In this document: positions 1 to 64,000 of the stretch, in pieces
How positions within the stretch are numbered: position 1 is the stretch's first letter
Layout: every line of letters starts with the position of its first letter
NCBI GenBank assembly: GCA_037139495.1
Contig: JBAXGG010000001.1
Location: forward strand, 3,025 to 67,024
Reading direction: 5' to 3'
DNA: 64,000 nt
DNA from: Candidatus Saccharimonadota bacterium
GTDB taxonomy: Bacteria > Patescibacteriota > Saccharimonadia > Saccharimonadales > JAUPVS01
Program-made: the position numbers and the translations under genes
Notes under the pieces: generated by a model
Told to the model about the DNA's origin: nothing
What the model saw: only the letters and a program-made list of their open reading frames with translations
The model's database searches: none

Positions 1-46
1 TAGAAATGAGCACTGACTGACCGCTCGATCTCGGTAACAATAAGGA

Positions 47-75
47 CCCCTGGCTAACCCCAGGGGTTTTCTTTT
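47..75 (+). terminator. Rho-independent terminator-like hairpin (CCCCTGG-loop-CCAGGGG followed by a T-run) ending an upstream + strand transcript
   Basis: GC stem of 7 bp followed by ttttctttt, read directly from the sequence. Confidence 0.4.
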
Positions 76-133
76 GGCCTCTGTTATGGTACAATTTTGC
101 GGTTGTAGCAAGCGTTACATATTCCTCGCTCAT

Positions 134-208
134 GGTCTCATCGTCTAACGGTTAGGACACCGGGTTTTCATCCCGGCAATAGGAGTTCGATTCTCCTTGA
201 GATCACCA
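134..208 (+). tRNA. tRNA-Glu (anticodon TTC), CCA encoded
   Basis: Cloverleaf by eye: acceptor GGTCTCA/TGAGATC (one G-T), anticodon stem CCGGG/CCCGG with loop TTTTCAT, T-arm GGAGTTCGATTCTCC. A tggtacaat -10-like element lies upstream at about 84-96. Confidence 0.8.
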
Positions 209-217
209 GTCTAAGCG

Positions 218-239
218 CCCCACTTTAGGTGGGGTTTTT
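218..239 (+). terminator. Rho-independent terminator after tRNA-Glu
   Basis: ccccactttaggtgggg hairpin followed by ttttt. Confidence 0.5.
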
Positions 240-251
240 AGATTCTTGTAT

Positions 252-1034
252 TCACGCTTTGAGTATCTTCTTTAGGCGGGCGTTGTTGATCTTTATAGTC
301 TGTCCATTGAGTCTGCCAAGAAAGTAGTCACTGTAACGAAAAGCGAGTTGGTTGGCCCAGCCTAGGGCTATTGCCCAGCAGAAAATTGCCCAGCTTAATA
401 GTATGACTATGCCGCTCACAACCTGAATCACAGAAGTGGTGTCGGCTACTTGTAGTAAAATATTTGACGGCAAAAAAGCAAGTAATAGGGCTAAGGTTGC
501 TGACAAATAAGAAATTAGTAGGAATATCCCGTATTCAACAAGCCGAACTCGGTCGTGGCGCATTTTCCATAGCGAGGCGGGTTTATAGACCCAAACAACC
601 GAGACGATGTTGCCCAGTCCCAGGCTTATTATAACGGCGATTATAGCTAGCAAGATCGCAAACCAGTAGCTATTCCAGTCGTTTATAACCCAACAGGTGA
701 ATGTTATTAAAGCTAAATCAATCGGTATGGCTATAATTAGCAAGGCTAAGTTCTTGTAAAGGAACAAACTTTTAAGTGAGCGGCCTTTAGCAGCACGCTT
801 TAAAACCTTGTCGGCGTCAGCACCTAGTTGCGAGGCGTTATAGAAAGCCAAACTCCAGATAAATATATTGGCGGCTGCGTAAGGTAATCCCCGGTGATAG
901 GTGTGAATCAAAACACCGATCGTTATGCCGGCCAGCGTCCCGGCGGCCGAAAGTAGCAAATTTAGTGGCAGGCGCCACGGCCGAGCTAATGCCCGACCGA
1001 GTTCTTCGTTTAGTAGACTTACTTTGAAGGCCAT
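252..1034 (-). CDS. Hypothetical polytopic membrane protein (6-8 predicted TM helices)
   Basis: 260-aa ORF with long hydrophobic segments and no recognisable catalytic motif. Confidence 0.45.
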   Translation of the reverse strand: MAFKVSLLNEELGRALARPWRLPLNLLLSAAGTLAGITIGVLIHTYHRGLPYAAANIFIWSLAFYNASQLGADADKVLKRAAKGRSLKSLFLYKNLALLIIAIPIDLALITFTCWVINDWNSYWFAILLAIIAVIISLGLGNIVSVVWVYKPASLWKMRHDRVRLVEYGIFLLISYLSATLALLLAFLPSNILLQVADTTSVIQVVSGIVILLSWAIFCWAIALGWANQLAFRYSDYFLGRLNGQTIKINNARLKKILKA

Positions 1035-1045
1035 GAAGGCTTAAC

Positions 1046-1861
1046 TTAGACGTCGGTACTGCCGAAAGCAGCTTTGAGAGTATCGCGGGCAGTTTTAGCC
1101 GTAGCTTGAAAAGTAGCATCATTGGCTTTGACGGCAGCGTTTCGTGTTTCGGCCAATGCCTTAACAGTCGCTCCAATGCCTGTGTCAGACTTACGATTGG
1201 CTGTAAAGCTTTCTCGGGCTGTTTTAAGCGCGGCTTTGAGAGTTGTTCTAATGTTGGCCGAATCGGCAGGGTTAGCACTACAGCTGGCCTTAGCGGTGGC
1301 TAGGGCGGCACTGACGGCAGCCGTGAAGCTGCTTGTTTGGTTAGTAACACTAGCTTTTTGAGCGGCAATTGCGCTGTCAACTCCAGCACGGAAAGTGGTT
1401 CGAGCTGCATCATTAGCTTTACGACGGGCAGTTACGGCATTAGTAATGGTAGTTTCGTAGGCTTTGACGGCGGCTACTTGGACGGAAGTTGTCGCTTTGG
1501 CCTCTAGTTTAGTAAAGCTAGCTTGACGCTCTGTGTCGTTTTTAGTTCGGCTGTCGGCGAGTTCTTGGTCCCATTTGGAACGATCACCAGTAATATCTTT
1601 GGTTCGTTGAGTTTCGGCCGTATCTTTTTTTTCTTTTTTGTCAGACAAGCCCTTTTCGATTTCGGCTTTGCCACTGGCTAACTTAGCACAAAAATCAGAG
1701 CCGGAGCCCGATTTTTCGGTGCTAGCGGCCGTTGGCGTTGGCTTTGTTACAGTTTCGTTACTGTCACGTGCATAAACTGCTACCGGGGCGCTAACTGCGA
1801 ACAGTAATGTCAACGATAAGCTAGCGTAACCAAGCCGAATGAATTTAGAGAGACGATTCAT
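1046..1861 (-). CDS. Secreted Ala/Thr/Lys-rich, predicted alpha-helical/coiled-coil protein; hypothetical
   Basis: Sec-type signal peptide (MNRLSKFIRLGYASLSLTLLFAVSAPVAVYA) followed by a low-complexity A/T/K-rich body. It overlaps the upstream pilin-like gene by 17 nt, suggesting an operon. Confidence 0.45.
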   Translation of the reverse strand: MNRLSKFIRLGYASLSLTLLFAVSAPVAVYARDSNETVTKPTPTAASTEKSGSGSDFCAKLASGKAEIEKGLSDKKEKKDTAETQRTKDITGDRSKWDQELADSRTKNDTERQASFTKLEAKATTSVQVAAVKAYETTITNAVTARRKANDAARTTFRAGVDSAIAAQKASVTNQTSSFTAAVSAALATAKASCSANPADSANIRTTLKAALKTARESFTANRKSDTGIGATVKALAETRNAAVKANDATFQATAKTARDTLKAAFGSTDV

Positions 1862-2177
1862 TGTAAGCTCCTCCTATATTGGCAGCTGCCGAACTAGTAC
1901 TTTGAGCAGCGGTGCCTTCGCTAGCAGTATGTTTTTGATCAATTGTTGATTCGCTACTGGCATCTTTAGAAACCAAGCTATCGATACTGGCAGTTGTGCC
2001 GGCAGCAATTGGTGCGGCGAACTGACTTTTAACGGTCGTAGATGCGGTGCTATTTGTACTAGAGGTAGACTTATTTTTACGCTGGAAAAACATGAATCCA
2101 AGACCAGCTAAGAGGGCGATTACCACTACAATCACCACCAGCTCAATCGCCGAGAATCCTTCCTGATTATTTTTCAT
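1845..2177 (-). CDS. Type IV pilin-like protein with a prepilin N-terminal cleavage/methylation motif
   Basis: N-terminus MKNNQEGFSAIELVVIVVVIALLAGLGF has a class III signal with G|F at +1 and E at +5, then a hydrophobic helix; the C-terminal half is Ser/Thr-rich. Confidence 0.6.
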   Translation of the reverse strand: MKNNQEGFSAIELVVIVVVIALLAGLGFMFFQRKNKSTSSTNSTASTTVKSQFAAPIAAGTTASIDSLVSKDASSESTIDQKHTASEGTAAQSTSSAAANIGGAYNESSL

Positions 2178-2222
2178 TAGGTACCTTTCTATATTTATAA
2201 ATTTATTATATAACGCTTGTGG

Positions 2223-3605
2223 CTAGGATACTATAGCGTAGATGGCAGCGATTCCGGCCGCACCCATTAGTGCCGTAACCATCCAGCCCATCACAGTTAC
2301 CGAGCGACTGTTAGCCCACTCGCCCATAATCTTCTTGTTACTGCTAATTAAAACAATCAATAATATAACAACAGGGGCAACTATACCATTTGCGACAGCC
2401 GAGTAAATCAGCGCTTTGATGGGGTCAAGGCCGATAAAGTTCAAGCCTAGTCCGACGAACATCGAAATAATAATGATGCCGTAAAAGGCGTGAGCCTGCT
2501 TCAGTTTAGAATTGAGACCCTCCTTCCACAGGAAGCTCTCCGAGAAGGCATAGCTGGTTGAACCGGCCAAAACGGGAATTGCCAGCAAACCGGTACCGAT
2601 AATACCAACGGCGAATAGTAGGAAAGTGGCATTTCCAGCGAACGGTCTTAAAGCCTCTGCAGCCTGTGCAGCCGAAGTTATCGTGGTAATTCCGTGTGGG
2701 AATAAAACCGCTCCACAAGCGGCGATAATAAAAAACATCACTACGTTAGATAGCAGCATGCCCGACCAAACATCGATTCGCATACTTTTTACGTCAGACT
2801 TACTAGCTCCCTGTCGGGATACGACGGTAGTCTTACCCTGGACAATCTGTTCTTCAACTTCTTGGGAGGTTTGCCAGAAGAATAGGTACGGCGAGATGGT
2901 AGTACCCAGGATAGCGCAAATTAACAGCATTTGCTCTTTGCTCCAGGTCATATGTGGGATAAATGAGTGATGCAAAACATCTGTCCAATTGATATGGGCA
3001 AGCAAAGCCGACCCAACGTAAGCAAACAACACCATCGCCAACCATTTTAGGTATTTAGCGTAACGAGCGTAAGGTGTAAAAATCTGTAGACCTAGGCTAA
3101 CGACCGTAAAGCCAATAACCAGCATTGGAAAATTCAGGCTTGGTTGTAAGAGTTGTGCACCTTTGGCCATGGCGCCTAAGTCGGCACCAATGTTAAAAGC
3201 GTTAGCTGCAAATAATAGTAAGGTGCAGGCGTAAAGGACTCTCCTTGAAAAGTTCTTACGAATTGAGCCGGCTAGACCGCGGCCAGTCACTAAACCGATC
3301 CGGGCGCACATTTCTTGAACCAGGGACATCAAGGGGAAGGTAAATATAGCCATCCAAAGCAGCTGGAAGCCGTATTGAGCTCCAGCCTGAGAATAAGTGG
3401 CAATCCCAGATGGGTCATCGTCGGATGCACCGGTAGTAAGGCCGGGCCCGAGCATGTGCCAATAATCTTTGCCTTTTTTTAACATGTTAGGCGTGGCGGG
3501 TAGGTTGTGGCTTAGCTGTTGGCTAATTTGCTGACCAGCTGCAACGCCTTTATCTAATATTTGGGCGGGCGCTTCGGCGCTTTTCTGGAGTATATTTTTA
3601 TTCAT
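2223..3605 (-). CDS. mntH: Nramp-family divalent metal (Mn2+/Fe2+) transporter
   Basis: GPG...DDDPSGIATYSQAGAQYGF motif region typical of Nramp/MntH, with about 11 TM segments. Confidence 0.8.
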   Translation of the reverse strand: MNKNILQKSAEAPAQILDKGVAAGQQISQQLSHNLPATPNMLKKGKDYWHMLGPGLTTGASDDDPSGIATYSQAGAQYGFQLLWMAIFTFPLMSLVQEMCARIGLVTGRGLAGSIRKNFSRRVLYACTLLLFAANAFNIGADLGAMAKGAQLLQPSLNFPMLVIGFTVVSLGLQIFTPYARYAKYLKWLAMVLFAYVGSALLAHINWTDVLHHSFIPHMTWSKEQMLLICAILGTTISPYLFFWQTSQEVEEQIVQGKTTVVSRQGASKSDVKSMRIDVWSGMLLSNVVMFFIIAACGAVLFPHGITTITSAAQAAEALRPFAGNATFLLFAVGIIGTGLLAIPVLAGSTSYAFSESFLWKEGLNSKLKQAHAFYGIIIISMFVGLGLNFIGLDPIKALIYSAVANGIVAPVVILLIVLISSNKKIMGEWANSRSVTVMGWMVTALMGAAGIAAIYAIVS

Positions 3606-3680
3606 GTAAGTTAGTACTTAAGCTTAATTATATGCAAACCTCTAGTATCTGCAACCATAAGCAAGTAAAATTGATAAGTA

Positions 3681-5111
3681 ATGGATACTACTAGTCAGGT
3701 GCCTAAGGTGCCCCTATCTAAATTTAAGCGGACAAAGATCATTGCTACGGTCGGTCCGTCAACGAATAGTTACTCGGCTATCTTAGGATTAATTACAGCT
3801 GGCGCCAATGGTATTCGGCTTAATTTTGCCCACGGTAATCACGAGGAACGTAAGGCTCAAATTACTTGGATTCGTAATGCCGCCAAAAGTTATGGTAAGC
3901 CAGTGGCAATCATCCAAGATCTACAAGGTCCAAAAATGCGGCTCGGTGACTTCGACGGCATCATTAATGTCCGCAAAGGCCAGAGTCTGCAATTCGCCTA
4001 CCTTGCTGATATGGAGAGGTCAGGCATTATTCCCTTGCAGTATGACCTTAGCAAAAAGGTTAAGAGGGGCGAAAAACTATATCTTTATGACGGGAAAGTC
4101 CGGACAACTATTACTAGTGTTAAGGACGGGGTTATCCATGTCGAAGCGGAGAATGACGGTATTTTAATCAAGCGCAATGGCGTAAATCTACCGGACACCG
4201 ACTTTGAGGGCGATATTATTACCGCTAAAGACAAAAAAGACCTAGCCTTCGGCTCTATTCATGATATCGATTACGTAGCCCTCAGTTTTGTCCAAAATTC
4301 CGCTGACATCGAACGGCTTCGCAAACAGCTCAAAACTTTAGGTAGTAGTGCAAAAATTATCGCCAAGATAGAAACGAAAGCCTCTGTCGACAACCTCGAA
4401 TCTATTATTGAAGCTTCCGACGCCGTAATGGTGGCCCGTGGTGACCTAGCACTAGAAACATCCGCCGAAGCCGTGCCGGTTGTCCAGCGTATGATAATAG
4501 GGCTGGGACTAGCTCATAGCAAGCCAACCATAGTCGCAACACAAATGCTGGCTAGTATGACAGAGATGCCAGAACCCACTAGAGCCGAAGTTTCTGATGT
4601 CGCTACCGCAGTTATTATTGGCGCCGATTGTGTGATGCTAAGCGACGAGACGGCTAATGGCCAATACCCAATAGAAGCTGTTGAGGTTATGAAACGAGTA
4701 ACTACCTATACCGAAATTAATAACCCATTAACGGTTCTATTTCCCCGCCAGCCAGATAATACCCGCCAGGGTGCAGTCTGTTCGGCAGTAATTAAACTGG
4801 CTGAAAGCCTGCCAGCTAATGCTATTGTTGCCGAAACTCATTCTGGGGCAGTTGCCCTAGAGATAGCAACTCGCCGCCCGACTGTTCCATTGATTGCAGT
4901 GACGGCCGACCCGCGGGTTGCACAGCAACTGGCGATTGTCTTTGGCGTTAAAGCCTACATACGTCCTTCTGACCGTTTAGCAGCTACAAAATTGACCAAT
5001 TGGCTGTTGCAGGCCAAGGTACTTAGTAAGGGTGATATCGTGGTGACGGCTTCTGGTAAGCACCCGGGAGTAGTCGGGACAACAGATACAATTAAGATAA
5101 GAGTACTATAG
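3681..5111 (+). CDS. pyk: Pyruvate kinase
   Basis: KIIATVGPS, IRLNFAHG and MVARGDL motifs; 476 aa. Confidence 0.9.
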   Translation: MDTTSQVPKVPLSKFKRTKIIATVGPSTNSYSAILGLITAGANGIRLNFAHGNHEERKAQITWIRNAAKSYGKPVAIIQDLQGPKMRLGDFDGIINVRKGQSLQFAYLADMERSGIIPLQYDLSKKVKRGEKLYLYDGKVRTTITSVKDGVIHVEAENDGILIKRNGVNLPDTDFEGDIITAKDKKDLAFGSIHDIDYVALSFVQNSADIERLRKQLKTLGSSAKIIAKIETKASVDNLESIIEASDAVMVARGDLALETSAEAVPVVQRMIIGLGLAHSKPTIVATQMLASMTEMPEPTRAEVSDVATAVIIGADCVMLSDETANGQYPIEAVEVMKRVTTYTEINNPLTVLFPRQPDNTRQGAVCSAVIKLAESLPANAIVAETHSGAVALEIATRRPTVPLIAVTADPRVAQQLAIVFGVKAYIRPSDRLAATKLTNWLLQAKVLSKGDIVVTASGKHPGVVGTTDTIKIRVL

Positions 5112-5124
5112 CGATTGGGGTGGG

Positions 5125-6420
5125 ATGAGTTTTACTAAGCTGACAATTCGTGATGTTGATCTGAAAGACAAGCTGGTACTGCTTAGAACAGACTTTAATG
5201 TGCCAATTAGAGCTGATGGCAAAATAGCCGACGATTTTCGTATTCGCCAATCTATTCCAACCATTCAATACTTGGTCAAAGAAGGCTGCAAAGTAGTAAT
5301 TGTTTCTCATATGGGTCGCCCAAAAAGTAAGCGTGATAAACATCTGAGCCTCCGACCCGTCGCTCATCATCTTAAGCAGTTGCTCGGTCAGCCAATAGCT
5401 TTCGCCGAAGATTGTATCGGCCCAATCGCCGAAAAAGCTGCTGCTAAGCTAGGTGTTGGGGATGTACTACTACTAGAAAACCTCCGTTTTCACCCAGAAG
5501 AAGAAGCCAACGATAAACTTTTTGCTCAAGCACTGGGCCGACTGGGCAAAGTCTTTGTTGAGGATGGTTTTGGTGTTGTACACCGGGCTCATGCTTCCAC
5601 AGAAGGCGTTACTCATTTCTTGCCGAGTGTGGCTGGACTATTGTTAGAAAAAGAGGTCACTACCCTGGACGGTGTTATGAGCGAACCAAAACGGCCGTTA
5701 ATGACTATTATCGGTGGCGCCAAGATTGCAGATAAGATCACCGTCATCAAGTGTTTTATTGAGGTTGCCGATTTTGTGGTAATTGGCGGCGCTATGGCTA
5801 ATACCTTTTTGCTAGCTCAAGGTGTTGATACCGGTAAAAGTATCACCGAACCAGACGAAATTCCGCTCGCCAAGGAGCTCATGGAACTGGCTCGGGCTAA
5901 AGCTGCCAAAGGCTCATTTGTGTTTTATATCCCTCAAGACGGCGTGGTTGCTACTTCAATAGATAAACGTGCTCATACTCGGATTGTGGATTGGCAGGCT
6001 CATATTATTGCTGACGTCGAAAACTACCCTAAGCGTCCGCCTCGCGAGGCAAGCAAAATTAAATCCAACGAACTTATCTTGGATATCGGGCCGTTCTCGG
6101 GTGCCTTTATAGCCGGTGGTATGCAGCTGGCCAGCACAGTTGTTTGGAACGGCGCACTCGGCGTTACTGAAGTCAGCCCACTAGGCGGTCTCGGTCCAGT
6201 CGGTCCTTTTTCTCATGGTACCGAGCTAGTAGTTGAAGCTATGCTAGGTCAGTTTGGTCATCGCCCCTATAGCATTGTTGGTGGTGGTGATACTGTCAGC
6301 TACGTCGAGAGTCGCAAGCTAACAGATAGCTTTAACCATGTTTCCACTGGGGGTGGCGCAAGCTTAGAGCTTATGAGTGGCAAAAAACTACCTGGCATTG
6401 AGGCCTTAAAGAATAAATAA
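5125..6420 (+). CDS. pgk: Phosphoglycerate kinase
   Basis: N-terminal RTDFNVPI and C-terminal GGGDT/STGGGA motifs. Confidence 0.9.
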   Translation: MSFTKLTIRDVDLKDKLVLLRTDFNVPIRADGKIADDFRIRQSIPTIQYLVKEGCKVVIVSHMGRPKSKRDKHLSLRPVAHHLKQLLGQPIAFAEDCIGPIAEKAAAKLGVGDVLLLENLRFHPEEEANDKLFAQALGRLGKVFVEDGFGVVHRAHASTEGVTHFLPSVAGLLLEKEVTTLDGVMSEPKRPLMTIIGGAKIADKITVIKCFIEVADFVVIGGAMANTFLLAQGVDTGKSITEPDEIPLAKELMELARAKAAKGSFVFYIPQDGVVATSIDKRAHTRIVDWQAHIIADVENYPKRPPREASKIKSNELILDIGPFSGAFIAGGMQLASTVVWNGALGVTEVSPLGGLGPVGPFSHGTELVVEAMLGQFGHRPYSIVGGGDTVSYVESRKLTDSFNHVSTGGGASLELMSGKKLPGIEALKNK

Positions 6421-6443
6421 GGTACAATTTAAGCATAAACATT

Positions 6444-7235
6444 ATGAATGACAAGCGAACCCTAATAGTCGGAAACTGGAAGATGAACCTGAATGTCAGC
6501 CAGGCTAGCTTGCTGCTGCACCGTTTGCAGGAGCGCATCCGGATCAGTAATGACATCGAGGTAGTTTTAGCGCCAAGCATGTTAGTTTTGCAGCCATTGT
6601 CGATTCGCTTGGATCGCCGTAAGTTTCGTCTGGCCGCTCAGAATGCTCTTGATAAAGACGAGGGCGCTTACACTGGCGAGGTTTCCTTTGCTATGCTGCG
6701 GGAATTAGTCCATTACGTAATTATTGGACATTCCGAACGACGAATTTACTTTAACGAAACCCTACCGATTATCTGTAATAAAGTTGCCGCCTGCGTTCGC
6801 AATGAAATCACACCTATATTATGTGTTGGCGAAACCAAAGAAGAACGTAAGAATGGCGAGACTAAACAAGTCTTGCATGACCAAGTGAGTACAGCCTTGG
6901 CTGACTTAACAGCTCGAGAAGTTCAGGATATCGTGATTGCTTATGAGCCAGTTTGGGCTATCAGTACTTTTGGGGGCATTTTGGCTAAACCTCATGAAAT
7001 TCAGGTAGAAATGGCTTACATCAGGGACCAAGTTAAGCTATTGTACGGGCCCAAAGCCGCCAAGAGCGTTAGGATTTTGTACGGCGGTAGCGTTGATGAT
7101 CAAATAGCGCCCGGCTATTTGGCGATTCCTGGTTGCGACGGTGTTTTAGTTGGCGGTGCCAGCATCAATTATCACAAATTTTCCGGTATCACCGATGCCG
7201 CTTACCGTTTAAATCGTACGCCTGAATCATTATAA
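6444..7235 (+). CDS. tpiA: Triosephosphate isomerase
   Basis: VGNWKMN, IGHSERR and AYEPVWAI-T-G motifs. Confidence 0.9.
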   Translation: MNDKRTLIVGNWKMNLNVSQASLLLHRLQERIRISNDIEVVLAPSMLVLQPLSIRLDRRKFRLAAQNALDKDEGAYTGEVSFAMLRELVHYVIIGHSERRIYFNETLPIICNKVAACVRNEITPILCVGETKEERKNGETKQVLHDQVSTALADLTAREVQDIVIAYEPVWAISTFGGILAKPHEIQVEMAYIRDQVKLLYGPKAAKSVRILYGGSVDDQIAPGYLAIPGCDGVLVGGASINYHKFSGITDAAYRLNRTPESL

Positions 7236-7277
7236 ATTACCACAGACAGCCTGGGCTCCCGCTGGTATAATAATTAT

Positions 7278-9440
7278 GTGTTAGAAGACGTACTGTTAGG
7301 GTTAAATCCAGAGCAACAAAAGGCCGTTCAAACAACCGAAGGGCCTCTATTAATATTGGCTGGGGCGGGAAGTGGGAAAACCAAAACCTTAACCCACCGT
7401 ATTGCCTATATTATTGCTACTAATAAAGCCACACCCTTCAATATTCTCTCGGTAACTTTTACCAACAAAGCGGCTGGCGAAATGCGCGAAAGAGTTGCGC
7501 ATTTGCTTGGTGCCCGCGCTGACGACCGTACCTTCATGCCCTACATGGGTACCTTCCACAGTATTTGCGTCCGATTATTGCGACAAGATGGCGAAGCCAT
7601 CAATATCCCCCGAAACTTTGTTATTTTTGATGAAGGCGATCGCCAGTCGACCGTTAAGCGAATCACCAAACAACTGCACATCGACGAGAAAGCCTTCCCG
7701 CCGCGCGTTATCGGAAGTTTAATCAGTAGTGCTAAAAATGAGCTGTTAACTCCGCAACAGTACGCCGGCACCGCCAATAGCCCAGCCCAAAAAGTAGCCG
7801 CTCAAGTCTTTCCGATGTACCAATCGGAGCTACGTAATGCCATGGCGCTGGACTTTGACGATCTAATTAGCCGCACCGTGTCCCTCATGGAAACGCAGCC
7901 CGAAGTGCGTAAAAAATGGCAGCAACAGTTTAAATATGTAATGATCGACGAATACCAGGACACCAACGCCGCTCAATACAAATTAATTAAGTTGTTAACT
8001 AACGAAAATAATAACGTTGCTGTAGTTGGAGATGATTTTCAATCGATTTATTCGTGGAGGGGTGCCGATTTTCGTAACATTCTGAACTTCGAGAAGGACT
8101 ACAAAAACTGCACAGTTGTTAAGCTCGAGCAAAATTATCGAAGCACCAAAGCCATCCTAGACGCCGCCCAAGCCGTGATCATGCATAACCAGCAACGTTC
8201 CGACAAAAAGCTTTGGACCGATGCTGGCAATGGTGCACCGGTGCAGATTGTACCAGTTGGTAGTGAGCGGGCCGAGGGCGAAGCCATCGTTCGCCGGATT
8301 CGGACAATGACCGATATTAAAGTTCGTGACTATCGTGACTTCGCTATTTTATACCGTACCAATGCCCAGAGCCGTTCAATCGAGGAGACTTTTATTCACT
8401 ACGGTATCCCATACCGGATTGTCGGTGGTCAACGTTTTTATGACCGCAAAGAAATCAAAGATATCGTCGCCTACCTGCGTCTTATTTATCAGCCCGAAGA
8501 CCGAGCCAGCTTTGATCGAATTGTTAATGTGCCAACGCGCGGCATCGGCGCCAAGTCATTACAGAACTTCCAGGAATGGCAGGCTCAAAACGGGTTAAAT
8601 CTAGAGCAGGCTTTACAGGAAGTCACGACCTGCAATACCCTAACCGCTAAAGCCCGCCAAGGCTTGAGCGAGCTTGCGGACATTATTCAAGCTGCCCGCA
8701 ATTTAATGGAAGCAACACCACTGCCAGCTTTACTTGATTCGCTGACTCGACGCCTAGATTACATGAGCTTTTTAAGTGACGGGACGCCCCAGGGCGAATC
8801 GCGTCAGGAAAACGTTAAAGAACTTTTGAGTGTCGCCCAGTCTTATCAAGAAGTTGGCCTGGCTGGATTTTTAGAGGAAGTCTCCTTAATTAGCGACCTA
8901 GATAGCTGGGAGAGTAATGGTAACGCCGTTACTTTGATGACCTTACATGCTGCCAAAGGCCTGGAATTCCCAGTTGTCTTTATGACTGGCCTGGAGGAAA
9001 CCATTTTTCCGCACTCCCGAGCGCTTTATGATCAGTCGGAGATGGAAGAGGAGCGACGTCTCTGCTACGTTGGTATGACTCGGGCCAGGGAAGAGCTGTT
9101 CTTAACCTACGCCAGTAGTCGCTTATTGTACGGTGGTATGCAGCACAATCCGCCTAGCCGTTTTTTGAGTGAAATCGATGGCAAAGTCCAAACTGCGCCA
9201 GCCAGTAGTGGTTTCAGCCGACCAAACCCTTTTGCAAATGACGGCGAAACCCAATACACAATTGTAGATGACGAGCCTCAATATATACCCGAACTTAACG
9301 AAGGTGACAATGTTAAACACAGCGTCTTTGGTCTTGGTACAGTGCTAGAAATGGACGGCGAAAACGCTACCATCTACTTCAAAGGTAAAGGCACTAAAAA
9401 ACTTAACGTGGCCTTTGCGCCACTTGAAAAAGTAGAATGA
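7278..9440 (+). CDS. pcrA: ATP-dependent DNA helicase PcrA/UvrD (SF1)
   Basis: LNPEQQKAV, GAGSGKT Walker A, DEYQDTN and other UvrD-family helicase motifs; 720 aa. Confidence 0.85.
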   Translation: MLEDVLLGLNPEQQKAVQTTEGPLLILAGAGSGKTKTLTHRIAYIIATNKATPFNILSVTFTNKAAGEMRERVAHLLGARADDRTFMPYMGTFHSICVRLLRQDGEAINIPRNFVIFDEGDRQSTVKRITKQLHIDEKAFPPRVIGSLISSAKNELLTPQQYAGTANSPAQKVAAQVFPMYQSELRNAMALDFDDLISRTVSLMETQPEVRKKWQQQFKYVMIDEYQDTNAAQYKLIKLLTNENNNVAVVGDDFQSIYSWRGADFRNILNFEKDYKNCTVVKLEQNYRSTKAILDAAQAVIMHNQQRSDKKLWTDAGNGAPVQIVPVGSERAEGEAIVRRIRTMTDIKVRDYRDFAILYRTNAQSRSIEETFIHYGIPYRIVGGQRFYDRKEIKDIVAYLRLIYQPEDRASFDRIVNVPTRGIGAKSLQNFQEWQAQNGLNLEQALQEVTTCNTLTAKARQGLSELADIIQAARNLMEATPLPALLDSLTRRLDYMSFLSDGTPQGESRQENVKELLSVAQSYQEVGLAGFLEEVSLISDLDSWESNGNAVTLMTLHAAKGLEFPVVFMTGLEETIFPHSRALYDQSEMEEERRLCYVGMTRAREELFLTYASSRLLYGGMQHNPPSRFLSEIDGKVQTAPASSGFSRPNPFANDGETQYTIVDDEPQYIPELNEGDNVKHSVFGLGTVLEMDGENATIYFKGKGTKKLNVAFAPLEKVE

Positions 9441-9898
9441 AAAGTCTCGGTACATTAACTTTTTGGCTAGTTTATCCGGCGCTATGGATCTATTTAAAAA
9501 TTGGCAGCCGGACGAGGGTTTTAGTTATTGTTGACGATTCAGTACTAGTTTTAAAAAGCTGGTTAGGCCCGGGCCAGTGGGGCTTGCCAGGCGGAGGTCT
9601 ACATCGGGGTGAAGAACCGGCTGTTGGCGCTAGCCGTGAACTACAGGAGGAGACCGGAATAAAAGTCTCGCCTGAAGATTTGAAGTATCTCTATGAAGGG
9701 CAGGCAAATATAAAAGGGCTAAGGTTTAGGTACTCTTGTTATTACCTGGTACTTACCAAACGCCCAAATATTAAAAAGCAAGCTCTGGAAATAGCTAAAG
9801 TAGCCTGGCTACCCCTGAAATCAGTTAGCCTGGTTAGCGCTAATGCAGAAACTTACCAAGCCGCCCAGACTTTGTTGAAACAGCCAAATTTGCTATAA
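9437..9898 (+). CDS. Nudix hydrolase
   Basis: Nudix box GLPGGGLHRGEEPAVGASRELQEETG; ATGA overlap with the pcrA stop. Confidence 0.75.
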   Translation: MKSLGTLTFWLVYPALWIYLKIGSRTRVLVIVDDSVLVLKSWLGPGQWGLPGGGLHRGEEPAVGASRELQEETGIKVSPEDLKYLYEGQANIKGLRFRYSCYYLVLTKRPNIKKQALEIAKVAWLPLKSVSLVSANAETYQAAQTLLKQPNLL

Positions 9899-9953
9899 TT
9901 AGAGAAGCTATTTTTTGGTGAAGTGACCTGATTACGATTTATAGCTACAATCT

Positions 9954-11186
9954 ATGACAGTGAAAAAACGTTTTTCTAACCCATCTAAAACTCCGCACCA
10001 AGCGAGGATACACCGACTAAAGAACCATCCCTTTGTCGTCCCTGTAGCAACTTTTTTGGTGCTTTTTATTTTTACCATGCTAGGTTTTATTTTTTTGGGA
10101 GGCAGCACTGTTGGCCCCAGTGATAGCCACATTGTTCATTTATACATAGATGGTAAACAGCAAATACTGCCAAGTCGGGCATCTACCGTTGGAGACTTGC
10201 TAAACCGTGCTCAGGTACAGGTTGGCGAGCATGATGTTGTCGAGCCGTCTCGAGATGCCGAAATTACCGATGACAACTTTAGTATCAACGTCTACCGTGC
10301 TCACGCCGTAACGATTGTTGATACTAGTGACGCTGGCAAGAAAACTTCGCTGGCAACTTACACCGCCCAGCAAAGCCCGACCTCGATAGTTAAACAGGCC
10401 GGTATCCAGTTATTACCTGAAGATACGGCAGTTCTGGCCCCCTCCGATAACGTTCTCCGGGACGGAATAATCAGCCAGAAGGTTGTGGTAGACCGAGCCA
10501 CGCCGGTAAAACTAAACTTGTACGGCGTAACTTATGATGTCCGTACTCATGCTAACACTGTCGAAGAGTTAATGAAGGAGCGTAGCATTAAATACGACGC
10601 TGCTTCGGTTTCTCCCGCTTTAGCCACGCCTATAAAAACCAACGACGCTATATTTGTAACTAATCCGGGTAAGAAAATCGCCACCACTGAGGAGATTATA
10701 GTCGCTGGACAGATTACTGTTAACGACCCGAACCTCGCTTTAGGACAAACTAAAGTTCAGAGTGAGGGCGTCGATGGTAAGAGAGTGGTCGTCTATGAGG
10801 TTGCTGCCGATGGCACTCAAAAAGCACTGCAAACAGTCATAGTGATTGAACCGGTAGCAAAAGTTATAGCCAAAGGCTCTAAGGTTGTTGCAAACCGAAT
10901 CGGTGGCGATAAAGGATCTATCTTAACTGCTGCCGGTGTACCAGCTGGTCAACAAGCCGCCGCTGACTTTGTTATATCGCGTGAATCTGGTTGGAACTTG
11001 GCCGCCCATAACAGCGGCGGTTGCTTAGGCCTCGGCCAAGCTTGCCCAGGTAGTAAACTGGTTAATGCCTGTCCTAACTGGGACACCGATGCCACCTGTC
11101 AGGTTCGCTTCTTTAGCGGTTACTCTAGCCGTTACGGTGGTTGGCAAGGCGCCCAAGAGTTCTGGTTGTTACACGGTTGGTGGTAG
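9954..11186 (+). CDS. Membrane-anchored DUF348/G5-domain cell-wall protein with a C-terminal transglycosylase-like domain (YabE/RpfB-like)
   Basis: N-terminal TM helix and repeated DUF348-like segments. C-terminus ISRESGWNLAAHNSGGCLGLGQ resembles the E-S-x-x-N...G-L-x-Q motif of SLT/Rpf-type muralytic domains. Position immediately upstream of ksgA matches the yabE-ksgA/rpfB-ksgA synteny. Confidence 0.55.
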   Translation: MTVKKRFSNPSKTPHQARIHRLKNHPFVVPVATFLVLFIFTMLGFIFLGGSTVGPSDSHIVHLYIDGKQQILPSRASTVGDLLNRAQVQVGEHDVVEPSRDAEITDDNFSINVYRAHAVTIVDTSDAGKKTSLATYTAQQSPTSIVKQAGIQLLPEDTAVLAPSDNVLRDGIISQKVVVDRATPVKLNLYGVTYDVRTHANTVEELMKERSIKYDAASVSPALATPIKTNDAIFVTNPGKKIATTEEIIVAGQITVNDPNLALGQTKVQSEGVDGKRVVVYEVAADGTQKALQTVIVIEPVAKVIAKGSKVVANRIGGDKGSILTAAGVPAGQQAAADFVISRESGWNLAAHNSGGCLGLGQACPGSKLVNACPNWDTDATCQVRFFSGYSSRYGGWQGAQEFWLLHGWW

Positions 11187-11221
11187 GGTTCCGTTTGGAG
11201 CTTCTCTGATAGAATAATTTA

Positions 11222-12004
11222 ATGACTGAACTACCTTTTGCTAAGAAGTCTTTGGGCCAGCACTGGCTCAATGACCAGGCTACATTAGAAGATATTTGTG
11301 ATAGTGCCGCTTTAACTGGTGATGACACGGTTCTAGAAATCGGGCCGGGGCCGGGAAGCCTAACCAAGCTATTGGTTCAAGAAGTCCAAAAAGTCGTGGC
11401 CGTTGAGTTTGACGAACGCCTTGCTCGCGATTTAGCTTTGTATGTACCGGCTGTCAACCTAGAAGTAGTTCATAGTGACATTCTTAAGTTCGACCTAACT
11501 ACGCTGCCAAAAAACTATAAAGTCGTCGCCAACATACCTTATTATTTGACTAGTAATCTACTTAGGACTCTCAGCGAATCCAGTAACCCACCGCAAATGG
11601 TAATCCTGCTGATTCAAAAAGAGGTGGCTCAGCGCGTCGCTGCCGGGCCAGGCGATATGTCTTTGCTTAGTGTTAGCATCCAGCTTTATTACCAGGCGCA
11701 ACTTGGCGCTAAAGTTCCGGCTGCCTTGTTCAGCCCACCGCCAAAAGTCGACTCGCAGGTTTTAATTTTAACCAAACATGCTAAGCCACTATTTACTGAT
11801 TACTCCCCCGAGAAGATTTTACCAGTGGTGAAGGCTGGTTTTTCGGCTCGCCGTAAAACTTTACTTAACTCCTTGAGCGGGGGGTTGAGGCTTGATAAAC
11901 CAGCTACAATTGAATTACTCCAAAATGCCCAGATTGAACCCAGTAAACGCCCCCAGGAACTTAGCCTCGAGGATTGGCATCGTTTAGCCGTTGTTTATAA
12001 ATAA
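11222..12004 (+). CDS. rsmA: 16S rRNA (adenine1518/1519-N6)-dimethyltransferase
   Basis: LGQHWL and EIGPGPGSLT SAM-binding motifs; 260 aa. Confidence 0.9.
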   Translation: MTELPFAKKSLGQHWLNDQATLEDICDSAALTGDDTVLEIGPGPGSLTKLLVQEVQKVVAVEFDERLARDLALYVPAVNLEVVHSDILKFDLTTLPKNYKVVANIPYYLTSNLLRTLSESSNPPQMVILLIQKEVAQRVAAGPGDMSLLSVSIQLYYQAQLGAKVPAALFSPPPKVDSQVLILTKHAKPLFTDYSPEKILPVVKAGFSARRKTLLNSLSGGLRLDKPATIELLQNAQIEPSKRPQELSLEDWHRLAVVYK

Positions 12005-12072
12005 GCCCCCTGCCCCATTTGATACTTGACGTGTTAAGTATTGGGCTGCTAGACTAAGTTATATGAGGCCTC

Positions 12073-12537
12073 ATGCAGCCAACCAGTAAAATCAGTTTTT
12101 TAATCCAACACCTCGCCTTCTCACTTGGTCATACCAATGATCAGGTTTTACAGGAACAACTTGGTTTAGGGTTTTCACAATTTAAGCTGATGATGGTGTT
12201 ACAGAAGATGCCAAACATTCAGCAAAAACAAATTGCAAACACTCTTAATCAAACTGAAGCAAGTATCAGCCGGCAAATCAAATTGCTACACGAAAAAAGT
12301 CTGCTACAGACCACAATAAGCCCCAAGAATCGACGCGAGCACATCACTACTCTAACCTCGAAAGGTGTTCGTTATACTGAAGAAGCTCGACGAATATTGA
12401 ATAACTACTATCAGCCGATGTTTGATCAGATGAACGATAAAGACCAAGAGCAGTTATTACATCATCTTGGTACTTTGCATGACTTTATCTGTCACGATAA
12501 AAAAACCGACATGTGCCAGAAATACATTAAAGATTAA
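12073..12537 (+). CDS. MarR-family transcriptional regulator
   Basis: Winged-HTH region FSQFKLMMVLQKMPNIQQKQIANTLNQTEASISRQIKLLHEKSLL; located upstream of two MFS pumps. Confidence 0.7.
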   Translation: MQPTSKISFLIQHLAFSLGHTNDQVLQEQLGLGFSQFKLMMVLQKMPNIQQKQIANTLNQTEASISRQIKLLHEKSLLQTTISPKNRREHITTLTSKGVRYTEEARRILNNYYQPMFDQMNDKDQEQLLHHLGTLHDFICHDKKTDMCQKYIKD

Positions 12538-12551
12538 ACCCGGAGAAATGA

Positions 12552-13862
12552 ATGACCCTGACCAGCAAAAAGAACTTATCTAAAAAAGCCTTACCAATTG
12601 TAATTTTTACCGTCTTTCTTGATGTTTTAGGAGTCGGTATTTTGATTCCCATACTGCCCCAGCTAGTATTCAGAGTATTCATACCAGCCGGCTTTACTTA
12701 CGACCAAGCTCTCATTACTTTAGGCTGGCTAGTCGGTATCTATGCCTTGATGCAGTTCATTGCTACGCCTATACTTGGCCAATTGTCGGACCGTTACGGC
12801 CGGAAAAAGATCTTAGCTATTAGTCTGGGAGGGACGGCCATAGGCTATAGTTTGTTCGCTATAGCAATAATTACCAAAAACATTCCGTTACTATTTTTCT
12901 CGAGAGCGTTTGATGGCATCACTGGTGGAAATATTAGTGTAGCTAGAGCAGTGGTTGCCGACGTTACTAAGCCTAAAGATCGTACCAAAAACTTTGGATT
13001 AATCGGTGCTGCTTTTGGGATTGGGTTTGTAATGGGGCCATATATTGGTGCCCGCCTGGCCTCTCCAAGTGTTAGCTTCTTTGGGCTCTTTAATACGCCT
13101 CATTGGTTTAGCGCCTCAACGCCATTTTGGTTCGCGGCTATCCTGGCAGTAATCAATACGACGCTAGTTCTGTTTATTTTGCCGGAGACCCACAAGCACA
13201 TCAACCACAAACTCAAGATGGTTTGGACTAAGTCTTTGAGTAACATAAAACGAGCTGCTGCGTCACCTGGCCTTAGAATTGTATTTACTTCTGAGTTTTT
13301 GTTCTACGGCGGTTTTACATTCTTTACGACTTTCTTCCAGATCTTGCTAATCCAAAAACTGCATTTTACGCAAAGTAACGTTGGCGACTTCTTTGCTTAC
13401 ATTGGTATATGGATCGCCTTAACCCAAGGTGTATTAACGCCACTCCTGGCCAAGTACTTTAAAAACTACCAGATTCTGCGCTTTACCTTTTTTGGGATGG
13501 GCTTGGCTCTGTTTGCTCAGCTGCTGCCATCCAATGCGACCCAGTTGTTGTTTGCCGCTCCGTTAATTGCGATTTTCGTTGGGTTAACTATGGCAAACAC
13601 CTCTGCTTTAATTAGCTTGTCGGCTGGAGCTGAGATGCAGGGAGAAATTCTTGGTATCGATGCCAGTGTACAGGCGCTGGCAACTGCCATACCGGCCATA
13701 ATTAGCGGATACGTAGCAACAATGGGTGTTAATATGCCAGTAATTGTAGGTGCTGTTGTGGTGATGATCGGTGGACTAATATTTGTTGGCTTCTACCGAC
13801 CATCAAACCATCTTTTACATGAAAGCCCAGCCGAAGCTCTGGCAGAATCTAGAGCAGCCTAA
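12552..13862 (+). CDS. MFS transporter (12 TM), putative drug efflux
   Basis: MFS motif A-like GQLSDRYGRKK and 12 hydrophobic segments. Confidence 0.8.
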   Translation: MTLTSKKNLSKKALPIVIFTVFLDVLGVGILIPILPQLVFRVFIPAGFTYDQALITLGWLVGIYALMQFIATPILGQLSDRYGRKKILAISLGGTAIGYSLFAIAIITKNIPLLFFSRAFDGITGGNISVARAVVADVTKPKDRTKNFGLIGAAFGIGFVMGPYIGARLASPSVSFFGLFNTPHWFSASTPFWFAAILAVINTTLVLFILPETHKHINHKLKMVWTKSLSNIKRAAASPGLRIVFTSEFLFYGGFTFFTTFFQILLIQKLHFTQSNVGDFFAYIGIWIALTQGVLTPLLAKYFKNYQILRFTFFGMGLALFAQLLPSNATQLLFAAPLIAIFVGLTMANTSALISLSAGAEMQGEILGIDASVQALATAIPAIISGYVATMGVNMPVIVGAVVVMIGGLIFVGFYRPSNHLLHESPAEALAESRAA

Positions 13863-13863
13863 A

Positions 13864-15549
13864 ATGACTAAGAAGAAAGCTATCTACATCGAAGATATAC
13901 CTGAGAACGCTGCTGAATATCAAAAAGGTCTGCGTAAGTGGCTACCGATTGTAATCTTGAGCTTGGCGCTGATGATTATCATCGTTGATACCACAGTTCT
14001 TAATGTTTCATTAAAGGTAATTTCTCAAGATCTGCACACTAACTTGCAGGGATTGCAGTGGGTAATTACCGCCTACGCTCTAACGTTAGCAGCGTTTACG
14101 ATTACCGGTGGGCGATTGGGTGACTTATTTGGCCGTAAAAAGATGTTCATGATGGGTGCAGTAATCTTTGCCGGTGGTTCGTTTATTACTTCTATCAGCC
14201 ACTCGGTCGGCATTATGTTAATCGGTGAATCGATTATTGAGGGTATTGGTGCCGCCTTGATGATGCCAGCTACGGCTTCTTTGTTGGTAGCGAACTATAA
14301 AGGGCGAGACCGTGCTATTGCCTTTGGAGTTTGGGGTGGTATTGCTGGGGCGTCCTCGGCCATCGGTCCGATTATTGGTGGTTTTTTGACAACCAACTAC
14401 AGCTGGCGCTGGGCCTTCCGTATTAACATTGTAGTAGCCATAGTGCTGTTAATGGGTTCAGTATTTATCGCAGAGTCACGTGATACTCTGGAGAAGAAGG
14501 AGCTCGACTTTGTTGGCGTATTACTGTCGGCAACCGGTTTGTTCGCTTTTGTTTACGGTATTATTGAGGCTCCAACTTACGGTTGGTGGAAAGCTAGCCA
14601 GCCTTGGAGCATTTTAGGACACAGCTTTACGCTAGGCGGTTATTCGATTACCCCAATCGCCATGGGAATTGGTGTCATCTTGCTTGCCTTGTTTGCGCTT
14701 TGGGAAAACTATGCTGAGAAGCAAGGGCATACACCGCTAGTTTCTCTGAAGTTATTTGCCAATACCCAGTTTACATCGGGTGCGAGCACAGTTGCATTGA
14801 TGTCGCTAGGTATGACTGGTTTAATTTTTGCTGTGCCAGTTTTTCTACAATCAGTCCGTAACCTGGATTCTTTGCACACTGGTCTCGCCCTACTACCTTT
14901 GTCGCTGGCTATTTTGATCGTAGCACCTAGTTCGGCAATTCTCGCAAAACACTATAGCGCTAAGAGGATCATTCAAACTGGCTTACTTATAGCCGTAATT
15001 GCTAGTCAGTATCTGCGTTTATTGATTGGTCCTAATGCCACAGCCTGGAATTTGGCGCCTGGCCTGGCTTTGTTTGGCATTGGCCTTGGCCTAGTTTTTG
15101 CTCAAGCTAGCAATCTAACTTTGTCGGCTGTCTCGGTAGAACAATCCGGCGAGGCATCGGGTGTTAATAACACGATGCGCCAGGTTGGTTCGACCTTTGG
15201 CTCGGCTATTATTGGCGCCGTCGTTCTAACTACCCTCGCCAGTGGCTTAGTTAAGGGTGTAATGAATAGTCCAGATATCCCAACCAAGCTTAAACCACAA
15301 TTATCAGCATTTGTAGCCCGCGACGCTTCGGCCGCTAGCTTGGATGGAGTTAAACTAGATAGTAATACGGCCGCGAAATTGCCAGCCAACACGAGCAATG
15401 TATTAACTGATATAGCACATCAAGCCTCGGCAGATGCCAGCCGTAAGGCTATGTTCTACACAGGAGTATTCTTATTGGGTGCATTCACTGTTTCTTTTGC
15501 ACTCCCCAATACGCGTGACCTAGAAGGCAGGGCCGCCGGACGTCACTAG
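13864..15549 (+). CDS. MFS transporter, DHA2-like (14 TM), putative drug efflux
   Basis: GGRLGDLFGRKK motif and 14 hydrophobic segments. Start placed at MTKKK (ATG 13864) rather than the ORF-track start 13783, to avoid overlap with the upstream MFS gene. Confidence 0.75.
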   Translation: MTKKKAIYIEDIPENAAEYQKGLRKWLPIVILSLALMIIIVDTTVLNVSLKVISQDLHTNLQGLQWVITAYALTLAAFTITGGRLGDLFGRKKMFMMGAVIFAGGSFITSISHSVGIMLIGESIIEGIGAALMMPATASLLVANYKGRDRAIAFGVWGGIAGASSAIGPIIGGFLTTNYSWRWAFRINIVVAIVLLMGSVFIAESRDTLEKKELDFVGVLLSATGLFAFVYGIIEAPTYGWWKASQPWSILGHSFTLGGYSITPIAMGIGVILLALFALWENYAEKQGHTPLVSLKLFANTQFTSGASTVALMSLGMTGLIFAVPVFLQSVRNLDSLHTGLALLPLSLAILIVAPSSAILAKHYSAKRIIQTGLLIAVIASQYLRLLIGPNATAWNLAPGLALFGIGLGLVFAQASNLTLSAVSVEQSGEASGVNNTMRQVGSTFGSAIIGAVVLTTLASGLVKGVMNSPDIPTKLKPQLSAFVARDASAASLDGVKLDSNTAAKLPANTSNVLTDIAHQASADASRKAMFYTGVFLLGAFTVSFALPNTRDLEGRAAGRH

Positions 15550-15605
15550 ACGTAAGCACGATAATAATGGTATAATAGTAATACTGCTTAGGCAGGTTAC
15601 GTTAT

Positions 15606-16008
15606 GGGGCTGAATTTTAAGCTCGACGTTGGACTTTATCAGTTAGACTTGCAGGTCGCTTGCTCAGCGTTATAGGGCAAACCAGACTAGATGCAAAATC
15701 TTCTCTACGCGATGCTAAGGTAGCTGTAGCAAACTTGTTTGCACGCAGTGACTTCGCATTTGCAACAGCTTAAGTTTAATTACTTAAGCCGCTTCTTAAT
15801 CGACACCAGATAGATTAAGTCAGCGTCAAATCATCCGGTTGCTTATCGTATCCTGACTCTTTTACGGTACTAAGACTATGAGTCTGCAAGATGTACTATT
15901 TTGTCTGCTTTATACGCACATCCCTAAGACATTTAAGTAGACTATGCCTGTAGACAGCTAACAAAGATAAACTAGCGGACCCGGGGGCAGTACCCGGCAG
16001 CTCCACCA
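15606..16008 (+). ncRNA. ssrA: tmRNA (ssrA), transfer-messenger RNA
   Basis: 5' end GGGGCTGAATTTTAAGCTCGACG and 3' end GGACCCGGGGGCAGTACCCGGCAGCTCCACCA align with the canonical tmRNA tRNA-like ends (E. coli 3' end GGACGGGGGTTCGAATCCCCCCGGCTCCACCA). Acceptor stem GGGGCTG/CAGCTCC contains the alanine-identity G3:U70 wobble. An internal reading frame ending in TAA (roughly ...ANLFARSDFAFATA*) is a plausible tag peptide. A TGgTATAAT -10 lies at 15568-15576 and a terminator hairpin at 16013-16043. Confidence 0.7.
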
Positions 16009-16012
16009 AATG

Positions 16013-16043
16013 AGACTTATCAATATTTGATAGGTCTTTTTTG
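16013..16043 (+). terminator. Rho-independent terminator after tmRNA
   Basis: agacttatcaa/ttgataggtct hairpin followed by tttttt. Confidence 0.5.
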
Positions 16044-16135
16044 TTTGTTCCTAATTTGTAAATTGACCCTACAGAGGGGGTTTGAACTTTGTGGAATTAC
16101 CTGCACACAGTTCCCCTTTAACTAAGATTTTTTCA

Positions 16136-16837
16136 CTAATCGCTAGAAGTCATGAAAACTACCAATCGTTCATCAAAATCGTTTGTGCCTTGAATAATTT
16201 TACCAGCGCAAGTCATTAAGTTTAGACCAGGTTTGCTCACTAAGACAGGGGATAAAACAGTATTCATATCGACTTGATTGGCTGGGTACGTTTTGGAGCT
16301 AACGACTTTATAGTTAAAAATTCTATCATCACCACGAGTGATGCTCACAGTGTCCCCAATTTTCAGCTTCCTCAAGTCATAAAAAAGACCTTTCGCTTGC
16401 CAACTCGATAAGTGGCCAAATATAAACATTGCCCCTCTTTGTCCCGGTTTAGCGCTGCCATTGTACCAGCCGGCGTCGTTAATATTACCTGGGTTGGTAA
16501 TCTGACCATCTTTGACGTCTAAACTAAATACACGAGCCTTATAGATATTAAGTTTTGTAACTGAAATATACTTTGGTAAATCTGGAGCTACTTTGTATTT
16601 TACAAGCATATCATGAGTTGGTTTATCTATAGATGGTGAAGTGGTTATGTGAACGTCTTTTGGTATTTTGGGCCTTGTTATGTTGGAATATATTATAAAG
16701 GAGCAAATGGTTAGTCCAGCAAAGCCCATGACTATCAAAAATATCGGCAACCAAGTTAGAGTTTTCTTTATTGCTTGGTGACCATTAACCCCCGAAATTT
16801 TTGACCACTCTTTTGTCGATTTTTTCTTATAAGCCAT
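16136..16837 (-). CDS. Sortase (class E/F-like transpeptidase), N-terminally membrane-anchored
   Basis: N-terminal TM helix, conserved His region (MFIFGHLSS), TLXTC catalytic motif (LNLMTCAG) and downstream Arg. AT-rich relative to its flanks. Confidence 0.8.
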   Translation of the reverse strand: MAYKKKSTKEWSKISGVNGHQAIKKTLTWLPIFLIVMGFAGLTICSFIIYSNITRPKIPKDVHITTSPSIDKPTHDMLVKYKVAPDLPKYISVTKLNIYKARVFSLDVKDGQITNPGNINDAGWYNGSAKPGQRGAMFIFGHLSSWQAKGLFYDLRKLKIGDTVSITRGDDRIFNYKVVSSKTYPANQVDMNTVLSPVLVSKPGLNLMTCAGKIIQGTNDFDERLVVFMTSSD

Positions 16838-16994
16838 TACTATATATTAACAAATTAGAATGGAACCACCCTAGTCTTAAGATAGAAAAATGAATTTTAG
16901 ATAGAGTCTTTACTTTATAAACAGGCTAAATAGCCATTATTAATACGTTTATGCTAAACTAATATTAAGTGTTCCAGCAAGAGGTAAAATAACT

Positions 16995-18401
16995 ATGAGA
17001 AAACAGCTTCGTTGGTTAATGGGAATAATTTCGGCAATTATTGCCTCTTCATTGTTGCTTTCGCCAACAATAGCACATGCTTTTACGCCGACTTTCAATG
17101 AATATTCCATACCCGGCGGGCCTGCTCAACCATTTGGAATAACAAGCGGCCCAGACGGTAATTTATGGTTTACCGAACGTTCTAAAGACTTTATTGGTAA
17201 AATTACGACCAGCGGAGTTGTCACCGAATATCCTGTTACCACAATCGGCACTGACAAGTTCAGTATCACGGCTGGGCCGGATAATAATCTTTGGTTTACT
17301 GAAGGTAGTGCCAATAAAATTGGTAAAATTACGACCAGCGGAGTTGTTACCGAATATTCCGTGCCAACAGCATCGGCTAACCCATTTCGGATAATTGCTA
17401 GTTCAGATGGTAACTTGTGGTTTACAGAGGAGTCAGCAAGCGGAATTGCGAAAATTACGACCAGCGGAGTTATCACCGAGTACGTTACCCCTACCAGCAA
17501 CTCAGGGCCAGATGGTATAACACTTGGACCAGATGGTAATATTTGGTTTGCGGAGCGTAATACCAATAATATTGCTAAAGTTACTCCAGCTGGAGTGATT
17601 ACTGAATATCACATCGGCAGTTCATTAGATACAAACGTAGTTGTAGCAGGACCAGATGGGAATATTTGGTTTGCGGAATCAACTGCCGGAAAAATTGGAA
17701 AAATGGCAACAGACGGTACAATACTCGCCGAGTTTTCCCTCCCACATACGTCAACCTTCTTCGAGATGGCTGCCGGACCGGAGGGGAACGTATGGTACAC
17801 CCAGCCAATGGCTACTGATGTAATCGGTCGGGTTACGCCGGAGGGTACAATTACCGAATTTACGCCACCAACGAGCAACTTCCAAGTAGCTGGTATAACC
17901 ACTGGACCAGATGGTAATATATGGTTTACCGAGCAATCCGAATCAAAGATAGGTAGTATGACTATTGCTCAAGCACCTGCTATTACTAATAAAACCGTTA
18001 CTGCTATAACCGGTAAACCGGACATCATTAACGTAGTTAGCGGTATCGGCAATAACCCAGGCCCAGCGACATTATCTATTGTGACTGCCCCCATCCATGG
18101 TAGCGCTACAGTGAATACGACAGATGGTACAATTACCTATACTTCGAATAGCGGTTATATTGGTAGTGATAGCTTAACGTATAGACTTTGCTCTGCTGAT
18201 GATATAGCGTCTTGTAAGCAAGCCGTACTTAGCTTCAGCGTTGTGTCTGATGCAGTAATAGCTCCACCTAAAACTGGTTTTGGAGCCTATACTGACAATA
18301 ACCGACAAAAACTGGCATTATACGGAAGTCTTACTACTATGTGTTTAATGACCTCCTACTTTGTGCGTCGTTACAACCGCAAGAATTCAGTGACTATTTA
18401 G
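16995..18401 (+). CDS. Secreted Vgb/streptogramin-lyase-like beta-propeller repeat protein with a C-terminal Ig-like domain and a sortase-type cell-wall sorting signal
   Basis: Signal peptide, then at least 7 tandem ~42-aa repeats of the form GK-ITTSGV-TEY-VP...GPDGNLWFTE (the Vgb-family blade repeat). C-terminus IAPPKTG + hydrophobic stretch + RRYNRKNS fits an LPXTG-like sorting signal. Confidence 0.7.
   Translation: MRKQLRWLMGIISAIIASSLLLSPTIAHAFTPTFNEYSIPGGPAQPFGITSGPDGNLWFTERSKDFIGKITTSGVVTEYPVTTIGTDKFSITAGPDNNLWFTEGSANKIGKITTSGVVTEYSVPTASANPFRIIASSDGNLWFTEESASGIAKITTSGVITEYVTPTSNSGPDGITLGPDGNIWFAERNTNNIAKVTPAGVITEYHIGSSLDTNVVVAGPDGNIWFAESTAGKIGKMATDGTILAEFSLPHTSTFFEMAAGPEGNVWYTQPMATDVIGRVTPEGTITEFTPPTSNFQVAGITTGPDGNIWFTEQSESKIGSMTIAQAPAITNKTVTAITGKPDIINVVSGIGNNPGPATLSIVTAPIHGSATVNTTDGTITYTSNSGYIGSDSLTYRLCSADDIASCKQAVLSFSVVSDAVIAPPKTGFGAYTDNNRQKLALYGSLTTMCLMTSYFVRRYNRKNSVTI
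17190..17500 (+). repeat. Intragenic tandem DNA repeats (about 123-bp period) with near-identical 30-40 bp cores
   Basis: ggtaaaattacgaccagcggagttgt(c/t)accgaatat recurs at about 17198, 17322 and 17443 with only 1-4 mismatches. Confidence 0.6.
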
Positions 18402-18571
18402 AAAACTTACAAGCTTTCTTCTTAATTCATCTTAGTCGCTCTTTCGTTTTTTATAATTTATATGCTTATCACAGAGTAATTAATGCTAACGTTGTAATTT
18501 CATTAATATTTGAGGTGTGAAAAATTATCAAGGTGCCTCACCATTAAAGACTCATCATTTATGAGTCTTTT

Positions 18572-19738
18572 ATGCTACCTGTTTGTTATGATGAGGCTAT
18601 GGTCATTCATGCTTTTGAACATGCGTTGTCGATGGCTTTTGCGATGGGCTGGGAGATAATATGGCCGCTCATACTGGGTTTTGGGATATCTGGCGCGATT
18701 CAAGCAGTTGTTTCGCATCGCCAAATGAGCCAGTTGCTACCAGATGATAAGCCAAAAACTTTAGTTGTTGCGACAGCTTTGGGGGCAGCGTCCTCTTCTT
18801 GTTCTTACGCCGCCGTGGCCCTGGGCAGGTCGTTAGTTAAAAAAGGGGCTAACTTTACTGCGGCTATGGCTTTTGAGATTGCTTCAACAAACTTAGTTAT
18901 TGAACTGGGAATTATAATGGCGGTTTTATTAGGGTGGCAGTTTACCCTGGCCGAGTTTTTTGGTGGTCCGTTTATGATCATTGTCTTAGCTCTGTTATTT
19001 AAACGCTACCTAACTCCCAAAATGTTAGCTGTTGCTACCAAACAAGCTCAAAAAGGGCTGCCGGGTAAGATGGAAGGCCATGCCGTGATGGATGATATGG
19101 CAGTCGGCGGCAATAAATCGGTTTTTAAAAAATTATTATCATCAGATGGGAAAACCGCAACAAGTCACTTTTACGTTATGGACTGGGCTTCGGTCTGGGT
19201 TGATTTAGCTGTTGGCTTATTGATTGCGGGGGCAGTTGCCGCCTGGGTACCGTCAGAGTTCTTTCAGAAGCTATTTATAACTTCCCATCCGTTACTATCA
19301 GCTCTCTGGGGTCCAATAGTTGGCCCATTGATTGCAATAGTGTCATTTGTATGTAGTGTTGGAAATGTACCACTGGCGGCCGTTCTTTGGAATGGTGGTA
19401 TCAGTTTTGGAGGTGTGGTGGCCTTTATATTTGCTGACTTAATCGTTTTTCCTATCTTGCGCATCTACAAAAAGTATTACGGCGCTAAGATGGCGATCTT
19501 CTTATTTGTGACCTTTTATATTGCCATGGTAGCCGCCGGATATTTCGTTGAGCTGGTATTTTGGTTGTTACATCTGACGCCTACAATCCGCAATGCCAAA
19601 ATTTTGGAGCCAAGTATTACCCTCAACTACACCTCGGTGCTTAACATTATCTTCCTGCTGATAAGTACGGCCCTGGTTTGGCGATTTTTGTGTACCGGCG
19701 GCCCAAAAATGCTAAAGATGATGAACGGCAAGCACTAG
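18572..19738 (+). CDS. Predicted permease of the DUF318/ArsP-like family (pfam03773-type)
   Basis: 8-10 TM segments and a conserved Cys-containing motif SSSCSY near the N-terminus; the true start may be a few codons downstream. Confidence 0.55.
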   Translation: MLPVCYDEAMVIHAFEHALSMAFAMGWEIIWPLILGFGISGAIQAVVSHRQMSQLLPDDKPKTLVVATALGAASSSCSYAAVALGRSLVKKGANFTAAMAFEIASTNLVIELGIIMAVLLGWQFTLAEFFGGPFMIIVLALLFKRYLTPKMLAVATKQAQKGLPGKMEGHAVMDDMAVGGNKSVFKKLLSSDGKTATSHFYVMDWASVWVDLAVGLLIAGAVAAWVPSEFFQKLFITSHPLLSALWGPIVGPLIAIVSFVCSVGNVPLAAVLWNGGISFGGVVAFIFADLIVFPILRIYKKYYGAKMAIFLFVTFYIAMVAAGYFVELVFWLLHLTPTIRNAKILEPSITLNYTSVLNIIFLLISTALVWRFLCTGGPKMLKMMNGKH

Positions 19739-20007
19739 CTTAGAGTTTTATCTATCGCAACATGCATTTATAATAGTTAAGTTGAGTAAACATTAACTAT
19801 GATTAATCTTGATTTGGGTCCGATAGACGATTGTTTCGATGCGATCCGTCAGGTCGACGAACACCATGCGGCGTAGGAACAAGCCCAAGCTTACTCTCAA
19901 TCATAGCAATTACTAAGCACCTAGTATTACCAAGTAACTTATGCTATAATTAGTGGGATTAAGTTAGGCGCTTACATCCGATAAGCGCTTTTTTATTAGG
20001 AAATTTT

Positions 20008-21840
20008 ATGGTCCAAACAACCCAAGATCCCACAAAAATTCGCAATATTGCAATTATCGCCCACGTTGACCATGGTAAAACTACCCTAGTAGACGGGCTT
20101 TTAAAGCAATCCCAGACTTTCCGCGACAACCAGGCCGAAATGAGCCAGGACCTAATTATGGACAGTGGCGATCAAGAAAAAGAGCGGGGGATCACTATCA
20201 CTGCTAAAGTCACGGCTGTTCAGCATGGTGATTACCGAATTAACATTATTGATACCCCTGGTCACGCTGACTTTAGTGGTGAAGTTGAACGGACTTTGAA
20301 TATGGCCGACGGCTGCATACTTATTGTTGATGCTCAAGAAGGCCCAATGCCGCAAACTAAGTTTGTTTTAAGTAAGGCTTTAGCCAATGAACTAAAACCA
20401 ATTGTTATCATCAACAAGATCGACAAAACCGCTAGTCGCGTTAAAGAGGTAGAAGATGAGCTAGCTGATCTTTTCCTAGAACTAGCCGTGCACGAAGACC
20501 AACTTCACTACCCAACCTATTACGCGATCGGTAGAGCCGGCAAAGCTTGGAAAACAATGCCAGCCGACTCAGACGTCGACGGCAACCTAGATGATGTTTT
20601 TGATGCTATTATCGAGCACATCCCAGCCCCGAAGATTAATGTCGATAAACCTTTCCAGATGCTAGTTACCGCTCTGGCTTGGGACACCTTTAAAGGTAAG
20701 TACGCCATTGGCAGGATTACTCAGGGCCATGTTCAAGCTGGCGATCCAGTTACTCTTTGCAAAAAAGACGGCACTTTTACAAAAGCCAAGATTGATCTTG
20801 TATTTATGAGTCATGGCATTAGCCGCTTTGAAGTCGATGGTGGGGTGGCCGGAGATATTGTTCAGCTGACTGGTGTAGCCGATGCCAAAATTGGCGAAAC
20901 TATTGCTGACGCCGATAACCCCGAGGCCCTACCTGTACTAGAAGTCGAAGCCCCGACGCTTAAAATTTATCTTGGCCCTAATACTAGCCCAATGAAGGGA
21001 CTAGAAGGGGAATTTACTACTTCTCGTCAGATTGGCGAACGTTTACAGAAAGAATTAGAAACTAATGTTGGTCTGCGCGTCGAGGATGAAGGCATAGGCT
21101 TTTTGGTCTCTGGCCGCGGTGAACTCCACCTTTCTGTTTTGATCGAAACCATGCGCCGCGAAGGTTATGAATTCGAAGTTGGCCGCCCGCAGGTTGTAAC
21201 CCGCGAAACTAACGGTTCCATCGAAGAACCACTTGAAGAAGTAATTATCGAAGTTCCGGCCGAACACGTCGGTACTGTCCAGATGGAACTGGGCAAACGC
21301 CGTGCTGTCCTAAAAGAACAGTTTGCGAGCCCTAAAGGCGTTACAAAGTTGGTCTATGAATTGCCAACTCGAGCTCTTTTGGGTATGCGTAACATCTTAT
21401 TGACGAATACCAAGGGTACTATCGTTATGAACAGCTTAATCATTGGTTATCAACCCCTAGGCAGTGCCTTACAGCAACTCCGTAGTGGTGTCTTAATTGC
21501 TTTCGAAACTGGCATTACCACTCCGTACGCATTGCAGAACGCTGAAGCTCGTGGTGTTACCTTTGTCGGCCCGGCTATTAAAGTTTATGCCGGTCAAATT
21601 GTCGGCCTCAACAGCCGCAATGAAGACATGGAAATTAACGTATGCAAGGGTAAGCATTTAACTAACATGCGTAGTTCCAGTAGTGACGGTGTCGTGCAGT
21701 TGACCCCCCCAATTACTTTTAGCCTCGAAGAGTGCCTCGACTTCATCGAAAACGACGAACTTTTGGAAGTCACGCCAGAGAGCTTGCGACTGCGTAAAAG
21801 GGAATTAGACCCTAGCAAACGCAAACGCGCTGCCAAGTAA
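20008..21840 (+). CDS. typA: Translational GTPase TypA/BipA
   Basis: [20 protein letters not shown]1 motif, DTPGHADF G3 motif, EF-G-like domain architecture; 610 aa. Confidence 0.9.
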
Positions 21841-21857
21841 GCATCTTAGCCTACATC

Positions 21858-21886
21858 TTGACTATTTTTGCAAATCGTGCTAATAT
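21858..21886 (+). promoter_or_regulatory. Sigma70-like promoter (TTGACT-17-TAATAT) for the DEAD-box helicase gene, giving a 5' UTR of about 115 nt
   Basis: Hexamers and spacing read from the sequence. Confidence 0.4.
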
Positions 21887-22005
21887 AATGGTATTGTTCA
21901 ATTGAATCCTAAGTTTGTACTTATTACTGAGGCTTCATCTGCGGCAATCATGGCCCTCAAAAGCTAAGTAATAATATTCTAAACAAACCAAAGGATTCTT
22001 TTTTT

Positions 22006-23187
22006 ATGGCCTACGCCTATCGTTCTCAAAATCATGCTCGTCGTACTAATAGTGGTGGTGGCAAACGCCGTCCTGGTGCTAAGTACATCGACCCAGCGCG
22101 CTTTGTTAAAGCTGCTAAACCAGTTACCGCCGAAACCGAATACATCCCAACGCATAAGTTCGTGGATTTCGAAATCAACCAGACTATCAAAAATAACCTG
22201 CTAGCCAAAGGTTTTACTACCCCAACGCCAATCCAGGACCAAACTATCATCCCAGCTCTAGCTGGTAAGGATGTTATTGGTATTGCAAACACAGGTACTG
22301 GTAAAACAGCTGCCTTCTCAGTGCCAATTTTAAACCGTCTCATGTCTGATCATAATGCCCGGGCCCTAATCGTGGCCCCGACTCGCGAACTAGCCCAGCA
22401 AATCGATGAAGATATTCGCTCAATTGCTAAGGGAAGTGGTTTGTTTGGTGCCGTCATCATAGGTGGGGCTCCAATTGGGCGCCAACTAAAGGACTTACGT
22501 TCTAATCCGCAAATAGTTATTGGTACGCCTGGTCGTATTAAGGATCACCTAGAACGCAAAACACTTAACCTAAGCCGTTTTAACATGATCGTTCTCGACG
22601 AGGTTGACCGAATGCTAGACATGGGCTTTGTAGACGATGTCCGTGAAATTTTAAGCAAGCTAGCGCCGGAACGTCAGTCGTTCTTCTTCTCAGCTACCTT
22701 AGACACTCGAGTTAATTCACTAATCCAGACTTTCTCTAAAGATCCAGTTACGATTTCGATAAAAACTGGTGAAACTACTGATACTGTTGACCAGAATGTA
22801 ATTAGCTACGGCGGTAATATCGAAAAGCTGGAAAAATTACATGATTTGCTGATTCAACCACACGTTACTAAGGCTATTGTATTCGATGAGACTCAACGTA
22901 GTGTCGAACGCTTAAGTAACGAACTAATCGACCGTGGCTTTGCTGCTGTATCGATTCATGGCGGTAAAAACCAAGGTCAACGCCAGCGCGCTTTAAGCCG
23001 CTTTAAGCTGAACGAAGTAACTGTGCTGGTTGCAACTGATGTTGCAGCCCGTGGTATTGATGTTAAAGACATTAGTCACGTAATTAATTATACTCAACCT
23101 CAAAGCTACGAAGATTACGTCCACCGAATTGGCCGTGCTGGCCGCGCCGGCAAAACTGGCTACGCCCTTACTTTTGTCAGCCGATAA
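22006..23187 (+). CDS. DEAD-box ATP-dependent RNA helicase (DEVD variant)
   Basis: Q-motif/PTPIQ, Walker A (TGTGKT), DEVD, SAT and HRIGRAGRAG motifs; basic Gly-rich N-terminal extension. Confidence 0.9.
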   Translation: MAYAYRSQNHARRTNSGGGKRRPGAKYIDPARFVKAAKPVTAETEYIPTHKFVDFEINQTIKNNLLAKGFTTPTPIQDQTIIPALAGKDVIGIANTGTGKTAAFSVPILNRLMSDHNARALIVAPTRELAQQIDEDIRSIAKGSGLFGAVIIGGAPIGRQLKDLRSNPQIVIGTPGRIKDHLERKTLNLSRFNMIVLDEVDRMLDMGFVDDVREILSKLAPERQSFFFSATLDTRVNSLIQTFSKDPVTISIKTGETTDTVDQNVISYGGNIEKLEKLHDLLIQPHVTKAIVFDETQRSVERLSNELIDRGFAAVSIHGGKNQGQRQRALSRFKLNEVTVLVATDVAARGIDVKDISHVINYTQPQSYEDYVHRIGRAGRAGKTGYALTFVSR

Positions 23188-23360
23188 AAATATGCTGCTA
23201 AAACCACTTTATGTGGTATAATGTGTTTGCTAGAAATAAGCTGCTACATAACGTTAGTTATCTAGATCAATATAAGTTAAGTGTTTCTGAGGAGCAGCTA
23301 ACTGGAACTCGTTTTACGTGAGCCAGGTTACCTCCGAGCAACAAAAGGAGTTAATCATTA

Positions 23361-23627
23361 ATGGCTACTAAATTATTTGTCGGATCCCTATCATGGGGTG
23401 TTACAGACGACCAACTCAAAGATTTTTTCTCTGCAGCTGGCACCGTTGTATCTGCTAAGGTCATCACTGACCGTGACACAAACCGCTCAAAGGGCTTCGG
23501 CTTTGTTGAGATGTCTAGCGACGAAGAAGCCAAAGCTGCCGTTGACCAGCTCAACGACAAAGAGCTTGACGGCCGCAACATCAACGTTAGTGAAGCTCGA
23601 CCTCGAGAAGAACGACCTCGCTACTAA
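23361..23627 (+). CDS. RRM-type RNA-binding protein (glycine-poor bacterial Rbp)
   Basis: RNP-2 LFVGSL and RNP-1 KGFGFVEM; 88 aa. Confidence 0.85.
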   Translation: MATKLFVGSLSWGVTDDQLKDFFSAAGTVVSAKVITDRDTNRSKGFGFVEMSSDEEAKAAVDQLNDKELDGRNINVSEARPREERPRY

Positions 23628-23659
23628 TTAAAAATTAGCGAACGTTTAACGTTACAATA

Positions 23660-23686
23660 ATCCCACCGGCAACGGTGGGTTTTTTG
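23660..23686 (+). terminator. Rho-independent terminator after the RRM protein gene
   Basis: cccaccggcaacggtggg hairpin followed by tttttt. Confidence 0.6.
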
Positions 23687-23718
23687 TAATTACGGTATCG
23701 TGAGACAATTAGCCTAGT

Positions 23719-23952
23719 ATGAGTAAAAAGATTGAATATTTCCAAAAACCTAACTTACCATTGATTGTTTGGTTTGTCGCTATGATTTTGACCCATATTT
23801 TACCCTACGGTCAGCTGAATTTCGCGGCCTCTTTGATTGCTTTCGGTTCTTTGTTTACCTGGGCGTGGTTAGAAATATTTGATGGGGATAATAACTTTCG
23901 TCGCGTCCTTGGAGTGTTAGTGCTGGTTTTTATCATTGTTAACCGTTTGTAA
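23719..23952 (+). CDS. Small hypothetical membrane protein (2 TM)
   Basis: 77-aa ORF with two hydrophobic helices and no other signal. Confidence 0.35.
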   Translation: MSKKIEYFQKPNLPLIVWFVAMILTHILPYGQLNFAASLIAFGSLFTWAWLEIFDGDNNFRRVLGVLVLVFIIVNRL

Positions 23953-23961
23953 TATTACTGC

Positions 23962-25275
23962 TTGACGTTAGCAGGTAGGACTCCTAAGCTTACAAGTAAG
24001 ATGTTAGAAAAAGCCAGAAAAATTGTTGTTCGGTTCACCACTGGCAAAAAACCACACGAATTGTCTTCCGATGACGTACAAGCGGCTCGTCAATATATTA
24101 TGCATTACTGGAAAAAGCTACAACGATATCATCCGCATGATGATGAAACGCTTTTTGGTTTGCCTAAACCATACTTGGTACCAGCTTACGAAGAAGGACA
24201 TAGTTTTGATTTCAACGAGCTTTACTACTGGGACAGCTATTTTATGGTCCAGGGTTTTTTAACTAAAGGCCACAAGGATTTAGTGACCGGTATTTTGGAG
24301 GATTTAATTTCACTCCAAAAACGCCTTAAGATTATACCTAACGCATCAAGGACATATTTAACAGGCCGTTCCCAGCCGCCTTTGCTAACTAGCTTTATTT
24401 TTGACGTTTATGAGGCCTACGATATGGGCGACAAGTGGTTGGCTGAAAACATCGCAATATCTAAGGAGGAATACCATGGTGTCTGGATGGGAGTCACTAA
24501 ACCAAATGAACGTAGAATATATCGGGGCCTGAGCCGCTACTACGATATTAATTACTTACACGACTTAGCCGAAGCCGAGAGCGCCTGGGATATGACACCA
24601 CGCTTTGGCCGTAAAGCTTTGAATTATTTACCTGTTGACCTAAATGCCTTGCTCTACAAGTACGAGACTGATTTTGCCCGCGCCGCTGAGATTGCCGGCA
24701 ACCACAAAGAGGCGCAAACTTGGCTACATAGCGCTAAGGTTCGCAAAAAAACCATGGACGAGCTTATGTGGAGCCCTTCCAGGGACTTTTACTATGACTA
24801 CGATTTTGTTCGTAAACGCCGCGGATCGGTATCTTCCCTAGCTGGTTTCTATCCGATGTGGGCCGGGATGGTCGATAAGGACCAGGCTGCAGCATTGGTT
24901 CGTATGCTAAAACGATTTGAGCACAAAGGTGGACTGTCTACTACCGACCAGCAGTTTAATCAGCGCCTACCGGGTCAGATTCCTGGTAACGGCAATACTC
25001 CAACACAGTGGGCCTACCCTAATGGCTGGGCGCCACTTCACTACATTATTATACAGGCTTTAGAGCGTTACGGTTACCACTCTGACGCCCGCAGGATTGC
25101 TTTTAAGTGGCTAAAAACTAACCTTGATTGGTTCGACAATGAAGAAATCTTTTTGGAAAAATATAACGTCGTTAACCCCGAAAAGCCTCCGATAAAGGGT
25201 CTATATCCATCACAAACTGGCTTTGGCTGGACAAATGCTATCTTCGAGCGACTCTGCCAAGATTACATCGACTGA
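23962..25275 (+). CDS. treA: Trehalase (glycoside hydrolase family 37)
   Basis: Matches both GH37 signatures: DFNELYYWDSYF (R-F-x-E-x-Y-x-W-D-x-Y type) and QWAYPNGWAP (Q-W-D-x-P-x-G-W-[PAS]-P type). The real start may be at MLEKARK (24001). Confidence 0.75.
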   Translation: MTLAGRTPKLTSKMLEKARKIVVRFTTGKKPHELSSDDVQAARQYIMHYWKKLQRYHPHDDETLFGLPKPYLVPAYEEGHSFDFNELYYWDSYFMVQGFLTKGHKDLVTGILEDLISLQKRLKIIPNASRTYLTGRSQPPLLTSFIFDVYEAYDMGDKWLAENIAISKEEYHGVWMGVTKPNERRIYRGLSRYYDINYLHDLAEAESAWDMTPRFGRKALNYLPVDLNALLYKYETDFARAAEIAGNHKEAQTWLHSAKVRKKTMDELMWSPSRDFYYDYDFVRKRRGSVSSLAGFYPMWAGMVDKDQAAALVRMLKRFEHKGGLSTTDQQFNQRLPGQIPGNGNTPTQWAYPNGWAPLHYIIIQALERYGYHSDARRIAFKWLKTNLDWFDNEEIFLEKYNVVNPEKPPIKGLYPSQTGFGWTNAIFERLCQDYID

Positions 25276-26006
25276 AAAGATGTGATGGGCATTATTTTGT
25301 CCTGAAGATTGACTATTGATGTATCGAAAGCATACTTTTCTTGATCAAGTAACATTATTGTTGCTACGCCAGAGGCAACTTTCAGTAAACCCGGACCATC
25401 TAAAACACTAACTCCGCAAGCTGTAACTTCTCGGTTATCGCTGATCGCATCAAATGAAACAGCAAACAAATCGAATGTGCTTAAGAAACCTGGTTCATGA
25501 TCTAAACTGTAACTAGGTTTGTTTACTATTCCAGCAGTATTTAATGGATTTAAAAGTCCCCTTACGCCAGATAATTTTGCATCTTTCCTGATTTTGGAGG
25601 CTGCTCTATCAAAAATGTTGTCAGACATATTGGCATGACTAATGCCAATTAAATTGAATAAGGAGATGCCGACGGCGCGTGCTACCATTACTTCATCAAG
25701 CTGTTTTGATCGGCGAGTTTCTTCGGTCATAGCATAGGCTTTAGCGCCAATGTATTGAATGACTTTAGTATAGTAAGTTGTAAAATCCAAATCTGGTGCA
25801 AAATTTGATTTCACAGATTCCACTTTTTCGCTAAGCAAGTGAGTGTAGAATCCTTTATGAATTCTAAATAGCTCTGCTTCCGAATAAGATAGAATGATAC
25901 TAGTCTTAGACTTTGCAACTTTTTCTGTTTGACGTAATTGCCTTGCCTCCGGTGAGCGAGTGAAATTCATAAAAAACATTATATCACTAATGGTCAGTAA
26001 AGTCAA
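25263..26006 (-). CDS. Hypothetical protein (orphan, AT-rich, opposite strand to all neighbours)
   Basis: 247-aa ORF with no recognisable motifs; visibly lower GC than the flanking trehalase and metG genes; 3' end overlaps the trehalase stop by 13 nt. Confidence 0.45.
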   Translation of the reverse strand: MTLLTISDIMFFMNFTRSPEARQLRQTEKVAKSKTSIILSYSEAELFRIHKGFYTHLLSEKVESVKSNFAPDLDFTTYYTKVIQYIGAKAYAMTEETRRSKQLDEVMVARAVGISLFNLIGISHANMSDNIFDRAASKIRKDAKLSGVRGLLNPLNTAGIVNKPSYSLDHEPGFLSTFDLFAVSFDAISDNREVTACGVSVLDGPGLLKVASGVATIMLLDQEKYAFDTSIVNLQDKIMPITSFQSM

Positions 26007-26054
26007 TGCATATAACCCCTTTAAGTTAAAGGCTTAACAGGTTAAAATGGTGAG

Positions 26055-27503
26055 ATGAACTATTATGTGACGACTTCTATCCCATATGTAAATGGCGACC
26101 CTCATCTCGGTCATGCTTTAGAGTTTTTGTATGGTGATATTCTGGCTAGGTATGCACGCAAGCAGGGCACCCCAGTTATTTTTAGTACTGGGACTGATGA
26201 GCACGGTGGCAAGGTAGCCGAAAAAGCTACCGAGTTAAAGATTACTCCGAAGGCTTTCGCTGATCAGATAAGCGAAAAGTTCCGTGATTTGCAAAAAGCT
26301 CTTAACATCAGTAATGATCGTTTTATCCGTACAACTGATCCGGCCCACGAACAAAGAGCTCAGATAATCTGGAAGGATTTATCCAAAGACATTTATAAGG
26401 GCAGCTATATAGGCTTGTATTGTACGGGTTGTGAATCTTTTGTTACCGAAGCAGTCGCCAAAGAGAATAAAAACGTTTGCCCGCATCACAATAAACCTTA
26501 TGAAAAAATCCAAGAAGAAAACTATTTTTTCAAACTCAGCAATTATGCCCCGCAAATTCTCAAAACAATTGAATCCGGGTCTTTCCGGGTAGTTCCAGCT
26601 ACTAAAAAGCACGAAATATTACAAGTGATCAAGGAGGGATTAGAGGATATAAGTATCTCTCGTCCTAAAGAAAAGATCTCTTGGGGAATTGCCGTCCCAG
26701 GTGACCCTAATCAGGTTATGTATGTTTGGTTCGAGGCCCTTATGAACTATATTACGGTTTTAGGCTACCCAGAGCATGCTGACTTTAAGAAGTTTTGGCC
26801 AGCTAACGTGCAAGTTATCGGTAAAGACATTCTACGCTTCCATGCTGCTATTTGGCCCGGCATGCTGCTTGGCCTGGGTCTGCCGTTACCAAAAATGCTG
26901 TACGCTCACGGTTTTGTTAGTATAGATGGCAAAAAGATGGGTAAAAGCCTAGGTAATAGCATTTCGCCTCACGAGATTATAGACAGGTATAGCGCCGATG
27001 TTTTCAGGTATTATTTTGCTCGCCATGTCCCCAGCTACGAAGACGGTGATTTCAATTGGAAACGGTTAGAAGCAGCCTATAACAATGAACTTGGCAATGA
27101 ACTTGGCAATGCTGTACAGAGAACGGTAGTACTCATTCAGAAGAACCTCAACGGAATTGTCGGCGACATCCCAGCCGCTAAACACGATATTGCAAAATAC
27201 CAAGCAGCTATCGAAGATTGTAAGTTCGATAGAGCCATGGACGAGGTCTGGGAGCAGGTACGAGGCTTGAACCAGTATATTGACGAAGAAAAGCCTTGGA
27301 TGGTCGCTAAACAAGGGGACGAAGGTCACCTACGCGAGATTTTGGCTTACCAAGTGAGCTGTTTGCTGGAGATTGCCAATATGCTTGAGCCATTTATGCC
27401 CGATACTGCTGCCAAAATTACTTATATATTTAAGGAAGGTGTCGTTCGACCACTAGACGGGACACTTTTCCCACGCACCGAGTCAGCTCCCAAGAAAGCC
27501 TAA
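26055..27503 (+). CDS. metG: Methionyl-tRNA synthetase (short form without C-terminal tRNA-binding domain)
   Basis: HLGHALE (HIGH-type) and KMGKS (KMSKS) motifs, with a Cys knuckle around CTGCESF...CPHH. Confidence 0.9.
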   Translation: MNYYVTTSIPYVNGDPHLGHALEFLYGDILARYARKQGTPVIFSTGTDEHGGKVAEKATELKITPKAFADQISEKFRDLQKALNISNDRFIRTTDPAHEQRAQIIWKDLSKDIYKGSYIGLYCTGCESFVTEAVAKENKNVCPHHNKPYEKIQEENYFFKLSNYAPQILKTIESGSFRVVPATKKHEILQVIKEGLEDISISRPKEKISWGIAVPGDPNQVMYVWFEALMNYITVLGYPEHADFKKFWPANVQVIGKDILRFHAAIWPGMLLGLGLPLPKMLYAHGFVSIDGKKMGKSLGNSISPHEIIDRYSADVFRYYFARHVPSYEDGDFNWKRLEAAYNNELGNELGNAVQRTVVLIQKNLNGIVGDIPAAKHDIAKYQAAIEDCKFDRAMDEVWEQVRGLNQYIDEEKPWMVAKQGDEGHLREILAYQVSCLLEIANMLEPFMPDTAAKITYIFKEGVVRPLDGTLFPRTESAPKKA

Positions 27504-27506
27504 CAA

Positions 27507-28274
27507 ATGCAGTTTACTGACACGCATTGTCATATTCAATTTGCTGATTATCCACTCAATGCAGATAAGGTTATCGAAGATGCCCAGTTGGTTGGTGTTG
27601 ATCGACTATTGGTGGTTGGTTGCACTTTAGATGATAGCCAGGCTGGAATTGAACTGGCAGCCAAGCATCAGAATATGTGGGCCGCTATTGGTTTACACCC
27701 ACACGAAGCTAAAAACTACCAGATTGGTTCAAAGGAGCTGGTTAAGTTTGAGCAGTTAGCGACTCAGCCAAAGGTAGTGGCGATCGGTGAATCTGGACTG
27801 GACTATTACTACAACCATTCACCAAAGGCAGCTCAGCAGGAACTTTTACATTTTCAATTAAAACTCGCTCAGAAGCATAATTTACCGGTTATATTCCATA
27901 TTAGGGATGCTTTTGAAGATTTTTGGGCAATTGTTGATCAATACCCAGGTTTAAAGGGAGTCATCCATAGCTTCACAGCTACCAAAGCTGAGCTTGAGGA
28001 GGCCTTAAAAAGAGGACTTTTAATCGGCCTGAACGGCATCATGACCTTTACTAAGCAGGCAGATCAGCTGGCTATGGCAAAGGCAATACCACTTGATAAA
28101 TTAGTGCTTGAAACTGACGCTCCTTTCTTGACTCCGTATCCGTTCCGTGGTACAATCTGTCAGCCCAAACATGTTCGAGTAACGGCCGAGTTTTTAAGTC
28201 AACTGAGGGGAGAAACCCTCGAAACTATCGCTACGGCCACTACCCAGAACGCGGCACAACTATTTAAATTGTAA
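27507..28274 (+). CDS. tatD: TatD-family metal-dependent hydrolase/DNase
   Basis: THCHIQF and IGESGLDYY motifs; metG-tatD adjacency is conserved in Firmicutes (metS-yabD). Confidence 0.85.
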   Translation: MQFTDTHCHIQFADYPLNADKVIEDAQLVGVDRLLVVGCTLDDSQAGIELAAKHQNMWAAIGLHPHEAKNYQIGSKELVKFEQLATQPKVVAIGESGLDYYYNHSPKAAQQELLHFQLKLAQKHNLPVIFHIRDAFEDFWAIVDQYPGLKGVIHSFTATKAELEEALKRGLLIGLNGIMTFTKQADQLAMAKAIPLDKLVLETDAPFLTPYPFRGTICQPKHVRVTAEFLSQLRGETLETIATATTQNAAQLFKL

Positions 28275-28286
28275 ACAAGAGGAAAT

Positions 28287-28619
28287 ATGCTCAATATACT
28301 GGACAGCCAAGAACAATCAATGCGCCGCCTGGCTAACCCCGAGGTTATTAACGAACGCGGTGATCACCGCAAGACAGCTGCCGATAATATACGAAGTGTT
28401 ATTGAGTGGCAATTTGGTGGTGAACTTAAGCAATATGGTGACCCAGTATCTGAAAGTGCCGGACTCATCCCAGTTGAGAAATTCAGTCAGATTGGTGACT
28501 TGGCTACACAGACCGGTTTGAGCAATATTGATTTGTCCCGAAAACTAGCTGCTCAGGCCCATGATGAGCAGGGTGTCCAAGATTTCCTAGGGGAAATAAG
28601 TGTTCCTGAAACTGTTTAA
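28287..28619 (+). CDS. Hypothetical acidic small protein
   Basis: 110-aa ORF with no motifs; overlaps the next ORF by 20 nt. Confidence 0.4.
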   Translation: MLNILDSQEQSMRRLANPEVINERGDHRKTAADNIRSVIEWQFGGELKQYGDPVSESAGLIPVEKFSQIGDLATQTGLSNIDLSRKLAAQAHDEQGVQDFLGEISVPETV

Positions 28620-28965
28620 GTCACTTAGTGACCAAAAAGAAATAGACCGCCGCGCTGAACAGTACCGCAACTTAATTAGACGAGAAGCCAAAATCGGTGG
28701 AAAATTGTTTGGCCCCATACCTAAAGGCCATAGACGAGAATTTTTTTGTTTAAACGAGCACACCTGGGTATGGTATGAAGAATGGACTGATCCTAGCGGA
28801 CACAGCCAATCTAAGACCACTCGTTATGATGTACGTCCAAAAGGAGTCGTCAAGGTTCAAGACGGACACCCTAGCCAATACATTGATTTAAACGAAGCTC
28901 GTAATCTCTATCAAGCCGTCGAACTCTATAACCAACGTATTGATGCTGAGTATGATCTACCTTGA
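28600..28965 (+). CDS. Hypothetical small protein
   Basis: 121-aa ORF, Trp/His-rich central segment (HTWVWYEEWTDPSGH), no recognised family. Confidence 0.4.
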   Translation: MFLKLFKSLSDQKEIDRRAEQYRNLIRREAKIGGKLFGPIPKGHRREFFCLNEHTWVWYEEWTDPSGHSQSKTTRYDVRPKGVVKVQDGHPSQYIDLNEARNLYQAVELYNQRIDAEYDLP

Positions 28966-30082
28966 TAATGCTGCTGCCACACCGCTAGACGGCACAGTTA
29001 TTAATGCCATGCAGCCGTATTGGCAGGATAAGTTTTTCAACGCCTCGGCCGGTTACCTAGCTGCCAAGCAGGTTCACCAAGATATCCAAAAAGCGCGAGC
29101 TAGCGTCGCTAAAATACTAGGCTCGCGCCCGAGTGAAGTTATTTTTACAGCTGGTGGCACCGAAGCCGACAATTTGGCGATTAACGGCGTCATGCAGGCT
29201 CACCCAAAAGCTAACCTGGTTATTAGCGCTGTCGAGCACAAAGCTATCCTTGAGGTCGCTCGGCAATATCCGTATCAGGTAGTGCCGGTAGGTGTGAACG
29301 GCCTGGTTGATATCGAAAAACTGGTCGAGCAAATTAATGATAAAACTGTTTTAGTTAGCGTCATGTACGCTAACAATGAGCTAGGAACAGTTCAACCTAT
29401 AACCAAAATCGGCCAGGCTATCCAAAAAATTAAACAAGATCGCAATCAGCGCGGTATAAAATTACCACTGTATTTTCATACCGATGCCAGCCAAGCACCT
29501 AATTATTTGAATCTCCAGGTTAACCGATTGGCAGTTGACCTGATGACTCTTAATGGCGGTAAAATCTATGGACCAAAACAGACTGGCGCTCTATACGTAA
29601 AAGCCGGTACAGTTATAAAAGGCCAGATAAGGGGCGGCGGCCAAGAACACAATTTACGTAGCGGAACCGAAAATGTGGCCGGTATAATCGGCTTTACTAG
29701 AGCTCTGGAGATCGCCCAATTAATACGACCAGAGGAAGCCAAGCGACTTGCTGAATTACAGATCCAATTTGAATCTCAGTTAGACAAATTGCCGAAAGTG
29801 GTAATTAATGCTCACCAAAATCGGCTACCTAACTTCGTCCATATAACTATTAAGGGGTTCGATAACGAACAATTGATGATGCAGCTGGATGAGGCGGGAA
29901 TAATCTGCGCCGTTGGATCGGCTTGTAGTGCCAGTAACGAAGAGCCCTCTCATGTCCTAAAAGCAATTGGTTTAAGTAAAGCCGAGGCCCAAAGTTCATT
30001 GCGATTTAGCATGGGCCGACAAACAAGTCCTAAAGATATTAAAAAAACTGTCCAGACATTAACAAAACTACTAAACATGTAA
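28952..30082 (+). CDS. Cysteine desulfurase (class V aminotransferase, NifS/IscS-like)
   Basis: PLP-fold motifs and active-site Cys in GSACSAS. Start placed at MIYLDNAAATP (ORF track begins at 28940). Confidence 0.85.
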   Translation: MIYLDNAAATPLDGTVINAMQPYWQDKFFNASAGYLAAKQVHQDIQKARASVAKILGSRPSEVIFTAGGTEADNLAINGVMQAHPKANLVISAVEHKAILEVARQYPYQVVPVGVNGLVDIEKLVEQINDKTVLVSVMYANNELGTVQPITKIGQAIQKIKQDRNQRGIKLPLYFHTDASQAPNYLNLQVNRLAVDLMTLNGGKIYGPKQTGALYVKAGTVIKGQIRGGGQEHNLRSGTENVAGIIGFTRALEIAQLIRPEEAKRLAELQIQFESQLDKLPKVVINAHQNRLPNFVHITIKGFDNEQLMMQLDEAGIICAVGSACSASNEEPSHVLKAIGLSKAEAQSSLRFSMGRQTSPKDIKKTVQTLTKLLNM

Positions 30083-30384
30083 TTATCTAAAAATAGGCCT
30101 AACAGACCTTCCTAAAGCCTTTACTTAATAGTATCTAAAAAAAGGTATACAAAGAAATAGCCGAAAAAGATGTCTAGGATATCTTAAATGGTGTTTTTCT
30201 GCAGGAACTTTGCGACCAAGGACTGCTTTATTTTGAACAGAAAATAAACGAAAACAAGATGTTTTTATAGCAGGATTTACCGCCAATAATGTATTTCACA
30301 GCAACGTGAGAACCACATAAGGGATAATTAATTTTGATAATGGTGATGGCAAAACAGGGGTAACTTTGCTAAAATAGGTTAGAT

Positions 30385-31422
30385 ATGGCAAAGAAAGTTT
30401 ATGTCGGTCTAAGCGGTGGCGTTGATAGTTCAGTGACTGCAGCTTTGCTCGTGGAGCAGGGTTACGAAGTTACGGGGGTTTACATGAAAAACTGGAGCCA
30501 GGACTTTTCAGGCTTTGATTGCCCCTGGAAAGATGACTACCAAGATGCCAAGCGCGTTGCCGTCCAGCTAGGCATACCCTTTAAAATGTATGACTTCGAA
30601 AAAGAGTATCGTCAGAAAGTTGTTAATTATATGGTCGCCGAATATCAGGTTGGTAACACGCCGAATCCAGATATTATGTGCAACCAAGAGGTCAAATTCA
30701 AACTCTTTTTAGAAACCGCCTTAGAGGATGGTGCTGACCTAATTGCCACAGGTCACTATGCCCGTGTAAAAAACGGGCGGTTACTAACAGCAGCCAATAA
30801 AGAAAAAGATCAAACATATTTTTTGTATCGAGTTAGCGAAGACGCATTAAAGCACGTCTTAATGCCAATTGGTGACTATAAAACCAAAATAGAAGTTCGT
30901 TCCCTGGCAAAGAAGTTCGGGTTGGCTACAGCCGAGAAGAAAGACTCTCAGGGGATATGTTTTGTCGGCAAGGTTGGCATTAAGGACTTCTTGCTACACG
31001 AACTTGGACCGCAGGCACCAGGCTTAATCAAGAATGAATCAGGGAAGGTTATTGGTCAGCATGAGGGTGCGATCTTTTATACCATCGGACAACGACACGG
31101 TTTAAGTGTTGGCGGTGGTCTGCCATATTACGTAGTTGGCAAGGACATGAAGAAAAACGAAGTTTACGTCACAACCAACCTGGATGACAAAGAACTATGG
31201 CATAAATCTTTGCAACTAAGCAGCGTCCACTGGATTAACAGCCAGCCTTCAGCTACTAAACTTCAGGTCAGAACTCGATACCGAGCCGATCTAGTTAATT
31301 GCATAATTAGTGAGGATGGCAAGATTGTTGAGCTTGAAGACGAGGTCAGGGCGGTGACTTCTGGACAATCAGCAGTCTTTTATGATGGCGACAAAGTTTT
31401 AGGCGGCGGGATTATAAGCTAG
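30385..31422 (+). CDS. mnmA: tRNA-specific 2-thiouridylase MnmA
   Basis: VGLSGGVDSSV PP-loop, NPDIMCN, and C-terminal catalytic Cys in CFVG. Confidence 0.9.
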   Translation: MAKKVYVGLSGGVDSSVTAALLVEQGYEVTGVYMKNWSQDFSGFDCPWKDDYQDAKRVAVQLGIPFKMYDFEKEYRQKVVNYMVAEYQVGNTPNPDIMCNQEVKFKLFLETALEDGADLIATGHYARVKNGRLLTAANKEKDQTYFLYRVSEDALKHVLMPIGDYKTKIEVRSLAKKFGLATAEKKDSQGICFVGKVGIKDFLLHELGPQAPGLIKNESGKVIGQHEGAIFYTIGQRHGLSVGGGLPYYVVGKDMKKNEVYVTTNLDDKELWHKSLQLSSVHWINSQPSATKLQVRTRYRADLVNCIISEDGKIVELEDEVRAVTSGQSAVFYDGDKVLGGGIIS

Positions 31423-31487
31423 TAGGTAGGCACCCATCAGCACAGTCTCATCATATATAATTTTAAATCTGGTATACTCTAACAGAT

Positions 31488-33374
31488 ATGAATGCTCAAG
31501 AAATCCGAAAAGCTTATTTGGACTTTTTCAAGGGACAAAAGCACGAATTAATCCAGCTGGCTCAATTAGTGCCCCAAAATGACCCAACTACACTTTTTAC
31601 CGGTTCTGGTATGCAGCCACTCATCCCATATTTATTGGGCGAAAAGCACCCTAGCGGCGTTCGTCTTGTTAATAGCCAAACTTGTTTGCGCGCCCAAGAT
31701 ATTGAAGAGGTCGGCGATAATCGTCACACAACCTTCTTTGAGATGCTCGGTAACTGGAGTCTGGGCGATTATTTTAAGAAGGAGCAGATTGCCTGGTTTT
31801 TTGAGTTTTTGGTAGACAAGGTCGGTCTGGACCCTCAGAAAATCTACGTTACCTGTTTTATTGGTAGTAAAGAACATAATATCCCTCGTGATGACGAAGC
31901 CGCTGCTATTTGGCAAAAACTGTTTAAGTCTAAAGGTATCGATGCTAAGATTGCCGAGATTGGTAGTCAAGCTAATGGCGACAAGCGCGGTATTAAAGAA
32001 GGGGAACGCATCTTCTTTTACGATGATGGCGAAAACTGGTGGAGCCGTGCTGGTGGCCTCGATAAAACTCCGATTGGTGACCCTTGCGGACCAGATAGCG
32101 AAGTTTTCTACAATTTTGGCCCCCAGAATCACAACCCTTCTTTTGGACATGCCCACCCAGCCAGTGATTCAGGCCAGTTTATGGAAATTGGCAACCAAGT
32201 TTTTATGCAGTATTTGCGTACTGATAAAGGTTTTGAGGAACTGCCTAAACCTAACGTTGATTTTGGCGGTGGCTTGGAACGTATCGCCGCTGCCGCTATC
32301 GATAGCCCAGATGTTTTTAAAATTAGCATAATGTGGCCAATTATCGATCAGCTAGAAAAACTTTCTGGCAAAAAGTACGGCAATCACCAAGCTAGCATGC
32401 GGGTTATTGCTGATCACTTGCGAGCGGCCACCTTCCTAGCCGTTGATGGAATCGTTCCCTCCAACAAAACCCAAGGTTATGTTATGCGTCGCTTGTTGCG
32501 TCGCGCCATCCGCTTTGCATTTGAACTTGGCATCGAACAAAACTTCTTGCAAGACGTAGCCCCAGTTATTACGGATCTGTACCATCATGATTACCCAGAG
32601 GTGGCCGAACAGCGAGACAAGGTTGTCGATATTTTGGTTCGGGAAGAAAAGATTTTCCGACAGACACTGCGCAAAGGGCTGCATGAGTTCAACAAAATGG
32701 CCGGCAAAGAACTAACTGGCGAGACTCTATTTAAACTTTATGACACATATGGTTTCCCAACAGAGCTTACACATGAAGAAGCCTTTAAACAAGATTTGCC
32801 AGTTGCTAAAACCGCTCAAGATGATTTCGAGAAGCTCATGCAGGAACAGCGTGAACGCTCACAAACGGCCAGTAAGGGTACCTTTAAAGGTGGTCTTGGT
32901 GGTCAAACCCTGCAACACAAAAAATATCATACCGCTACGCACCTTATGTACCAGGCCTTAAGAAACGTTCTGGGCGACCACGTTATTCAGCGCGGTTCTA
33001 ACATTACCGAAGAACGCCTGCGTTTTGACTTTAGCCACCACGAAAAAGTGACTCCTGAGCAAATCAAAGAAGTCGAAAAAATAGTAAACGAACAGATTGG
33101 TAACGATCTTAAAGTCAGTTTCGAGGAATATCCTACAAAAGTTGCTCGAGAAGAAAAAGGTGCTTTGGGCCAATTTGGTGATCGTTACGGGGAGCGGGTC
33201 AAAGTTTATACGATGATTGCTGACGGCGCTAAAAAGCCATTTAGTTTTGAAATATGCGGCGGACCCCATGTTGACCATACTCTGCAATTATTTGAAGACG
33301 GCAAGAAGTTTAAGATACTAAAAGAAGAAGCCAGCTCTGCCGGGGTCCGAAGAATCAAGGCCGTATTAGCGTAA
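31488..33374 (+). CDS. alaS: Alanyl-tRNA synthetase, compact form lacking the C-terminal C-Ala domain
   Basis: FTGSGMQ and HTTFFEMLGNWSLGDYFK class II motifs; editing-domain HxxxH (HTATHLMYQ) and CGGPHV motifs. It ends right after the editing domain at 628 aa. Confidence 0.85.
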   Translation: MNAQEIRKAYLDFFKGQKHELIQLAQLVPQNDPTTLFTGSGMQPLIPYLLGEKHPSGVRLVNSQTCLRAQDIEEVGDNRHTTFFEMLGNWSLGDYFKKEQIAWFFEFLVDKVGLDPQKIYVTCFIGSKEHNIPRDDEAAAIWQKLFKSKGIDAKIAEIGSQANGDKRGIKEGERIFFYDDGENWWSRAGGLDKTPIGDPCGPDSEVFYNFGPQNHNPSFGHAHPASDSGQFMEIGNQVFMQYLRTDKGFEELPKPNVDFGGGLERIAAAAIDSPDVFKISIMWPIIDQLEKLSGKKYGNHQASMRVIADHLRAATFLAVDGIVPSNKTQGYVMRRLLRRAIRFAFELGIEQNFLQDVAPVITDLYHHDYPEVAEQRDKVVDILVREEKIFRQTLRKGLHEFNKMAGKELTGETLFKLYDTYGFPTELTHEEAFKQDLPVAKTAQDDFEKLMQEQRERSQTASKGTFKGGLGGQTLQHKKYHTATHLMYQALRNVLGDHVIQRGSNITEERLRFDFSHHEKVTPEQIKEVEKIVNEQIGNDLKVSFEEYPTKVAREEKGALGQFGDRYGERVKVYTMIADGAKKPFSFEICGGPHVDHTLQLFEDGKKFKILKEEASSAGVRRIKAVLA

Positions 33375-33465
33375 AACTCAGCTGGTTCACAGACAGCCTG
33401 TTTATAACTATAGGTAGTTTGAGCGACTTACTTCATAGAGCCAGTCTAAGATGTTAAAATAAAAG

Positions 33466-34770
33466 GTGATTATGCTTGGAAAACTAAAGCGTTCTAATGG
33501 CGCATATAAAAAAACCGGTGAACAATATATTGTTGGCCTGGATATTGGCACCGAATACGTAAAAGCCTTAATTGGCGTCCTGAAAGACGATAAGATCGAA
33601 GTTATCGGTGTTGGCCGTACTCATCAGGAACTAAACGACATGCAGGCCGGGGCGATTGCCGACATCACAGGAGTGGTGCGCAACTGCAACGAAGCTTTAA
33701 ACATTGCCGAAAAACAAGCTGGCACAACTGTTCGTACTGGTGTTATTGGTATAGCCGGTGAGCTAGTTAAGGGTACAACTACCACTGTCCGAGCCACCCG
33801 AAAAAACCCGACCAAAGCTCTGGACGTACCGGAGGTAGAAAAGATTATTGGTCTAGTTCAGAAGCGAGCCGAAGAGCGTGCTAAACAGCAGTTGGCCTGG
33901 GAATTGGGCGGTAAAGAAGTTGAAGTTCGTTTGGTTAACAGTGCCTTGGTCGGTATCGAAATCGATGGTTACAAGGTTACTAACCCAATTGGCTTTCAGG
34001 GTAAGGACGTAGTTGTGCAGCTCTATACGGCCTTCGCTCCATTAATTCATATTGGCGCCCTAGAAAAAACTGCTCAGGAGCTAGACCTAGATTTATTAGC
34101 TGTAGCCGCCGAACCTTTTGCCGTCTCCCGGGCCGTTATCGGTAATGATCCAAATGCCAGCATGAGTGCTATCTTGATGGATGTCGGTGGCGGTACTACC
34201 GATATTGCGGTCGTTAACGACGGCGGTGTCCAGGGAACCAAGATGTTTGGAATCGGCGGTCGCGCCTATACTAGAGCTGTCGAGAAGGAACTGGATATAT
34301 CCTTTGCCCAAGCCGAAGAATTAAAAATCGGTTTACAATCTAACAAGACTCCTCGGACAGAAGTACCCTCTATCGAGAAAGCTCTAAAAAAGACTGCTGA
34401 CGTCTGGATTGACGGCGTCGAACTTGCCCTATCGGAGTTTGACAAGTTAGATCATCTACCAAATCGAGTTTTATTGTGTGGTGGCGGGTCATCTCTTGAT
34501 GCCTTGGTTGATACGCTAAATTCTAGCCAGTGGTATGGCCAGCTTCCGTTTACCCGCAAGCCAGTTGTACAATATATACGTCCCGAACAAGTTATGGGTA
34601 TCGTCGACAAGACTGGCGACGTTACCGATCATACCTTTGTAACGGCCATGGGATTGTTGCGAGTTGGCGCTGACACTGTGCAGCAACAGGATGCTCCAGC
34701 GAGCACAACCAAAACAAGCTCTCCCAAAGGAAGTTTTAAAGAACGATTAGACAGGATGTTGCGCGTATGA
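33466..34770 (+). CDS. ftsA: Cell division protein FtsA (actin-family ATPase)
   Basis: VGLDIGTEYVKALIG phosphate-1, DVGGGTTDIAVV phosphate-2, SFAQAEELKIG, and a C-terminal amphipathic helix GSFKERLDRMLRV resembling the E. coli FtsA membrane-targeting helix. Confidence 0.7.
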   Translation: MIMLGKLKRSNGAYKKTGEQYIVGLDIGTEYVKALIGVLKDDKIEVIGVGRTHQELNDMQAGAIADITGVVRNCNEALNIAEKQAGTTVRTGVIGIAGELVKGTTTTVRATRKNPTKALDVPEVEKIIGLVQKRAEERAKQQLAWELGGKEVEVRLVNSALVGIEIDGYKVTNPIGFQGKDVVVQLYTAFAPLIHIGALEKTAQELDLDLLAVAAEPFAVSRAVIGNDPNASMSAILMDVGGGTTDIAVVNDGGVQGTKMFGIGGRAYTRAVEKELDISFAQAEELKIGLQSNKTPRTEVPSIEKALKKTADVWIDGVELALSEFDKLDHLPNRVLLCGGGSSLDALVDTLNSSQWYGQLPFTRKPVVQYIRPEQVMGIVDKTGDVTDHTFVTAMGLLRVGADTVQQQDAPASTTKTSSPKGSFKERLDRMLRV

Positions 34771-36422
34771 CCGAAGCTCAAAAAGATACTATCTACATCG
34801 ATGTTGACGACGAAATCACTGGCATTATCGAAAAGGTCAAAGACAGCCCGCACAAAATTGTTGCTTTGGTGCTACCTAAACGCGCCACAGTTTTGCAGAG
34901 CATCGTCAACATGAAGCTGCTTAATCGCAGTGCTAAAACTGCTAAAAAGAGCCTGGTATTAATTACATCGGAAGCTGGCCTGCTACCTTTAGCTGGAGCG
35001 GTCGGGGTCCATGTTGCTAAAAACCTCCAATCCAAGCCTGCCATTCCAGCCGGGCCTGCTACCGATGAGATCCCTGAGTCACTGATAAATGAAGAAGAAA
35101 TTGATGCCGATGAGGATGACCCAGAAATTGACGACAGTAAGCCAATCGGCGATCTAGCCGGTGTTGCTGATGAAGAAGAAACTATCGATCTAAACGACGA
35201 TGAGCCCGCTACAGCAGATAAAAAAGCTGACAAACCAGCCAAAGACAAAAAACTCAAAGTTCCAAACTTCGAACGCTTCCGTAAATGGCTAATAATTGGC
35301 GGGATTGCTCTCCTAGTTTTAATTGTAGGCGGTTACTTTGCCATGGTGCGTATGCCCAAGGCTAACATCGTTATTACCACTGATTCAACCGATACAACTA
35401 CGAATGTTGCTTTTACGGCTAACACTAGTACCAAAACTTACGACGAAGCCGCAAAGGTTATTCCGGCCGAAATGCCATCTGTCAAAAAAACCGACAGCCA
35501 ATCGGCGCCCGCAACCGGGCAGAAGAATAACGGGACCAAAGCAACTGGAACAGTGACTATTACAGCTCAAAAATGTGGGATTATTAGCGTTAATCCTCCG
35601 GCCTCTATTGCAGCAGGGACGGGAGTTAGCTCTGGGGGTCAGACTTATATTACCCAGAAAACGACCGTCTTCACTACTCTAGAACCAAAAGACAGCTGTA
35701 TTAACTACAAGTCAACCCCTACTGATATAACAGCGCAGAACGGCGGGGTGGCCTACAACGTAAGCGGCGCTACGTTTACGGTTAGCGGTCGTTCCGATAT
35801 TAGTAGTGCGACTGGTAGTGCTAACGGCGGTACCGACAACATGGTAAAAGTAGTCTCTCAAGCCGACGTTGATGCCGCCAAAGCCAAGCTGACTACTCAA
35901 GCTCAATCCGATGCCGCCAAGACGGAACTTACTAATACACTTAAAAAAGACGGCATGTTCATTATTACCTCTAGCTTAGCTGTTGATGGACCGACAATTA
36001 CAACGGCTCCTAACGTCGGTGACCCAGCCGATAATGTAACGGTAACGTCGACTGCTACTTATACGCTGTTGGGCGTTAATCAGGATGACCTAAACAAGCT
36101 AATTACCGCCCAAGCCAAAGGTCAGATCGATCAGGGTAAACAGACCGTCCAGGATACCGGGTTAAGTACAGCAACGTTTACAGTCCAGGGCAAGGATAAC
36201 CCGCAGGTTGTGGCAACCACTACAGTGACAATCGGTCCGAACCTCGATACCAATGCTATCAAAAAAGAAATCGCCGGCAAAAAGAAGGCTGAAACAACTG
36301 ATATTATCCAGAGTCGTCCTTCGATTAAATCTGTCACTGTTAATTACAGCCCATTCTGGGTCAATAAAACTCCTAAAAATGCCAATAAGGTGACAATTAC
36401 ATTCAATAAAGCGGGCAAGTAG
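34767..36422 (+). CDS. Hypothetical bitopic membrane protein, translationally coupled to ftsA
   Basis: ATGA start/stop overlap with ftsA. About 120-aa cytoplasmic N-domain, acidic linker, one TM helix (IIGGIALLVLIVGGYFAMV), then a ~350-aa Thr/Gly/Ser-rich, probably beta-rich, extracytoplasmic domain. No family recognised. Confidence 0.55.
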   Translation: MTEAQKDTIYIDVDDEITGIIEKVKDSPHKIVALVLPKRATVLQSIVNMKLLNRSAKTAKKSLVLITSEAGLLPLAGAVGVHVAKNLQSKPAIPAGPATDEIPESLINEEEIDADEDDPEIDDSKPIGDLAGVADEEETIDLNDDEPATADKKADKPAKDKKLKVPNFERFRKWLIIGGIALLVLIVGGYFAMVRMPKANIVITTDSTDTTTNVAFTANTSTKTYDEAAKVIPAEMPSVKKTDSQSAPATGQKNNGTKATGTVTITAQKCGIISVNPPASIAAGTGVSSGGQTYITQKTTVFTTLEPKDSCINYKSTPTDITAQNGGVAYNVSGATFTVSGRSDISSATGSANGGTDNMVKVVSQADVDAAKAKLTTQAQSDAAKTELTNTLKKDGMFIITSSLAVDGPTITTAPNVGDPADNVTVTSTATYTLLGVNQDDLNKLITAQAKGQIDQGKQTVQDTGLSTATFTVQGKDNPQVVATTTVTIGPNLDTNAIKKEIAGKKKAETTDIIQSRPSIKSVTVNYSPFWVNKTPKNANKVTITFNKAGK

Positions 36423-36424
36423 TA

Positions 36425-36856
36425 ATGCAGTCCTCTCAGAACCCTAATGCACGCATTGTAGCGTTGGACGTTGGTAAAAAACGGATTGGTGTGGCAAGCG
36501 CGAATGTCATTGCTCGTCTTGCCAGCCCATTAACCACCCTAGACGTAAGCGATAATATCATTGAAGATATTAAGCAGCTACTGGCTCGAGAGACTGCACA
36601 AGCATTAGTAATTGGCCTACCGCGTAATCTGCAGGGCGAAGACACCGACCAAACTAGGACGGTTCGTCAGTTCGCCGCTGGACTAGAAAAACAAATAAGT
36701 ATCCCGATTTACTGGCAGGACGAGGCTCTAACTTCTCACTTATCAAAAGAACGTCTTAAAGTATCACAAAAAACTTACCAAAAAGGTCAAGTTGACGCCC
36801 TGGCAGCCACCTATATTTTAGAAGATTATTTGGTATCAATGCCGGATTCCAAATAA
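36425..36856 (+). CDS. ruvX: Putative pre-16S rRNA nuclease / Holliday-junction-resolvase-like YqgF
   Basis: N-terminal ALDVGKKRIGVA motif; 143 aa. Confidence 0.85.
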   Translation: MQSSQNPNARIVALDVGKKRIGVASANVIARLASPLTTLDVSDNIIEDIKQLLARETAQALVIGLPRNLQGEDTDQTRTVRQFAAGLEKQISIPIYWQDEALTSHLSKERLKVSQKTYQKGQVDALAATYILEDYLVSMPDSK

Positions 36857-37905
36857 TGGTAAAAAATAATCATTACCGAACACGAATAAGACGGTGGCCG
36901 TTAATTACCTTTTTATCGATATTTGTCGGGTTGGCTGTAGTTATCGGTGGAGTCTGGATGGTGCGATACTACTATTACCCTAACCTACTACCTTTTAGCA
37001 GTAGCCAGACTGCGGTAACCGTTACGATCCCAACCGGCTCTTCGGTTAGTCAGATTGCCGGCATACTACATCAAAATAAGTTAATCAGAGATTCTAGAGT
37101 TTTCACTCAATATGTACGTACTCAAAACGTTCAGGATAAGTTACAGGCGGGAACTTACTCCCTACGACCGAGTGATAGTGTGCAAAAAATTACTAAGATT
37201 TTAACCGGTGGAGATATCCAGAAGAACTTGTTTACAATTCTCCCTGGCCAAAGGCTCGACCAAATTAGAAGCTCGATGATTAATGCTGGATTCCCGGCTG
37301 CTCAGGTTGATCAAGCAATGAATTCGGCACTATATAAAAATCACCCAATTCTGGCTTATAAGCAGGCCGAAGCTAGCCTAGAGGGCTACCTGTATCCTAA
37401 TTCCTACCATCGGATTGCCGAAACAACACCACAACAAATTATTAAGCAGTCATTGGATGAGATGCAAAAACAACTAACTCCAGCAATTCGCGATGCTTTT
37501 GTTGCTCAAGGCTTAACTGCTCATCAGGGGGTTACTTTGGCGTCGGTAGTGGAAATGGAGGTTTCTAAGCCCATTGATCGCCCGATTGTCGCCCAGGTGT
37601 TCCTTTCCCGTCTACGATTAAGTAAAAATCTTGAGTCGGATGCTATAACAGCCTATGGTGATATTCTGGCTGGGCATAGCCCCAGCACCACATTCGATAC
37701 CCCGTACAACGTATATATCCACCCCGGCTTGCCAATAGGGCCGATTAGTAATGTTAGCGAGGATGCCTTGCAAGCAGTTGCGCATCCGGCCGCTACTAAT
37801 TGGTTATATTTTGTATCTGGTGACGATGGCACTACTCACTTTTCTAGCAACCTACAAGATCACCAGGCACTGACTAAACAGTACTGTAAAAAACTCTGTC
37901 AGTAG
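36856..37905 (+). CDS. mltG: Endolytic murein transglycosylase MltG (YceG family)
   Basis: N-terminal TM, YceG-like body, and the GLPIGPISN motif near the C-terminus (analogous to GLPPTPI); the ruvX-mltG adjacency is conserved. Confidence 0.8.
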   Translation: MVKNNHYRTRIRRWPLITFLSIFVGLAVVIGGVWMVRYYYYPNLLPFSSSQTAVTVTIPTGSSVSQIAGILHQNKLIRDSRVFTQYVRTQNVQDKLQAGTYSLRPSDSVQKITKILTGGDIQKNLFTILPGQRLDQIRSSMINAGFPAAQVDQAMNSALYKNHPILAYKQAEASLEGYLYPNSYHRIAETTPQQIIKQSLDEMQKQLTPAIRDAFVAQGLTAHQGVTLASVVEMEVSKPIDRPIVAQVFLSRLRLSKNLESDAITAYGDILAGHSPSTTFDTPYNVYIHPGLPIGPISNVSEDALQAVAHPAATNWLYFVSGDDGTTHFSSNLQDHQALTKQYCKKLCQ

Positions 37906-37950
37906 AACTTCAAAAATGGCCAAAAGGGCCGATTTTTGGTATAATCTGGG

Positions 37951-39165
37951 GTGCAACTGGACGCATTTGTAATTATGCGAACAGTTGTCATATTTTGGAG
38001 AATTTGTATTAGTACAACAACAACTACATTAACCCAGAAACGCTCTAGTCGTTTCAATGGTTTTTGGCGCCTGAGAACCTACCAGCGCCTATTTAAACAA
38101 CTATCTAAGAAATCCCGTCGCCGCACAGTCCGCTACAGCCTATTAGCTGCCAATGTCTTTTTACTAATGATCGTGGCTGCTTTTGTTATTGGTGGGCCTA
38201 AAAATGCTGGAAACAGTTTATCCGGTCAGGGTGTAGCCGCGCTAGGCGAAGCCTCAACTGCAGTTAACCCACTAGACCAACTATCATCAGCCGATATTGC
38301 AGTCCATATTGCTAGGGCTGCTAATCTGGATGAGTCGCAGGCGGTTACTAACAAGGCCGACACGGTTAATGCTCAACAGACCGTCACATCGGCCAGTACC
38401 AGTATCGTAACTAAACCTCAGGTCGTTTCGGATGGCCTAAAGTCACGTAAAGACATTCAATCCTACATCACAATTGACGGTGATACTGTTTCTAGCGTGG
38501 CTGCTAAGTTTGGTGTTACCTCGGACACTATACGTTGGTCTAATGGATTATCTGGCGATACTATTGCTACCGGCAAATCACTAGTGATATCACCAGTTAA
38601 CGGTATCATATATAGGGTTGCACCTGGCGATACAGCTGATGGCTTGGCCACTAAGTATCATGCTAATAAAGATTTATTGATAGCCATTAATGATGCCGAA
38701 ATTAGCGGTTTACCGGTCGGCGAAAATATTATAATTCCTGGTGGTTCACCGGCCGTAGCGACAGCAGCTCGGGCTACATTAGGTGGACTAGCTAGTGGAG
38801 GTGGTTTTGCCTGGGGTGGCTATAATGCTGTATATGGCAGTAACGGGTACGATTACGGCTATTGTACTTGGTGGGTAGCGAACCGGCGTTCTCAAGCCGG
38901 CCACCCCTTACCAAGCAATTTAGGTAACGCTAGTACCTGGAAGGTTTTAGCGCAACGAGCTGGTTTTGGAGTTGGTAACGTGCCAGCTGCTGGCGCTGTT
39001 ATTTGGACACCACCCCGTGACTATTATGGTCACGTTGGCTATGTTGAGTCGGTTAATGCTGACGGCAGTGTGAATATTTCTGAAATGAACGTTATAGGCT
39101 GGGGGCGGGTCGACACTAAAACTCTATCGGCTGACCAAGCCGCCGCTTATTCATACATCTACTAG
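37951..39165 (+). CDS. Peptidoglycan hydrolase with two LysM domains and a C-terminal CHAP domain
   Basis: LysM segments (YITIDGDTVSSVAAKFGVT; YRVAPGDTADGLATKY). CHAP Cys...His (GYCTWWV ... YGHVGYV). Basic N-region plus one TM helix. The true start may be ATG 37975, since a TGgTATAAT -10 sits at 37937-37945. Confidence 0.7.
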   Translation: MQLDAFVIMRTVVIFWRICISTTTTTLTQKRSSRFNGFWRLRTYQRLFKQLSKKSRRRTVRYSLLAANVFLLMIVAAFVIGGPKNAGNSLSGQGVAALGEASTAVNPLDQLSSADIAVHIARAANLDESQAVTNKADTVNAQQTVTSASTSIVTKPQVVSDGLKSRKDIQSYITIDGDTVSSVAAKFGVTSDTIRWSNGLSGDTIATGKSLVISPVNGIIYRVAPGDTADGLATKYHANKDLLIAINDAEISGLPVGENIIIPGGSPAVATAARATLGGLASGGGFAWGGYNAVYGSNGYDYGYCTWWVANRRSQAGHPLPSNLGNASTWKVLAQRAGFGVGNVPAAGAVIWTPPRDYYGHVGYVESVNADGSVNISEMNVIGWGRVDTKTLSADQAAAYSYIY

Positions 39166-39206
39166 CCAGGCTGGACATAACTTGCTAACAGAGGTAGAAT
39201 AAGCCC

Positions 39207-40472
39207 ATGTTTGTGGATAAAGTTGCTGTAACAATTCAAGCGGGCGATGGCGGAGATGGTCGAGTTAATTTTCGTAAGGAAAAATTCATCGATCGTGGCG
39301 GCCCGGATGGCGGTGATGGTGGCAACGGTGGTAGCATTATATTTACAGCTAGCTGGAACCAAAATACACTTGCAAATTTTCGATACCAACGCTTGTTAAA
39401 GGCAGCCGATGGTCAGCCGGGAGATAAGCAAAAAAAACACGGACGAAACGGCCAGGACATGATGATTACCGTACCGGTCGGGACTATCATAACAGATGTA
39501 GAAGGCAAGTTATTGGCCGATTTGACCGAAGATGGTCAGCAAGTGGTTATTGCTAAGGGCGGACGTGGCGGCTTTGGCAATGCTCACTTTATCTCCTCGG
39601 TTCGTCAAGCCCCCCGGGTGGCCGAAAAAGGTGAAAAAGGCGAAATGCACGAGGCGACTATGGAACTAAAGATGATTGCCGACGTTGGTTTGATTGGACT
39701 ACCTAACGCTGGTAAGTCAACTCTGTTGGCCTCAATCAGCCATGCTAAACCCGAGATTGCCGATTACCCTTTTACGACTATTAGGCCAAATCTTGGCGTG
39801 GTCGATATCGACCGGAACAATAGTCTGCTAGTAGCCGATATCCCTGGTTTAATCGAAGGAGCCAGCGAAGGTAAGGGTCTGGGTGATGAATTTTTACGTC
39901 ACGTCGAACGCACCAGTGCTCTGGCCCATCTTATAGATAGTTACTCAGATGATGTTACCGCCGATTACAAAACGATTCAGAAGGAGCTTAAAACTTACTC
40001 AGTTGACCTATCAAAGCGGCCGCAGATCGTTGTTCTTAGCAAGATAGACGGCTTGGACGATGAAATTATAAATTCAAATATAGAAATATTAAAAAAAGTT
40101 GTTCCAAAAAAAACCCAAATTATGGCAATCTCGGCACCCAGTCATAAAGGTGTTAAAGAACTAATTTTTGAGATTCAGAAGATTGTCGTTAAGGAGCGGT
40201 CCAAACAGGCTAAAAAAGTCGCTAAAGTTTTACCAGTTATTAGACTTGAGCAGGACGATAGTTGGCGAGTCGCTAAAGATACCAAAGGCTTTACTGTTAG
40301 TGGTAACAAGATCGAGCGCTTTGCGGCGCGCACTGACTTTGCGAATGCCCATGCTGTTGCTCGATTGCGTGATATTCTTAAGAAAATGGGCATCATGAAA
40401 GAACTGCAGAAGAAAGGTATTGAGCCGGGTCAACCGATTACAATTAACGGTTACGAAAGCATTGAATACTAA
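39207..40472 (+). CDS. obg: GTPase Obg/CgtA
   Basis: Gly-rich Obg fold (GGDGGDGRVNF, GGPDGGDGGNGG), G-domain GLIGLPNAGKST, DIPGLIEGA. Confidence 0.9.
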   Translation: MFVDKVAVTIQAGDGGDGRVNFRKEKFIDRGGPDGGDGGNGGSIIFTASWNQNTLANFRYQRLLKAADGQPGDKQKKHGRNGQDMMITVPVGTIITDVEGKLLADLTEDGQQVVIAKGGRGGFGNAHFISSVRQAPRVAEKGEKGEMHEATMELKMIADVGLIGLPNAGKSTLLASISHAKPEIADYPFTTIRPNLGVVDIDRNNSLLVADIPGLIEGASEGKGLGDEFLRHVERTSALAHLIDSYSDDVTADYKTIQKELKTYSVDLSKRPQIVVLSKIDGLDDEIINSNIEILKKVVPKKTQIMAISAPSHKGVKELIFEIQKIVVKERSKQAKKVAKVLPVIRLEQDDSWRVAKDTKGFTVSGNKIERFAARTDFANAHAVARLRDILKKMGIMKELQKKGIEPGQPITINGYESIEY

Positions 40473-41920
40473 TGGCGGCCAGCAGCTTATTTTTTTACGA
40501 TTTAGAAACTAGCGGGATTAACCCGCGCAGTTCTAGAATTATGCAATTCGCCGGCCAACGGACCGATCTTAAACTAAAACCAATCGGCGAACCGGTTAAT
40601 ATTTTGATCAAACTTAGCGATGACATTCTACCAGAACCGAATGCCATTATGATTACCGGGATTACACCTCAGCAGACAAAAGCTGATGGCATTACTGAGG
40701 CCGAATTCTTAAAAATCTTCAGTCATGAGATTGCAATACCAGGAACGATTTTTACTGGTTTCAACAATGTTCGATTCGATGATGAGTTCATGCGTTTTTT
40801 AAATTACCGCAACTTTTATGATCCTTATGAGTGGCAATGGCAGGATGAACGTAGTCGCTGGGATATTTTGGACGTTGTTCGGCTAACACGCGCATTACGG
40901 CCTGATGGCATTACGTGGCCGTTTGACACTGATGGTAAGCCATCTAACCGTCTAGAGATGCTTTCTAGTGTTAATGGATTAGAACACACCGATGCGCACG
41001 ATGCCTTAAGTGATGTGCGGGCCACAATTGCTCTTGCTAGACTAATATATAACAAGCAAAATAAGCTTTTTGAATATCTTCTATCGATACGCGGCAAGAA
41101 GGCTGTGGCCGATCTAGTAGATTCTGACCAACCTTTTGTGTATGCTTCAGGAAAGTATTCAGCCGATTACCAAAAAACCGCTGTTGTTACCAAGATCGCT
41201 GATCATCCAACACGCCAAGGGGCATTAGTTTATGATCTGCGACATGATCCTAACCAGTATTTAAGAAAAACTCCTAGTGAATTAGTTGAACTATGGCGTT
41301 GGAAAAAAGACGCCATCGAACCCCGGCTACCGATCAAAACGCTTCAGTATAATCGCGTACCAGCAGTGGCACCACTCGGTGTCTTAGATAAAGATTGCCA
41401 AAAACGCCTAAGAATAGACTTAGCAATTGTTAAGGCGAATCGTCAGAAGCTATCAAAAGCCAACGACTTCAAAAAAAACCTGCTCCGAGCGCTAGAGATT
41501 ATGGATAAAGACCAGCAAACCCGTTTGGTTGCGACTGATACTGAAGTTGACGCTCAGCTGTATGATAATTTCATTAGCCGCCCGGACCAGATTGTGATGA
41601 GGGCGGTTAGAGTTGCAGAACCGGACGATCTGAATGGTTTTACTAATCGGCTGATAGATCCGCGCCTTAAGGCTATCTTGCCGCTGTATAAGGCTAGGAA
41701 TTTTCCTAAGTCATTGTCGTCCGAAGAACTAGCGGAGTGGGAGAGGCATCGTCAGCAAGTACTCACCGGAGGCGGTAAACAGAGCCGGCTCGCACTATTT
41801 TTTGCGCGACTCGAAGAAATAGCCAAAACCAAGGGTATTAGCCAAGAAAAACGTTACTTACTGGAAGAACTCCACCTTTACGGCGAAAGTATTATGCCTG
41901 TTCCAGATTTCGTAGACTGA
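40472..41920 (+). CDS. sbcB: Exodeoxyribonuclease I
   Basis: DEDDh exonuclease N-terminus (FFYDLETSGINP ... QFAGQRTD) and a length of 482 aa similar to E. coli ExoI. Confidence 0.75.
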   Translation: MAASSLFFYDLETSGINPRSSRIMQFAGQRTDLKLKPIGEPVNILIKLSDDILPEPNAIMITGITPQQTKADGITEAEFLKIFSHEIAIPGTIFTGFNNVRFDDEFMRFLNYRNFYDPYEWQWQDERSRWDILDVVRLTRALRPDGITWPFDTDGKPSNRLEMLSSVNGLEHTDAHDALSDVRATIALARLIYNKQNKLFEYLLSIRGKKAVADLVDSDQPFVYASGKYSADYQKTAVVTKIADHPTRQGALVYDLRHDPNQYLRKTPSELVELWRWKKDAIEPRLPIKTLQYNRVPAVAPLGVLDKDCQKRLRIDLAIVKANRQKLSKANDFKKNLLRALEIMDKDQQTRLVATDTEVDAQLYDNFISRPDQIVMRAVRVAEPDDLNGFTNRLIDPRLKAILPLYKARNFPKSLSSEELAEWERHRQQVLTGGGKQSRLALFFARLEEIAKTKGISQEKRYLLEELHLYGESIMPVPDFVD

Positions 41921-42127
41921 TAACATCAAAGTGACGTTGATTTTGATGTTGTAGCTTTTCAGTCCTTGCTTTGTAATAGCGATAACCAAAATAGCTCAAT
42001 AATGGCCACAAGATTAGTTGATACCAAAGAAAGGTGAGTTGAAGGTGAGTGCCTGGTATTTGTCCCAGGACAATAAGTTGCATCATAATTCCAAACCCGT
42101 TTACATATACCTTAATTCTAAATCTAT

Positions 42128-42156
42128 TTGCAATAAAGTCAATAGTAGTTTATCAT
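42128..42156 (+). promoter_or_regulatory. Sigma70-like promoter (TTGCAA-17-TATCAT) upstream of the first cassette gene
   Basis: Hexamers and spacing read from the sequence; a second TGcTATAAT -10 lies at about 43016-43024 before the second cassette gene. Confidence 0.4.
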
Positions 42157-42222
42157 CCTAATGCTTAGGAGTATTTATCAATACTCTGGTAAACTAAAAT
42201 ATAAGTTTTTACGGAGACATAG

Positions 42223-43005
42223 GTGTATATGAATCGTCAGCGCAACTCGTTTAGTCAAAATGGTGTAGGAATGGAAATATGTTTTTCTGAGCAAACTACT
42301 ACGCCAGAAGAATTTGGCCGTAGTGGCTTATATATTTCTTCTCCCCCCGAAGTTCGAATAATTCGGCAGGTTAGTATTCATCCTGACGATAATGAAAGAT
42401 TACGTAATGCAGTAGACTATTTAGGTCAAAAAAACTACGGAAAAGGTAAGGCTACTGCTATTGGATCCCTAGCATGTACCTATGTATCTGCCGAAGAAAT
42501 GGCTCGAATGCTAGAAAATAAGTACCCTAAAATATATCAAAATCGTCGCAAGATAACTCAAATGCAACGGCGCATGGCAAAAGACTATAAACAATTCGTT
42601 CAAAATTCAGGTAGATCCGTAGAGGAAGCAGTAATGTCGGGTTTTAGAGTACAGATTGACGGTCACGATGACGAGCAAACAGATGTATTCCCGTTAATTG
42701 ATGAAATGAAATGGTCGGCCGGAGATTTTTTTATTTCTGATTATGAAAAATATAGCCACAACACAATCGGACTAGACCTTTCAGAGAACTTAACTTTGAT
42801 GGCTGAAATGGATGAAACAGTTGCATACTTAAGGGATGAGGGACTTAACATAAACTCCATAGACAGGACCCGTGAACCACACCTGAGTATATTTACAACT
42901 TTCGGCAGTCTGGGGAACACTAGTTTGCACGCTATGAGCCATCCCAACCCTGTTACTTTGGAGCTTCCAAAAATGTGGGTTAATTCTAGCGGGATCACTA
43001 TTTAA
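42223..43005 (+). CDS. Hypothetical protein, no recognisable family (AT-rich cassette gene 1)
   Basis: 260-aa ORF with lower GC than its flanks; only weak H-x-[ST]-x dyads (SHNTI, PHLSI); its own promoter. Confidence 0.45.
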   Translation: MYMNRQRNSFSQNGVGMEICFSEQTTTPEEFGRSGLYISSPPEVRIIRQVSIHPDDNERLRNAVDYLGQKNYGKGKATAIGSLACTYVSAEEMARMLENKYPKIYQNRRKITQMQRRMAKDYKQFVQNSGRSVEEAVMSGFRVQIDGHDDEQTDVFPLIDEMKWSAGDFFISDYEKYSHNTIGLDLSENLTLMAEMDETVAYLRDEGLNINSIDRTREPHLSIFTTFGSLGNTSLHAMSHPNPVTLELPKMWVNSSGITI

Positions 43006-43048
43006 TACAACAATATGCTATAATAGCAAGCGGAGTAAACAGTAAATT

Positions 43049-43855
43049 ATGCCAGTACGTGATGAGAAGGATTTCAGTTACATTGATATGAGCCGAGCCG
43101 TTGAAGGCCCTGGCATAATTAAGTTTTTAGGTGCAGTCGATTACCATAGCAGAGAAATATTTGGTAATGATCAATCAGGCATAGTTGTCATCCCTGGCCA
43201 TCTGGACGAGGATGCTAGGATTAACAGTAGTAACGAGGATTACCTATCATCCGAATTAGAAATCAAAACGGTGGGTAGCCCGAGGTTTAAAGTATACGAT
43301 GCAGAGGATATAAGGTTTACGTTGCTCCATCGCCGCCAACCGAAGGAGCTGAATAAGACGAGCAGGTTATTGTGGGCAGGTCGTAGGACAACTAGAATAC
43401 AAGAGCAAACATACCATCCAATTGATGTAGATACAGATCAGGCCCCGCTATTTAAGACTAGTCCACTCTATGAGGCTTTGGTCAGGATTGGTCTTCAGTA
43501 TGATGTGCCTAGCCAGGATAACGTACCGATTAAATTTTCGGCAATTACTTTGAACCCAGATTCTGATTTTGGCGATAAAGGCATTGAGCTGGCATTGATT
43601 CCGTCCCCTGATGACAAAGTTACTCGTATGTTGGTTGATCAGATTCAACTATGCTATACAGCTCTAAAGCAAAAATCAAAATGGGCTGTATATCCGAATA
43701 ACGGGCCATTACCCTTAACTGTGCCATTTGCACGTTTGCCACGAGATGTTACTGAATCAGAGATAAAACAGTTTATAAAAGTTATGGACGAAAACTTACT
43801 TCCAGTCCGTGGCGTATTGAGTGTGATTAATCCTCGTCCCACCATTCATAACTAG
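43049..43855 (+). CDS. Hypothetical protein, no recognisable family (AT-rich cassette gene 2)
   Basis: 268-aa ORF with lower GC than its flanks; no motifs recognised. Confidence 0.45.
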   Translation: MPVRDEKDFSYIDMSRAVEGPGIIKFLGAVDYHSREIFGNDQSGIVVIPGHLDEDARINSSNEDYLSSELEIKTVGSPRFKVYDAEDIRFTLLHRRQPKELNKTSRLLWAGRRTTRIQEQTYHPIDVDTDQAPLFKTSPLYEALVRIGLQYDVPSQDNVPIKFSAITLNPDSDFGDKGIELALIPSPDDKVTRMLVDQIQLCYTALKQKSKWAVYPNNGPLPLTVPFARLPRDVTESEIKQFIKVMDENLLPVRGVLSVINPRPTIHN

Positions 43856-43902
43856 CTAGGGTCTAGTAAAACTTATAAGAAATCTGTATAATTAGTCGAC
43901 TT

Positions 43903-46713
43903 ATGAGCGACGCTATTTTAGTTAAAGGTGCTCGGGAGCATAACCTCAAAAATATTGATGTTGAGATTCCGCGCGGTAAATTAGTGGTAATTACCGGCTT
44001 GTCCGGCTCAGGTAAGTCGTCCCTGGCTTTTGACACCATTTACGCCGAAGGGCAACGTCGTTATGTTGAATCGCTTAGCTCGTATGCTCGACAGTTCCTG
44101 GGACTTATGGAAAAGCCGGACGTCGATCAGATAGACGGACTGAGCCCAGCAATTTCTATTGACCAAAAATCAACTAGTCGTAACCCTCGCTCGACTGTGG
44201 CCACTGTCACTGAGATTTATGATTATTTACGCCTGTTGTATGCCCGCATCGGGATTCCCCATTGCCCTGTTTGTAGTAAACCGGTTGCCCGTACAACAAG
44301 TGCTGCCATTGTTGATCAGATTACTAAATTACCAGTCGACGCCAAGATTATGATCCTAGCACCAATTATTAACTCCAAAAAAGGTGCGTTTGAGCATATA
44401 CCAGAACAATATACACGGGCCGGTTTTGCCCGGGCTCGAGTTGACGGCGTCGTTTACGCTTTGGATGAATTCCCAGAACTCGATAAGAACTACAAACATA
44501 CCATCGAAATTGTGGTTGATCGCTTAGTGAATAACGATGACAGCCGTGGCCGATTAGTCCAGTCTGTCGAGCAAGCTATAGAAGTTGCCGATGGCAAGGT
44601 TAGTGTTTTAGATGCTGCTACAAAAATTGAGAGCTTTTATAGCTTAAGATACGGCTGCCTCGACCATCCTGATGTTGCTATACCTGAGCTCGAACCACGT
44701 ACCTTCAGTTTTAACAGCCCACAAGGTGCTTGCCCGATTTGTACCGGGCTTGGCTCCCGCCTAGAGGTAGACCCTGAGCTAGTTATTCCGAATGGTCGCT
44801 TGACCCTGGCCGAAGGTGCTGTTAGGCCATATAACCGGATTAATACCGACAACTGGTACATGAAAAAACTGCAAGCTCTGGCTGATCGATATGAATTTAG
44901 TGTCCATGTCCCGACCGGTGACTTAACCAAAGCCCAAATTGAAAAAATCATGTATGGTACAGCTGACGAAACCTATAAAATATCTTTGGGCATCGGTCGT
45001 TCGTTCGATACCACCTACGAAGGGGTAATTCCAAATTTGGAACGCCGCCACAAAGAAACCGACAGTGATTTTATGCGTCGTGACATTGAGCGTTTTATGC
45101 AGGAGAGGCCTTGCCACGCTTGTCATGGGAGACGGCTTAAGCCAGAGGTGCTAGCTATTACAGTTGGCGGGCTATCGATTATGGATATTTGCGAGCTATC
45201 AATCGACGATGCCATAGACTTTTTTAAACAGCTTAAGTTGAGCGCTAAAGATGCACAAATCGCTACTCAAATATTTAAAGAAATCTCCGCTAGATTACAG
45301 TTTTTGCAAGATGTGGGCCTTAATTATCTAAGCTTATTGCGCAGTGCTGTTACCTTGAGCGGGGGTGAAGCTCAGCGGATACGTTTGGCTACGCAAATTG
45401 GTTCTGGCCTGCAAGGAGTCCTTTATGTTTTGGATGAGCCTTCGATCGGCCTTCATCAGCGTGACAACGAACGCCTAATCAAAACCCTCAAACACCTAAG
45501 AGACCTTGGCAACACAGTAATTGTTGTCGAACATGACGAAGAAACAATTCGGACCGCCGATTTCCTGTTAGACATCGGTCCGGGGGCAGGAATTCATGGT
45601 GGATACGTAGTTGCCTCTGGCACTCCGGAACAAGTATCTAGGGTACCCAAAAGTGTTACTGGCCAGTATCTTCGCGGCGAAAAGGTCATTCCAATTCCCA
45701 CAAAACGACGCAAAGGTAACGGAAAAGCCCTGGTAGTAAAGGGCGCCCGCGAGAATAACCTTCAGAATGTTACGGTCTCGATTCCTCTAGGCAAGATGGT
45801 GTTAGTAACTGGTGTATCGGGCTCGGGTAAGTCTAGTTTGATTAACGACATTGTGGCTAAAGAATTACAAGCACGTTTACATAGGGCCAATACTGTACCG
45901 GGCCGTCATGATGAAATTGACGGTATTAAGGAACTAGACAAAGCGATTGTTATTGATCAGTCGCCGATCGGTCGCACTCCACGTTCTAATCCAGCCACAT
46001 ACACTGGTCTATTTACACCAATTCGCGAATTATTCGCTAGTACACCAGAAGCCAAATTACGTGGTTATGCGGCCGGCCGTTTTAGCTTTAACGTTAAAGG
46101 TGGTCGTTGCGAAAACTGTTCTGGTGACGGAATTATAAAAATTGAGATGCACTTTTTACCGGATGTCTATGTGCCCTGCGAAGTTTGTCACGGTAAGCGC
46201 TATAACCGCGAAGCTCTAGAGATTCATTTTAAAGGTAAGGCAATTAGCGATATTTTAGAAATGACTTGCGAAGTTGCTTTAGAATTTTTCGGAAACATTC
46301 CCTCGATTGCCCGCAAGCTTCAAACCTTAGTTGATGTAGGTTTGGGCTATATCGCTCTCGGTCAATCGGCAACTACACTTAGCGGGGGTGAAGCTCAGCG
46401 TATTAAGCTGGCTACAGAATTGTCACGTCGTCCAACCGGCCGTACGCTTTATATTTTGGACGAGCCTACTACTGGTTTACACATGGCTGATATCAATAAA
46501 TTGCTGCATGTCTTGCATGCCCTAGTTGACGCCGGTAACAGTATGATTATCATTGAGCACAACTTAGACGTTATTAAAGCTGCTGACCACATTATCGATA
46601 TGGGCCCCGAAGGCGGTAGCGGCGGCGGATTTATTATTGCCGAGGGAACACCCGAGCAAGTTGCCAAGATAAAAAAATCTTACACAGGTCAGTTTTTAAA
46701 AACAATTCTTTAA
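43903..46713 (+). CDS. uvrA: Excinuclease ABC subunit A
   Basis: Two ABC ATPase modules ([11 protein letters not shown]; [10 protein letters not shown]), LSGGE signatures and zinc-finger Cys clusters; 936 aa. Confidence 0.95.
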
Positions 46714-47348
46714 CGACGAGTAACTTTTTTCCACAAATCTTGGCGAAGTTTTTTGTCTTTGATGATGTGTAGTATTACTGGACTAAAAGTAAATAGCATG
46801 GCCAGCAAAACTATCGGCAGTAGGTACTTATCGATATTGGGTATTTTACTGCCTAGCCAGTGACCCAGCATAACAACGCCAGCACCCCAAAGGGTGGCGC
46901 CAACTATGTTAAAGGACAGGAATCGTTTGTAATGCATTTTTCCGACACCAGCAACTAATGGCGCGAAAGTACGAATAATCGGTATAAAACGAGCTAAAAT
47001 AATCGTTTTACCACCGTGGTTTTGATAGAAAGCTTCAGCCTTGACAACGTACTCTTGGCGGAAAAATAGACCGTCCTTTTTACTGAAAATACGATGACCA
47101 GTCCGGCGCCCAATAGCGTAACCAACACTGTCGCCAGCGATAGCCGCTACTATAACCACTAACAACACCCAGCCCAGGGGTAGTTTACCCTGAGCGGCAA
47201 AGAAACCAGCCGTAAACAGTAGAGTATCGCCGGGTAGGAAAAAGCCAATCAATAAGCCTGATTCAGCAAAGACCATACCGCCAATTAATAGCAACCCAGT
47301 CAATACTCCGGCGCTTTGTAGTAGGTGCTCAGGATTAATTCCAAACAT
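46710..47348 (-). CDS. DedA-family membrane protein
   Basis: DedA signature region (...[21 protein letters not shown]...) and about 5 TM helices. Confidence 0.8.
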
Positions 47349-47429
47349 GTTTTACTAGCTTAACCTATAAGCTAGTTCGCCGTCTACTCCGAATCTTTGC
47401 TATACTATAGGTTACAAACCAAGGAGGTT

Positions 47430-48101
47430 CTAGTGTCCGATCAAGATATCGCAATTACATTGCAAAACCGAGAAGCGGTGGGGAAAGCTGTCAAAAAGTT
47501 GCGAAGAGATGGATTAGTGCCTGCTGTTATTCACGATCATGGACGAGATTCTATTCATGTAATGGCCTCTTATACTGAGTTACACAAGGTCTACAAAGAA
47601 GCTGGTAAGCATCATCCAGTAAACTTGACTGTCGATGGTAAAAAATACCTAGCCATTATTCGGGATGTAGATTTTGAGCCACGCAAGCATATGCTGCGTC
47701 ATGTTGTGTTTAACGCCATCGAGCAAAACAAGCCTGTTGAAACTGAAGTTCCAGTTGTATTCGAAGGCGATGCCGAAGCCGAAAAGGCTGGTTTTATGAT
47801 TCTTCGCCAACTCGACAACGTTGAAGTTAAGGCATTACCAAAAGACCTGCCTGATCAAGTCACTATCGATATTTCTGGTCTTACTGCTGTTGGTGATCGC
47901 CTCCACGTTTCTGACATTGTTGTTCCAGCCGGCGTGACTATTCTAACCGAAGCCGAACATGCCGTAGCCATGGTCGAAGAACCACGTTCACTAGCTGCCG
48001 CTCAAGCCGAAGAAGATGAAGCCGCTGCCGCCGAAGCCGCTCCAGTAGTCGCCGAGGAAGGTGAAGAGCCTAAGACTGATACTCCTTCCGAAACAGAGTA
48101 A
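47430..48101 (+). CDS. rplY: 50S ribosomal protein L25 / general stress protein Ctc form
   Basis: L25 N-domain (REAVGKAVKKLRRDGLVPAVIHDHG) with an acidic C-terminal extension. Start placed at GTG 47430, which follows an AAGGAGG RBS; the ORF-track ATG at 47397 lies upstream of the RBS. Confidence 0.75.
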   Translation, partial: LVSDQDIAITLQNREAVGKAVKKLRRDGLVPAVIHDHGRDSIHVMASYTELHKVYKEAGKHHPVNLTVDGKKYLAIIRDVDFEPRKHMLRHVVFNAIEQNKPVETEVPVVFEGDAEAEKAGFMILRQLDNVEVKALPKDLPDQVTIDISGLTAVGDRLHVSDIVVPAGVTILTEAEHAVAMVEEPRSLAAAQAEEDEAAAAEAAPVVAEEGEEPKTDTPSETE

Positions 48102-48102
48102 G

Positions 48103-49881
48103 CTAATCCTCTAAAAAGCCACCACTTTGATGAGCCCAAAGACCTGCATAAACTCCATTGTTTTTAATTAACTCTTTATGCGTGCCTTGCTCGGAGATTT
48201 TACCGTTGTCGAGAACAATGATTCTATCCATTTTCTGAATCGTGCTTAGGCGGTGGGCAATTACAATCGCAGTCCTTCCCTCCATCAATTTCCACAACGC
48301 GTCCTGGATTAACACTTCACTCTCGGAGTCCAGGGCACTCGTCGCCTCATCCAATACTAAGATTGGTGCATTTTTTATCATTGCTCGAGCGATTGCCACA
48401 CGTTGACGCTGGCCACCAGATAGTTTAACGCCACGTTCGCCAACAAGGGTTTCGTAGCCTTGAGGTAACGTTTTAATGAACTCATCAGCGTGAGCAACTT
48501 TTGCTGCTGAAAAAACAGTTTCTTTGCTCGCAGAAAAATTTCCATAACGGATATTGTTGAATAAAGAACGATGGAACATGATAGGTTCCTGGGGAACATA
48601 AGCGATACTGCGGTGTAAATCATCTTGGGTGATGCTGGCTATGTTCTGTCCATCAATAGTAATCTCACCACTATCAACGTCGCTAAATCTTAACAGTAGA
48701 CGAGTAAAAGTAGTCTTTCCCGACCCAGAATGTCCAACTAAGCCTATCTTTTCTCCGGCTTTAATTTGAACATTTAATTTGCTAAAAATTTCTTTGTTGG
48801 CGCCATCGTGTATAAAAGTCACATCATTGAAGCTGATTGTACCAAGACTTGCCTTAAATTCCTTAGGGCTCACAGGATCTTGGATTTCGGGTATGAGCTG
48901 CAAAATCTCTGTCATCCCACTGGCATTACCAAAGGCCCTATTGTAGTTACGCAAAGAGCCATTACTAAAAGTAAAAAGTTGACTCGAAATACTCGCAGTG
49001 TATGTTAGAACTAAAAAGACTGTTGCTAAGTTTGCTTTGAATGTTACGACACTGACTATCGCGATAAACAAAGCAATAACCTCTATCAGACTCGTTAAGC
49101 CAGAAAAGTATATCATCTGCCTTTGCATAGCATGCATTAGACTCATCAGATGAGAAGCGGTATTGGTAGTTGCTTTGGAATACTGTCTTTCCTCGTATTC
49201 CTTCCCGGCAAAACTCTTTATTGCCATAACGTTAGTAATACTGTCAGCCAAATAGCCGGTTTGAGCGCTTTCGGCTGCTGCATGTTCACTACTCAGGTGT
49301 CTTACTTTTCTGGTGACCCAAAAAGCAGTCGTAACATAAAAAGCTGTAAATAGTACCAAAGCTACTACGTATAGTGGTGCGCGCCTAGAAAGAATTATCG
49401 ATGTGAATATAAGCCCAGAAAATAACGGAATAACTTGATAGAAGGTTGTGTCGGCTATTTGATCATATGCTCCGAGGATTTTACTAGACTGCGATACTAA
49501 TGACCCACCAAAACTATCAGCGTGGAAATTAGCACTCTGTCCGAGCAAATGTCCGTAAACTCGCTCTGCTAGGTCACGCTCGACGTTGGCTTCGAGCCGC
49601 CAGGATAAGGTGTCTACAATCCGCCAGGTAAAGACCCCAGCGAACATTAGGCAGGTATAAAGTAACAAGGATGTACCAAAACTACCCCAAACATCATTCG
49701 GAGTAAACTGGCCTTTTGCCAATCGATTTAACACGTTCGCTAAAACTAGTGGAGGCAAGTAATTCGTAATCAAAGTTATTATAGGTATGGAAATTAATGT
49801 CCCAGCTGCGTAAACAGGATAGTGCCAGGCTTGATGCCAGTAAAGTTGTATTGTTTTAGTTGTAGTAGAGGACTTTTTCAT
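48103..49881 (-). CDS. ABC exporter, fused permease-ATPase (MsbA/multidrug type)
   Basis: 6-TM domain followed by an NBD with GHSGSGKTT Walker A, LSGGQRQR signature and ILVLDEATSALD Walker B. Confidence 0.85.
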   Translation of the reverse strand: MKKSSTTTKTIQLYWHQAWHYPVYAAGTLISIPIITLITNYLPPLVLANVLNRLAKGQFTPNDVWGSFGTSLLLYTCLMFAGVFTWRIVDTLSWRLEANVERDLAERVYGHLLGQSANFHADSFGGSLVSQSSKILGAYDQIADTTFYQVIPLFSGLIFTSIILSRRAPLYVVALVLFTAFYVTTAFWVTRKVRHLSSEHAAAESAQTGYLADSITNVMAIKSFAGKEYEERQYSKATTNTASHLMSLMHAMQRQMIYFSGLTSLIEVIALFIAIVSVVTFKANLATVFLVLTYTASISSQLFTFSNGSLRNYNRAFGNASGMTEILQLIPEIQDPVSPKEFKASLGTISFNDVTFIHDGANKEIFSKLNVQIKAGEKIGLVGHSGSGKTTFTRLLLRFSDVDSGEITIDGQNIASITQDDLHRSIAYVPQEPIMFHRSLFNNIRYGNFSASKETVFSAAKVAHADEFIKTLPQGYETLVGERGVKLSGGQRQRVAIARAMIKNAPILVLDEATSALDSESEVLIQDALWKLMEGRTAIVIAHRLSTIQKMDRIIVLDNGKISEQGTHKELIKNNGVYAGLWAHQSGGFLED

Positions 49882-50105
49882 AGCACACCGCCTCCTGCGG
49901 TGTGGTTAGTTTATGGGGTAAATATATTGTTTTCTAGAAGAGATACGGAAACAGCTAGCACTCCGCAGGGACGGGCAAAGTTGTGCCGAAAGTAGTTTGT
50001 TTGATCATTGCCTCGTCCTTTCCGTTAGGTTGATGATTATTTAACAATTATACTATACTAATCAAGCATTATCAAAAATGAGCGTAAAATGGTATAATAA
50101 ATGAA

Positions 50106-51002
50106 ATGAAGAAGGTGATTCTATACTATAAGTTTGCCCCCGTTAGTGACCCGATTATGACGGTGCGCTGGCTGAAGGAACTTTGCGGTCGTTTGGCGCT
50201 AAAAGGTCGTATTATCGTTAGCCCAAATGGTATTAATGGCACCCTGGGTGGGGATCTCGACAATCTCCTTGCTTATAAACGTGAAATGAACAAATCAGTG
50301 ACTTTTAAGGGTATAGCTTATAAATGGAGTGATGGCACCGGCCAAGAATTCCCGCGACTGAGCATTAAGGTCCGTGATGAATTGGTTGCCTTTAAGGCCG
50401 CTGATCAAATTAAGGTTGATGATACGGGTGTAATTGGTACCGGCAAACACCTTAAGCCTGAGCAACTCCATAAGCTAGTCGAAGAGAACGATGATGTCGT
50501 CTTTTTTGATGGCCGAAATGCTTATGAAGCTGCTGTCGGCCGTTTTAAAGGTGCCATTGTGCCGGATACTAAAACCACTCATGATTTTGTAACAGAAATC
50601 CGAAGCAAAAAATACGAAAAAATAAAAGATAAACCAGTCGTAACTTATTGTACTGGCGGCGTGCGTTGCGAAATTTTGAGCACCCTTATGAAGCAAGAGG
50701 GTTTTAAGGATGTTTATCAACTTGATGGCGGTGTCGTTAAGTACGGCGAAAAATATGGTGACGAAGGCTTATGGGAAGGTGTTTTACATATCTTTGATGA
50801 CCGCATGCAGCATCGTTTTTCTGATAAATCTATAGACATCGGTAGTTGCGTTCATTGTGGCGGTAAGACCAGCAACTACATTAACTGCGCCAACAATGCC
50901 TGCAACCGACTGGTATTAGTGTGTGACAAATGTGATGACGGCCAGAGTGTTTGCGAGAAGACTGAGTGTAAACAATTGGTAGGACATGAACAAGCGGCTT
51001 GA
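50106..51002 (+). CDS. trhO: Rhodanese-domain tRNA uridine(34) hydroxylase TrhO (YceA/UPF0176 family)
   Basis: UPF0176 N-domain, rhodanese active-site CTGGVRCE, C-terminal Cys-rich cluster. Confidence 0.7.
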   Translation: MKKVILYYKFAPVSDPIMTVRWLKELCGRLALKGRIIVSPNGINGTLGGDLDNLLAYKREMNKSVTFKGIAYKWSDGTGQEFPRLSIKVRDELVAFKAADQIKVDDTGVIGTGKHLKPEQLHKLVEENDDVVFFDGRNAYEAAVGRFKGAIVPDTKTTHDFVTEIRSKKYEKIKDKPVVTYCTGGVRCEILSTLMKQEGFKDVYQLDGGVVKYGEKYGDEGLWEGVLHIFDDRMQHRFSDKSIDIGSCVHCGGKTSNYINCANNACNRLVLVCDKCDDGQSVCEKTECKQLVGHEQAA

Positions 51003-52479
51003 GGCCAAGCTGGCTCTGCTGCCCAAAGACCCCGGCGTTTACTTTTACAAGGACAAGACCGGCGAGATTATTTATGTAGGCAAAGCTGCAAATTTGCGCA
51101 ATCGGGTTCGGCAGTACTTTCAGGTTAGTCGCTATCGTGATATCAAAACCGACGCCCTTGTCGCTGATATTGTTGATGTCGAATGGATTACCGTCGACAG
51201 CGAAATTGACGCTCTGTTTTTAGAGGCAGAACAAATTCGTAGATACCTGCCGAAGTACAATATTTTGCTGCGCGATGACAAAAGCAGTAGCTATGTGCGA
51301 ATTGATTATGACAGCCCGCACCCAACGGTTACTTTTACTCATCGCCCACTAGACGACGGCGCTCAGTACTATGGGCCGTACTATAACACCCAAGCCGTTA
51401 AGCGAGCCCTCAAGTACTTACGCAAAGCCTTCCCATATAGTACGCATAACCATACCATTCCAAAGCGAGCCTGCCTGCTTTATCACATTGGTCTATGCCC
51501 AGGCCTCGAGGATGACAAGACCAGCCTTAAAGACTATCGTGATAACCTTAAAAAACTCATCAAGTACCTAAAGGGCGAGCGGATAGTTCTAATCCGTCAG
51601 GCCGAGAAAGAAATGCAGGCTTATGCTAAGGCTGGCAAGTTCGAAGAAGCTGCCATTGCCCGAAATCAACTATTCGCCCTAAAAGGTCTTAGGAAGCAAA
51701 TAATATTTTCGGATCGTGAATTTATGGATATCAGCAAAGACCAGGGTCTGGCCGGCCTGACTGATTTATTAGGGCTAACAAAGGTGCCACGCCGGATCGA
51801 AGGCTATGATATCAGCCATATGTCTGGAACTGATACGGTGGCTAGCATGGTGGTATTTACTAATGGTATTCCCGACAAAGCATCCTATCGTAAATTCAAA
51901 ATGCGCATACCTGGTAACGATGATTTTGCCCACATGAATGAGGCTATCAGTCGACGATTGAGTGAAAAGAATCGTAAAGCCTGGGGACTGCCGGACGTTT
52001 TTTTAATTGATGGCGGCAAAGGACAACTAAGCGCAGCAATTAAAGCCCGTGACGAGGCTGGCTGCAGCCATATACCGATGATCGGCTTAGCTAAACGCGA
52101 AGAAGAAATCGTCATTCACCGCGACCTATCGGCCGTTGAGCTAAACCGACCTCAAGTTATAAAAGATGATGCCTTACTGACTCAGGACGATAAGTTCATT
52201 AAAGTTCTGTTGCCGGCATCCTCTCACACAGTTAAACTCTTACAGCGTATTCGTGACGAGTCGCATCGTTTTGCGGTTAGCTATCACAGCGTTCTAAAGG
52301 GCAAGCGTCAGACCTCTAGTTTACTTGACGAAATTCCGGGAGTCGGCCCGCTGACTCGTAAAAAATTACTCCGAAAATTCGGCTCAATGAGAGGTATTGC
52401 CGGGGCCACAACCGAGGATCTTGCAACAGTCGTCGGAAGCCAAAAAGCCCTGACAATCAGCCAATATTTTGCCGATTAA
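50986..52479 (+). CDS. uvrC: Excinuclease ABC subunit C (compact form)
   Basis: GIY-YIG N-terminus (GVYFYKDKTGEIIYVGKAANLRNR), UVR helix region (FEEAAIARNQL), RNase H-like endonuclease domain, C-terminal HhH (IPGVGPLTRKKLLRKFGS). Confidence 0.8.
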   Translation: MNKRLEAKLALLPKDPGVYFYKDKTGEIIYVGKAANLRNRVRQYFQVSRYRDIKTDALVADIVDVEWITVDSEIDALFLEAEQIRRYLPKYNILLRDDKSSSYVRIDYDSPHPTVTFTHRPLDDGAQYYGPYYNTQAVKRALKYLRKAFPYSTHNHTIPKRACLLYHIGLCPGLEDDKTSLKDYRDNLKKLIKYLKGERIVLIRQAEKEMQAYAKAGKFEEAAIARNQLFALKGLRKQIIFSDREFMDISKDQGLAGLTDLLGLTKVPRRIEGYDISHMSGTDTVASMVVFTNGIPDKASYRKFKMRIPGNDDFAHMNEAISRRLSEKNRKAWGLPDVFLIDGGKGQLSAAIKARDEAGCSHIPMIGLAKREEEIVIHRDLSAVELNRPQVIKDDALLTQDDKFIKVLLPASSHTVKLLQRIRDESHRFAVSYHSVLKGKRQTSSLLDEIPGVGPLTRKKLLRKFGSMRGIAGATTEDLATVVGSQKALTISQYFAD

Positions 52480-52514
52480 TAGTGACGTAAAGTTTGATAT
52501 AATAGGTTAACGGT

Positions 52515-53738
52515 ATGTACCACCATTTCTCAAAGGAGTTTTTTGTTTCCAACCGCCTACGTCTGCGGGAACTGTTTGTGGGAACCGCGCCGATCGTAAT
52601 TACCGCTAATGGCGTTTTGCAACGTAACGGCGACGGAATCTTTAGTTTTAGGCAGGATAGTAGTTTTTGGTATCTGACCGGCATTAAGCAGTCGGACGTT
52701 GTTTTGGTGATGGATAAAACCAAAGATTATTTGATTCTGCCAACTCAGCAAGATTATTTAGATATTTTTCACGGTAGGTCGGACCCAATTGCCTTACAGG
52801 CCATATCTGGCATTGATACCATCTATAAACAAGAAGAGGGCTGGAAACGGCTGAATAGCCGTCTAAAGCGGGCAAAACACGTCGCGACTCTGTCAGCTAC
52901 CCCAGCCTACGTTGAGCAACTTGGGTTTTACGCCAATCCTGCCCGGGCACAATTATTAGACCGCATCAAGCTGGCCAATACTGAAGTCGAGCTACTAGAC
53001 CTAAACCCTCAATTGTCCCTGATGCGGGTTCTTAAGCAAAAACCCGAACTAGAAGCTTTGCAGGAAGCGATCAATATCACAGTTAAGGCAATTAATTTTG
53101 TTCAAAAACGCCACTATGATCATGAATACCAGCTGGAAGCCGAAATTACTAGGCAGTTCCGTAAAGCCGGTACTCAGGGGCACGCCTTTACACCAATAAT
53201 CTCTGCTGGGGCAAATGCCTGCATTCTTCATCGTGATGAAAATGACGCCACTATTAGCGACAAAGACTTGATTACCCTAGACATTGGCGCCGAAGTCGAT
53301 AATTATAGCGCCGATATTAGCCGTACCTATAGTCAGGCCAAGCAGCCGAGTAAGCGCCAGAGAGCCGTTCATGATGCTGTGATTTCCGTTCAGGACTACG
53401 CGTTCAGTTTAGTTAAACCGGGTGCCTTAATAATAGAAAACGAAAAATTGGTCGAGCATTATATGGGAGAAAAATTACGTGAGCTGGGCTTGATTCAAAC
53501 GATTAACCGTGACAGCGTCCGTAAATATTTTCCGCATTCCACGTCACACTTTTTGGGTTTGGATGCGCACGACACTGGTGATTATAGTCGCCCCCTCGAA
53601 CCGAGTATGGTCATAACTGTCGAACCCGGTATATATATTCCTGAGGAGGGAATTGGAATTAGGATCGAGGATGATGTACTGATCACCACTGATGGCTACA
53701 AGGTGATGAGTGATAAGTTACCAAGATCAATCTGTTAG
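52515..53738 (+). CDS. Xaa-Pro aminopeptidase/dipeptidase, peptidase family M24B
   Basis: Pita-bread fold metal ligands (DIGAEVDNYSADISRT; HSTSHFLGLDAHD; VITVEPGIY; GIRIEDD). Confidence 0.8.
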   Translation: MYHHFSKEFFVSNRLRLRELFVGTAPIVITANGVLQRNGDGIFSFRQDSSFWYLTGIKQSDVVLVMDKTKDYLILPTQQDYLDIFHGRSDPIALQAISGIDTIYKQEEGWKRLNSRLKRAKHVATLSATPAYVEQLGFYANPARAQLLDRIKLANTEVELLDLNPQLSLMRVLKQKPELEALQEAINITVKAINFVQKRHYDHEYQLEAEITRQFRKAGTQGHAFTPIISAGANACILHRDENDATISDKDLITLDIGAEVDNYSADISRTYSQAKQPSKRQRAVHDAVISVQDYAFSLVKPGALIIENEKLVEHYMGEKLRELGLIQTINRDSVRKYFPHSTSHFLGLDAHDTGDYSRPLEPSMVITVEPGIYIPEEGIGIRIEDDVLITTDGYKVMSDKLPRSIC

Positions 53739-53775
53739 ATTTGGTACAACTGGGGTACAATAGATCGTAACTATT

Positions 53776-54147
53776 ATGAACAATGCAACTGGTCGGTTTC
53801 TATTACGTTGGTTTGTCTGTGGATTGGGCCTGTGGATTGCTGCCTTGATTTTGGGGGGAAGTCGTTTAACTGTACAAAGCAGTCTGCTGGTCTTAATTGT
53901 GTCCGGCCTCCTGCTTGCGATTCTAAATACCGTAATTAAACCTCTAGTGGTAATCCTATCTTTACCGGCAATATTGTTTAGCCTGGGGCTATTTATGATC
54001 GTTATTAACGGCTTAATGGTTTTGTTGGTGAGTAAGCTCTACGCTTCGCTTCAGGTAGAAAACTTTGGCGCCGCGATGTTGGCCGGAATGATCATTGGTT
54101 TTGTTAACTATTTAGTGACAACCATCCTCGATAGACGGAGCAGCTAA
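53776..54147 (+). CDS. DUF360 / phage-holin-4-like small membrane protein
   Basis: 123 aa with 4 TM helices, a pattern typical of the YvlD/DUF360 family. Confidence 0.5.
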   Translation: MNNATGRFLLRWFVCGLGLWIAALILGGSRLTVQSSLLVLIVSGLLLAILNTVIKPLVVILSLPAILFSLGLFMIVINGLMVLLVSKLYASLQVENFGAAMLAGMIIGFVNYLVTTILDRRSS

Positions 54148-54186
54148 GGCTTTCGCCATGAGACGCTTTGCTCTACAATACAGTAA

Positions 54187-54402
54187 ATGAGTATTTACAA
54201 CTATCTAACTATCGCCTCAGCCATATTGCTGACAATCCTAGTTTTGGTTCAAACCCGTGGCGCAACGCTTGGTGCTGGTTTGGGCGGTGGTGGGGAAGTT
54301 AATACTGTTCGGCGTGGATCCGACAAGACACTACATCAAATTACTATTATTGTGGCTTTCGTTTTTGCTGCTTCAATTTTATTGAGCGTGGTTATTAAAT
54401 AG
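54187..54402 (+). CDS. secG: Preprotein translocase subunit SecG-like
   Basis: 71 aa, two TM helices separated by a Gly-rich loop (GATLGAGLGGGGE). Confidence 0.6.
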   Translation: MSIYNYLTIASAILLTILVLVQTRGATLGAGLGGGGEVNTVRRGSDKTLHQITIIVAFVFAASILLSVVIK

Positions 54403-54421
54403 TTCGTATTAGAGGTGGCTA

Positions 54422-56209
54422 ATGGTTGATCGAGCAACAAAATTGCGCTGGCGCCGACGTTTTCGGCGCAGTCGGAAGCAAGTTGAGAGTATCGGCGAAC
54501 AGGCCGAGCAACATCTAGAAGCGCATGTTATTTCCCGAATCGCTCGTCTTTGGAAAGTACGCCGCTTTTTAACGGCCTGGACACTACTAATCGTTCTATT
54601 AATTACGACTCTAGTTCTTCAGACTAGAGCCCTGAGCATTTACTACCAATCACTACAGACCATACCCGGTGGCACATACACCGAAGGTATCCTGGGAAAT
54701 TTCACTACCGCCAACCCGCTCTATGCTACAGGTTCCGTGGATACCTCAGTTTCGCGTTTGGTTTTCAGTGGACTTTTTAAGTACGACTCAACCAATAAAT
54801 TAGTCGGTGATTTAGCTCAATCTTGGAGCGTTAATGACAGAGGCAATGTATACACCGTCATTTTAAAACCAAACCTACACTGGCAAGACGGCCAGGCACT
54901 AAGGTCAGGGGATGTCGTCTTTACTTATAGAACTATCCAAAACCCCGACGCCGAATCAGTTCTTTTTAATAGCTGGCAAGGCGTAAAAGTTGCTGCCACT
55001 GACAACCAGACCATCACTTTCACCCTGCCTCAAGCACTCAGCTCTTTCCCGTACTCTATGGTTAATGGCATCATTCCCCAACATATCTTGGCAGGAGTTC
55101 CAGCATCACAGCTGCGTTCAGTTTCATTTGATACTGCCCATCCAGTCGGTGCCGGGCCTTATAGCTGGAAGACCATAGAAGTTACGGCCGCTGATCCGGA
55201 AAAACGCGAAGAACGAATCGCTTTGTATCCAAACAAGTATTATGTTGGAGGTAAACCCAAGTTGGACGGCTTCATTGTTAGAGCCTTCCATAGTGAGGCT
55301 GCAGCTATCGATAGCTTTAATAAGCAGGAGCTAGACGGGGTAGTTGGTTTTAACAGCGTACCCGCTAAGATCACTAAGAATACATTGGTTCGGCGTTATA
55401 GCTTTCCGCTAACTAGCCAAACCCTAGTTTTCTTCAAGACTACAGAGGGCGTCTTGGTCGATCAAGCAGTCCGCAGGGCACTCGTTCAGGCTACTGATGT
55501 GCCCGCAATCGCAGTCACTTTAGGCTACCCGGTACAAACTGTCGATGAACCATTTTTGCGGTTTCAACCCGGCTACAATAAATCTTTAGCCCAACTAGCC
55601 TTTAATGTCGTTGCTTCCAATCAAGCCCTAGATGCGGCCGGCTGGGTAAAAGGCAACGACGGAATTCGGACTAAAAATGGACAACCTCTGACCTTCACGC
55701 TAACGAGCGTAGATACCCCAGAGTACTCTGCTATTACTAAAAAGCTTCAGCTGCAATGGCGTGAAATCGGTGTTAATTTGCAAATTAGCTTGCAGCCGGC
55801 CAGTGATTTACAAACCGCACTGGCCTTTCATAACTACGATGCATTATTGTACGGCATTTCGATCGGGGTGGATCCAGATGTTTTAGCTTATTGGCATAGT
55901 TCTCAGGCCGATATTCGATCGGCCAATCGTTTGAATTTTTCTGAATACAAATCTGCCGTTGCCGATAAAGCTTTAGAAGCTGGCCGAACTAGGTCGGACC
56001 CCAGTTTAAGAGCGATTAAGTATCGACCGTTCCTAGAATCATGGCGTAACGATGCCCCGGCCGTCGGTTTATATCAGCCCCATTTCCTATACATAACCCG
56101 TCAGACGGTTGGAGGTCTAGTTGAGCATACTATTAACACTCCAACCGATCGATATAGCAATGTTCAAAATTGGACAATTCGTGAATCTAGCCAGGATCTA
56201 CCTCAATAG
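54422..56209 (+). CDS. ABC-transporter substrate-binding protein, family 5 (oligopeptide/nickel type), N-terminally membrane-anchored
   Basis: SBP_bac_5-like length and motifs, with an N-terminal TM anchor instead of a lipobox. Confidence 0.7.
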   Translation: MVDRATKLRWRRRFRRSRKQVESIGEQAEQHLEAHVISRIARLWKVRRFLTAWTLLIVLLITTLVLQTRALSIYYQSLQTIPGGTYTEGILGNFTTANPLYATGSVDTSVSRLVFSGLFKYDSTNKLVGDLAQSWSVNDRGNVYTVILKPNLHWQDGQALRSGDVVFTYRTIQNPDAESVLFNSWQGVKVAATDNQTITFTLPQALSSFPYSMVNGIIPQHILAGVPASQLRSVSFDTAHPVGAGPYSWKTIEVTAADPEKREERIALYPNKYYVGGKPKLDGFIVRAFHSEAAAIDSFNKQELDGVVGFNSVPAKITKNTLVRRYSFPLTSQTLVFFKTTEGVLVDQAVRRALVQATDVPAIAVTLGYPVQTVDEPFLRFQPGYNKSLAQLAFNVVASNQALDAAGWVKGNDGIRTKNGQPLTFTLTSVDTPEYSAITKKLQLQWREIGVNLQISLQPASDLQTALAFHNYDALLYGISIGVDPDVLAYWHSSQADIRSANRLNFSEYKSAVADKALEAGRTRSDPSLRAIKYRPFLESWRNDAPAVGLYQPHFLYITRQTVGGLVEHTINTPTDRYSNVQNWTIRESSQDLPQ

Positions 56210-56280
56210 CTAGCCTTGAGTTTTTGCTTCAAAAATCGTACTATAAACAGCGATACTTAGGTAGAAGTACTCTTGCTAAT

Positions 56281-56367
56281 GCCGCGATGGCGAAATTGGT
56301 AGACGCGCTAGTTTCAGGGACTAGTGGGGGCAACCCCGTGGAGGTTCAAGTCCTCTTCGCGGCACCA
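56281..56367 (+). tRNA. tRNA-Leu (anticodon CAG), long variable arm, CCA encoded
   Basis: Acceptor GCCGCGA/TCGCGGC, anticodon stem CTAGT/ACTAG with loop TTCAGGG, T-arm GGAGGTTCAAGTCCTC; the 67-aa ORF called here is spurious. Confidence 0.85.
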
Positions 56368-56419
56368 GCGACAGTGCTTAGCCGAACTTATCAGCCTGTG
56401 GTATCATTAACACCGAAAT

Positions 56420-58057
56420 ATGAGTAAAGTAGCGCATTATTTACAGGAGCACGTCCTCGGCGAAGTTATGACTTCGGCCGATCTTCGAAAACATTTTTCG
56501 ACTGACGGTAGTATTTTTACAGTTACACCTTCGGTTGTATTGTACCCTCGAAACGAAAATGATGTTCGTAAAACCGCTCGGTTTACCTGGCAACTAGCCG
56601 AAAGGGGGCGAGTTATACCAATTACAGCTCGAGGTCGTGGCACCGATCAGGGCGGTGGTGCGATTGGTAGTGGGATTGTGATGGTATTCCCGGCTCACAT
56701 GAATCATATTACCGAAATGGATGCTAAGAGCGGCTTAGTTACTGTTCAACCTGGCATAAACTATGGTCATTTGCAGCAGACCCTGCACACTCATGGCCGT
56801 TTCTTACCTCCGTACCCAGCTTCTTTTGAATACAGCAGTATTGGTGGTGCGATCGGTAATAATGCCGGCGGTGAAAAAAGCATCAAGTATGGCAAGACTC
56901 GCAAATATGTGCGTAGCTTGCGGGTTGTTTTGGCTAACGGCGAAGTGATTCACACCGGCCGGATTAACAAGCGTGAAGTAAATCGAAAACTTGGGCTAGC
57001 CAGTTTTGAAGGTGAGATATATCGTTCGCTCGACAAGTTGTATGAAGAAAATCAAGAACTAATAAATGATGACCCCATAAAAGTTACAAAAAATTCGGCT
57101 GGTTATGATATTTGGGACGTCAAACGCAAGGACGGATCAATCGACCTGACATCACTATTTGTCGGTTCTCAAGGCACCCTGGGTATTGTTACGGAGGCTG
57201 AATTATCTACCGAAGCATATAGCGCCCAGTCAACCCTGATTGTTGCAGCCGTCGATGATATACAGATTGCTGAACAGATTGCCATCGACCTGCGCGCTTT
57301 ATCTGACCGGCCAAGTGCCATCGAAGTAGTTGACCAGAATTTACTTGATTTTATTGATAAACATAACCCGAACCTTTTAAAGGATGTTGTTCAGAAGCCA
57401 TTTCATAAGCTAATTTTGCTCATTGAGTTCGATAACAGTAATGACCGTATGCAAAAAAGGATGACTAAAAAGGCTGAAAAGATACTTAAGCATTATGAGG
57501 TTAGCTATCAAACTGAGAAAGATGCCGATCATCAAGCCGAGCTGTGGAATATTCGGCGTAGTGCCGCGGCAGTAATCGCCCATAATGAAGGAAATTTAAA
57601 GGCGCTGCCATTAATTGAGGACGGCATTGTCCCAACCGAAAAGTTTAAAGATTTCCTGGACGGTATATATAAACTTCTCGAAAAGTATGGACTTAAAGCT
57701 GCTATTTGGGGACATGCTGGAGATGCTAATTTGCACATGCAGCCATTCTTGGATTTATCAGAGATCGGTGACCGCCAAAAATGCTTTAGACTAATAGAAG
57801 ATTACTATCAGTTGGTGATCAGTTTAGGTGGTAGTACTACTGGCGAACATGGTGATGGACGCCTTCGTGCCCCTTACGTAGAAAAACTTTATGGTTCTGA
57901 AATCTATAGCATTATGCAGCGCGTAAAACAGATATTCGATCCGCATAATACACTTAATCCAGGTGTAAAGATTAACGTTGGGTTAGAGGATATCAAGCCC
58001 CTCTTGCGCCACGAATATAATATGGAGCGTTTATTTGACCACTTGCCTAAGAGCTAA
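56420..58057 (+). CDS. FAD-linked oxidase (GlcD / D-lactate dehydrogenase family)
   Basis: FAD-binding PCMH-type domain motifs (RGRGTDQGGG) and C-terminal FAD-oxidase domain (GGSTTGEHGDG). Confidence 0.8.
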   Translation: MSKVAHYLQEHVLGEVMTSADLRKHFSTDGSIFTVTPSVVLYPRNENDVRKTARFTWQLAERGRVIPITARGRGTDQGGGAIGSGIVMVFPAHMNHITEMDAKSGLVTVQPGINYGHLQQTLHTHGRFLPPYPASFEYSSIGGAIGNNAGGEKSIKYGKTRKYVRSLRVVLANGEVIHTGRINKREVNRKLGLASFEGEIYRSLDKLYEENQELINDDPIKVTKNSAGYDIWDVKRKDGSIDLTSLFVGSQGTLGIVTEAELSTEAYSAQSTLIVAAVDDIQIAEQIAIDLRALSDRPSAIEVVDQNLLDFIDKHNPNLLKDVVQKPFHKLILLIEFDNSNDRMQKRMTKKAEKILKHYEVSYQTEKDADHQAELWNIRRSAAAVIAHNEGNLKALPLIEDGIVPTEKFKDFLDGIYKLLEKYGLKAAIWGHAGDANLHMQPFLDLSEIGDRQKCFRLIEDYYQLVISLGGSTTGEHGDGRLRAPYVEKLYGSEIYSIMQRVKQIFDPHNTLNPGVKINVGLEDIKPLLRHEYNMERLFDHLPKS

Positions 58058-58140
58058 TCCATGTTTACCTCTTGAGTTTTTGCCCTAAACATCGTAAGAT
58101 TGCTAGGTTCTTTGACAGTAAATTGCCAAATATACATAGG

Positions 58141-58224
58141 CGCGAGTGGTGAAATGGTAGACACGCTAGTCTGAGGGACTAGTGCCGCAAGGCGTGGAGG
58201 TTCAAGTCCTCTCTCGCGCACCAT
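58141..58224 (+). tRNA. tRNA-Leu (anticodon GAG), CCA encoded
   Basis: Acceptor GCGCGAG/CTCGCGC, anticodon loop TCTGAGGG reading GAG, long variable arm, T-arm GGAGGTTCAAGTCCTC. Confidence 0.85.
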
Positions 58225-58241
58225 GTTTACCACGCAATATG

Positions 58242-58318
58242 GGTGATTAGCTCAGTTGGCTAGAGCATCTCGTTTACACCGAGAGGGTCGGGGGTTCGAG
58301 TCCCTCATCACCCACCAA
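58242..58318 (+). tRNA. tRNA-Val (anticodon TAC), CCA encoded
   Basis: Acceptor GGGTGAT/ATCACCC, D-arm TAGCTCAGTTGGCTAGAGC, anticodon loop TTTACAC, T-arm GGGGGTTCGAGTCCC. Confidence 0.85.
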
Positions 58319-58671
58319 ATAACAGTCCCAATAAATCGGGGCTTTTTATTTGTTTAATAATAGTCATTTTAGCTGTACATTATCAGTCGCTATAGATATG
58401 GAACAATAAGCTGCGGACAAAGATCTCAGCTTAGAAGACTAAAATAGCTCATTTAGCTCAGTTGGATACGACGGGGAAAGTATCCTTATGGTCTTGGCAG
58501 GAATAACAGTTCTATAGCGCAACAAGTTTGTTATGAGTGCTCCAGGCGACACGGCGTTACCGATTGAGCTGATCTGTATTTAACTCAAAAAAACTAATGC
58601 TAATGACCGCTGTCATGGCAACTAAATAGTGCTATAATTGGGATATAAATTAATCACGGGAGAAGAGCAGC

Positions 58672-59235
58672 ATGATAATCATAATTATCCTCGTAGTAAT
58701 TGCCATTTCAGTTCTGGCCGTAATCTTTATGTATAACGGCCTAGTCCGTTTAAATACTCGTACTGAAGAAGCTTGGAGTGACATTACTGTTCAGCTAAAG
58801 CGCCGGTACGACCTGATACCCAACCTAGTTAATACTGTAAAAGGTTACGCAAAGCACGAAAAAACTGTTTTCGAGGATGTTACCAAGGCTCGCACGCAAG
58901 CTATGGGCGCCCAAGGTCCGGCCGAAACTGCTAAAGCCGAAAACCAATTCTCGCAGACTCTAAAAAGTCTCTTCGCGGTTGCCGAGGCCTACCCAGACCT
59001 AAAAGCCAGCCAGAACTTCCAGGATCTTCAGGCTGAATTAACTGATACCGAAGATAAGATTCAAGCGTCACGACGTTTCTATAATGGCTCGGTACGTGAT
59101 CTCAATATTAAGATTAAAACCTTCCCAACTAATATTTTTGCTACAAAACTAGGTTTTAAGATTCGTGAGTTCTTCGAGGTCGAAGAATCCGAAGCTGCTG
59201 CCGTAGCAAAACCTACTGACGTAAACTTCAACTAG
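58672..59235 (+). CDS. lemA: LemA-family protein
   Basis: N-terminal TM plus LemA signature ([33 protein letters not shown]). Confidence 0.85.
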
Positions 59236-59243
59236 TTTAAATA

Positions 59244-60122
59244 ATGTATAGCCAGATTGCGGCCAATAAGCGGAAGACAATCTACTTAATTGTAGGATTT
59301 ATTCTGTTAGTTACTGCTTTGGGCTTAATCTTCAGCTTATTCACCATCGGTGACCCCAGTATAACGCTGTATGTTATCGCTGTTGCGCTGTTGTATGCCA
59401 CGGTTGCCTATTATGTATCAAGCCGGGCGGCCTTGAGTTTAAATAAAGCCCAGCAAATTGCTAAAAAAGATAATCCTCGGTTGTATAGAATTGTCGAGAA
59501 CCTGAGTATTACCAATGGACTACCAGTTCCACAGGTCTATGTTATGGATGACCCAGCACCTAATGCTTTTGCGACTGGCCGTGACCCACAGCACGCTAGT
59601 GTAGCCGTCACTAGTGGACTACTACAAATTATGACTGACCAAGAACTGGAAGGGGTATTAGCCCATGAGATGGGTCATGTTAAGAACTATGACATTCGTG
59701 TTTCGATGATTGTATTTGGCCTAGTGGCGGCTATTAGCATCATCGCTGACGTTCTTTTGAGGATGACATGGTTTCGGGACAATGACAACAACAACAGCAA
59801 TGGCATAATAGTGTTGGTTGGAATTGCTGCCGCCATTATTGCACCACTGATAGCGATAATTATTCAAATGGCCGTATCGCGCAAACGTGAATATCTGGCT
59901 GATGCTACTGGGGCTCTGACAACTCGCTACCCAGAAGGCCTCGCCAGTGCTTTAGAGAAAATAAAGAAAACTGGTAGTGCCGTTAAACACCAAAATACAT
60001 CAACTGCTCATTTATTTTTTGCCAACCCTTTAAAAGGTAAAGGCGTGACTACAATGTTCAGTACACATCCACCAATAGACGATCGGATTGCTCGTCTAAA
60101 ACAAATGGAGACGCATCAGTAA
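59244..60122 (+). CDS. htpX: Membrane zinc metalloprotease HtpX (M48 family)
   Basis: HEMGHV (HEXXH) zinc motif within a 4-TM topology; conserved LemA-HtpX pairing. Confidence 0.85.
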   Translation: MYSQIAANKRKTIYLIVGFILLVTALGLIFSLFTIGDPSITLYVIAVALLYATVAYYVSSRAALSLNKAQQIAKKDNPRLYRIVENLSITNGLPVPQVYVMDDPAPNAFATGRDPQHASVAVTSGLLQIMTDQELEGVLAHEMGHVKNYDIRVSMIVFGLVAAISIIADVLLRMTWFRDNDNNNSNGIIVLVGIAAAIIAPLIAIIIQMAVSRKREYLADATGALTTRYPEGLASALEKIKKTGSAVKHQNTSTAHLFFANPLKGKGVTTMFSTHPPIDDRIARLKQMETHQ

Positions 60123-60127
60123 TAATT

Positions 60128-61078
60128 ATGGCAAAATCTCAATCTCCAAAAAATGAAGTTAAAATAGTGTCTGGTCCAAGAAAGCTAAAAGCCCCAACCT
60201 ACAATCGGGCGCGCTACCATAAACGCATCAAGCACCCTGGCCCAAAGCTGATTAGTAGCTGGAAGATATTCAAGAATAGTATAGGTGTGCTACGTCAGAA
60301 TCAGCGCTTGTTTGGCGGTATAACTGTAATTTATGCACTAGTATCGGTAATTTTAGTCCGTGGTTTTAACAGCGTAACCCAACTTAGTGATACTAAAGCC
60401 GCACTACAGGCCGGACACAGTGGTACATTAAGCACGGGTTTTACTCTGATTGGCAATCTTTTCAGTAACTCCAGTGGTGCTTCGACCCCCGCAGCTAATA
60501 CCTATCAATCAATATTACTTATCATCATGAGTCTGGTATTTATCTTGGCATTGCGTCAGGTGTATTCGCCCGATAGACCGAAAGAAATCCGAATAAAACA
60601 GGCTTTTTACGGGAGCACTTATCCGCTAATTCCGTTCGTACTGGTCTTACTTGTAATTACTTTGGAGCTAATCCCCCTGGTTATTGGTGCGACAATTTAC
60701 TCGGCGGTAATTGGTAATGGTTTGGCGGTTGGGCTGCTTGAGAAGTCGGCTTGGGTGGTTATGTTTTTTGTGCTGGCAGTTTGGTCTATTTACATGCTCA
60801 CTTCGGCAATTTTCGCGCTCTACATAGTTACATTGCCAGACATGACGCCAATCAAAGCCTTACGCTCAGCCAAACAGTTGGTTCAATATCGTCGCTGGAC
60901 AGTAATGCGCAAACTGTTATTCCTGCCACTGATAATCATGCTGATGTACGGCCTAGTGATGTTGCCGATAGTTTTGTGGTTAACACCGCTAGCTGAATGG
61001 CTCTTCTTTATATTTGGGTTAGCGATTCTGGGGGTCGTCCATAGCTACATCTACGCATTGTACAGAGAATTGCTATGA
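60128..61078 (+). CDS. Hypothetical polytopic membrane protein
   Basis: 316 aa with 6-7 TM helices. Lies 5 nt after htpX, and its stop overlaps the ligA start (ATGA). Confidence 0.45.
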   Translation: MAKSQSPKNEVKIVSGPRKLKAPTYNRARYHKRIKHPGPKLISSWKIFKNSIGVLRQNQRLFGGITVIYALVSVILVRGFNSVTQLSDTKAALQAGHSGTLSTGFTLIGNLFSNSSGASTPAANTYQSILLIIMSLVFILALRQVYSPDRPKEIRIKQAFYGSTYPLIPFVLVLLVITLELIPLVIGATIYSAVIGNGLAVGLLEKSAWVVMFFVLAVWSIYMLTSAIFALYIVTLPDMTPIKALRSAKQLVQYRRWTVMRKLLFLPLIIMLMYGLVMLPIVLWLTPLAEWLFFIFGLAILGVVHSYIYALYRELL

Positions 61079-63105
61079 GTAAAGTTAATAAGGCAGAAGC
61101 TAAGGTGCGAGCTCAAAAATTGCGTACTCAGCTTTCGGAGTATGACTATAACTATTATGTTCTTGATGAGCCGATTGTAACTGATGCCGTTTGGGACGGC
61201 CTAGAACAGGAGCTTAAATCGATAGAAAGCCTGTATCCGGACTTGATTACACCCGATTCGCCGACTCAACGAGTAGTGGGGCAGATTTCTAAAGGCTTCA
61301 GGAGTGTGCCACATAAAATCCGTATGATCAGTTTGAACGATGTTTTTGACGAAGCTGAGGTTGAAGCCTGGGCCAGACGAATCACTAAGCTTTTACCTAC
61401 AGGAACTGAATTTAGCTTTTTTGGAGATGTTAAAAAGGATGGTTTGGCAGCTTCGTTAATATACCAGGATGGGGTTTTCAGCCAAGCTTTAACTAGAGGT
61501 GACGGATTTGTCGGCGAGGACGTTACCACTAATGTCCGAACGATCAAAAATGTCCCCTTACGACTTAGAAAAAATAATGTAACCAAGATATTATTAATGG
61601 GGCGAACAGAAGTCCGCGGTGAGATTGTGATGTTTAAGGAAGATTTCGAAGATCTCAATAAGCAAAGAAAAGCTGCCGGTCAGCCGCTGTTTGCAAATCC
61701 ACGCAATACTGCAGCCGGTACGATCCGGCAGTTAGACCCTAAGCTAGTAGCGGCCCGTCCACTGCAATTTTTGGCATATGACATCTTGCGTGATGAGCCG
61801 GCAGATATCCCTAGTAATCATTTTGCCTATACAGTCTTAAAGGAACTAGGTTTTAGCGGTGGGGAGTATTCAACCAAACTCCCCGACATTATAGCTATTC
61901 ATGACTACGCTGTTGAGTGGGACACTAAACGCCAGGATTTGTCATATAACATCGATGGGCTGGTTATTAAGGTTGACGACCGTCAGCTTTACGCCAAGTT
62001 AGGCGTGGTTGGGAAGACACCGCGGGGGGCAATTGCCTATAAGTATCCCGCCGAACAGTCGACTACTAAAATTAAAGATATATTCATATCGATTGGACGG
62101 ACTGGTGCGGCTACGCCGGTGGCAATTCTTGATCCAGTTTTTATTGCAGGTAGCACAGTTCAAATGGCAACATTACATAATGAAGGAGAAGTCCGACGTA
62201 AGGATATTAGGGTTGGTGACACTGTTGTAGTGCATAAAGCCGGGGACATTATCCCGGAAGTTGTTGAGCCGTTAGTTAAGCTTCGGACTGGCAACGAAAT
62301 TCCATTTGAAATGCCAGAAAATTGTCCTGATTGTAATACTAAACTTGTTAAGTTTAAAAAAGATGAAGCAATTTGGCGTTGCCCAAATATTAGTTGCCCG
62401 TCGCGTTTACATAATCATATCCGGCATTATGCCAGTAAGGGTGCGCTAGATATCGACGGTCTGGGCGAAAAAAACGTTCTGGCATTGTTGGGCGCCGGAT
62501 TGATTGCCGACGCAGCCGACCTATATAAACTGACAGAAGAACAGCTATTGCAGCTGGATCGCTTTGCCGAGGTTTCTGCCAAAAAACTAATTGCTTCTAT
62601 CTCCGATAAAAAGCAACCACTGCTAGCTAAGTTTTTGTTCGGCTTAGGGATCAGACATGTCGGTACACAGACCGCGATTGACCTAGCTAATCACTTTTAC
62701 ACACTGAAAAATCTCCAGTCCGCTAGTACCGAAGCTTTAGCCGCAGTTGATGGTGTTGGTGAAGTCGTTGGAGAGTCATTGGTGGCTTGGTTCGCCGATC
62801 CACTTAACCAGAAATTACTTGATAAGTTTAGCCAGCATGGTGTTGAGCCAGTCCCGGTTCGCCAAACTGGCGGCCCGCTTATCGGCAAAAACTTTGTAGT
62901 TACTGGTAGTTTGGATACTATGAGCCGCGATGAAGCCGCCGATAAAATTCGCACCCTGGGGGGAACTTTTCAGTCAAGTGTCGGTAAAGAAACCGACTAT
63001 CTTGTTGTTGGGGGTAACGTTGGCGCCGGTAAACTCGCTAAGGCTGACAAACTTGGCACTAAACAAATCAGCGAACTAGATTTGCTTAAAATTCTAAGTA
63101 ATTAA
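61075..63105 (+). CDS. ligA: NAD-dependent DNA ligase
   Basis: Adenylation KxDG motif (KKDGLA), Zn-finger Cys4 (CPDC...CPNISC), HhH and C-terminal BRCT; 676 aa. Confidence 0.9.
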   Translation: MSKVNKAEAKVRAQKLRTQLSEYDYNYYVLDEPIVTDAVWDGLEQELKSIESLYPDLITPDSPTQRVVGQISKGFRSVPHKIRMISLNDVFDEAEVEAWARRITKLLPTGTEFSFFGDVKKDGLAASLIYQDGVFSQALTRGDGFVGEDVTTNVRTIKNVPLRLRKNNVTKILLMGRTEVRGEIVMFKEDFEDLNKQRKAAGQPLFANPRNTAAGTIRQLDPKLVAARPLQFLAYDILRDEPADIPSNHFAYTVLKELGFSGGEYSTKLPDIIAIHDYAVEWDTKRQDLSYNIDGLVIKVDDRQLYAKLGVVGKTPRGAIAYKYPAEQSTTKIKDIFISIGRTGAATPVAILDPVFIAGSTVQMATLHNEGEVRRKDIRVGDTVVVHKAGDIIPEVVEPLVKLRTGNEIPFEMPENCPDCNTKLVKFKKDEAIWRCPNISCPSRLHNHIRHYASKGALDIDGLGEKNVLALLGAGLIADAADLYKLTEEQLLQLDRFAEVSAKKLIASISDKKQPLLAKFLFGLGIRHVGTQTAIDLANHFYTLKNLQSASTEALAAVDGVGEVVGESLVAWFADPLNQKLLDKFSQHGVEPVPVRQTGGPLIGKNFVVTGSLDTMSRDEAADKIRTLGGTFQSSVGKETDYLVVGGNVGAGKLAKADKLGTKQISELDLLKILSN

Positions 63106-63139
63106 AAAGACCAAACAGTATAGTTGATCCTTTTAAATG

Positions 63140-63226
63140 TGGTGGGCGAGGTGGGACTTGAACCCACAAGGCCTTTCGACCAACAGATTTTAAGTCTGTC
63201 GCGTATACCAATTCCGCCACTCGCCC
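63140..63226 (-). tRNA. tRNA-Leu (anticodon TAA), long variable arm, CCA encoded
   Basis: Reverse complement GGGCGAGTGGCGGAATTGGTATACGCGACAGACTTAAAATCTGTTGGTCGAAAGGCCTTGTGGGTTCAAGTCCCACCTCGCCCACCA folds as a class II tRNA. Confidence 0.8.
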
Positions 63227-63234
63227 ATTTGTAA

Positions 63235-63308
63235 TGGAGGCACGTATGGGATTTGCACCCATGTACACGGTTTTGCAGACCGTTGCGTAACTACTCCGCC
63301 AACGCGCC
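63235..63308 (-). tRNA. tRNA-Cys (anticodon GCA), CCA encoded
   Basis: Reverse complement GGCGCGTTGGCGGAGTAGTTACGCAACGGTCTGCAAAACCGTGTACATGGGTGCAAATCCCATACGTGCCTCCA. Anticodon loop CTGCAAA; acceptor has one G-T; slightly unusual T-loop (TGCAAAT). Confidence 0.7.
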
Positions 63309-63350
63309 ATCTAGGCTATTGTAACAGATATGGGGAAGAAAATAACCCTT

Positions 63351-63611
63351 CTATAAGCCGTATTTGGCTTCGACTTCTGCCTGGTTAATACCGTTAGTGA
63401 CATCAGTGAATCCTTGACCCTGAAGAATACCCATGGCCATACCCGATCGACCACCCGAGCGACAATAGACAATTATAGGTTCGTCTTTGGCGACAGATCT
63501 AAGCACAGTAGTCTCGTGCGAGATAGTTCCTAGTGGGATGTTTATCGCCCCAGCAACGTGAGCGGTGGTAAATTCGTGTGGTTCGCGGACGTCAATAATC
63601 GTATATTGCAT
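63351..63611 (-). CDS. Single-domain rhodanese (sulfurtransferase)
   Basis: Active-site loop VYCRSGGRS; 86 aa. Confidence 0.8.
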   Translation of the reverse strand: MQYTIIDVREPHEFTTAHVAGAINIPLGTISHETTVLRSVAKDEPIIVYCRSGGRSGMAMGILQGQGFTDVTNGINQAEVEAKYGL

Positions 63612-63796
63612 AGTAACATTATAACTTATCTACTTTTAGTTAGCTTGCTGTGATATTTAAGCTAGACGGCAGCATAGTTCGAAATTTCTAGGGCAATGAT
63701 AATTGTGGAAATGAGCCAGCGCCGTAACTTATGGCTAGCTTTGTTTATTGTGTAAGTTACGGACATAGCTGTGTTTATTATATGCCGAGAGTCAAA

Positions 63797-63823
63797 TAAA
63801 AAGGCCTCTTACGAGACCTTTTT
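63797..63823. terminator. Bidirectional Rho-independent terminator-like hairpin flanked by an A-run and a T-run
   Basis: aaaaaGGCCTCttacGAGACCttttt, one internal mismatch. Confidence 0.45.
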
Positions 63824-63857
63824 GATTCGTATCGCTAAACGCTACGAGAGTAAAAGC

Positions 63858-63962
63858 TTAGTAAGACTTGGTTGCACCAGCTTCTACAGATTTTTCAGCA
63901 GTGTCTTTAGACATCATTGCACAAACGGTTGTTCCGCATTTTGCATGCTTGCCTTTGGCCAT
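63858..63962 (-). CDS. Possible small protein (34 aa, MAKGKHAKCGTTVCAMMSKDTAEKSVEAGATKSY)
   Basis: ATG preceded at good spacing by a GGGGG Shine-Dalgarno sequence, with a terminator downstream on the same strand; too short to appear in the ORF track. Confidence 0.25.
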   Translation of the reverse strand: MAKGKHAKCGTTVCAMMSKDTAEKSVEAGATKSY

Positions 63963-64000
63963 GAAACCCCCGGTTTTAGTTTGGACAATCTCTGGAGCCG

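Follow-up and report, generated by a model that had tools for sequence, protein, structure and literature searches.

A probable sortase-substrate surface display cassette in the ssrA-typA interval of a Candidatus Saccharibacteria genome

The sortase gene and its divergent neighbor

Does a sortase gene located just downstream of a tmRNA gene in a Candidatus Saccharibacteria genome serve the secreted protein encoded next to it, and is the pair carried by a genomic island? Both had been suggested in an earlier note made from the DNA letters of this region. I performed a computational analysis of the window, which means here the whole stretch of 64,000 nucleotides. In summary, the locus is probably a two-gene cell-surface display cassette of Candidatus Saccharibacteria. 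The features are listed below in window positions.

15606-16008, plus strand: tmRNA (ssrA) gene, the left landmark of the variable interval (Rfam RF00023)
16012-16038, plus strand: intrinsic-terminator-like hairpin of the tmRNA gene (12-pair stem, then a T run)
16048-20022, no strand: variable segment of 3.97 kb with the sortase, substrate, and ArsP-type permease genes (blastn against locus L006; 80 typA loci)
16136-16837, minus strand: membrane-anchored sortase of 233 aa, most like class F (Pfam Sortase; class_F_sortase as the best class)
16838-16994, no strand: AT-rich divergent spacer of 157 bp (GC 0.32-0.35 in sliding windows across it)
16995-18401, plus strand: secreted propeller-Ig protein of 468 aa, the substrate (Pfam Vgb_lyase and Big_9; C-terminal PPKTG-FG signal)
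16995-17081, plus strand: Sec-type signal peptide, residues 1-29, predicted cleavage AHA-F (read from the sequence)
17082-17969, plus strand: seven-bladed Vgb-like beta-propeller, residues 30-325 (Vgb_lyase, motifs, AF2, Foldseek)
17970-18245, plus strand: Big_9 Ig-like beta-sandwich, residues 326-417, a stalk or spacer domain (Pfam Big_9, 4.8e-08; AF2)
18264-18398, plus strand: non-canonical cell-wall sorting signal (read from the sequence; similar tails in homologues P0003, P0057, and P0096)
18572-19738, plus strand: ArsP_1-type permease (Pfam ArsP_1, 1.7e-69; average GC)

The sortase belongs to the sortase superfamily, with a Pfam PF04203 score of 58.8 bits (cutoff 26.6, E = 5.9e-16). Together with a hydrophobic anchor at its N-terminus, this match bears out the membrane-anchored sortase of the earlier note. 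The catalytic triad, the incompleteness of which would have spoken against that note, is complete; His142, Cys210, and Arg224 are invariant in an alignment of 23 sequences. Cys210 lies within LNLMTCAG, where the first Thr of the TLxTC motif is replaced by Asn (NLMTC). NCBIfam NF033748 (class_F_sortase) is the best class at 93.1 bits against a cutoff of 166, the other classes giving 27 bits or less, and the NCBI record for exactly this sortase carries the name "class F sortase". The sortase shares 52-62% identity with many Saccharimonadales sortases; the sortases that accompany the closest homologues of the substrate are more distant from it than other Saccharimonadales sortases are. Thus, the sortase gene and the substrate gene may have separate histories. 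The two genes are divergently paired as had been described, and the spacer between them presumably holds the promoters of both; a minus-strand promoter-like site lies at 16921-16894.

The substrate begins with a predicted signal peptide, whose A-x-A junction followed by FTPT is common to P0003, P0057, and P0096; residues 2-25 form an N-terminal helix in the AF2 model (pLDDT 87.8). The propeller has a Vgb fold, matching Pfam Vgb_lyase with 323 bits (1.6e-96). At least seven blades had been claimed. The number is exactly seven, as counted both from the GPDGNxWFxE motifs and from the 28 strands of the AF2 model. In the model, a beta-sandwich (residues 333-417, pLDDT >90) follows the propeller, and a linker predicted to be disordered connects it to the terminal helix. 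Since Pfam Big_9 matches residues 326-401 and the beta-sandwich is predicted there, the Ig-like domain of the earlier note is also confirmed. A HMMER search with the C-terminal 144 residues matched more than 15,000 representative proteins and was uninformative on the sorting signal, because giant Big_9 repeat proteins dominate the best matches.

Is the 468-aa protein really a lyase of streptogramin B (virginiamycin B), that is, an antibiotic-resistance enzyme? Besides the Vgb_lyase match, the NCBIfam models for Vgb(A) and Vgb(B) gave 259 and 200 bits, and "streptogramin lyase" is the JGI name for many homologues. The likeness to Vgb (PDB 2z2n and 2qc5) extends over the whole seven-bladed propeller, which Foldseek superposes on 2z2n with a TM of 0.95, an rmsd of 1.6 Å, and 34% identity. 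However, the Vgb(A) and Vgb(B) scores stay far below the cutoff of 600 bits. The substrate has Gln and Phe at the positions aligned to Vgb E268 and H228, which I take to be catalytic in addition to His270. His270 itself aligns with Ala299 of the substrate, and the common residues of this column in a 32-sequence alignment do not include His. The same replacement is found in PDB 2z2p, which is an inactive H270A mutant of Vgb according to the entry title, the sole basis here for the role of His270. Moreover, the Vgb chains of known structure consist of one domain and are about 295-300 residues long, whereas the window protein is secreted and adds to its propeller an Ig stalk and an anchor for the wall or membrane. 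The lyase identity was therefore rejected on account of the change of the catalytic His270 to Ala, and the probability that this protein is a genuine lyase is minute. The term "Vgb-type" in the earlier note is right for the fold and wrong for the lyase function. Since a Vgb fold is retained without the lyase active site, the propeller most likely binds a ligand instead of cleaving an antibiotic. The annotation "streptogramin lyase" on such proteins misleads resistance-gene surveys.

The sorting signal and its link to the sortase clade

The C-terminus of the substrate had been called LPXTG-like. Its pentapeptide is PPKTG (residues 424-428), which keeps P, T, and G with Leu replaced and is not an LPxTG motif. 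It is followed by FGAYTDNNRQK (11 residues, FG and a 9-residue polar spacer), by the hydrophobic segment LALYGSLTTMCLMTSYFV (residues 440-457, 18 residues), and by the basic tail RRYNRKNSVTI. Thus, a hydrophobic segment and a positively charged extreme C-terminus are both present, and residues 435-462 form a helix in the AF2 prediction. The hydrophobic segment is weak, with a Kyte-Doolittle value of about 1.3 (1.7-3.1 in the homologues). Neither this tail nor three homologous tails matched the LPXTG_anchor HMM (NCBIfam TIGR01167) at E <= 10, while the canonical LPNTG tail of locus L021, used as a control, scored 19.7 (cutoff 15.9). A tail without a match to any sorting-signal model had been named in advance as evidence against the earlier reading, and this tail does formally fail the canonical LPXTG model. 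What stands of "LPXTG-like" is the tripartite layout; the Leu, the strong hydrophobicity, and the HMM match are missing. The same tripartite signal, [AVP]PxTGFG, is found in P0003, P0057, and P0096.

Is such a signal linked to this clade of sortases? I surveyed 80 metagenomic loci with a sortase of the clade (0.50 Mb) and, as a control, typA loci chosen without regard to sortase (1.33 Mb). The sortase loci contain 54 signals (52 distinct) of the form [A/T/S/P]-P-[D/N]-T-G-[F/Y/L]-[G/A]; none of the 80 loci has an LPxTG motif or a signal with Leu at the first position. The control loci contain four signals of the APxTG type and five canonical LPxTG signals, and the density of APxTG-type signals is thus about 36 times higher at the sortase loci. 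Of the 47 sortase loci that span 4 kb or more, 34 have a neighboring ORF with such a signal, in most cases at a distance of 0-750 bp from the sortase gene. In the 52 distinct tails, which are attached to unrelated N-terminal domains, P, T, and G are invariant and are followed by Phe/Tyr/Leu and then Gly/Ala. The APxTG-type class is defined here as [A/T/S/P]-P-x-T-G-[F/Y/L]-[G/A] with a spacer of about 9-15 residues, a hydrophobic segment, a basic tail, and an adjoining sortase of the clade. In the window substrate, PPKTG-FG is combined with an 11-residue spacer, and the sortase gene is 157 bp away; PPDTG variants are present in loci L105 and L110. Judging from these sequence features, its tail belongs to a distinct and recurrent signal class.

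Most of the 20 neighboring substrates scanned with Pfam are beta-propellers (BNR/sortilin, Kelch, NHL, PD40, and DUF6923), and several of the 20 also carry a Big_9 or He_PIG domain. Locus L002 encodes the closest homologue of the window substrate. Among the closest full-length homologues, P0003 (57% identical) and P0057 (46%) are each followed immediately by a sortase gene. Locus L086, which has the closest homologue of the window sortase, encodes a divergent protein with a BNR propeller, Big_9, and APNTG, and another protein with Vgb, Big_9, and APDTG 2 kb away. The clade is distributed in Saccharibacteria and other Patescibacteria, and it also adjoins close substrate homologues in Dormibacteraeota.

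The pairing is frequent and not obligate, since some sortases of the clade lack a substrate gene beside them (L087, the P0136 contig, and 13 of the 47 loci) and some substrates with an APxTG-type signal are distant from any sortase (L055 and L075). The window sortase may likewise have further substrates elsewhere in the genome. Could the C-terminus be a mere membrane anchor and the sortase a general enzyme for other, canonical substrates, so that their adjacency is coincidental? The unmatched LPXTG_anchor HMM, the orphan sortases, and the canonical LPNTG and LPKTG proteins of related Saccharibacteria would suit this explanation. However, it leaves unexplained why so many distinct tails of one pattern adjoin clade sortases on unrelated proteins, at a density so far above the control and with no LPxTG beside those sortases. 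I regard it as very unlikely. A pilus assembly like that of class C sortases was also considered and rejected, because the cassette has a single substrate and no second pilin-like gene. On the basis of the 52 distinct signals, the absence of LPxTG, the distances mostly within 750 bp, and the prevalence of propellers, the reading as a dedicated sortase with its cognate substrate is well supported by sequence comparison. The earlier note had proposed one sortase with one cognate propeller surface protein, and the 34 loci and the downstream sortases of the homologues bear this out.

The cassette would then work as follows. The 468-aa protein would be exported by Sec, and its signal peptide would be cut after Ala29. 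The C-terminal hydrophobic segment and the basic tail would hold the protein transiently in the membrane. The sortase, anchored in the membrane by its N-terminus, would cleave PPKT-G between T and G by means of His142, Cys210, and Arg224, and would pass the protein to a peptidoglycan precursor, so that the propeller on its Ig-like stalk would be covalently displayed on the wall. The proposed specificity predicts cleavage after the Thr of VIAPPKTGFGAY and of KAPDTGFGIY, and not of LPETG. Saccharibacteria live attached to other bacteria, and few of their attachment surface proteins are known beyond type IV pili. In such an episymbiotic lineage, the ligand of the propeller may plausibly be a surface component of the host or partner cell, and the substrate may act as an adhesin. 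The cassette may thus have a role in cell-cell attachment, as the earlier note had suggested.

The interval between ssrA and typA

The tmRNA gene to the left of the sortase locus was confirmed by Rfam and by synteny. RF00023 matches 15606-16008 over the full model (positions 1-374) and scores 57.1 bits (gathering score 47, E = 1e-19), and nhmmer found the orthologue in a syntenic position in 11 relatives, although ARAGORN reported no tmRNA at 15606-16008. A promoter-like site lies at 15547-15576. The homology to the closest relative, locus L006, stops at 16047, shortly past the terminator-like hairpin (blastn; window 15606-16047 corresponds to L006 8698-9144). Where the window has 3.97 kb, L006 carries two small ORFs in 0.87 kb.

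The stretch from the tmRNA gene to typA is hypervariable, with a different cargo in each of the 11 syntenic relatives, and it shows presence/absence polymorphism as expected of an island. A locus conserved with similar GC in all relatives would have argued against the earlier note, and this is not what was found. The ArsP_1-type permease, for which no match was found in the 80 typA loci, is carried in the variable segment alongside the sortase module and does not belong to it. The cassette shares the hypervariable interval with this unrelated permease.

Is the segment a classical genomic island that was inserted by an integrase site-specifically into the tmRNA 3′ end and has since decayed? The ssrA gene is a common integration target. 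As in islands and prophages that target it, variable cargo lies directly 3′ of the gene (the segment begins 40 bp past it) and is missing in the nearest relative. Composition adds a little to this. The sortase gene has a GC content of 38.2% (z = -2.7) and the substrate gene a mildly low GC3 of 36% (z = -1.5), GC3 being lowish in both genes. However, the overall GC of the substrate gene is average (44.1%, z = -0.3) and that of the permease gene is ordinary too, so that the earlier statement that both genes are AT-richer holds for the sortase gene and fails for the substrate gene. Two further genes of the window match the sortase gene in AT-richness. Since one of them, a MarR gene, is syntenically conserved in the relatives, the low GC of the sortase gene is not diagnostic of foreign origin.

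What sets the interval apart from ssrA-targeting islands and prophages is that neither the window nor the 11 relatives have an integrase or a duplicated ssrA 3′ end. Pfam revealed no integrase or recombinase among the window genes or among the 20 ORFs of the relatives' intervals. A search of the window for direct repeats of the tmRNA 3′ end, with up to three mismatches allowed, found none, and no exact repeat of at least 12 nt was found within 9 kb downstream in the 11 relatives. This agrees with the earlier note, which had found no integrase or att repeat in the window, and extends it to the relatives. An 11/12 match, AGCTCCACCTAA at 18260, was rejected as an att repeat; it falls within the codons for PPKTG and is no better than expected by chance. 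Since the MFS gene upstream of ssrA (13783-15549) is also variably present, gene flux extends beyond the 3′ side of ssrA. Insertion by a lost integrase is thus unlikely, and the ssrA-typA interval probably turns over by a route without an integrase. Of the tmRNA-hotspot island in the earlier note, the zone of gene flux remains; the integrase and the att duplication are absent, and the composition deviates only weakly.

Comparison with known sortase systems

In Gram-positive bacteria, specialized sortases are encoded in clusters with their substrates, such as the class B isd loci, the class C pilus islands, and the class D spore loci. In these clusters, as in the window, the sortase gene lies beside the gene or genes of the protein or proteins that it anchors or, in the window, would anchor. 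The substrate carries its passenger between a signal peptide and a C-terminal signal, which runs from a short TG-ended motif through a hydrophobic segment to a basic tail. The window cassette differs in having a single substrate, no pilin genes, and a beta-propeller as the passenger. In addition, the motif begins with Ala, Thr, Ser, or Pro where the canonical one has Leu, and 9-15 residues precede the hydrophobic segment in the APxTG type; canonical LPxTG tails from related genomes have 3-4 there. The cassette is a sortase-substrate pair of a familiar kind, but its sorting signal is a variant. It belongs to a widespread class in which a class F-like sortase lies beside substrates with an APxTG-type signal and a long spacer. 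As a propeller on an Ig stalk that would be covalently anchored to the wall by its own sortase, and that is encoded in a region of fast turnover, the substrate is a concrete candidate for a strain-specific binding factor.

Class F (NF033748/IPR042001), whose prototype is SrtF of Propionibacterium acnes, is the best-matching class for the window sortase. Both have a single N-terminal membrane anchor, a His-Cys-Arg triad, and an LxTC active-site motif, whereas the score of the window sortase remains below the curated cutoff of the class. SrtF is actinobacterial and was reported to use LPXTG (PMC8225981), while the window sortase comes from a CPR bacterium and the substrates linked to its clade carry [A/T/S/P]PxTG[F/Y/L][G/A]. 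The physiological role of class F sortases has been stated to be unknown (PMC13251363). In the literature searched, APxTG appears only as the specificity of sortases engineered for protein ligation. It is tentatively proposed, as a reading about as open to doubt as to belief and perhaps slightly more so, that the clade has a natural and undescribed specificity for [A/T/S/P]-P-[D/N]-T-G-[F/Y/L]-[G/A] and forms a dedicated system for displaying binding proteins made of a beta-propeller and Ig domains. The recurrent link between the sortase clade and APxTG[F/Y]G offers a testable hypothesis on the function of class F-like sortases. If it is true, class F sortases would gain their first defined substrate set, and a natural sortase orthogonal to LPXTG would be useful as a tool.

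In the portion of Meheust et al. 2019 (PMC6744442) drawn on here, the sortase family fam000526 is enriched in CPR bacteria, a sortase is encoded by more than half of the CPR genomes, and the CPR-enriched families are tied to pili and cell-cell interaction. That portion describes the family without cognate substrates or a signal motif, whereas the link to propeller proteins comes from the present survey.

Gene order and the sortase

The window comes from a Candidatus Saccharibacteria metagenome-assembled genome and has a GC content of 44.8% over its whole length. The features around the sortase and its partner are as follows.

15547-15576, promoter-like site upstream of the tmRNA gene
15606-16008, + strand, tmRNA gene (Rfam, full-length, 57.1 bits against a gathering score of 47, E 1e-19)
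16012-16038, terminator-like hairpin 3′ of the tmRNA gene
16136-16837, - strand, sortase ORF, 233 aa, reading towards the tmRNA gene and 128 bp from its end
AT-rich spacer of 157 bp between the sortase ORF and the divergent 468-aa ORF
16995-18401, + strand, substrate ORF, 468 aa, divergent from the sortase
18572-19738, ArsP-type permease, next after the substrate ORF
20008-21840, typA, beyond the permease

The tmRNA gene, a full-model match in Rfam that ARAGORN did not report, is conserved in 11 relatives. ARAGORN-only screens of Saccharibacteria may under-report ssrA.

The 233-aa ORF, whose product NCBI names "class F sortase", encodes a member of the sortase superfamily (Pfam Sortase, E 5.9e-16). 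Among the NCBIfam classes, class F scores far best at 93 bits, short of its curated cutoff of 166, and every other class reaches 27 bits at most; the protein may belong to class F. An alignment of the window sortase with 20 database homologues and two sortases adjoining substrate homologues shows no variation at His142, Cys210 (in GLNLMTC), or Arg224. Thus, the catalytic triad, whose completeness the earlier note had left to be checked, is complete. An N-terminal membrane anchor of the usual kind spans residues ~26-51. The nearest relatives (52-62% identity) belong to Saccharimonadales and other Patescibacteria.

A propeller protein with a variant sorting signal

The substrate has a Sec-type signal peptide (…TIAHA|FTPTF) whose junction is kept in homologues. 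It was found that the GPDGNxWFxE repeat occurs exactly seven times. The AlphaFold2 model (mean pLDDT 87.8) has 28 strands at residues 33-323, predicted to make up seven four-stranded blades, followed by a beta-sandwich (333-417), a disordered linker, and a C-terminal helix. The earlier note had counted at least seven blades; seven stands, but "at least" does not, since motifs and modelled strands agree on exactly seven. The Ig-like domain belongs to Big_9, which is the dominant module of giant repeat proteins.

By Foldseek, the propeller superposes on virginiamycin B lyase (2z2n, 2qc5; TM 0.95, rmsd 1.6 A, 34% identity). It was nevertheless rejected as such a lyase. In a global alignment, the positions of Vgb Glu268 and His228, which I take to be the other catalytic positions, are Gln and Phe, and Ala stands at that of His270, the substitution that PDB entry 2z2p names in its title ("catalytically inactive H270A"). 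His is absent from the common residues of the His270 column in a 32-sequence alignment, and the NCBIfam Vgb(A) score is 259 against a cutoff of 600. The lyase active site of the propeller has been lost, and the propeller is probably non-catalytic. Many propeller homologues are called "streptogramin lyase" or "virginiamycin B lyase" by JGI, and such names probably inflate metagenome resistance-gene counts.

The tail of the substrate reads VIA-PPKTG-FGAYTDNNRQK-LALYGSLTTMCLMTSYFV-RRYNRKNSVTI. Its layout is three-part, as in sorting signals, but its sequence is non-canonical and its hydrophobic stretch is weak (Kyte-Doolittle mean ~1.3). NCBIfam LPXTG_anchor gave no match to this tail even at E <= 10, while a canonical LPNTG tail of a related Saccharibacterium passed the cutoff in the same run. 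A canonical LPXTG substrate was therefore rejected for the 468-aa protein. By the reckoning of the earlier note, such a failure could have refuted its proposal; the comparative data reverse this. Of the LPXTG-like signal proposed there, the three-part layout holds and the tail falls into a recurrent class, here called APxTG-type and defined by comparing sortase-linked proteins, while the match to LPXTG_anchor fails.

The whole architecture of the substrate is common to only three database proteins, P0003 (57% identity), P0057 (46%; Candidatus Dormibacteraeota according to NCBI), and P0096 (43%). Their tails begin KAPDTGFG…, AAPATGFG…, and IVPATGFG…, respectively, and in each a hydrophobic segment and an RKY tail come next. 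A gene for a sortase of the same family lies immediately downstream of P0003 and of P0057, the two that were looked up. The closest sortase homologue (locus L086) is encoded divergently from a BNR/sortilin-propeller and Big_9 protein with a KAPNTGAG… tail, and a Vgb and Big_9 protein with an AAPDTGAG… tail lies 2 kb off.

I also scanned 80 metagenomic sortase loci (0.50 Mb), collected with the sortase alignment. An ORF with an APxTG-type tail is present in 34 of the 47 loci of at least 4 kb, usually 0-750 bp from the sortase; this recurrent adjacency and shared tail type, seen also with P0003 and P0057, support the suggestion that the sortase has a cognate propeller surface protein. The 80 loci together gave 54 tails (52 distinct sequences). 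All share Pro, Thr, and Gly. At the first position, A (34) is the commonest residue, ahead of T (8), S (6), P (2), M (1), and V (1), and L never occurs; the third is mostly D or N. F, Y, or L and then G or A follow the TG, and the hydrophobic core begins 9-15 residues past it. PPDTG-FG and PPDTG-YG, resembling the motif of the window, occur in L105 and L110. The control, 1.33 Mb of typA loci of related Saccharibacteria not selected for a sortase, held only four APxTG-type tails, besides five canonical LP[NK]TG tails whose spacers are 3-4 residues long.

When 20 neighbouring substrates were scanned against Pfam, most were beta-propellers (BNR/sortilin-Vps10, Kelch, NHL/SGL, PD40, DUF6923), several of them continuing into Big_9 or He_PIG; a few have Laminin_G_3 or GLUG/M26_N domains, and for five Pfam gave no match. 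The pairing, tail, and Pfam comparisons thus indicate that the window pair is a typical member of a recurrent cassette of a class-F-like sortase and an APxTG-type propeller-Ig protein. The linkage, though frequent, is not strict: the clade includes orphan sortases, and some APxTG-type substrates lie far from any sortase (L055, L075). The 1.13-Mb contig Ga0207687_10000001, as large as a CPR genome, has two paralogous sortases of the clade (L122, L149), one with two adjacent APDTG-FA substrates and the other without a neighbouring substrate.

Two kinds of C-terminal signal were observed among related Saccharibacteria: canonical LP[NK]TG, continued by AG or PG, whose spacer is 3-4 residues long (L011, L021, L034, L038, L051), and [AVT]PDTG, continued by [FYHL]G or A, whose spacer is 9-15 residues long (L055, L075). 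Their sequences suggest two separate sorting pathways in the lineage. In L086, positions 1278-3860 are called as one 860-aa product. Its Vgb and Big_9 part bears the full signal (AAPDTGAG, hydrophobic segment, RKTTKK tail), and no stop codon separates it from a second protein, which has PATR repeats and a signal peptide of its own (MIKKLLLSLTALTASLLVFTGTAHA). A stop codon may have been lost, the assembly may be wrong, or the fusion may be real, with a sorting signal in its interior.

The interval between the tmRNA gene and typA

Is the cassette an island integrated at ssrA? In typA loci from 80 related species (TypA 79-91% identical), the order G5-domain gene, rsmA, (MarR, MFS), tmRNA, …, typA is kept in 11. 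Between the tmRNA gene and typA these 11 have 0.7-4.6 kb, with different cargo each time, including NUDIX, L,D-transpeptidase, PEBP, GH5 cellulase, threonine synthase, a pectate-lyase-like protein, MFS, a DEAD-box helicase, and hypothetical proteins. Neither the sortase cassette nor an ArsP gene was found near typA in any of the 80 loci; L075 has two Vgb-like proteins with APxTG-type tails in its 10-kb flanks, outside any such interval, and L043 has a weak, distant sortase match. Nucleotide homology with the closest relative (L006, TypA 91%) ends at 16047, just past the tmRNA terminator, and restarts at 20023 inside typA; 3.97 kb of the window stands against 0.87 kb with two small ORFs in L006. 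The second MFS gene (13783-15549), immediately upstream of the tmRNA gene, is missing in L006 and present in L058, so gene content varies on both sides of ssrA and not 3′ only. Thus, the interval is a real gene-flux zone.

This much of the tmRNA-adjacent island stands, but the marks of ssrA-directed integration are absent. As the earlier note had reported for the window, there is no integrase or att repeat: neither integrase nor recombinase genes turned up with Pfam in the window or in the intervals of the 11 relatives, and no repeat of the tmRNA 3′ end occurs in the window or within 9 kb downstream in those relatives. Composition is a weak witness. Both genes had been described as AT-richer than their flanks, which is true of the sortase gene (GC 38.2%, z -2.7 among 46 ORFs) but not of the substrate gene (44.1%, z -0.3; permease 45.2%), for which only GC3 is mildly low (~36% for both genes, z -1.5). 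The syntenically conserved MarR gene equals the sortase gene in AT-richness. An ssrA-integrase island was therefore rejected.

AGCTCCACCTAA, at 18260-18271 of the window and inside the sorting-motif codons for APPK, shares 11 of its 12 bases with the tmRNA 3′ end (AGCTCCACCAAA). As an att-like repeat it was judged to be chance, because a one-mismatch search for CAGCTCCACCA yields about shuffle numbers. A 247-aa ORF at 25263-26006 (- strand), overlapping the end of a trehalase-like gene and with no Pfam match on record, has the lowest GC of the window (37.5%; GC3 31.5%, z ~-3) and is a more extreme outlier than the sortase gene.

The window sortase scores 220-237 bits against other Saccharimonadales sortases and 172-175 bits against those accompanying the closest substrate homologues. 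The two genes thus need not share an arrival, and they may have arrived separately. In L003 (8001-13229; P0057 contigs, Candidatus Dormibacteraeota), a Vgb-Big_9 protein and a sortase lie ~2 kb upstream of typA; this echo of the window may have arisen by chance or may be left from a transferred block common to both.

Proposed mechanism and known sortase systems

The substrate precursor would be exported through Sec, with its C-terminal anchor holding it back. The sortase encoded next to it would then cut at PPKT|G and transfer the substrate to peptidoglycan, displaying the seven-bladed propeller on an Ig stalk, possibly for adhesion or ligand binding. As a whole, this four-step route is the most likely mechanism, and I hold it to be probable. 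What the analysis itself establishes is the architecture, the catalytic residues of the sortase, the lost lyase active site, and the linkage of gene and motif. The substrate is a candidate surface factor in an episymbiont.

Sortases are common among CPR bacteria (PMC6744442). Class F sortases are recognised, with physiological roles stated to be unknown (PMC13251363). In the searchable, partial literature, "APXTG" appeared only as a specificity of engineered sortases, and no paper joining Patescibacteria, sortase, and sorting signal was found, which is absence of evidence; the recurrent sortase-signal pairing is apparently undescribed so far. The one characterised class F enzyme uses LPXTG (PMC8225981), whereas the tails neighbouring the sortases of the window clade are APxTG-type. 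In kind, the locus is an ordinary, already known sortase-substrate cassette whose signal is a variant, and it is a useful entry point to this recurrent pairing.

Follow-up and report, generated by a model that had tools for sequence, protein, structure and literature searches.

The locus described here lies in a 64-kb stretch of DNA (hereafter the window) from a Saccharibacteria (Patescibacteria/CPR) MAG and comprises a pair of genes situated between alaS and ruvX-mltG (Table 1). The upstream gene of the pair codes for an actin-like ATPase of the FtsA/PilM family, whose start is more likely the ATG at 33472, giving a product of 432 aa, because its homologs begin MLDKxK. The downstream gene codes for a membrane protein that we term protein X. 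At the junction of the two (...CGC GTA TGA CC...) the ATG of X overlaps the TGA of the ATPase gene as ATGA, and the stop codon of X in turn lies 2 nt upstream of the ruvX ATG; ruvX and mltG (36425..37905, + strand) are co-oriented with X and abut it, with base 36856 being common to both. The translational coupling of the pair and the identities of the flanking alaS, ruvX and mltG genes had been called in the initial annotation, and both calls are upheld by the open reading frames with their ATGA overlap and by family HMM matches, respectively. A terminator-like hairpin (37917-37931) follows mltG, from a promoter/terminator scan that was not above shuffle expectation. A LysM-CHAP gene adjoins the operon containing mltG; MltG and LysM-CHAP proteins act on the cell wall. 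An FtsZ signature, a canonical ftsA and pil genes were all sought in the 64-kb window and not found; the same holds for phage genes near X, and no gene for a partner kinase or anti-sigma factor is present near X.

Table 1. Coordinates of the genes and protein features at the locus, in window positions
Feature	Position	Strand	Description
alaS	31488-33374		Short 628-aa form; NF002436, 640 bits
FtsA/PilM-family actin-like ATPase paralog	33466..34770	+	ORF, 434 aa from GTG 33466
C-terminal amphipathic helix of the ATPase	34732..34767	+	SFKERLDRMLRV, putative membrane-targeting sequence
Protein X	34767..36422	+	ORF, 551 aa, ATG start; bitopic membrane protein
Cytoplasmic N-domain of X	34767..35051	+	Residues 1-95; most conserved part of X
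Acidic linker of X, then basic juxtamembrane stretch	35052..35264	+	Residues 96-166; disordered
Single transmembrane helix of X	35286..35351	+	Residues 174-195
Thr-rich folded ectodomain of X	35355..36419	+	Residues 197-551; nested beta-rich domains
ruvX	36425-36856	+	PF03652
mltG	36856-37905	+	PF02618, TIGR00247

Sequence searches recovered >8000 homologs of the ATPase, which scores 54 bits against PF14450. Against TIGR01174, the FtsA equivalog model of NCBIfam, it reaches 112.7 bits and thus remains below the cut-off of 175.85; furthermore, PF02491 (SHS2_FTSA) does not match it at E<=0.01 and is absent from the precomputed domains of 120 of its orthologs. It also scores below the cut-offs of the PilM models PF11104 (PilM_2; 21.8 bits, cut-off 27) and TIGR01175 (37.1 bits, cut-off 133); its orthologs from other CPR bacteria do match PF11104. 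In Foldseek searches with its AF2 model (pLDDT 75.8) the best match is FtsA (7q6i, E 4.5e-26), followed by PilM (5eoy, E 1.5e-21), with 2ych and 5eou also among the matches, and the alignment to the FtsA fold covers a 1C-like region despite the absence of a PF02491 match. All 30 orthologs compared share the nucleotide-binding motifs DIGT, DVGGGTTD and CGGGS without variation. The last 12 residues, SFKERLDRMLRV, display a hydrophobic moment of 0.66, which is at the 99th percentile of the 12-mers of this protein, and the AF2 model places a helix at 424-433 that is preceded by a disordered linker. Within this tail D429, M431, L432 and R433 are conserved, and the orthologs from other CPR bacteria end alike (e.g. 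VLSNMLRRAVKMMQN), the amphipathic membrane helix being conserved across both groups. The moment and the modeled helix agree with the membrane-targeting-type helix noted in the initial annotation, and this putative element should hold the ATPase at the inner face of the membrane. An anti-phage defence system was rejected as an identity for the locus based on PADLOC, which was negative for both genes, X being unmatched and the ATPase giving only a partial match of 17 bits.

The protein had been taken to be FtsA, with X occupying the place of ftsZ next to it, and neither part of this identification withstood comparison with the genuine Saccharibacterial FtsA. The latter scores 322-343 bits against TIGR01174, shares only 20-23% identity with the ATPase and, in metagenomic Saccharibacteria loci, is encoded by an ftsA that is followed by ftsZ within ~50 nt. 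We built one profile from the orthologs of the ATPase (A2) and another for X (A1); A2 yields 26-86 bits on canonical FtsA (best 70-86), at least 674 bits on close orthologs and 385-473 bits on those four orthologs from outside Saccharibacteria whose length permits scoring. In Southlakia epibionticum ML1 ftsA-ftsZ are SEML1_0174/0175, apart from the syntenic locus SEML1_0656/0655 (PMC10633639 Table S1), with PilM/PilN (0104/0105) at a third separate locus (PMC10633639); an earlier survey lumped FtsA and PilM into one family (Meheust 2019). Based on the separate genuine ftsA-ftsZ pair, the low identity and the failed FtsA cut-off, we conclude that the ATPase is a third actin-like member of the FtsA/PilM family, neither divisome FtsA nor type IV pilus PilM, and does not reflect a substitution of the coupling to ftsZ. 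The initial annotation had further stated that its reading would fall if the ATPase classified outside FtsA, as a PilM/MreB type, or if X belonged to a non-division family such as an adhesin. On these grounds the reading is half refuted: the ATPase is indeed not a canonical FtsA, but it is not a type IV pilus PilM either, and the fold of X appears remotely baseplate-J-like and not that of an adhesin.

Protein X has >3000 homologs, so that both genes can be taken as real; with a threshold of E<=1e-3, a profile search recovered 10,963 representative clusters. It has no match in Pfam or NCBIfam; with the same libraries no SPOR, POTRA or PilN domain was detected in X or in 38 homologs, and a profile search of the PDB with the full-length protein found nothing. 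Composition, hydropathy and the AF2 model (pLDDT 81.7) describe a bitopic protein with an acidic linker and one transmembrane helix. In these respects X is as initially described, including its lack of a recognizable sequence family. The cytoplasmic N-domain, which is also present in other CPR proteins, is modeled as an alpha/beta unit with the order beta-alpha-beta-alpha-beta-alpha-beta. A published DPAM analysis of the presumed S. epibionticum ortholog labels this domain SpoIIAA-like (score 0.888; PMC10633639 Table S2), a label that is an automated assignment only, with our whole-model Foldseek search giving no STAS match. The predicted layout may be comparable to that of the SpoIIAA/STAS-like domains; however, residues 6-95 display no sequence similarity to STAS families and no PDB match in profile searches, and the locus is devoid of the neighboring partner kinase or anti-sigma gene. 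The linker that follows consists of 21% Asp and 15.5% Glu with a net charge of -22, and pLDDT falls below 50 across residues 101-164. The Kyte-Doolittle maximum (19-residue window, 2.49) is at residues 174-195 and AF2 places a helix at 168-195; because KKADKPAKDKKLKVPNFERFR precedes this helix the topology is predicted to be N-in.

The ectodomain of X is 17.5% threonine, 7.6% serine and 7.3% glycine; thus, of the Thr/Gly/Ser-rich composition initially ascribed to it, the threonine part stands, whereas the region is not notably rich in glycine or serine. With a pLDDT mostly above 90 it is confidently modeled as a folded region and not a low-complexity one. Foldseek searches with X against BFVD returned six matches at E<=1e-3 spanning 350-405 columns, of which the best has an E of 2.8e-6 over 405 columns, with TM-scores being low (0.14-0.18). 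Names are attached to two of the six, one being a cyanophage virion structural protein and the other a Baseplate J-like protein; the entry at rank 8, with an E just above 1e-3, is named Baseplate. Against the PDB there was no match at E<=1e-3 and only weak ones beyond it, among them 4eo0 (G3P pilus-binding-like). At the sequence level phrog_6 (baseplate wedge) matches one of 38 members of the X family, PF04865 (Baseplate J/gp47) matches one of 38 homologs at E 0.013 and not X itself, and tblastn of the ectodomain against 50,697 phage genomes gave no match. The published DPAM analysis of the presumed ortholog divides its ectodomain into a beta-barrel of the aminomethyltransferase type, a G3P-like domain and domain III of T4 gp6 (PMC10633639 Table S2), and in some genomes X is annotated as a ‘baseplate J/gp47 family protein’. 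Taken from the models, the ectodomain appears remotely like the phage baseplate-J/wedge proteins, and the likeness is weak. With baseplate J, T4 gp6 and P2 gpJ (PF04865) it would share a multi-domain architecture of nested beta-rich units, in addition to the gp6 domain III of the published assignment. It differs from them in that the X family has no significant sequence-family match and in that X is membrane-anchored, carries a cytoplasmic domain and is encoded in a chromosomal housekeeping context with no adjoining tail genes.

We then considered the contextual information from other genomes. The order alaS-ATPase-X-ruvX-mltG is kept in 81/81 of the Saccharibacteria loci examined; the insertion into the alaS-ruvX-mltG array noted in the initial annotation is therefore not peculiar to this genome. 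In all 79 of the Saccharibacteria loci that reach upstream the ATPase gene directly precedes X, the gap being -4 nt in 29 and no more than 10 nt in 63. The pair is also kept in six loci from other CPR bacteria, one of them named Moranbacteria, where the neighbors differ: infA, and not ruvX, lies downstream in the two loci that show a downstream gene. This latter sample is small, with several genes fragmented and four of the six loci ending before any downstream gene. The best 80 matches in a profile search of genome contigs were all from Saccharibacteria; the other CPR loci were reached via an artificial N-domain profile built from CPR sequence patterns, which brought up no real proteins other than short or fragmentary ones; these were then checked with profiles from real sequences. 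Hence, ruvX-mltG is a Saccharibacteria-specific downstream context that lies outside the conserved pair. In PMC10633639 Table S1 both families are marked as core families enriched in Patescibacteria. Mean identity is 81% for the N-domain of X and about 71-75% for the ATPase, as against 49% for the ectodomain; this fits a constrained cytoplasmic interface. The persistence of the pair in the 79 Saccharibacteria and six other CPR loci lends credence to the idea, already voiced in the initial annotation, that X and the actin-like protein function together.

Fitness data are available for S. epibionticum, a cultivated Saccharibacterium in which SEML1_0656/0655 have the same gene order and sizes as our pair; orthology is here presumed from synteny, gene sizes and domain boundaries and not from sequence comparison. 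SEML1_0655, the presumed ortholog of X, was classified as class II essential by Tn-seq (NE/ES/ES, with reads declining from 373 to 34 to 24; PMC10633639 Table S1). Thus, it is essential in the only Saccharibacterium for which we found a genome-wide Tn-seq screen. SEML1_0656, the presumed counterpart of the ATPase, tolerates insertions (NE, NE, GD; PMC10633639). This difference is not predicted by an obligate complex and counts against a model in which the two proteins act as a pair; insertions in X may, however, be polar on the overlapping ruvX, which is essential in S. epibionticum. The pair is not discussed in the text of that study (PMC10633639), and we found no description of it in the literature on baseplate J in Patescibacteria/CPR or on actin-like proteins in Saccharibacteria.

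Of the explanations considered, we incline, by a modest preference, to the proposal that the locus codes for a two-gene module of the ATPase and X, conserved among Saccharibacteria and found in at least a few further CPR lineages, and that the two most likely form a transmembrane pair comparable to PilM-PilN or FtsA-FtsN. In PilM-PilN the gene for an FtsA-fold ATPase is, as here, directly followed by that for a coupled, bitopic, N-in partner. The cytoplasmic end of PilN binds PilM, and GspL of type II secretion is a fused form of the two. PilN uses a short N-terminal cytoplasmic peptide of ~10 residues for this, whereas the cytoplasmic part of X is a folded domain of 95 aa; further differences are the ~355-aa baseplate-J-like ectodomain with no PilN Pfam match, the amphipathic membrane tail of the ATPase, which to our knowledge PilM does not possess, the absence of adjoining pil genes and the unmet PilM HMM cut-offs. 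FtsA with its bitopic clients (FtsN, FtsQ/DivIB) is the other system resembled: it is the best match of the ATPase in both sequence and fold, the region of the 1C-type subdomain aligns, and both have the C-terminal amphipathic helix. However, the ATPase fails the equivalog model, has no SHS2_FTSA match, is not beside ftsZ and coexists in the lineage with a genuine FtsA, while X, unlike FtsN and FtsQ/DivIB, has no SPOR or POTRA domain. By analogy with these systems, in which FtsA recruits bitopic proteins via their cytoplasmic ends (PMC7613929), we infer that the ATPase, equipped with its nucleotide-binding motifs and resting on the inner membrane face by way of its C-terminal helix, might bind the cytoplasmic domain of X at the membrane, this domain being tethered to the transmembrane helix of the N-in, translationally coupled X via the flexible acidic linker. 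The nucleotide state or oligomerization of the ATPase could then position or cluster the ectodomains of X in the wall-facing space, and there they might scaffold some structure or process of the envelope; the Saccharibacteria pair would be transcribed together with ruvX and mltG. The pair may play a part in cell division or envelope biology.

A more specific version of this proposal, not exclusive of it, is that the pair constitutes an accessory division or morphogenesis system alongside FtsA-FtsZ, for example in wall remodeling for the polar budding of Saccharibacteria or as a substitute for MreB. We hold this to be a tenable minority view: the FtsA-like fold and membrane helix of the ATPase, the operon shared with mltG and adjoined by LysM-CHAP in Saccharibacteria, and the division of S. 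epibionticum by polar budding with no annotated MreB all speak for it, but infA replaces ruvX-mltG in the two other CPR loci with a downstream gene and mltG is non-essential in S. epibionticum (PMC10633639). In contrast, it is very unlikely that the ATPase is the divisome FtsA of the cell, uncoupled from ftsZ and recruiting X as a lineage-specific component of the divisome. This would accord with its best family and fold match, the FtsA-type helix, the JGI annotation of its orthologs as ‘cell division protein FtsA’ and the cell-wall-acting neighbors mltG and LysM-CHAP; yet beyond the failed equivalog cut-off, the lack of a PF02491 match and the existence of a genuine ftsA-ftsZ pair in Saccharibacteria, though not within the 64 kb of this MAG covered here, both ftsA and ftsZ are essential in S. 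epibionticum whereas the presumed counterpart of the ATPase is not.

We likewise doubt that the pair serves type IV pili or some other surface filament as a divergent alignment subcomplex of the PilM-PilN kind, notwithstanding the mirrored order of ATPase and bitopic partner, the PilM_2 matches in other CPR orthologs, the annotation of the syntenic S. epibionticum gene as ‘pilus assembly protein PilM’ (PMC10633639), the G3P pilus-binding-like subdomain reported for X with the weak 4eo0 match seen here, and the enrichment of type IV pilus genes in CPR genomes (PMC6744442). The ATPase falls below both PilM cut-offs (21.8 against 27 for PilM_2, 37.1 against 133 for TIGR01175) and has an amphipathic tail, the N-domain of X is 95 aa and not a short peptide, the window has no pil genes, and bona fide PilM-PilN lie elsewhere in S. 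epibionticum. Finally, X could be the remnant of a prophage or tail-like particle, i.e. a baseplate J gene that lies by chance beside an actin-like gene, as its annotation in some genomes, the one homolog matching PF04865 and phrog_6 and the phage structural and baseplate proteins among the BFVD fold matches might suggest. We give this hardly any credence in view of the fixed housekeeping position in 81 species-level loci, the report of the X family as a CPR core family, the lack of phage genes nearby and of any tblastn match in 50,697 phage genomes, and the transmembrane anchor and cytoplasmic domain of X, neither of which, as far as we know, is a feature of baseplate J.

The preferred reading, that of a two-gene module, joins the familiar logic of an actin-like ATPase and a bitopic partner to two unusual parts in X, namely a cytoplasmic adaptor domain that is folded yet has no counterpart in Pfam or the PDB, and an external baseplate-like domain. 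A bolder extension, which we offer as a rather improbable speculation, is a transenvelope cytoskeletal device of Patescibacteria: the third actin, of the FtsA/PilM type, would assemble on the inner membrane face and, via the N-domain of X, pattern an extracellular ring or lattice of a baseplate-wedge-like fold co-opted for cellular use, thereby organizing polar budding or the zone of contact between these epibionts and their hosts. Much of bacterial diversity belongs to the CPR, and most CPR-specific families are without known function; labeling members of the two families as FtsA, PilM or baseplate J misleads inventories of CPR division and pilus genes. As S. epibionticum is transformable, the question is directly testable.

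The FtsA-like ATPase of the window lies within the FtsA/PilM branch of actin-like ATPases: it scores 54 bits on PF14450, a profile of 30 orthologs retrieves FtsA (E 1e-17) and PilM (E 1e-10) from the PDB, and its AF2 model matches FtsA structures with E 4.5e-26 and PilM with 1.5e-21 over about 400 aligned columns. It falls below the NCBIfam FtsA equivalog cut-off (112.7 vs 175.85 bits), a search for an SHS2_FTSA match in it returned none, and NCBI names its orthologs only 'FtsA domain-containing protein'. The decisive evidence on its identity is that Saccharibacteria own a different, genuine FtsA. We scanned metagenome contigs with the 90-residue C-terminus of Southlakia epibionticum FtsA, taken from a knock-out construct (PMC10633639), and of the first 40 loci inspected, nearly all that have room downstream show a tubulin-signature ORF of about 400 aa that starts about 50 nt past the genuine ftsA. 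With TIGR01174, three of these genuine proteins reach 322-343 bits; genuine FtsA shares just 20-23% identity with the window protein and reaches 26-86 bits (best 70-86) on its ortholog profile, where close orthologs score at least 674. This makes the window protein a third FtsA/PilM-type paralog of old origin. The initial annotation correctly recognized its C-terminal amphipathic helix, which is strongly amphipathic; its 'FtsA instead of FtsZ' fails, as Saccharibacteria carry a separate genuine ftsA followed by ftsZ. From the lineage we infer that this MAG has ftsZ, although the gene itself was not found for it.

The cultivated Saccharibacterium S. epibionticum ML1 (Table S1 of Wang et al. 2023, PMC10633639) carries ftsZ (SEML1_0175) right behind an ftsA gene (SEML1_0174), the two being essential, and has a separate locus ordered mnmA, alaS, SEML1_0656, SEML1_0655, ruvX, mltG, LysM protein and obg, with the same order and gene sizes as the window. 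By these two properties we take SEML1_0656 and SEML1_0655 to be orthologs of the paralog and X. SEML1_0655 is class II essential (NE/ES/ES) and SEML1_0656 tolerated (NE/NE/GD) (PMC10633639); the unequal outcome for the two genes calls for caution, as do potential polar effects on ruvX, which overlaps and is essential. In a dcw-type cluster apart from ftsA-ftsZ, ML1 carries its single SEDS protein (SEML1_0273) alongside an FtsQ-like protein with a POTRA domain (SEML1_0275) (PMC10633639 Tables S1/S2).

Features of the window and of homologous CPR loci outside Saccharibacteria
Feature	Coordinates	Remarks
DUF348-G5 protein	9954-11186	
MarR-family regulator, two tandem MFS transporters	12073-15549	the two MFS ORFs overlap by ~80 nt
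Sortase (minus strand) adjoining Vgb-lyase-family beta-propeller protein	16136-18401	468-aa propeller protein with Big_9 Ig-like domain
Short-form alaS	31488-33374	upstream of paralog; 628 aa; end-to-end match to NF002436; alignment to TIGR00344 alaS model ends near position 431 of 847
Promoter-like site near paralog	33432-33472	TTCATA, 17 nt, TAAAAT with TG extension
Paralog ORF	33466-34770	434 aa
X ORF	34767-36422	551 aa
ruvX		downstream, 2 nt past X stop
mltG, LysM-CHAP hydrolase, obg, exonuclease I gene		downstream of ruvX
PF04020 (mycobacterial 4-TMS holin family) small membrane protein	53776-54147	
LemA and M48 peptidase gene pair	58672-60122	
Several ORFs without Pfam match at E<=1e-5	252-1861, 25263-26006, 28287-28965, 42223-43855, 60128-61078	110-316 aa
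L162, broken X-like gene	7140-8260	frameshift
L163, broken X-like gene	7965-9905	frameshift
L165, broken X-like gene	1463-3356	frameshift
L167, broken X-like gene	302-2344	in-frame TAA at 791-793

The two ORFs are confirmed and joined by an ATGA overlap, as originally described; ATG 33472 is a likelier paralog start than 33466 because homologs begin MLDKxK. In NCBI the identical X protein is WCJ24_00185, on a 67.7-kb contig of a Candidatus Saccharibacteria MAG, and the exonuclease I (exoI) gene is named after its homolog in locus L001. The promoter-like site ends 5-11 nt ahead of the candidate paralog start codons and would leave little or no leader, in a scan that overall did not exceed shuffle expectation. 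X counts over 3000 close homologs; at E<=1e-3 its profile matched 10,963 representative clusters, and a scan of species-representative genomes gave 543 loci, the best 80 of which are almost all labelled Saccharibacteria or unclassified. These 80 and an additional locus keep alaS, paralog, X, ruvX, mltG, LysM-CHAP, obg and exoI in this order as far as each contig extends; the paralog stop overlaps the X start by 4 nt in 29 of 79 loci, and the two are no more than 10 nt apart in 63. The arrangement is therefore common to the Saccharibacteria sampled, and not an insertion into this genome's array as had been proposed.

The architecture first assigned to X is borne out by a single TM helix (residues 174-195), an acidic, disordered linker (net charge -22) and an ectodomain rich in Thr (17.5%), as is the statement that the latter belongs to no recognisable family: X has no sequence match in Pfam, NCBIfam or the PDB. 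The ectodomain is not low-complexity, with several beta-rich domains modelled by AF2 at pLDDT mostly above 90. One of 38 X homologs weakly matches Baseplate_J, and the same one matches a PHROG baseplate wedge family (E 7.6e-10). Fold searches gave nothing in the PDB at E<=1e-3, phage baseplate chains being among the weak matches, and six BFVD matches at that threshold over 350-405 columns, the two named ones being a cyanophage virion structural protein and a Baseplate J-like protein. An automated parse of SEML1_0655, annotated 'baseplate J/gp47 family protein' (1671 bp), gives a SpoIIAA-like N-domain and three nested external domains (aminomethyltransferase-type beta-barrel, G3P-like, T4 gp6 domain III) (PMC10633639). 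Thus the name 'baseplate J' appears to go back to a distant resemblance in ectodomain structure; X is not a member of that family. The prophage reading was rejected, as tblastn against phage genomes found nothing similar to X, and so was a defence-system reading, PADLOC being negative.

The most conserved part of X is its cytoplasmic N-domain (residues 1-95; 81% mean identity vs 49% for the ectodomain). Beyond Saccharibacteria, an artificial N-domain profile assembled from CPR motifs yielded 37 short proteins that are real sequences, the best at E 3e-29; one carries the label Patescibacteria and another Moranbacteria. In all six contexts fetched a paralog ortholog lies immediately upstream of the X-like gene, whose N-domain scores 42-72 bits on the X profile; four paralog copies have the length needed for scoring and reach 385-473 bits on the profile of real orthologs, and the ectodomain reaches 158-186 bits in the two loci whose contig has it intact. 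With the window protein these paralog orthologs share 44-49% identity, and they likewise end in an amphipathic helix. The two loci showing a downstream gene have infA instead of ruvX; what is conserved is thus the pair itself, and its ruvX-mltG context looks specific to Saccharibacteria. Purely coincidental adjacency of the two genes is less likely. In four of the six loci the X-like gene is broken between N-domain/linker and TM-ectodomain, which likely stems from the search returning only short ORFs of draft assemblies; genuinely split genes are the less likely explanation.

In anatomy the pair fits a PilM-PilN or FtsA-FtsN type of arrangement, sharing a membrane-tethered, nucleotide-binding actin-like partner and a translationally coupled bitopic one. 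The cytoplasmic domain of X evolves as slowly as the ATPase, in agreement with a conserved interface, and on this analogy the pair would couple a cytoplasmic nucleotide state to an external assembly. The coupling and partner idea in the initial FtsA-X reading survives, stripped of the missing FtsZ and the insertion. A pilus-related role is less likely; SEML1_0656 (1284 bp) is annotated 'PilM', and the true type IV pilus PilM-PilN pair occupies a third ML1 locus, SEML1_0104/0105 (PMC10633639). Polar budding is how S. epibionticum divides, and its annotation includes no MreB (PMC10633639 Tables S1/S2); this makes a role in envelope morphogenesis attractive, but it is speculative. The pair is best described as a variation on the theme of an actin-like ATPase with a bitopic partner. 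Our literature search found no paper discussing it; databases already list both genes, though not under a consistent name, and one Tn-seq table includes them.

Elsewhere in the window, the sortase may have the adjoining Vgb-lyase-family protein as its surface-protein substrate, and the DUF348-G5 architecture occurs in RpfB-like cell-wall proteins of Gram-positive bacteria.

Follow-up and report, generated by a model that had tools for sequence, protein, structure and literature searches.

Background

The 2H phosphoesterase superfamily includes the ThpR/LigT-type RNA 2',3'-cyclic phosphodiesterases, and its Pfam clan contains, among others, LigT_PEase, 2_5_RNA_ligase2 and Corona_NS2A. Its members act on nucleic-acid phosphate ends and may be recognised by two H-phi-[T/S]-phi motifs, one in each lobe, by significant profile similarity to bona fide members, by matches passing the curated Pfam or NCBIfam thresholds, by a bilobed alpha+beta fold of pseudo-twofold symmetry, and by cyclic or 2'-5' phosphodiesterase activity. 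Horizontally acquired islands are in turn recognised by deviant composition and by a phylogeny at odds with that of the flanking genes, and anti-phage systems by HMM matches to catalogued defence proteins and by a patchy, island-like occurrence or a link to mobile elements. These descriptions are relevant to two adjacent genes, here named P1 and P2, located between sbcB and uvrA in the window, i.e. the whole stretch of 64,000 nucleotides which was analysed. In a preliminary description they had been presented as an AT-rich cassette inserted among repair genes. The analysis reported here indicates otherwise: P1 and P2 are an old, vertically inherited and fast-evolving pair, not an inserted cassette. 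The best explanation as a whole, to which a probability of about 0.55 is given, is that of a Saccharimonadales-specific pair, transmitted vertically in a fixed housekeeping slot, where P1 would carry a 2H-type lobe and P2 would act as its partner.

Organization of the locus

The conserved upstream neighbour is sbcB (40472-41920, + strand), coding for exonuclease I (SbcB/ExoI) as identified by the Pfam families RNase_T and Exonuc_X-T_C, while the conserved downstream neighbour is uvrA (43903-46713, + strand), an entry of the ORF list whose product is 81-83% identical to UvrA from the related loci L001, L007, L011 and L012. The two ORFs of 260 and 268 aa previously noticed between them are both real and both on the + strand. 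According to the ORF list, P1 (260 aa) extends from 42223 to 43005, with a GTG start and an alternative ATG start at 42229, and P2 (268 aa) from 43049 to 43855. Both proteins are cytoplasmic and acidic, without signal peptide or transmembrane segment.

A small ORF of 64 aa, overlooked in the preliminary description, is present in the ORF list on the - strand (41892-42086). Its product is predicted to be membrane-like; the ORF is convergent with sbcB and overlaps the last 29 nt of this gene. It is kept in relatives, with tblastn matches in L003, L006 and L010-L013, and is 64% identical to the product of positions 1119-1313 of L003. The hairpin reported directly after sbcB does exist as an inverted repeat (AACATCAAA/TTTGATGTT, 41922-41950), but it falls inside the codons for the conserved C-terminus (QRHFDVISLRN) of this small ORF. 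Since the repeat has no T-run and its helix is not kept in L003 or L006, it is probably not a terminator, and was rejected as such. No Rfam match was found in the region 41000-44500.

Candidate promoters are found on both strands of the divergent intergenic region located between the small ORF and P1 (42087-42222, by direct reading of the sequence). TTGCAA-17-TATCAT (42128-42156, + strand) faces P1 and matches 9 of 12 consensus positions, TTGACT-16-TAGAAT (42142-42115, - strand) faces the 64 aa ORF, and a GGAG is located upstream of P1 at 42213-42216. The -35-like element (TTGCAA/TTGCCA) and TTGACT are positionally conserved in L003. A good sigma70-like promoter had been assigned to each of the two genes, and both sequences are indeed present; for P1, however, the proposed promoter is unproven, because a promoter scan found no more -35/-10-like sites in this region than expected by chance (6, versus 7.2 +/- 2.3).

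The case of P2 is better defined. An extended -10 element (TGCTATAAT, 43016-43024, + strand) is separated by 24 nt from the start codon of P2 and is followed by GGAG. In the window there are 11 copies of TGnTATAAT, where 3.5 +/- 1.7 would be expected (none of 100 shuffles reached 11), nearly always just upstream of genes, and TGnTATA[AC]T was found within the P1-P2 spacer of 8 out of 9 loci (the window, L001, L003, L004, L011, L012, L013 and L014). The extended -10 element is therefore credible, and P2 does possess a conserved promoter of its own. Similarly, a TATAAT read at 43887-43892 (+ strand), 10 nt upstream of the uvrA ATG, implies for uvrA a promoter of its own and a near-leaderless mRNA; TATAAT or TATACT is kept at this place in L001, L003, L004, L007, L010, L011 and L012. 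Intrinsic terminators were not detected in the P1-P2-uvrA interval.

Conservation, divergence and composition of the pair

P1 was found in 10 independent related loci, at identities down to about 23%, always within a conserved block having the order ruvX-yceG-LysM/CHAP-obg-sbcB-(small membrane ORF)-P1-P2-uvrA-dedA-rplY; the taxonomic range and 'core' status of P1 and P2 were sampled in these 10 loci and a few named clusters. The gene sbcB is the upstream + strand gene in L003, L006, L007, L010, L012, L013 and L014, with 1-3 small or inserted genes in between, and uvrA directly follows P2 in L001-L004, L007 and L012. A looser arrangement is seen in L011, where six genes separate sbcB from P1 and an opposite-strand gene separates P2 from uvrA.

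Across the loci, identities range from 81 to 85% for UvrA, 50 to 85% for SbcB, 23 to 63% for P1 and 24 to 51% for P2, the last two evolving at about twice the rate of SbcB and far faster than UvrA. Their divergence follows that of SbcB (Spearman 0.72, p 1e-5, for P1; 0.76, p 1e-3, for P2). As for composition, the GC content of P1 is slightly low (0.401, z = -2.0), as previously reported, but the effect is weak: P2 has 0.428 (z = -0.9), the mean of the genes being 0.449, and three other genes of the window have lower GC. Moreover, in relatives, P1 and P2 share the GC of their own locus, in the range 0.45-0.54, and the pair cannot be called compositionally deviant. GC is native to each host and divergence is concordant with that of SbcB, features which do not describe a horizontal island.

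These data bear directly on the proposal that P1-P2 was inserted between sbcB and uvrA as a small system serving anti-phage defence, or as another type of mobile accessory system. Both proteins are unrecognisable, fast-evolving and independently transcribed, as would be expected, and the slightly low GC of P1 goes in the same direction. Against this, each of the 10 related loci sampled has the pair at this very site, a comparison indicated in the preliminary description itself and by which insertion is refuted. PADLOC-DB 2.0 contains no match for P1 or P2; 150 P1-family members gave four unrelated singleton matches at E<=0.01, roughly the number expected by chance, and 10 P2-family members gave none, so that no consistent PADLOC match exists for the proteins of the window or for either family. 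Homologues were absent from the phage, plasmid and viral-contig (IMG/VR) collections, and the pair is not flanked by any integrase, repeat or tRNA. The defence or mobile-element reading is therefore largely refuted, and its residual probability is very small.

The same neighbourhood could suggest that the pair works with SbcB and/or UvrA as DNA-repair accessory factors, acting for instance on nicked intermediates or on 3' ends that are blocked. Such a role would account for the constant location just ahead of uvrA, which follows P2 wherever the locus sequence continues, with the exception of L011, while sbcB is upstream in most loci; the lack of detected terminators down to uvrA and the general action of 2H enzymes on nucleic-acid phosphate ends would also fit. 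However, the whole ruvX-rplY block is syntenic and functionally mixed, including yceG, a LysM/CHAP hydrolase, obg, dedA and L25, so that adjacency by itself is of little weight. Separate promoters are kept by P2 and by uvrA, the genes interposed in L011 interrupt both junctions, and the known 2H enzymes have RNA or nucleotides as substrates, not DNA lesions. A repair role is accordingly regarded as quite unlikely. Since the block brings together genes of unrelated function, and these have promoters of their own, the placement between sbcB and uvrA would probably reflect frozen synteny in a streamlined genome, not a function in repair.

The P1 family

Word-indexed homology searches returned only 2-5 clusters, and both P1 and P2 seemed orphans. 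For P1 this was corrected by an exhaustive HMMER search, which detected 170 cluster representatives at E<=1e-3, of which 128 also passed E<=1e-10; the size of the family, expressed as clusters at 50% identity, is at least 170. Its members are about 240-300 aa long, and all those with a name are hypothetical proteins from Saccharibacteria or Saccharimonadales. No significant match was found for P1 or P2 in Pfam, NCBIfam, PHROGs or PADLOC, and the two families are unannotated in every library searched. Profile searches of PDB sequences with the P1 and P2 alignments produced chance-level matches only, and literature searches did not find any description of the P1/P2 family. Scans of GTDB genomes, JGI metagenomes and IMG/VR for exact peptide patterns were also negative, a weak result, as the family is too variable for this type of search.

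The N-terminal part of P1 contains a conserved, family-specific block, defined by column statistics and spanning residues 42-109 (42346-42549, + strand), with the pattern PExRIxR ... W..[FY]L..LG..NxGxGxA..LGSxAxTYVxAxEM..ML..KYP.....R. Among 150 members, P42 is present in 140, R48 in 138, N71 in 129, G75 in 132, G81 in 135 and M96 in 137. No homologue of the N-terminal half was detectable; in hhalign its E values were 0.36 with ThpR and 0.11 with the C-terminal half of P1 itself. AlphaFold2 produced models with pLDDT of 33 for P1 (2 sequences) and 29 for P2 (3 sequences), which are unusable; as a consequence the fold assignment of P1 depends on profile comparison (hhalign probability 44-64%).

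A 2H-like lobe at the C-terminus of P1

The region of P1 including residues 164-250 (42712-42972, + strand) resembles the second lobe of ThpR/LigT (residues ~70-154) by hhalign. When compared with a ThpR alignment of 11 sequences, the full P1-family profile matched over 59 columns with E 2.3e-4, and the C-terminal sub-profile over 84 columns with E 6.4e-5 and a probability of 64%. In 60 column-shuffled ThpR controls the top score was 16.7, versus 30.6 observed, and shuffled and reversed controls gave E >= 0.025. With a ThpR HMM, 24 P1-family members scored above any shuffled sequence, all in the same register. Pfam searches produced three weak matches among 150 members (E 0.02-0.05), all to families of the 2H clan: 2_5_RNA_ligase2, the sole Pfam family matched by more than one member, and Corona_NS2A, matched by one further member. 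These matches were not recovered in a scan of the ten members scoring best against the ThpR HMM, none of the 150 members reaches any Pfam gathering threshold, and NCBIfam, ThpR models included, gave no match among family members. On profile evidence, homology is shown between the C-terminal ~90 residues of P1 and the second lobe found in 2H phosphoesterases of the ThpR/LigT type. Remote-homology comparison finds no relatives for P2 or for the N-terminal half of P1.

A possible 2H relationship had been suggested earlier from two short dyads, PHLSI and SHNTI, and only the first one stands. PHLSI (219-223) belongs to the P-H-L-S-I-F motif at residues 219-224 (42877-42894, + strand), which is aligned to PHxTLAR of ThpR and is the single H-phi-[T/S]-phi motif conserved in the family. 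In its general form, P-H-phi-[T/S]-phi-F, the motif has P219 in 123, H220 in 132 and F224 in 105 of the 150 members, while at position 222 T occurs in 68 members and S in 26 (94 with either residue). SHNTI, by contrast, is not conserved, His at position 179 being found in 7/150 members. The family has no second conserved His, as in every other column His is present in at most 35% of the 150 members, and neither a first 2H lobe nor a first H-x-T-x motif was detectable in P1. Two candidate locations for the latter, W60-x61 (His in 24/150) and T86-Y-V-[ST]-A, were evaluated and neither was significant. Since SHNTI is unconserved and one motif only is left, P1 is not, as judged from its motifs, a canonical two-His 2H enzyme. 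The second lobe is the part covered by profile similarity to true 2H proteins, and the presence of a single conserved His argues against canonical 2H catalysis by P1.

The P2 family

P2 is reported in NCBI as hypothetical protein WCJ24_00220 from Candidatus Saccharibacteria bacterium. Homologues are located directly downstream of P1 in L001, L003, L004, L007, L009 and L011-L014; counting the window, P2 adjoins P1 in 10 out of 11 informative loci, being absent from L010. No domain can be recognised in the protein, which also lacks a conserved His and any other residue of evident catalytic type, and profile comparison detected no relatives outside the P2 family. A paralogous origin of P1 and P2 was rejected, their comparison giving E 2 with BLASTP and E 0.25 with hhalign; also rejected was the idea of P2 being itself a 2H protein, for which hhalign gave E 0.057-0.28 (0.12 against ThpR, >= 0.057 for the halves), with a plausible placement of the match but values in the null range.

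Possible functions

If the homology extends to function, the lobe of P1 may serve to bind a nucleotide or RNA end that carries phosphate, and perhaps also to hydrolyse it; the candidates are 2',3'-cyclic phosphates, 2'-5' linkages and related phosphoesters. As the second catalytic His-Thr motif is missing, P1 could be a binding-only pseudoenzyme, or could use substitute residues from the N-terminal block (R45, R48, N71, Y87) or E195. P2, being nearly always adjacent to P1, would most likely act with it, whether as a subunit of one complex or as a step of a shared pathway, although its separate promoter and its absence from L010 count against this.

A more specific version of this scheme is that P1 and P2 form an undescribed, Saccharimonadales-specific heteromeric phosphoesterase, or a sensor of RNA or nucleotide ends, built on a split or degenerate 2H scaffold, where P1 would give the sole His-Thr/Ser motif and either P2 or the N-terminal domain of P1 the other half-site. 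This is considered unlikely; if true, it would represent a new architectural variant of the 2H superfamily, with a conserved and possibly essential function in these episymbionts.

At the opposite end, the pair could consist of non-catalytic, lineage-specific proteins, such as adaptors or regulators tied to the epibiotic lifestyle, in which the 2H-like lobe is a relic, at most binding a ligand or a protein. The presence of only one of the two catalytic His motifs, in which the second position after His is T or S in no more than the 94 members counted above, the fast divergence, the lack of obvious catalytic residues in P2 and the fact that no enzyme family was detected in the remainder of P1 or in P2 all go in this direction. 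On the other hand, 88% of members retain H220, and with it the Pro that precedes it, even where identity over the rest of the protein falls to about 25%, which suggests selection on H220, and the invariant polar residues R48, N71 and E195 would suit an active or binding site. A non-catalytic pair of this kind is possible, although rather doubtful.

For the preferred reading, that of a vertically inherited pair with a 2H-type lobe in P1 and P2 as partner, the general meaning is twofold. Saccharibacteria genomes are tiny, and a gene pair retained at one locus across the order is therefore likely to be important to them. In addition, the tie of P1 to the 2H phosphoesterase superfamily, although limited to one motif, is a concrete and testable biochemical lead, and a false lead is removed, since P1-P2 is not a defence island. 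The practical value lies mostly in the annotation of CPR 'dark matter', with no bearing on a long-standing open question.

Comparison with known systems

Three groups of known sequences may be compared with the pair. The two-gene systems collected in PADLOC and DefenseFinder are similar in being made of two adjacent, fast-evolving genes, about 260 aa each, unassigned in function and provided with their own promoters. P1 and P2 differ from them in having no HMM similarity to these systems, in a location which is fixed and vertically inherited instead of falling in a variable island, and in having no link to mobile elements.

The lineage-specific hypothetical families generally known from CPR/Patescibacteria are likewise small, fast-evolving, unannotated and embedded in the conserved core synteny of streamlined episymbiont genomes. 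P1-P2 is distinguished from them by a partial domain assignment, the 2H-like lobe, and by its fixed two-gene architecture.

The third group is ThpR/LigT, with which P1 aligns through the region defined above (P1 ~164-250, ThpR ~70-154). The matched elements are, in order, a strand, a turn that contains G, an amphipathic helix, a loop again containing G, and P-H-phi-[T/S]-phi where a strand begins. Throughout the P1 family, the PH motif is maintained, and so is the pattern of hydrophobic residues. P1 differs from ThpR in being about 85 residues longer, in having a unique and highly conserved N-terminal block and no second conserved His, and in belonging to a family confined to Saccharimonadales, nearly always paired with P2.

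The interval between sbcB and uvrA

In this window, part of a Candidatus Saccharibacteria genome, two ORFs lie, exactly as in the preliminary description, between sbcB at 40472-41920, an exonuclease I gene with the Pfam domains RNase_T and Exonuc_X-T_C, and uvrA at 43903-46713. The first, P1 (42223-43005, + strand, 260 aa), starts at a GTG, two codons before an ATG at 42229; the second, P2 (43049-43855, + strand, 268 aa), is reported in NCBI as 'MAG: hypothetical protein WCJ24_00220 [Candidatus Saccharibacteria bacterium]'. Both proteins are acidic (pI 5.4-5.6) and hydrophilic, and neither a signal peptide nor a membrane segment is predicted in them. Comparison of both against Pfam, NCBIfam, PHROGs and PADLOC gave no significant match, and no similarity was detected between the two (BLASTP E = 2; profile-profile E = 0.25).

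Part of the 300-nt 'gap' 3' of sbcB is filled by a minus-strand ORF of 64 aa (41892-42086), convergent with sbcB and overlapping its end by 29 nt. This ORF is also found in the related loci L003, L006 and L010-L013, with 64% identity to the L003 copy and invariant motifs at the N-terminus (MxQLIxLGQIPGT) and at the C-terminus (QRHFDVISLRN); no family assignment was obtained for it. The hairpin described after sbcB corresponds to a real inverted repeat (41922-41950), which, however, falls within the codons of this conserved C-terminus; it is not followed by a T-run, its helix is not kept in two relatives, and it is probably incidental.

A conserved locus

Genomic context was taken from ten independent relatives, whose P1 proteins range from 46% down to 23% identity to that of the window. 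Where contigs are long enough, a common block is found, ruvX-yceG-LysM/CHAP-obg-sbcB-(small minus-strand ORFs)-P1-P2-uvrA-dedA(-)-rplY-ABC(-), in which the gene names of the window were derived from Pfam assignments and the small ORFs are the 64-aa ORF and/or a PGPGW protein. A P2 homologue is located 3' of P1 in 10 of the 11 informative loci, window included; in the exception, L010 (6001-7150), P2 is absent and uvrA begins 157 nt past P1. In the same locus P1 is longer (330 aa) and uvrA is split into several ORFs, possibly by an assembly error. P2 is directly followed by uvrA in all loci reaching that far, save L011, where an opposite-strand gene of 147 aa separates them. In L011, six minus-strand genes (599-5895) are also inserted between sbcB and P1, coding for an AMP-binding/PP-binding/acyltransferase protein, a phosphopantetheinyl transferase, a hydrolase, a PGPGW protein, a prephenate dehydratase and one small ORF; insertions therefore enter the block at this junction, and P1-P2 stays intact. 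Two additional genes without window counterpart are present between uvrA and dedA in another relative (L001, 5372-6715), encoding a 277-aa protein with a HELKH metalloprotease-like motif and a 160-aa protein; the uvrA-dedA gap marks a variable spot adjoining the conserved block.

Identities between loci are 81-85% for UvrA, 50-85% for SbcB, 23-63% for P1 and 24-51% for P2. The divergence of both proteins correlates with that of SbcB (Spearman 0.72, p = 1e-5 for P1; 0.76, p = 1e-3 for P2), the p-values being indicative only, as locus pairs are not independent. No homologues of P1 or P2 were found in phage, plasmid and IMG/VR collections, and PADLOC models produced chance-level singleton matches among 150 P1 relatives and none among 10 P2 relatives.

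These data refute the proposal that the pair is an inserted cassette, candidate for an anti-phage or other accessory system: in the sampled relatives it is conserved in the same slot with ordinary, host-like composition, it diverges in parallel with SbcB, and it lacks phage, plasmid or defence matches. P1 and P2 are old, fast-evolving, vertically inherited residents of a conserved housekeeping block.

Base composition

The pair had also been described as AT-rich, which is mildly true for P1 (GC 0.401, z = -2.0) but not for P2 (0.428, z = -0.9). GC content is below that of P1 and P2 in three other window genes, and across relatives the GC of the pair tracks that of each host locus, in the range 0.45-0.54. 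Within the window, GC is lowest (0.375, z = -3.1; GC3 0.315) in an ORF of 247 aa without Pfam match (25263-26006, - strand), which is more deviant in composition than P1-P2 and hence a better candidate for recent acquisition. Two more low-GC genes, at 12073-12537 (+) and 16136-16837 (-), with GC 0.385 and 0.382, code for a regulator of the MarR family and for a sortase.

Promoters

Of the promoters proposed for each of the two genes, that of P1 is unproven, because sigma-70-like -35/-10 matches are not commoner in the region than in shuffled sequence, while the element upstream of P2, TGCTATAAT, is credible as a promoter, judging from its motif and conservation. Counting the extended -10 motif TGnTATAAT over the window gives 11 copies where 3.5 +/- 1.7 would be expected, about a threefold excess, and 10 of the 11 sit directly 5' of + strand genes (7263, 9891, 15568, 19942, 23214, 37937, 43016, 50090, 52495 and 58630; the remaining one, 25978, is on the - strand). 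TGnTATA[AC]T is kept in the P1-P2 spacer of 8 out of 9 loci, window included, despite protein divergence to about 30% identity, and uvrA retains across loci, a few nt before the start codon, a TATAAT or TATACT of its own. Some copies end just 5-8 nt 5' of the listed start codons (7278, 37951, 50106), and the TATAAT of uvrA ends 10 nt before its ATG. Such spacing suggests that leaderless or near-leaderless mRNAs may be frequent in this Saccharibacterium, or that starts are mis-called.

The P1 and P2 families

Word-indexed searches with the two proteins retrieved just 2-5 related clusters among 5.8 billion, suggesting orphans. For P1 this status was ruled out with an HMMER profile run exhaustively against 1.84 billion cluster representatives, of which 170 matched at E<=1e-3 and 128 at the stricter E<=1e-10. 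Almost all of the matches have a length of 210-330 aa, the few shorter ones being fragments, and the few named members are all listed as hypothetical proteins, from Candidatus Saccharimonadales or Saccharibacteria. No description of the family was found in literature.

In an alignment of 150 members, P1 divides into three parts: at the N-terminus a block specific to the family (PExRIxR ... W..[FY]L..LG..NxGxGxA..LGSxAxTYVxAxEM..ML..KYP.....R), next an acidic linker of variable sequence, and then the C-terminal region (W....F.V......G....GLDLS.N..L..E.......L...GLDT........P-H-phi-[T/S]-phi-F ... P..I.L..P.). When these members were scanned against Pfam, the sole family matched by more than one was 2_5_RNA_ligase2 (2 members, E 0.05); another member matched Corona_NS2A (E 0.019), and the other ~20 weak matches were scattered singletons. 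Both named families belong to Pfam's 2H phosphoesterase clan.

The P1 family was compared by hhalign with an alignment of ThpR (LigT), a 2H phosphoesterase, for which 11 diverse sequences were taken from E. coli K-12 and from records of plasmids or chromids. The match (E = 2.3e-4, 59 columns) improved when the profile was restricted to residues 160-260 (E = 6.4e-5, probability 64%, 84 columns, onto ThpR residues 70-154). The observed score was 30.6, against a maximum of 16.7 (minimum E 0.025) for 60 column-shuffled ThpR alignments and 13.9 for the reversed one. With a plain ThpR HMM, 24 family members outscore the best shuffled sequence, and nearly all of these align HMM positions ~50-155, the second half of ThpR, with their C-terminal third.

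P219-H220-L-S222-I-F of P1 is paired with P-H-x-T-L-A-R of ThpR, and is conserved at P219 (123/150), H220 (132/150), position 222 as T or S (94/150) and F224 (105/150). Of the two H-x-[ST]-x dyads that had been put forward, as speculation, as a hint of a 2H-like fold, PHLSI is thus a conserved motif, but the histidine of SHNTI occurs in only 7/150 members. No second conserved histidine exceeds 35% of members in any alignment column, and the N-terminal half of P1 is not significantly similar to ThpR (E 0.36) or to its own C-terminal half (E 0.11). By these alignments, we describe P1 as a protein with a diverged lobe of 2H type and one His motif. Canonical membership of the superfamily is ruled out, because the two motifs defining the latter are not both present. 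AlphaFold2 on P1, from a 2-sequence alignment only, gave a pLDDT of 33.

P2 is an uncharacterised family. Ten aligned sequences share the blocks RPV, G.PRLKVYD..DLRLTLL.RR, RIGL.YDV, EL.LIP.P.D..T.ML..Q...C and PFARLP.D.T..E, and no conserved histidine; searches of PDB and Pfam gave no match, and profile comparisons with ThpR and each P1 half remained within the null range (E >= 0.057). Some weak P2 alignments coincide with the 'helix, then G-loop, then strand' unit of ThpR, a lead only. The AlphaFold2 model of P2, from a 3-sequence alignment only, had a pLDDT of 29.

Possible role and relation to known families

2H enzymes use a pair of His-Thr motifs to clamp a cyclic or 2'-5' phosphodiester and hydrolyse it. 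By analogy, P1 would recognise a phosphate-bearing nucleotide or RNA end via H220 and T/S222 and, having one motif, would either bind without turnover or recruit other invariant residues (R45, R48, N71, Y87, E195). P2, a near-obligate neighbour, probably acts with P1. The location between sbcB and uvrA could point to an accessory of repair, a minor alternative against which stand the functionally mixed composition of the block and the separate promoters of P2 and uvrA; for these reasons we consider the location as frozen synteny, not as a sign of a repair role. The result helps to annotate Saccharibacteria; it is unsurprising to a specialist and decides no open question.

The closest known family is ThpR/LigT, of the 2H superfamily, with which P1 has one lobe and one motif in common, differing in all else. 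From the profile comparisons, P1 is best called a putative variant within the 2H kind, close to ThpR/LigT.
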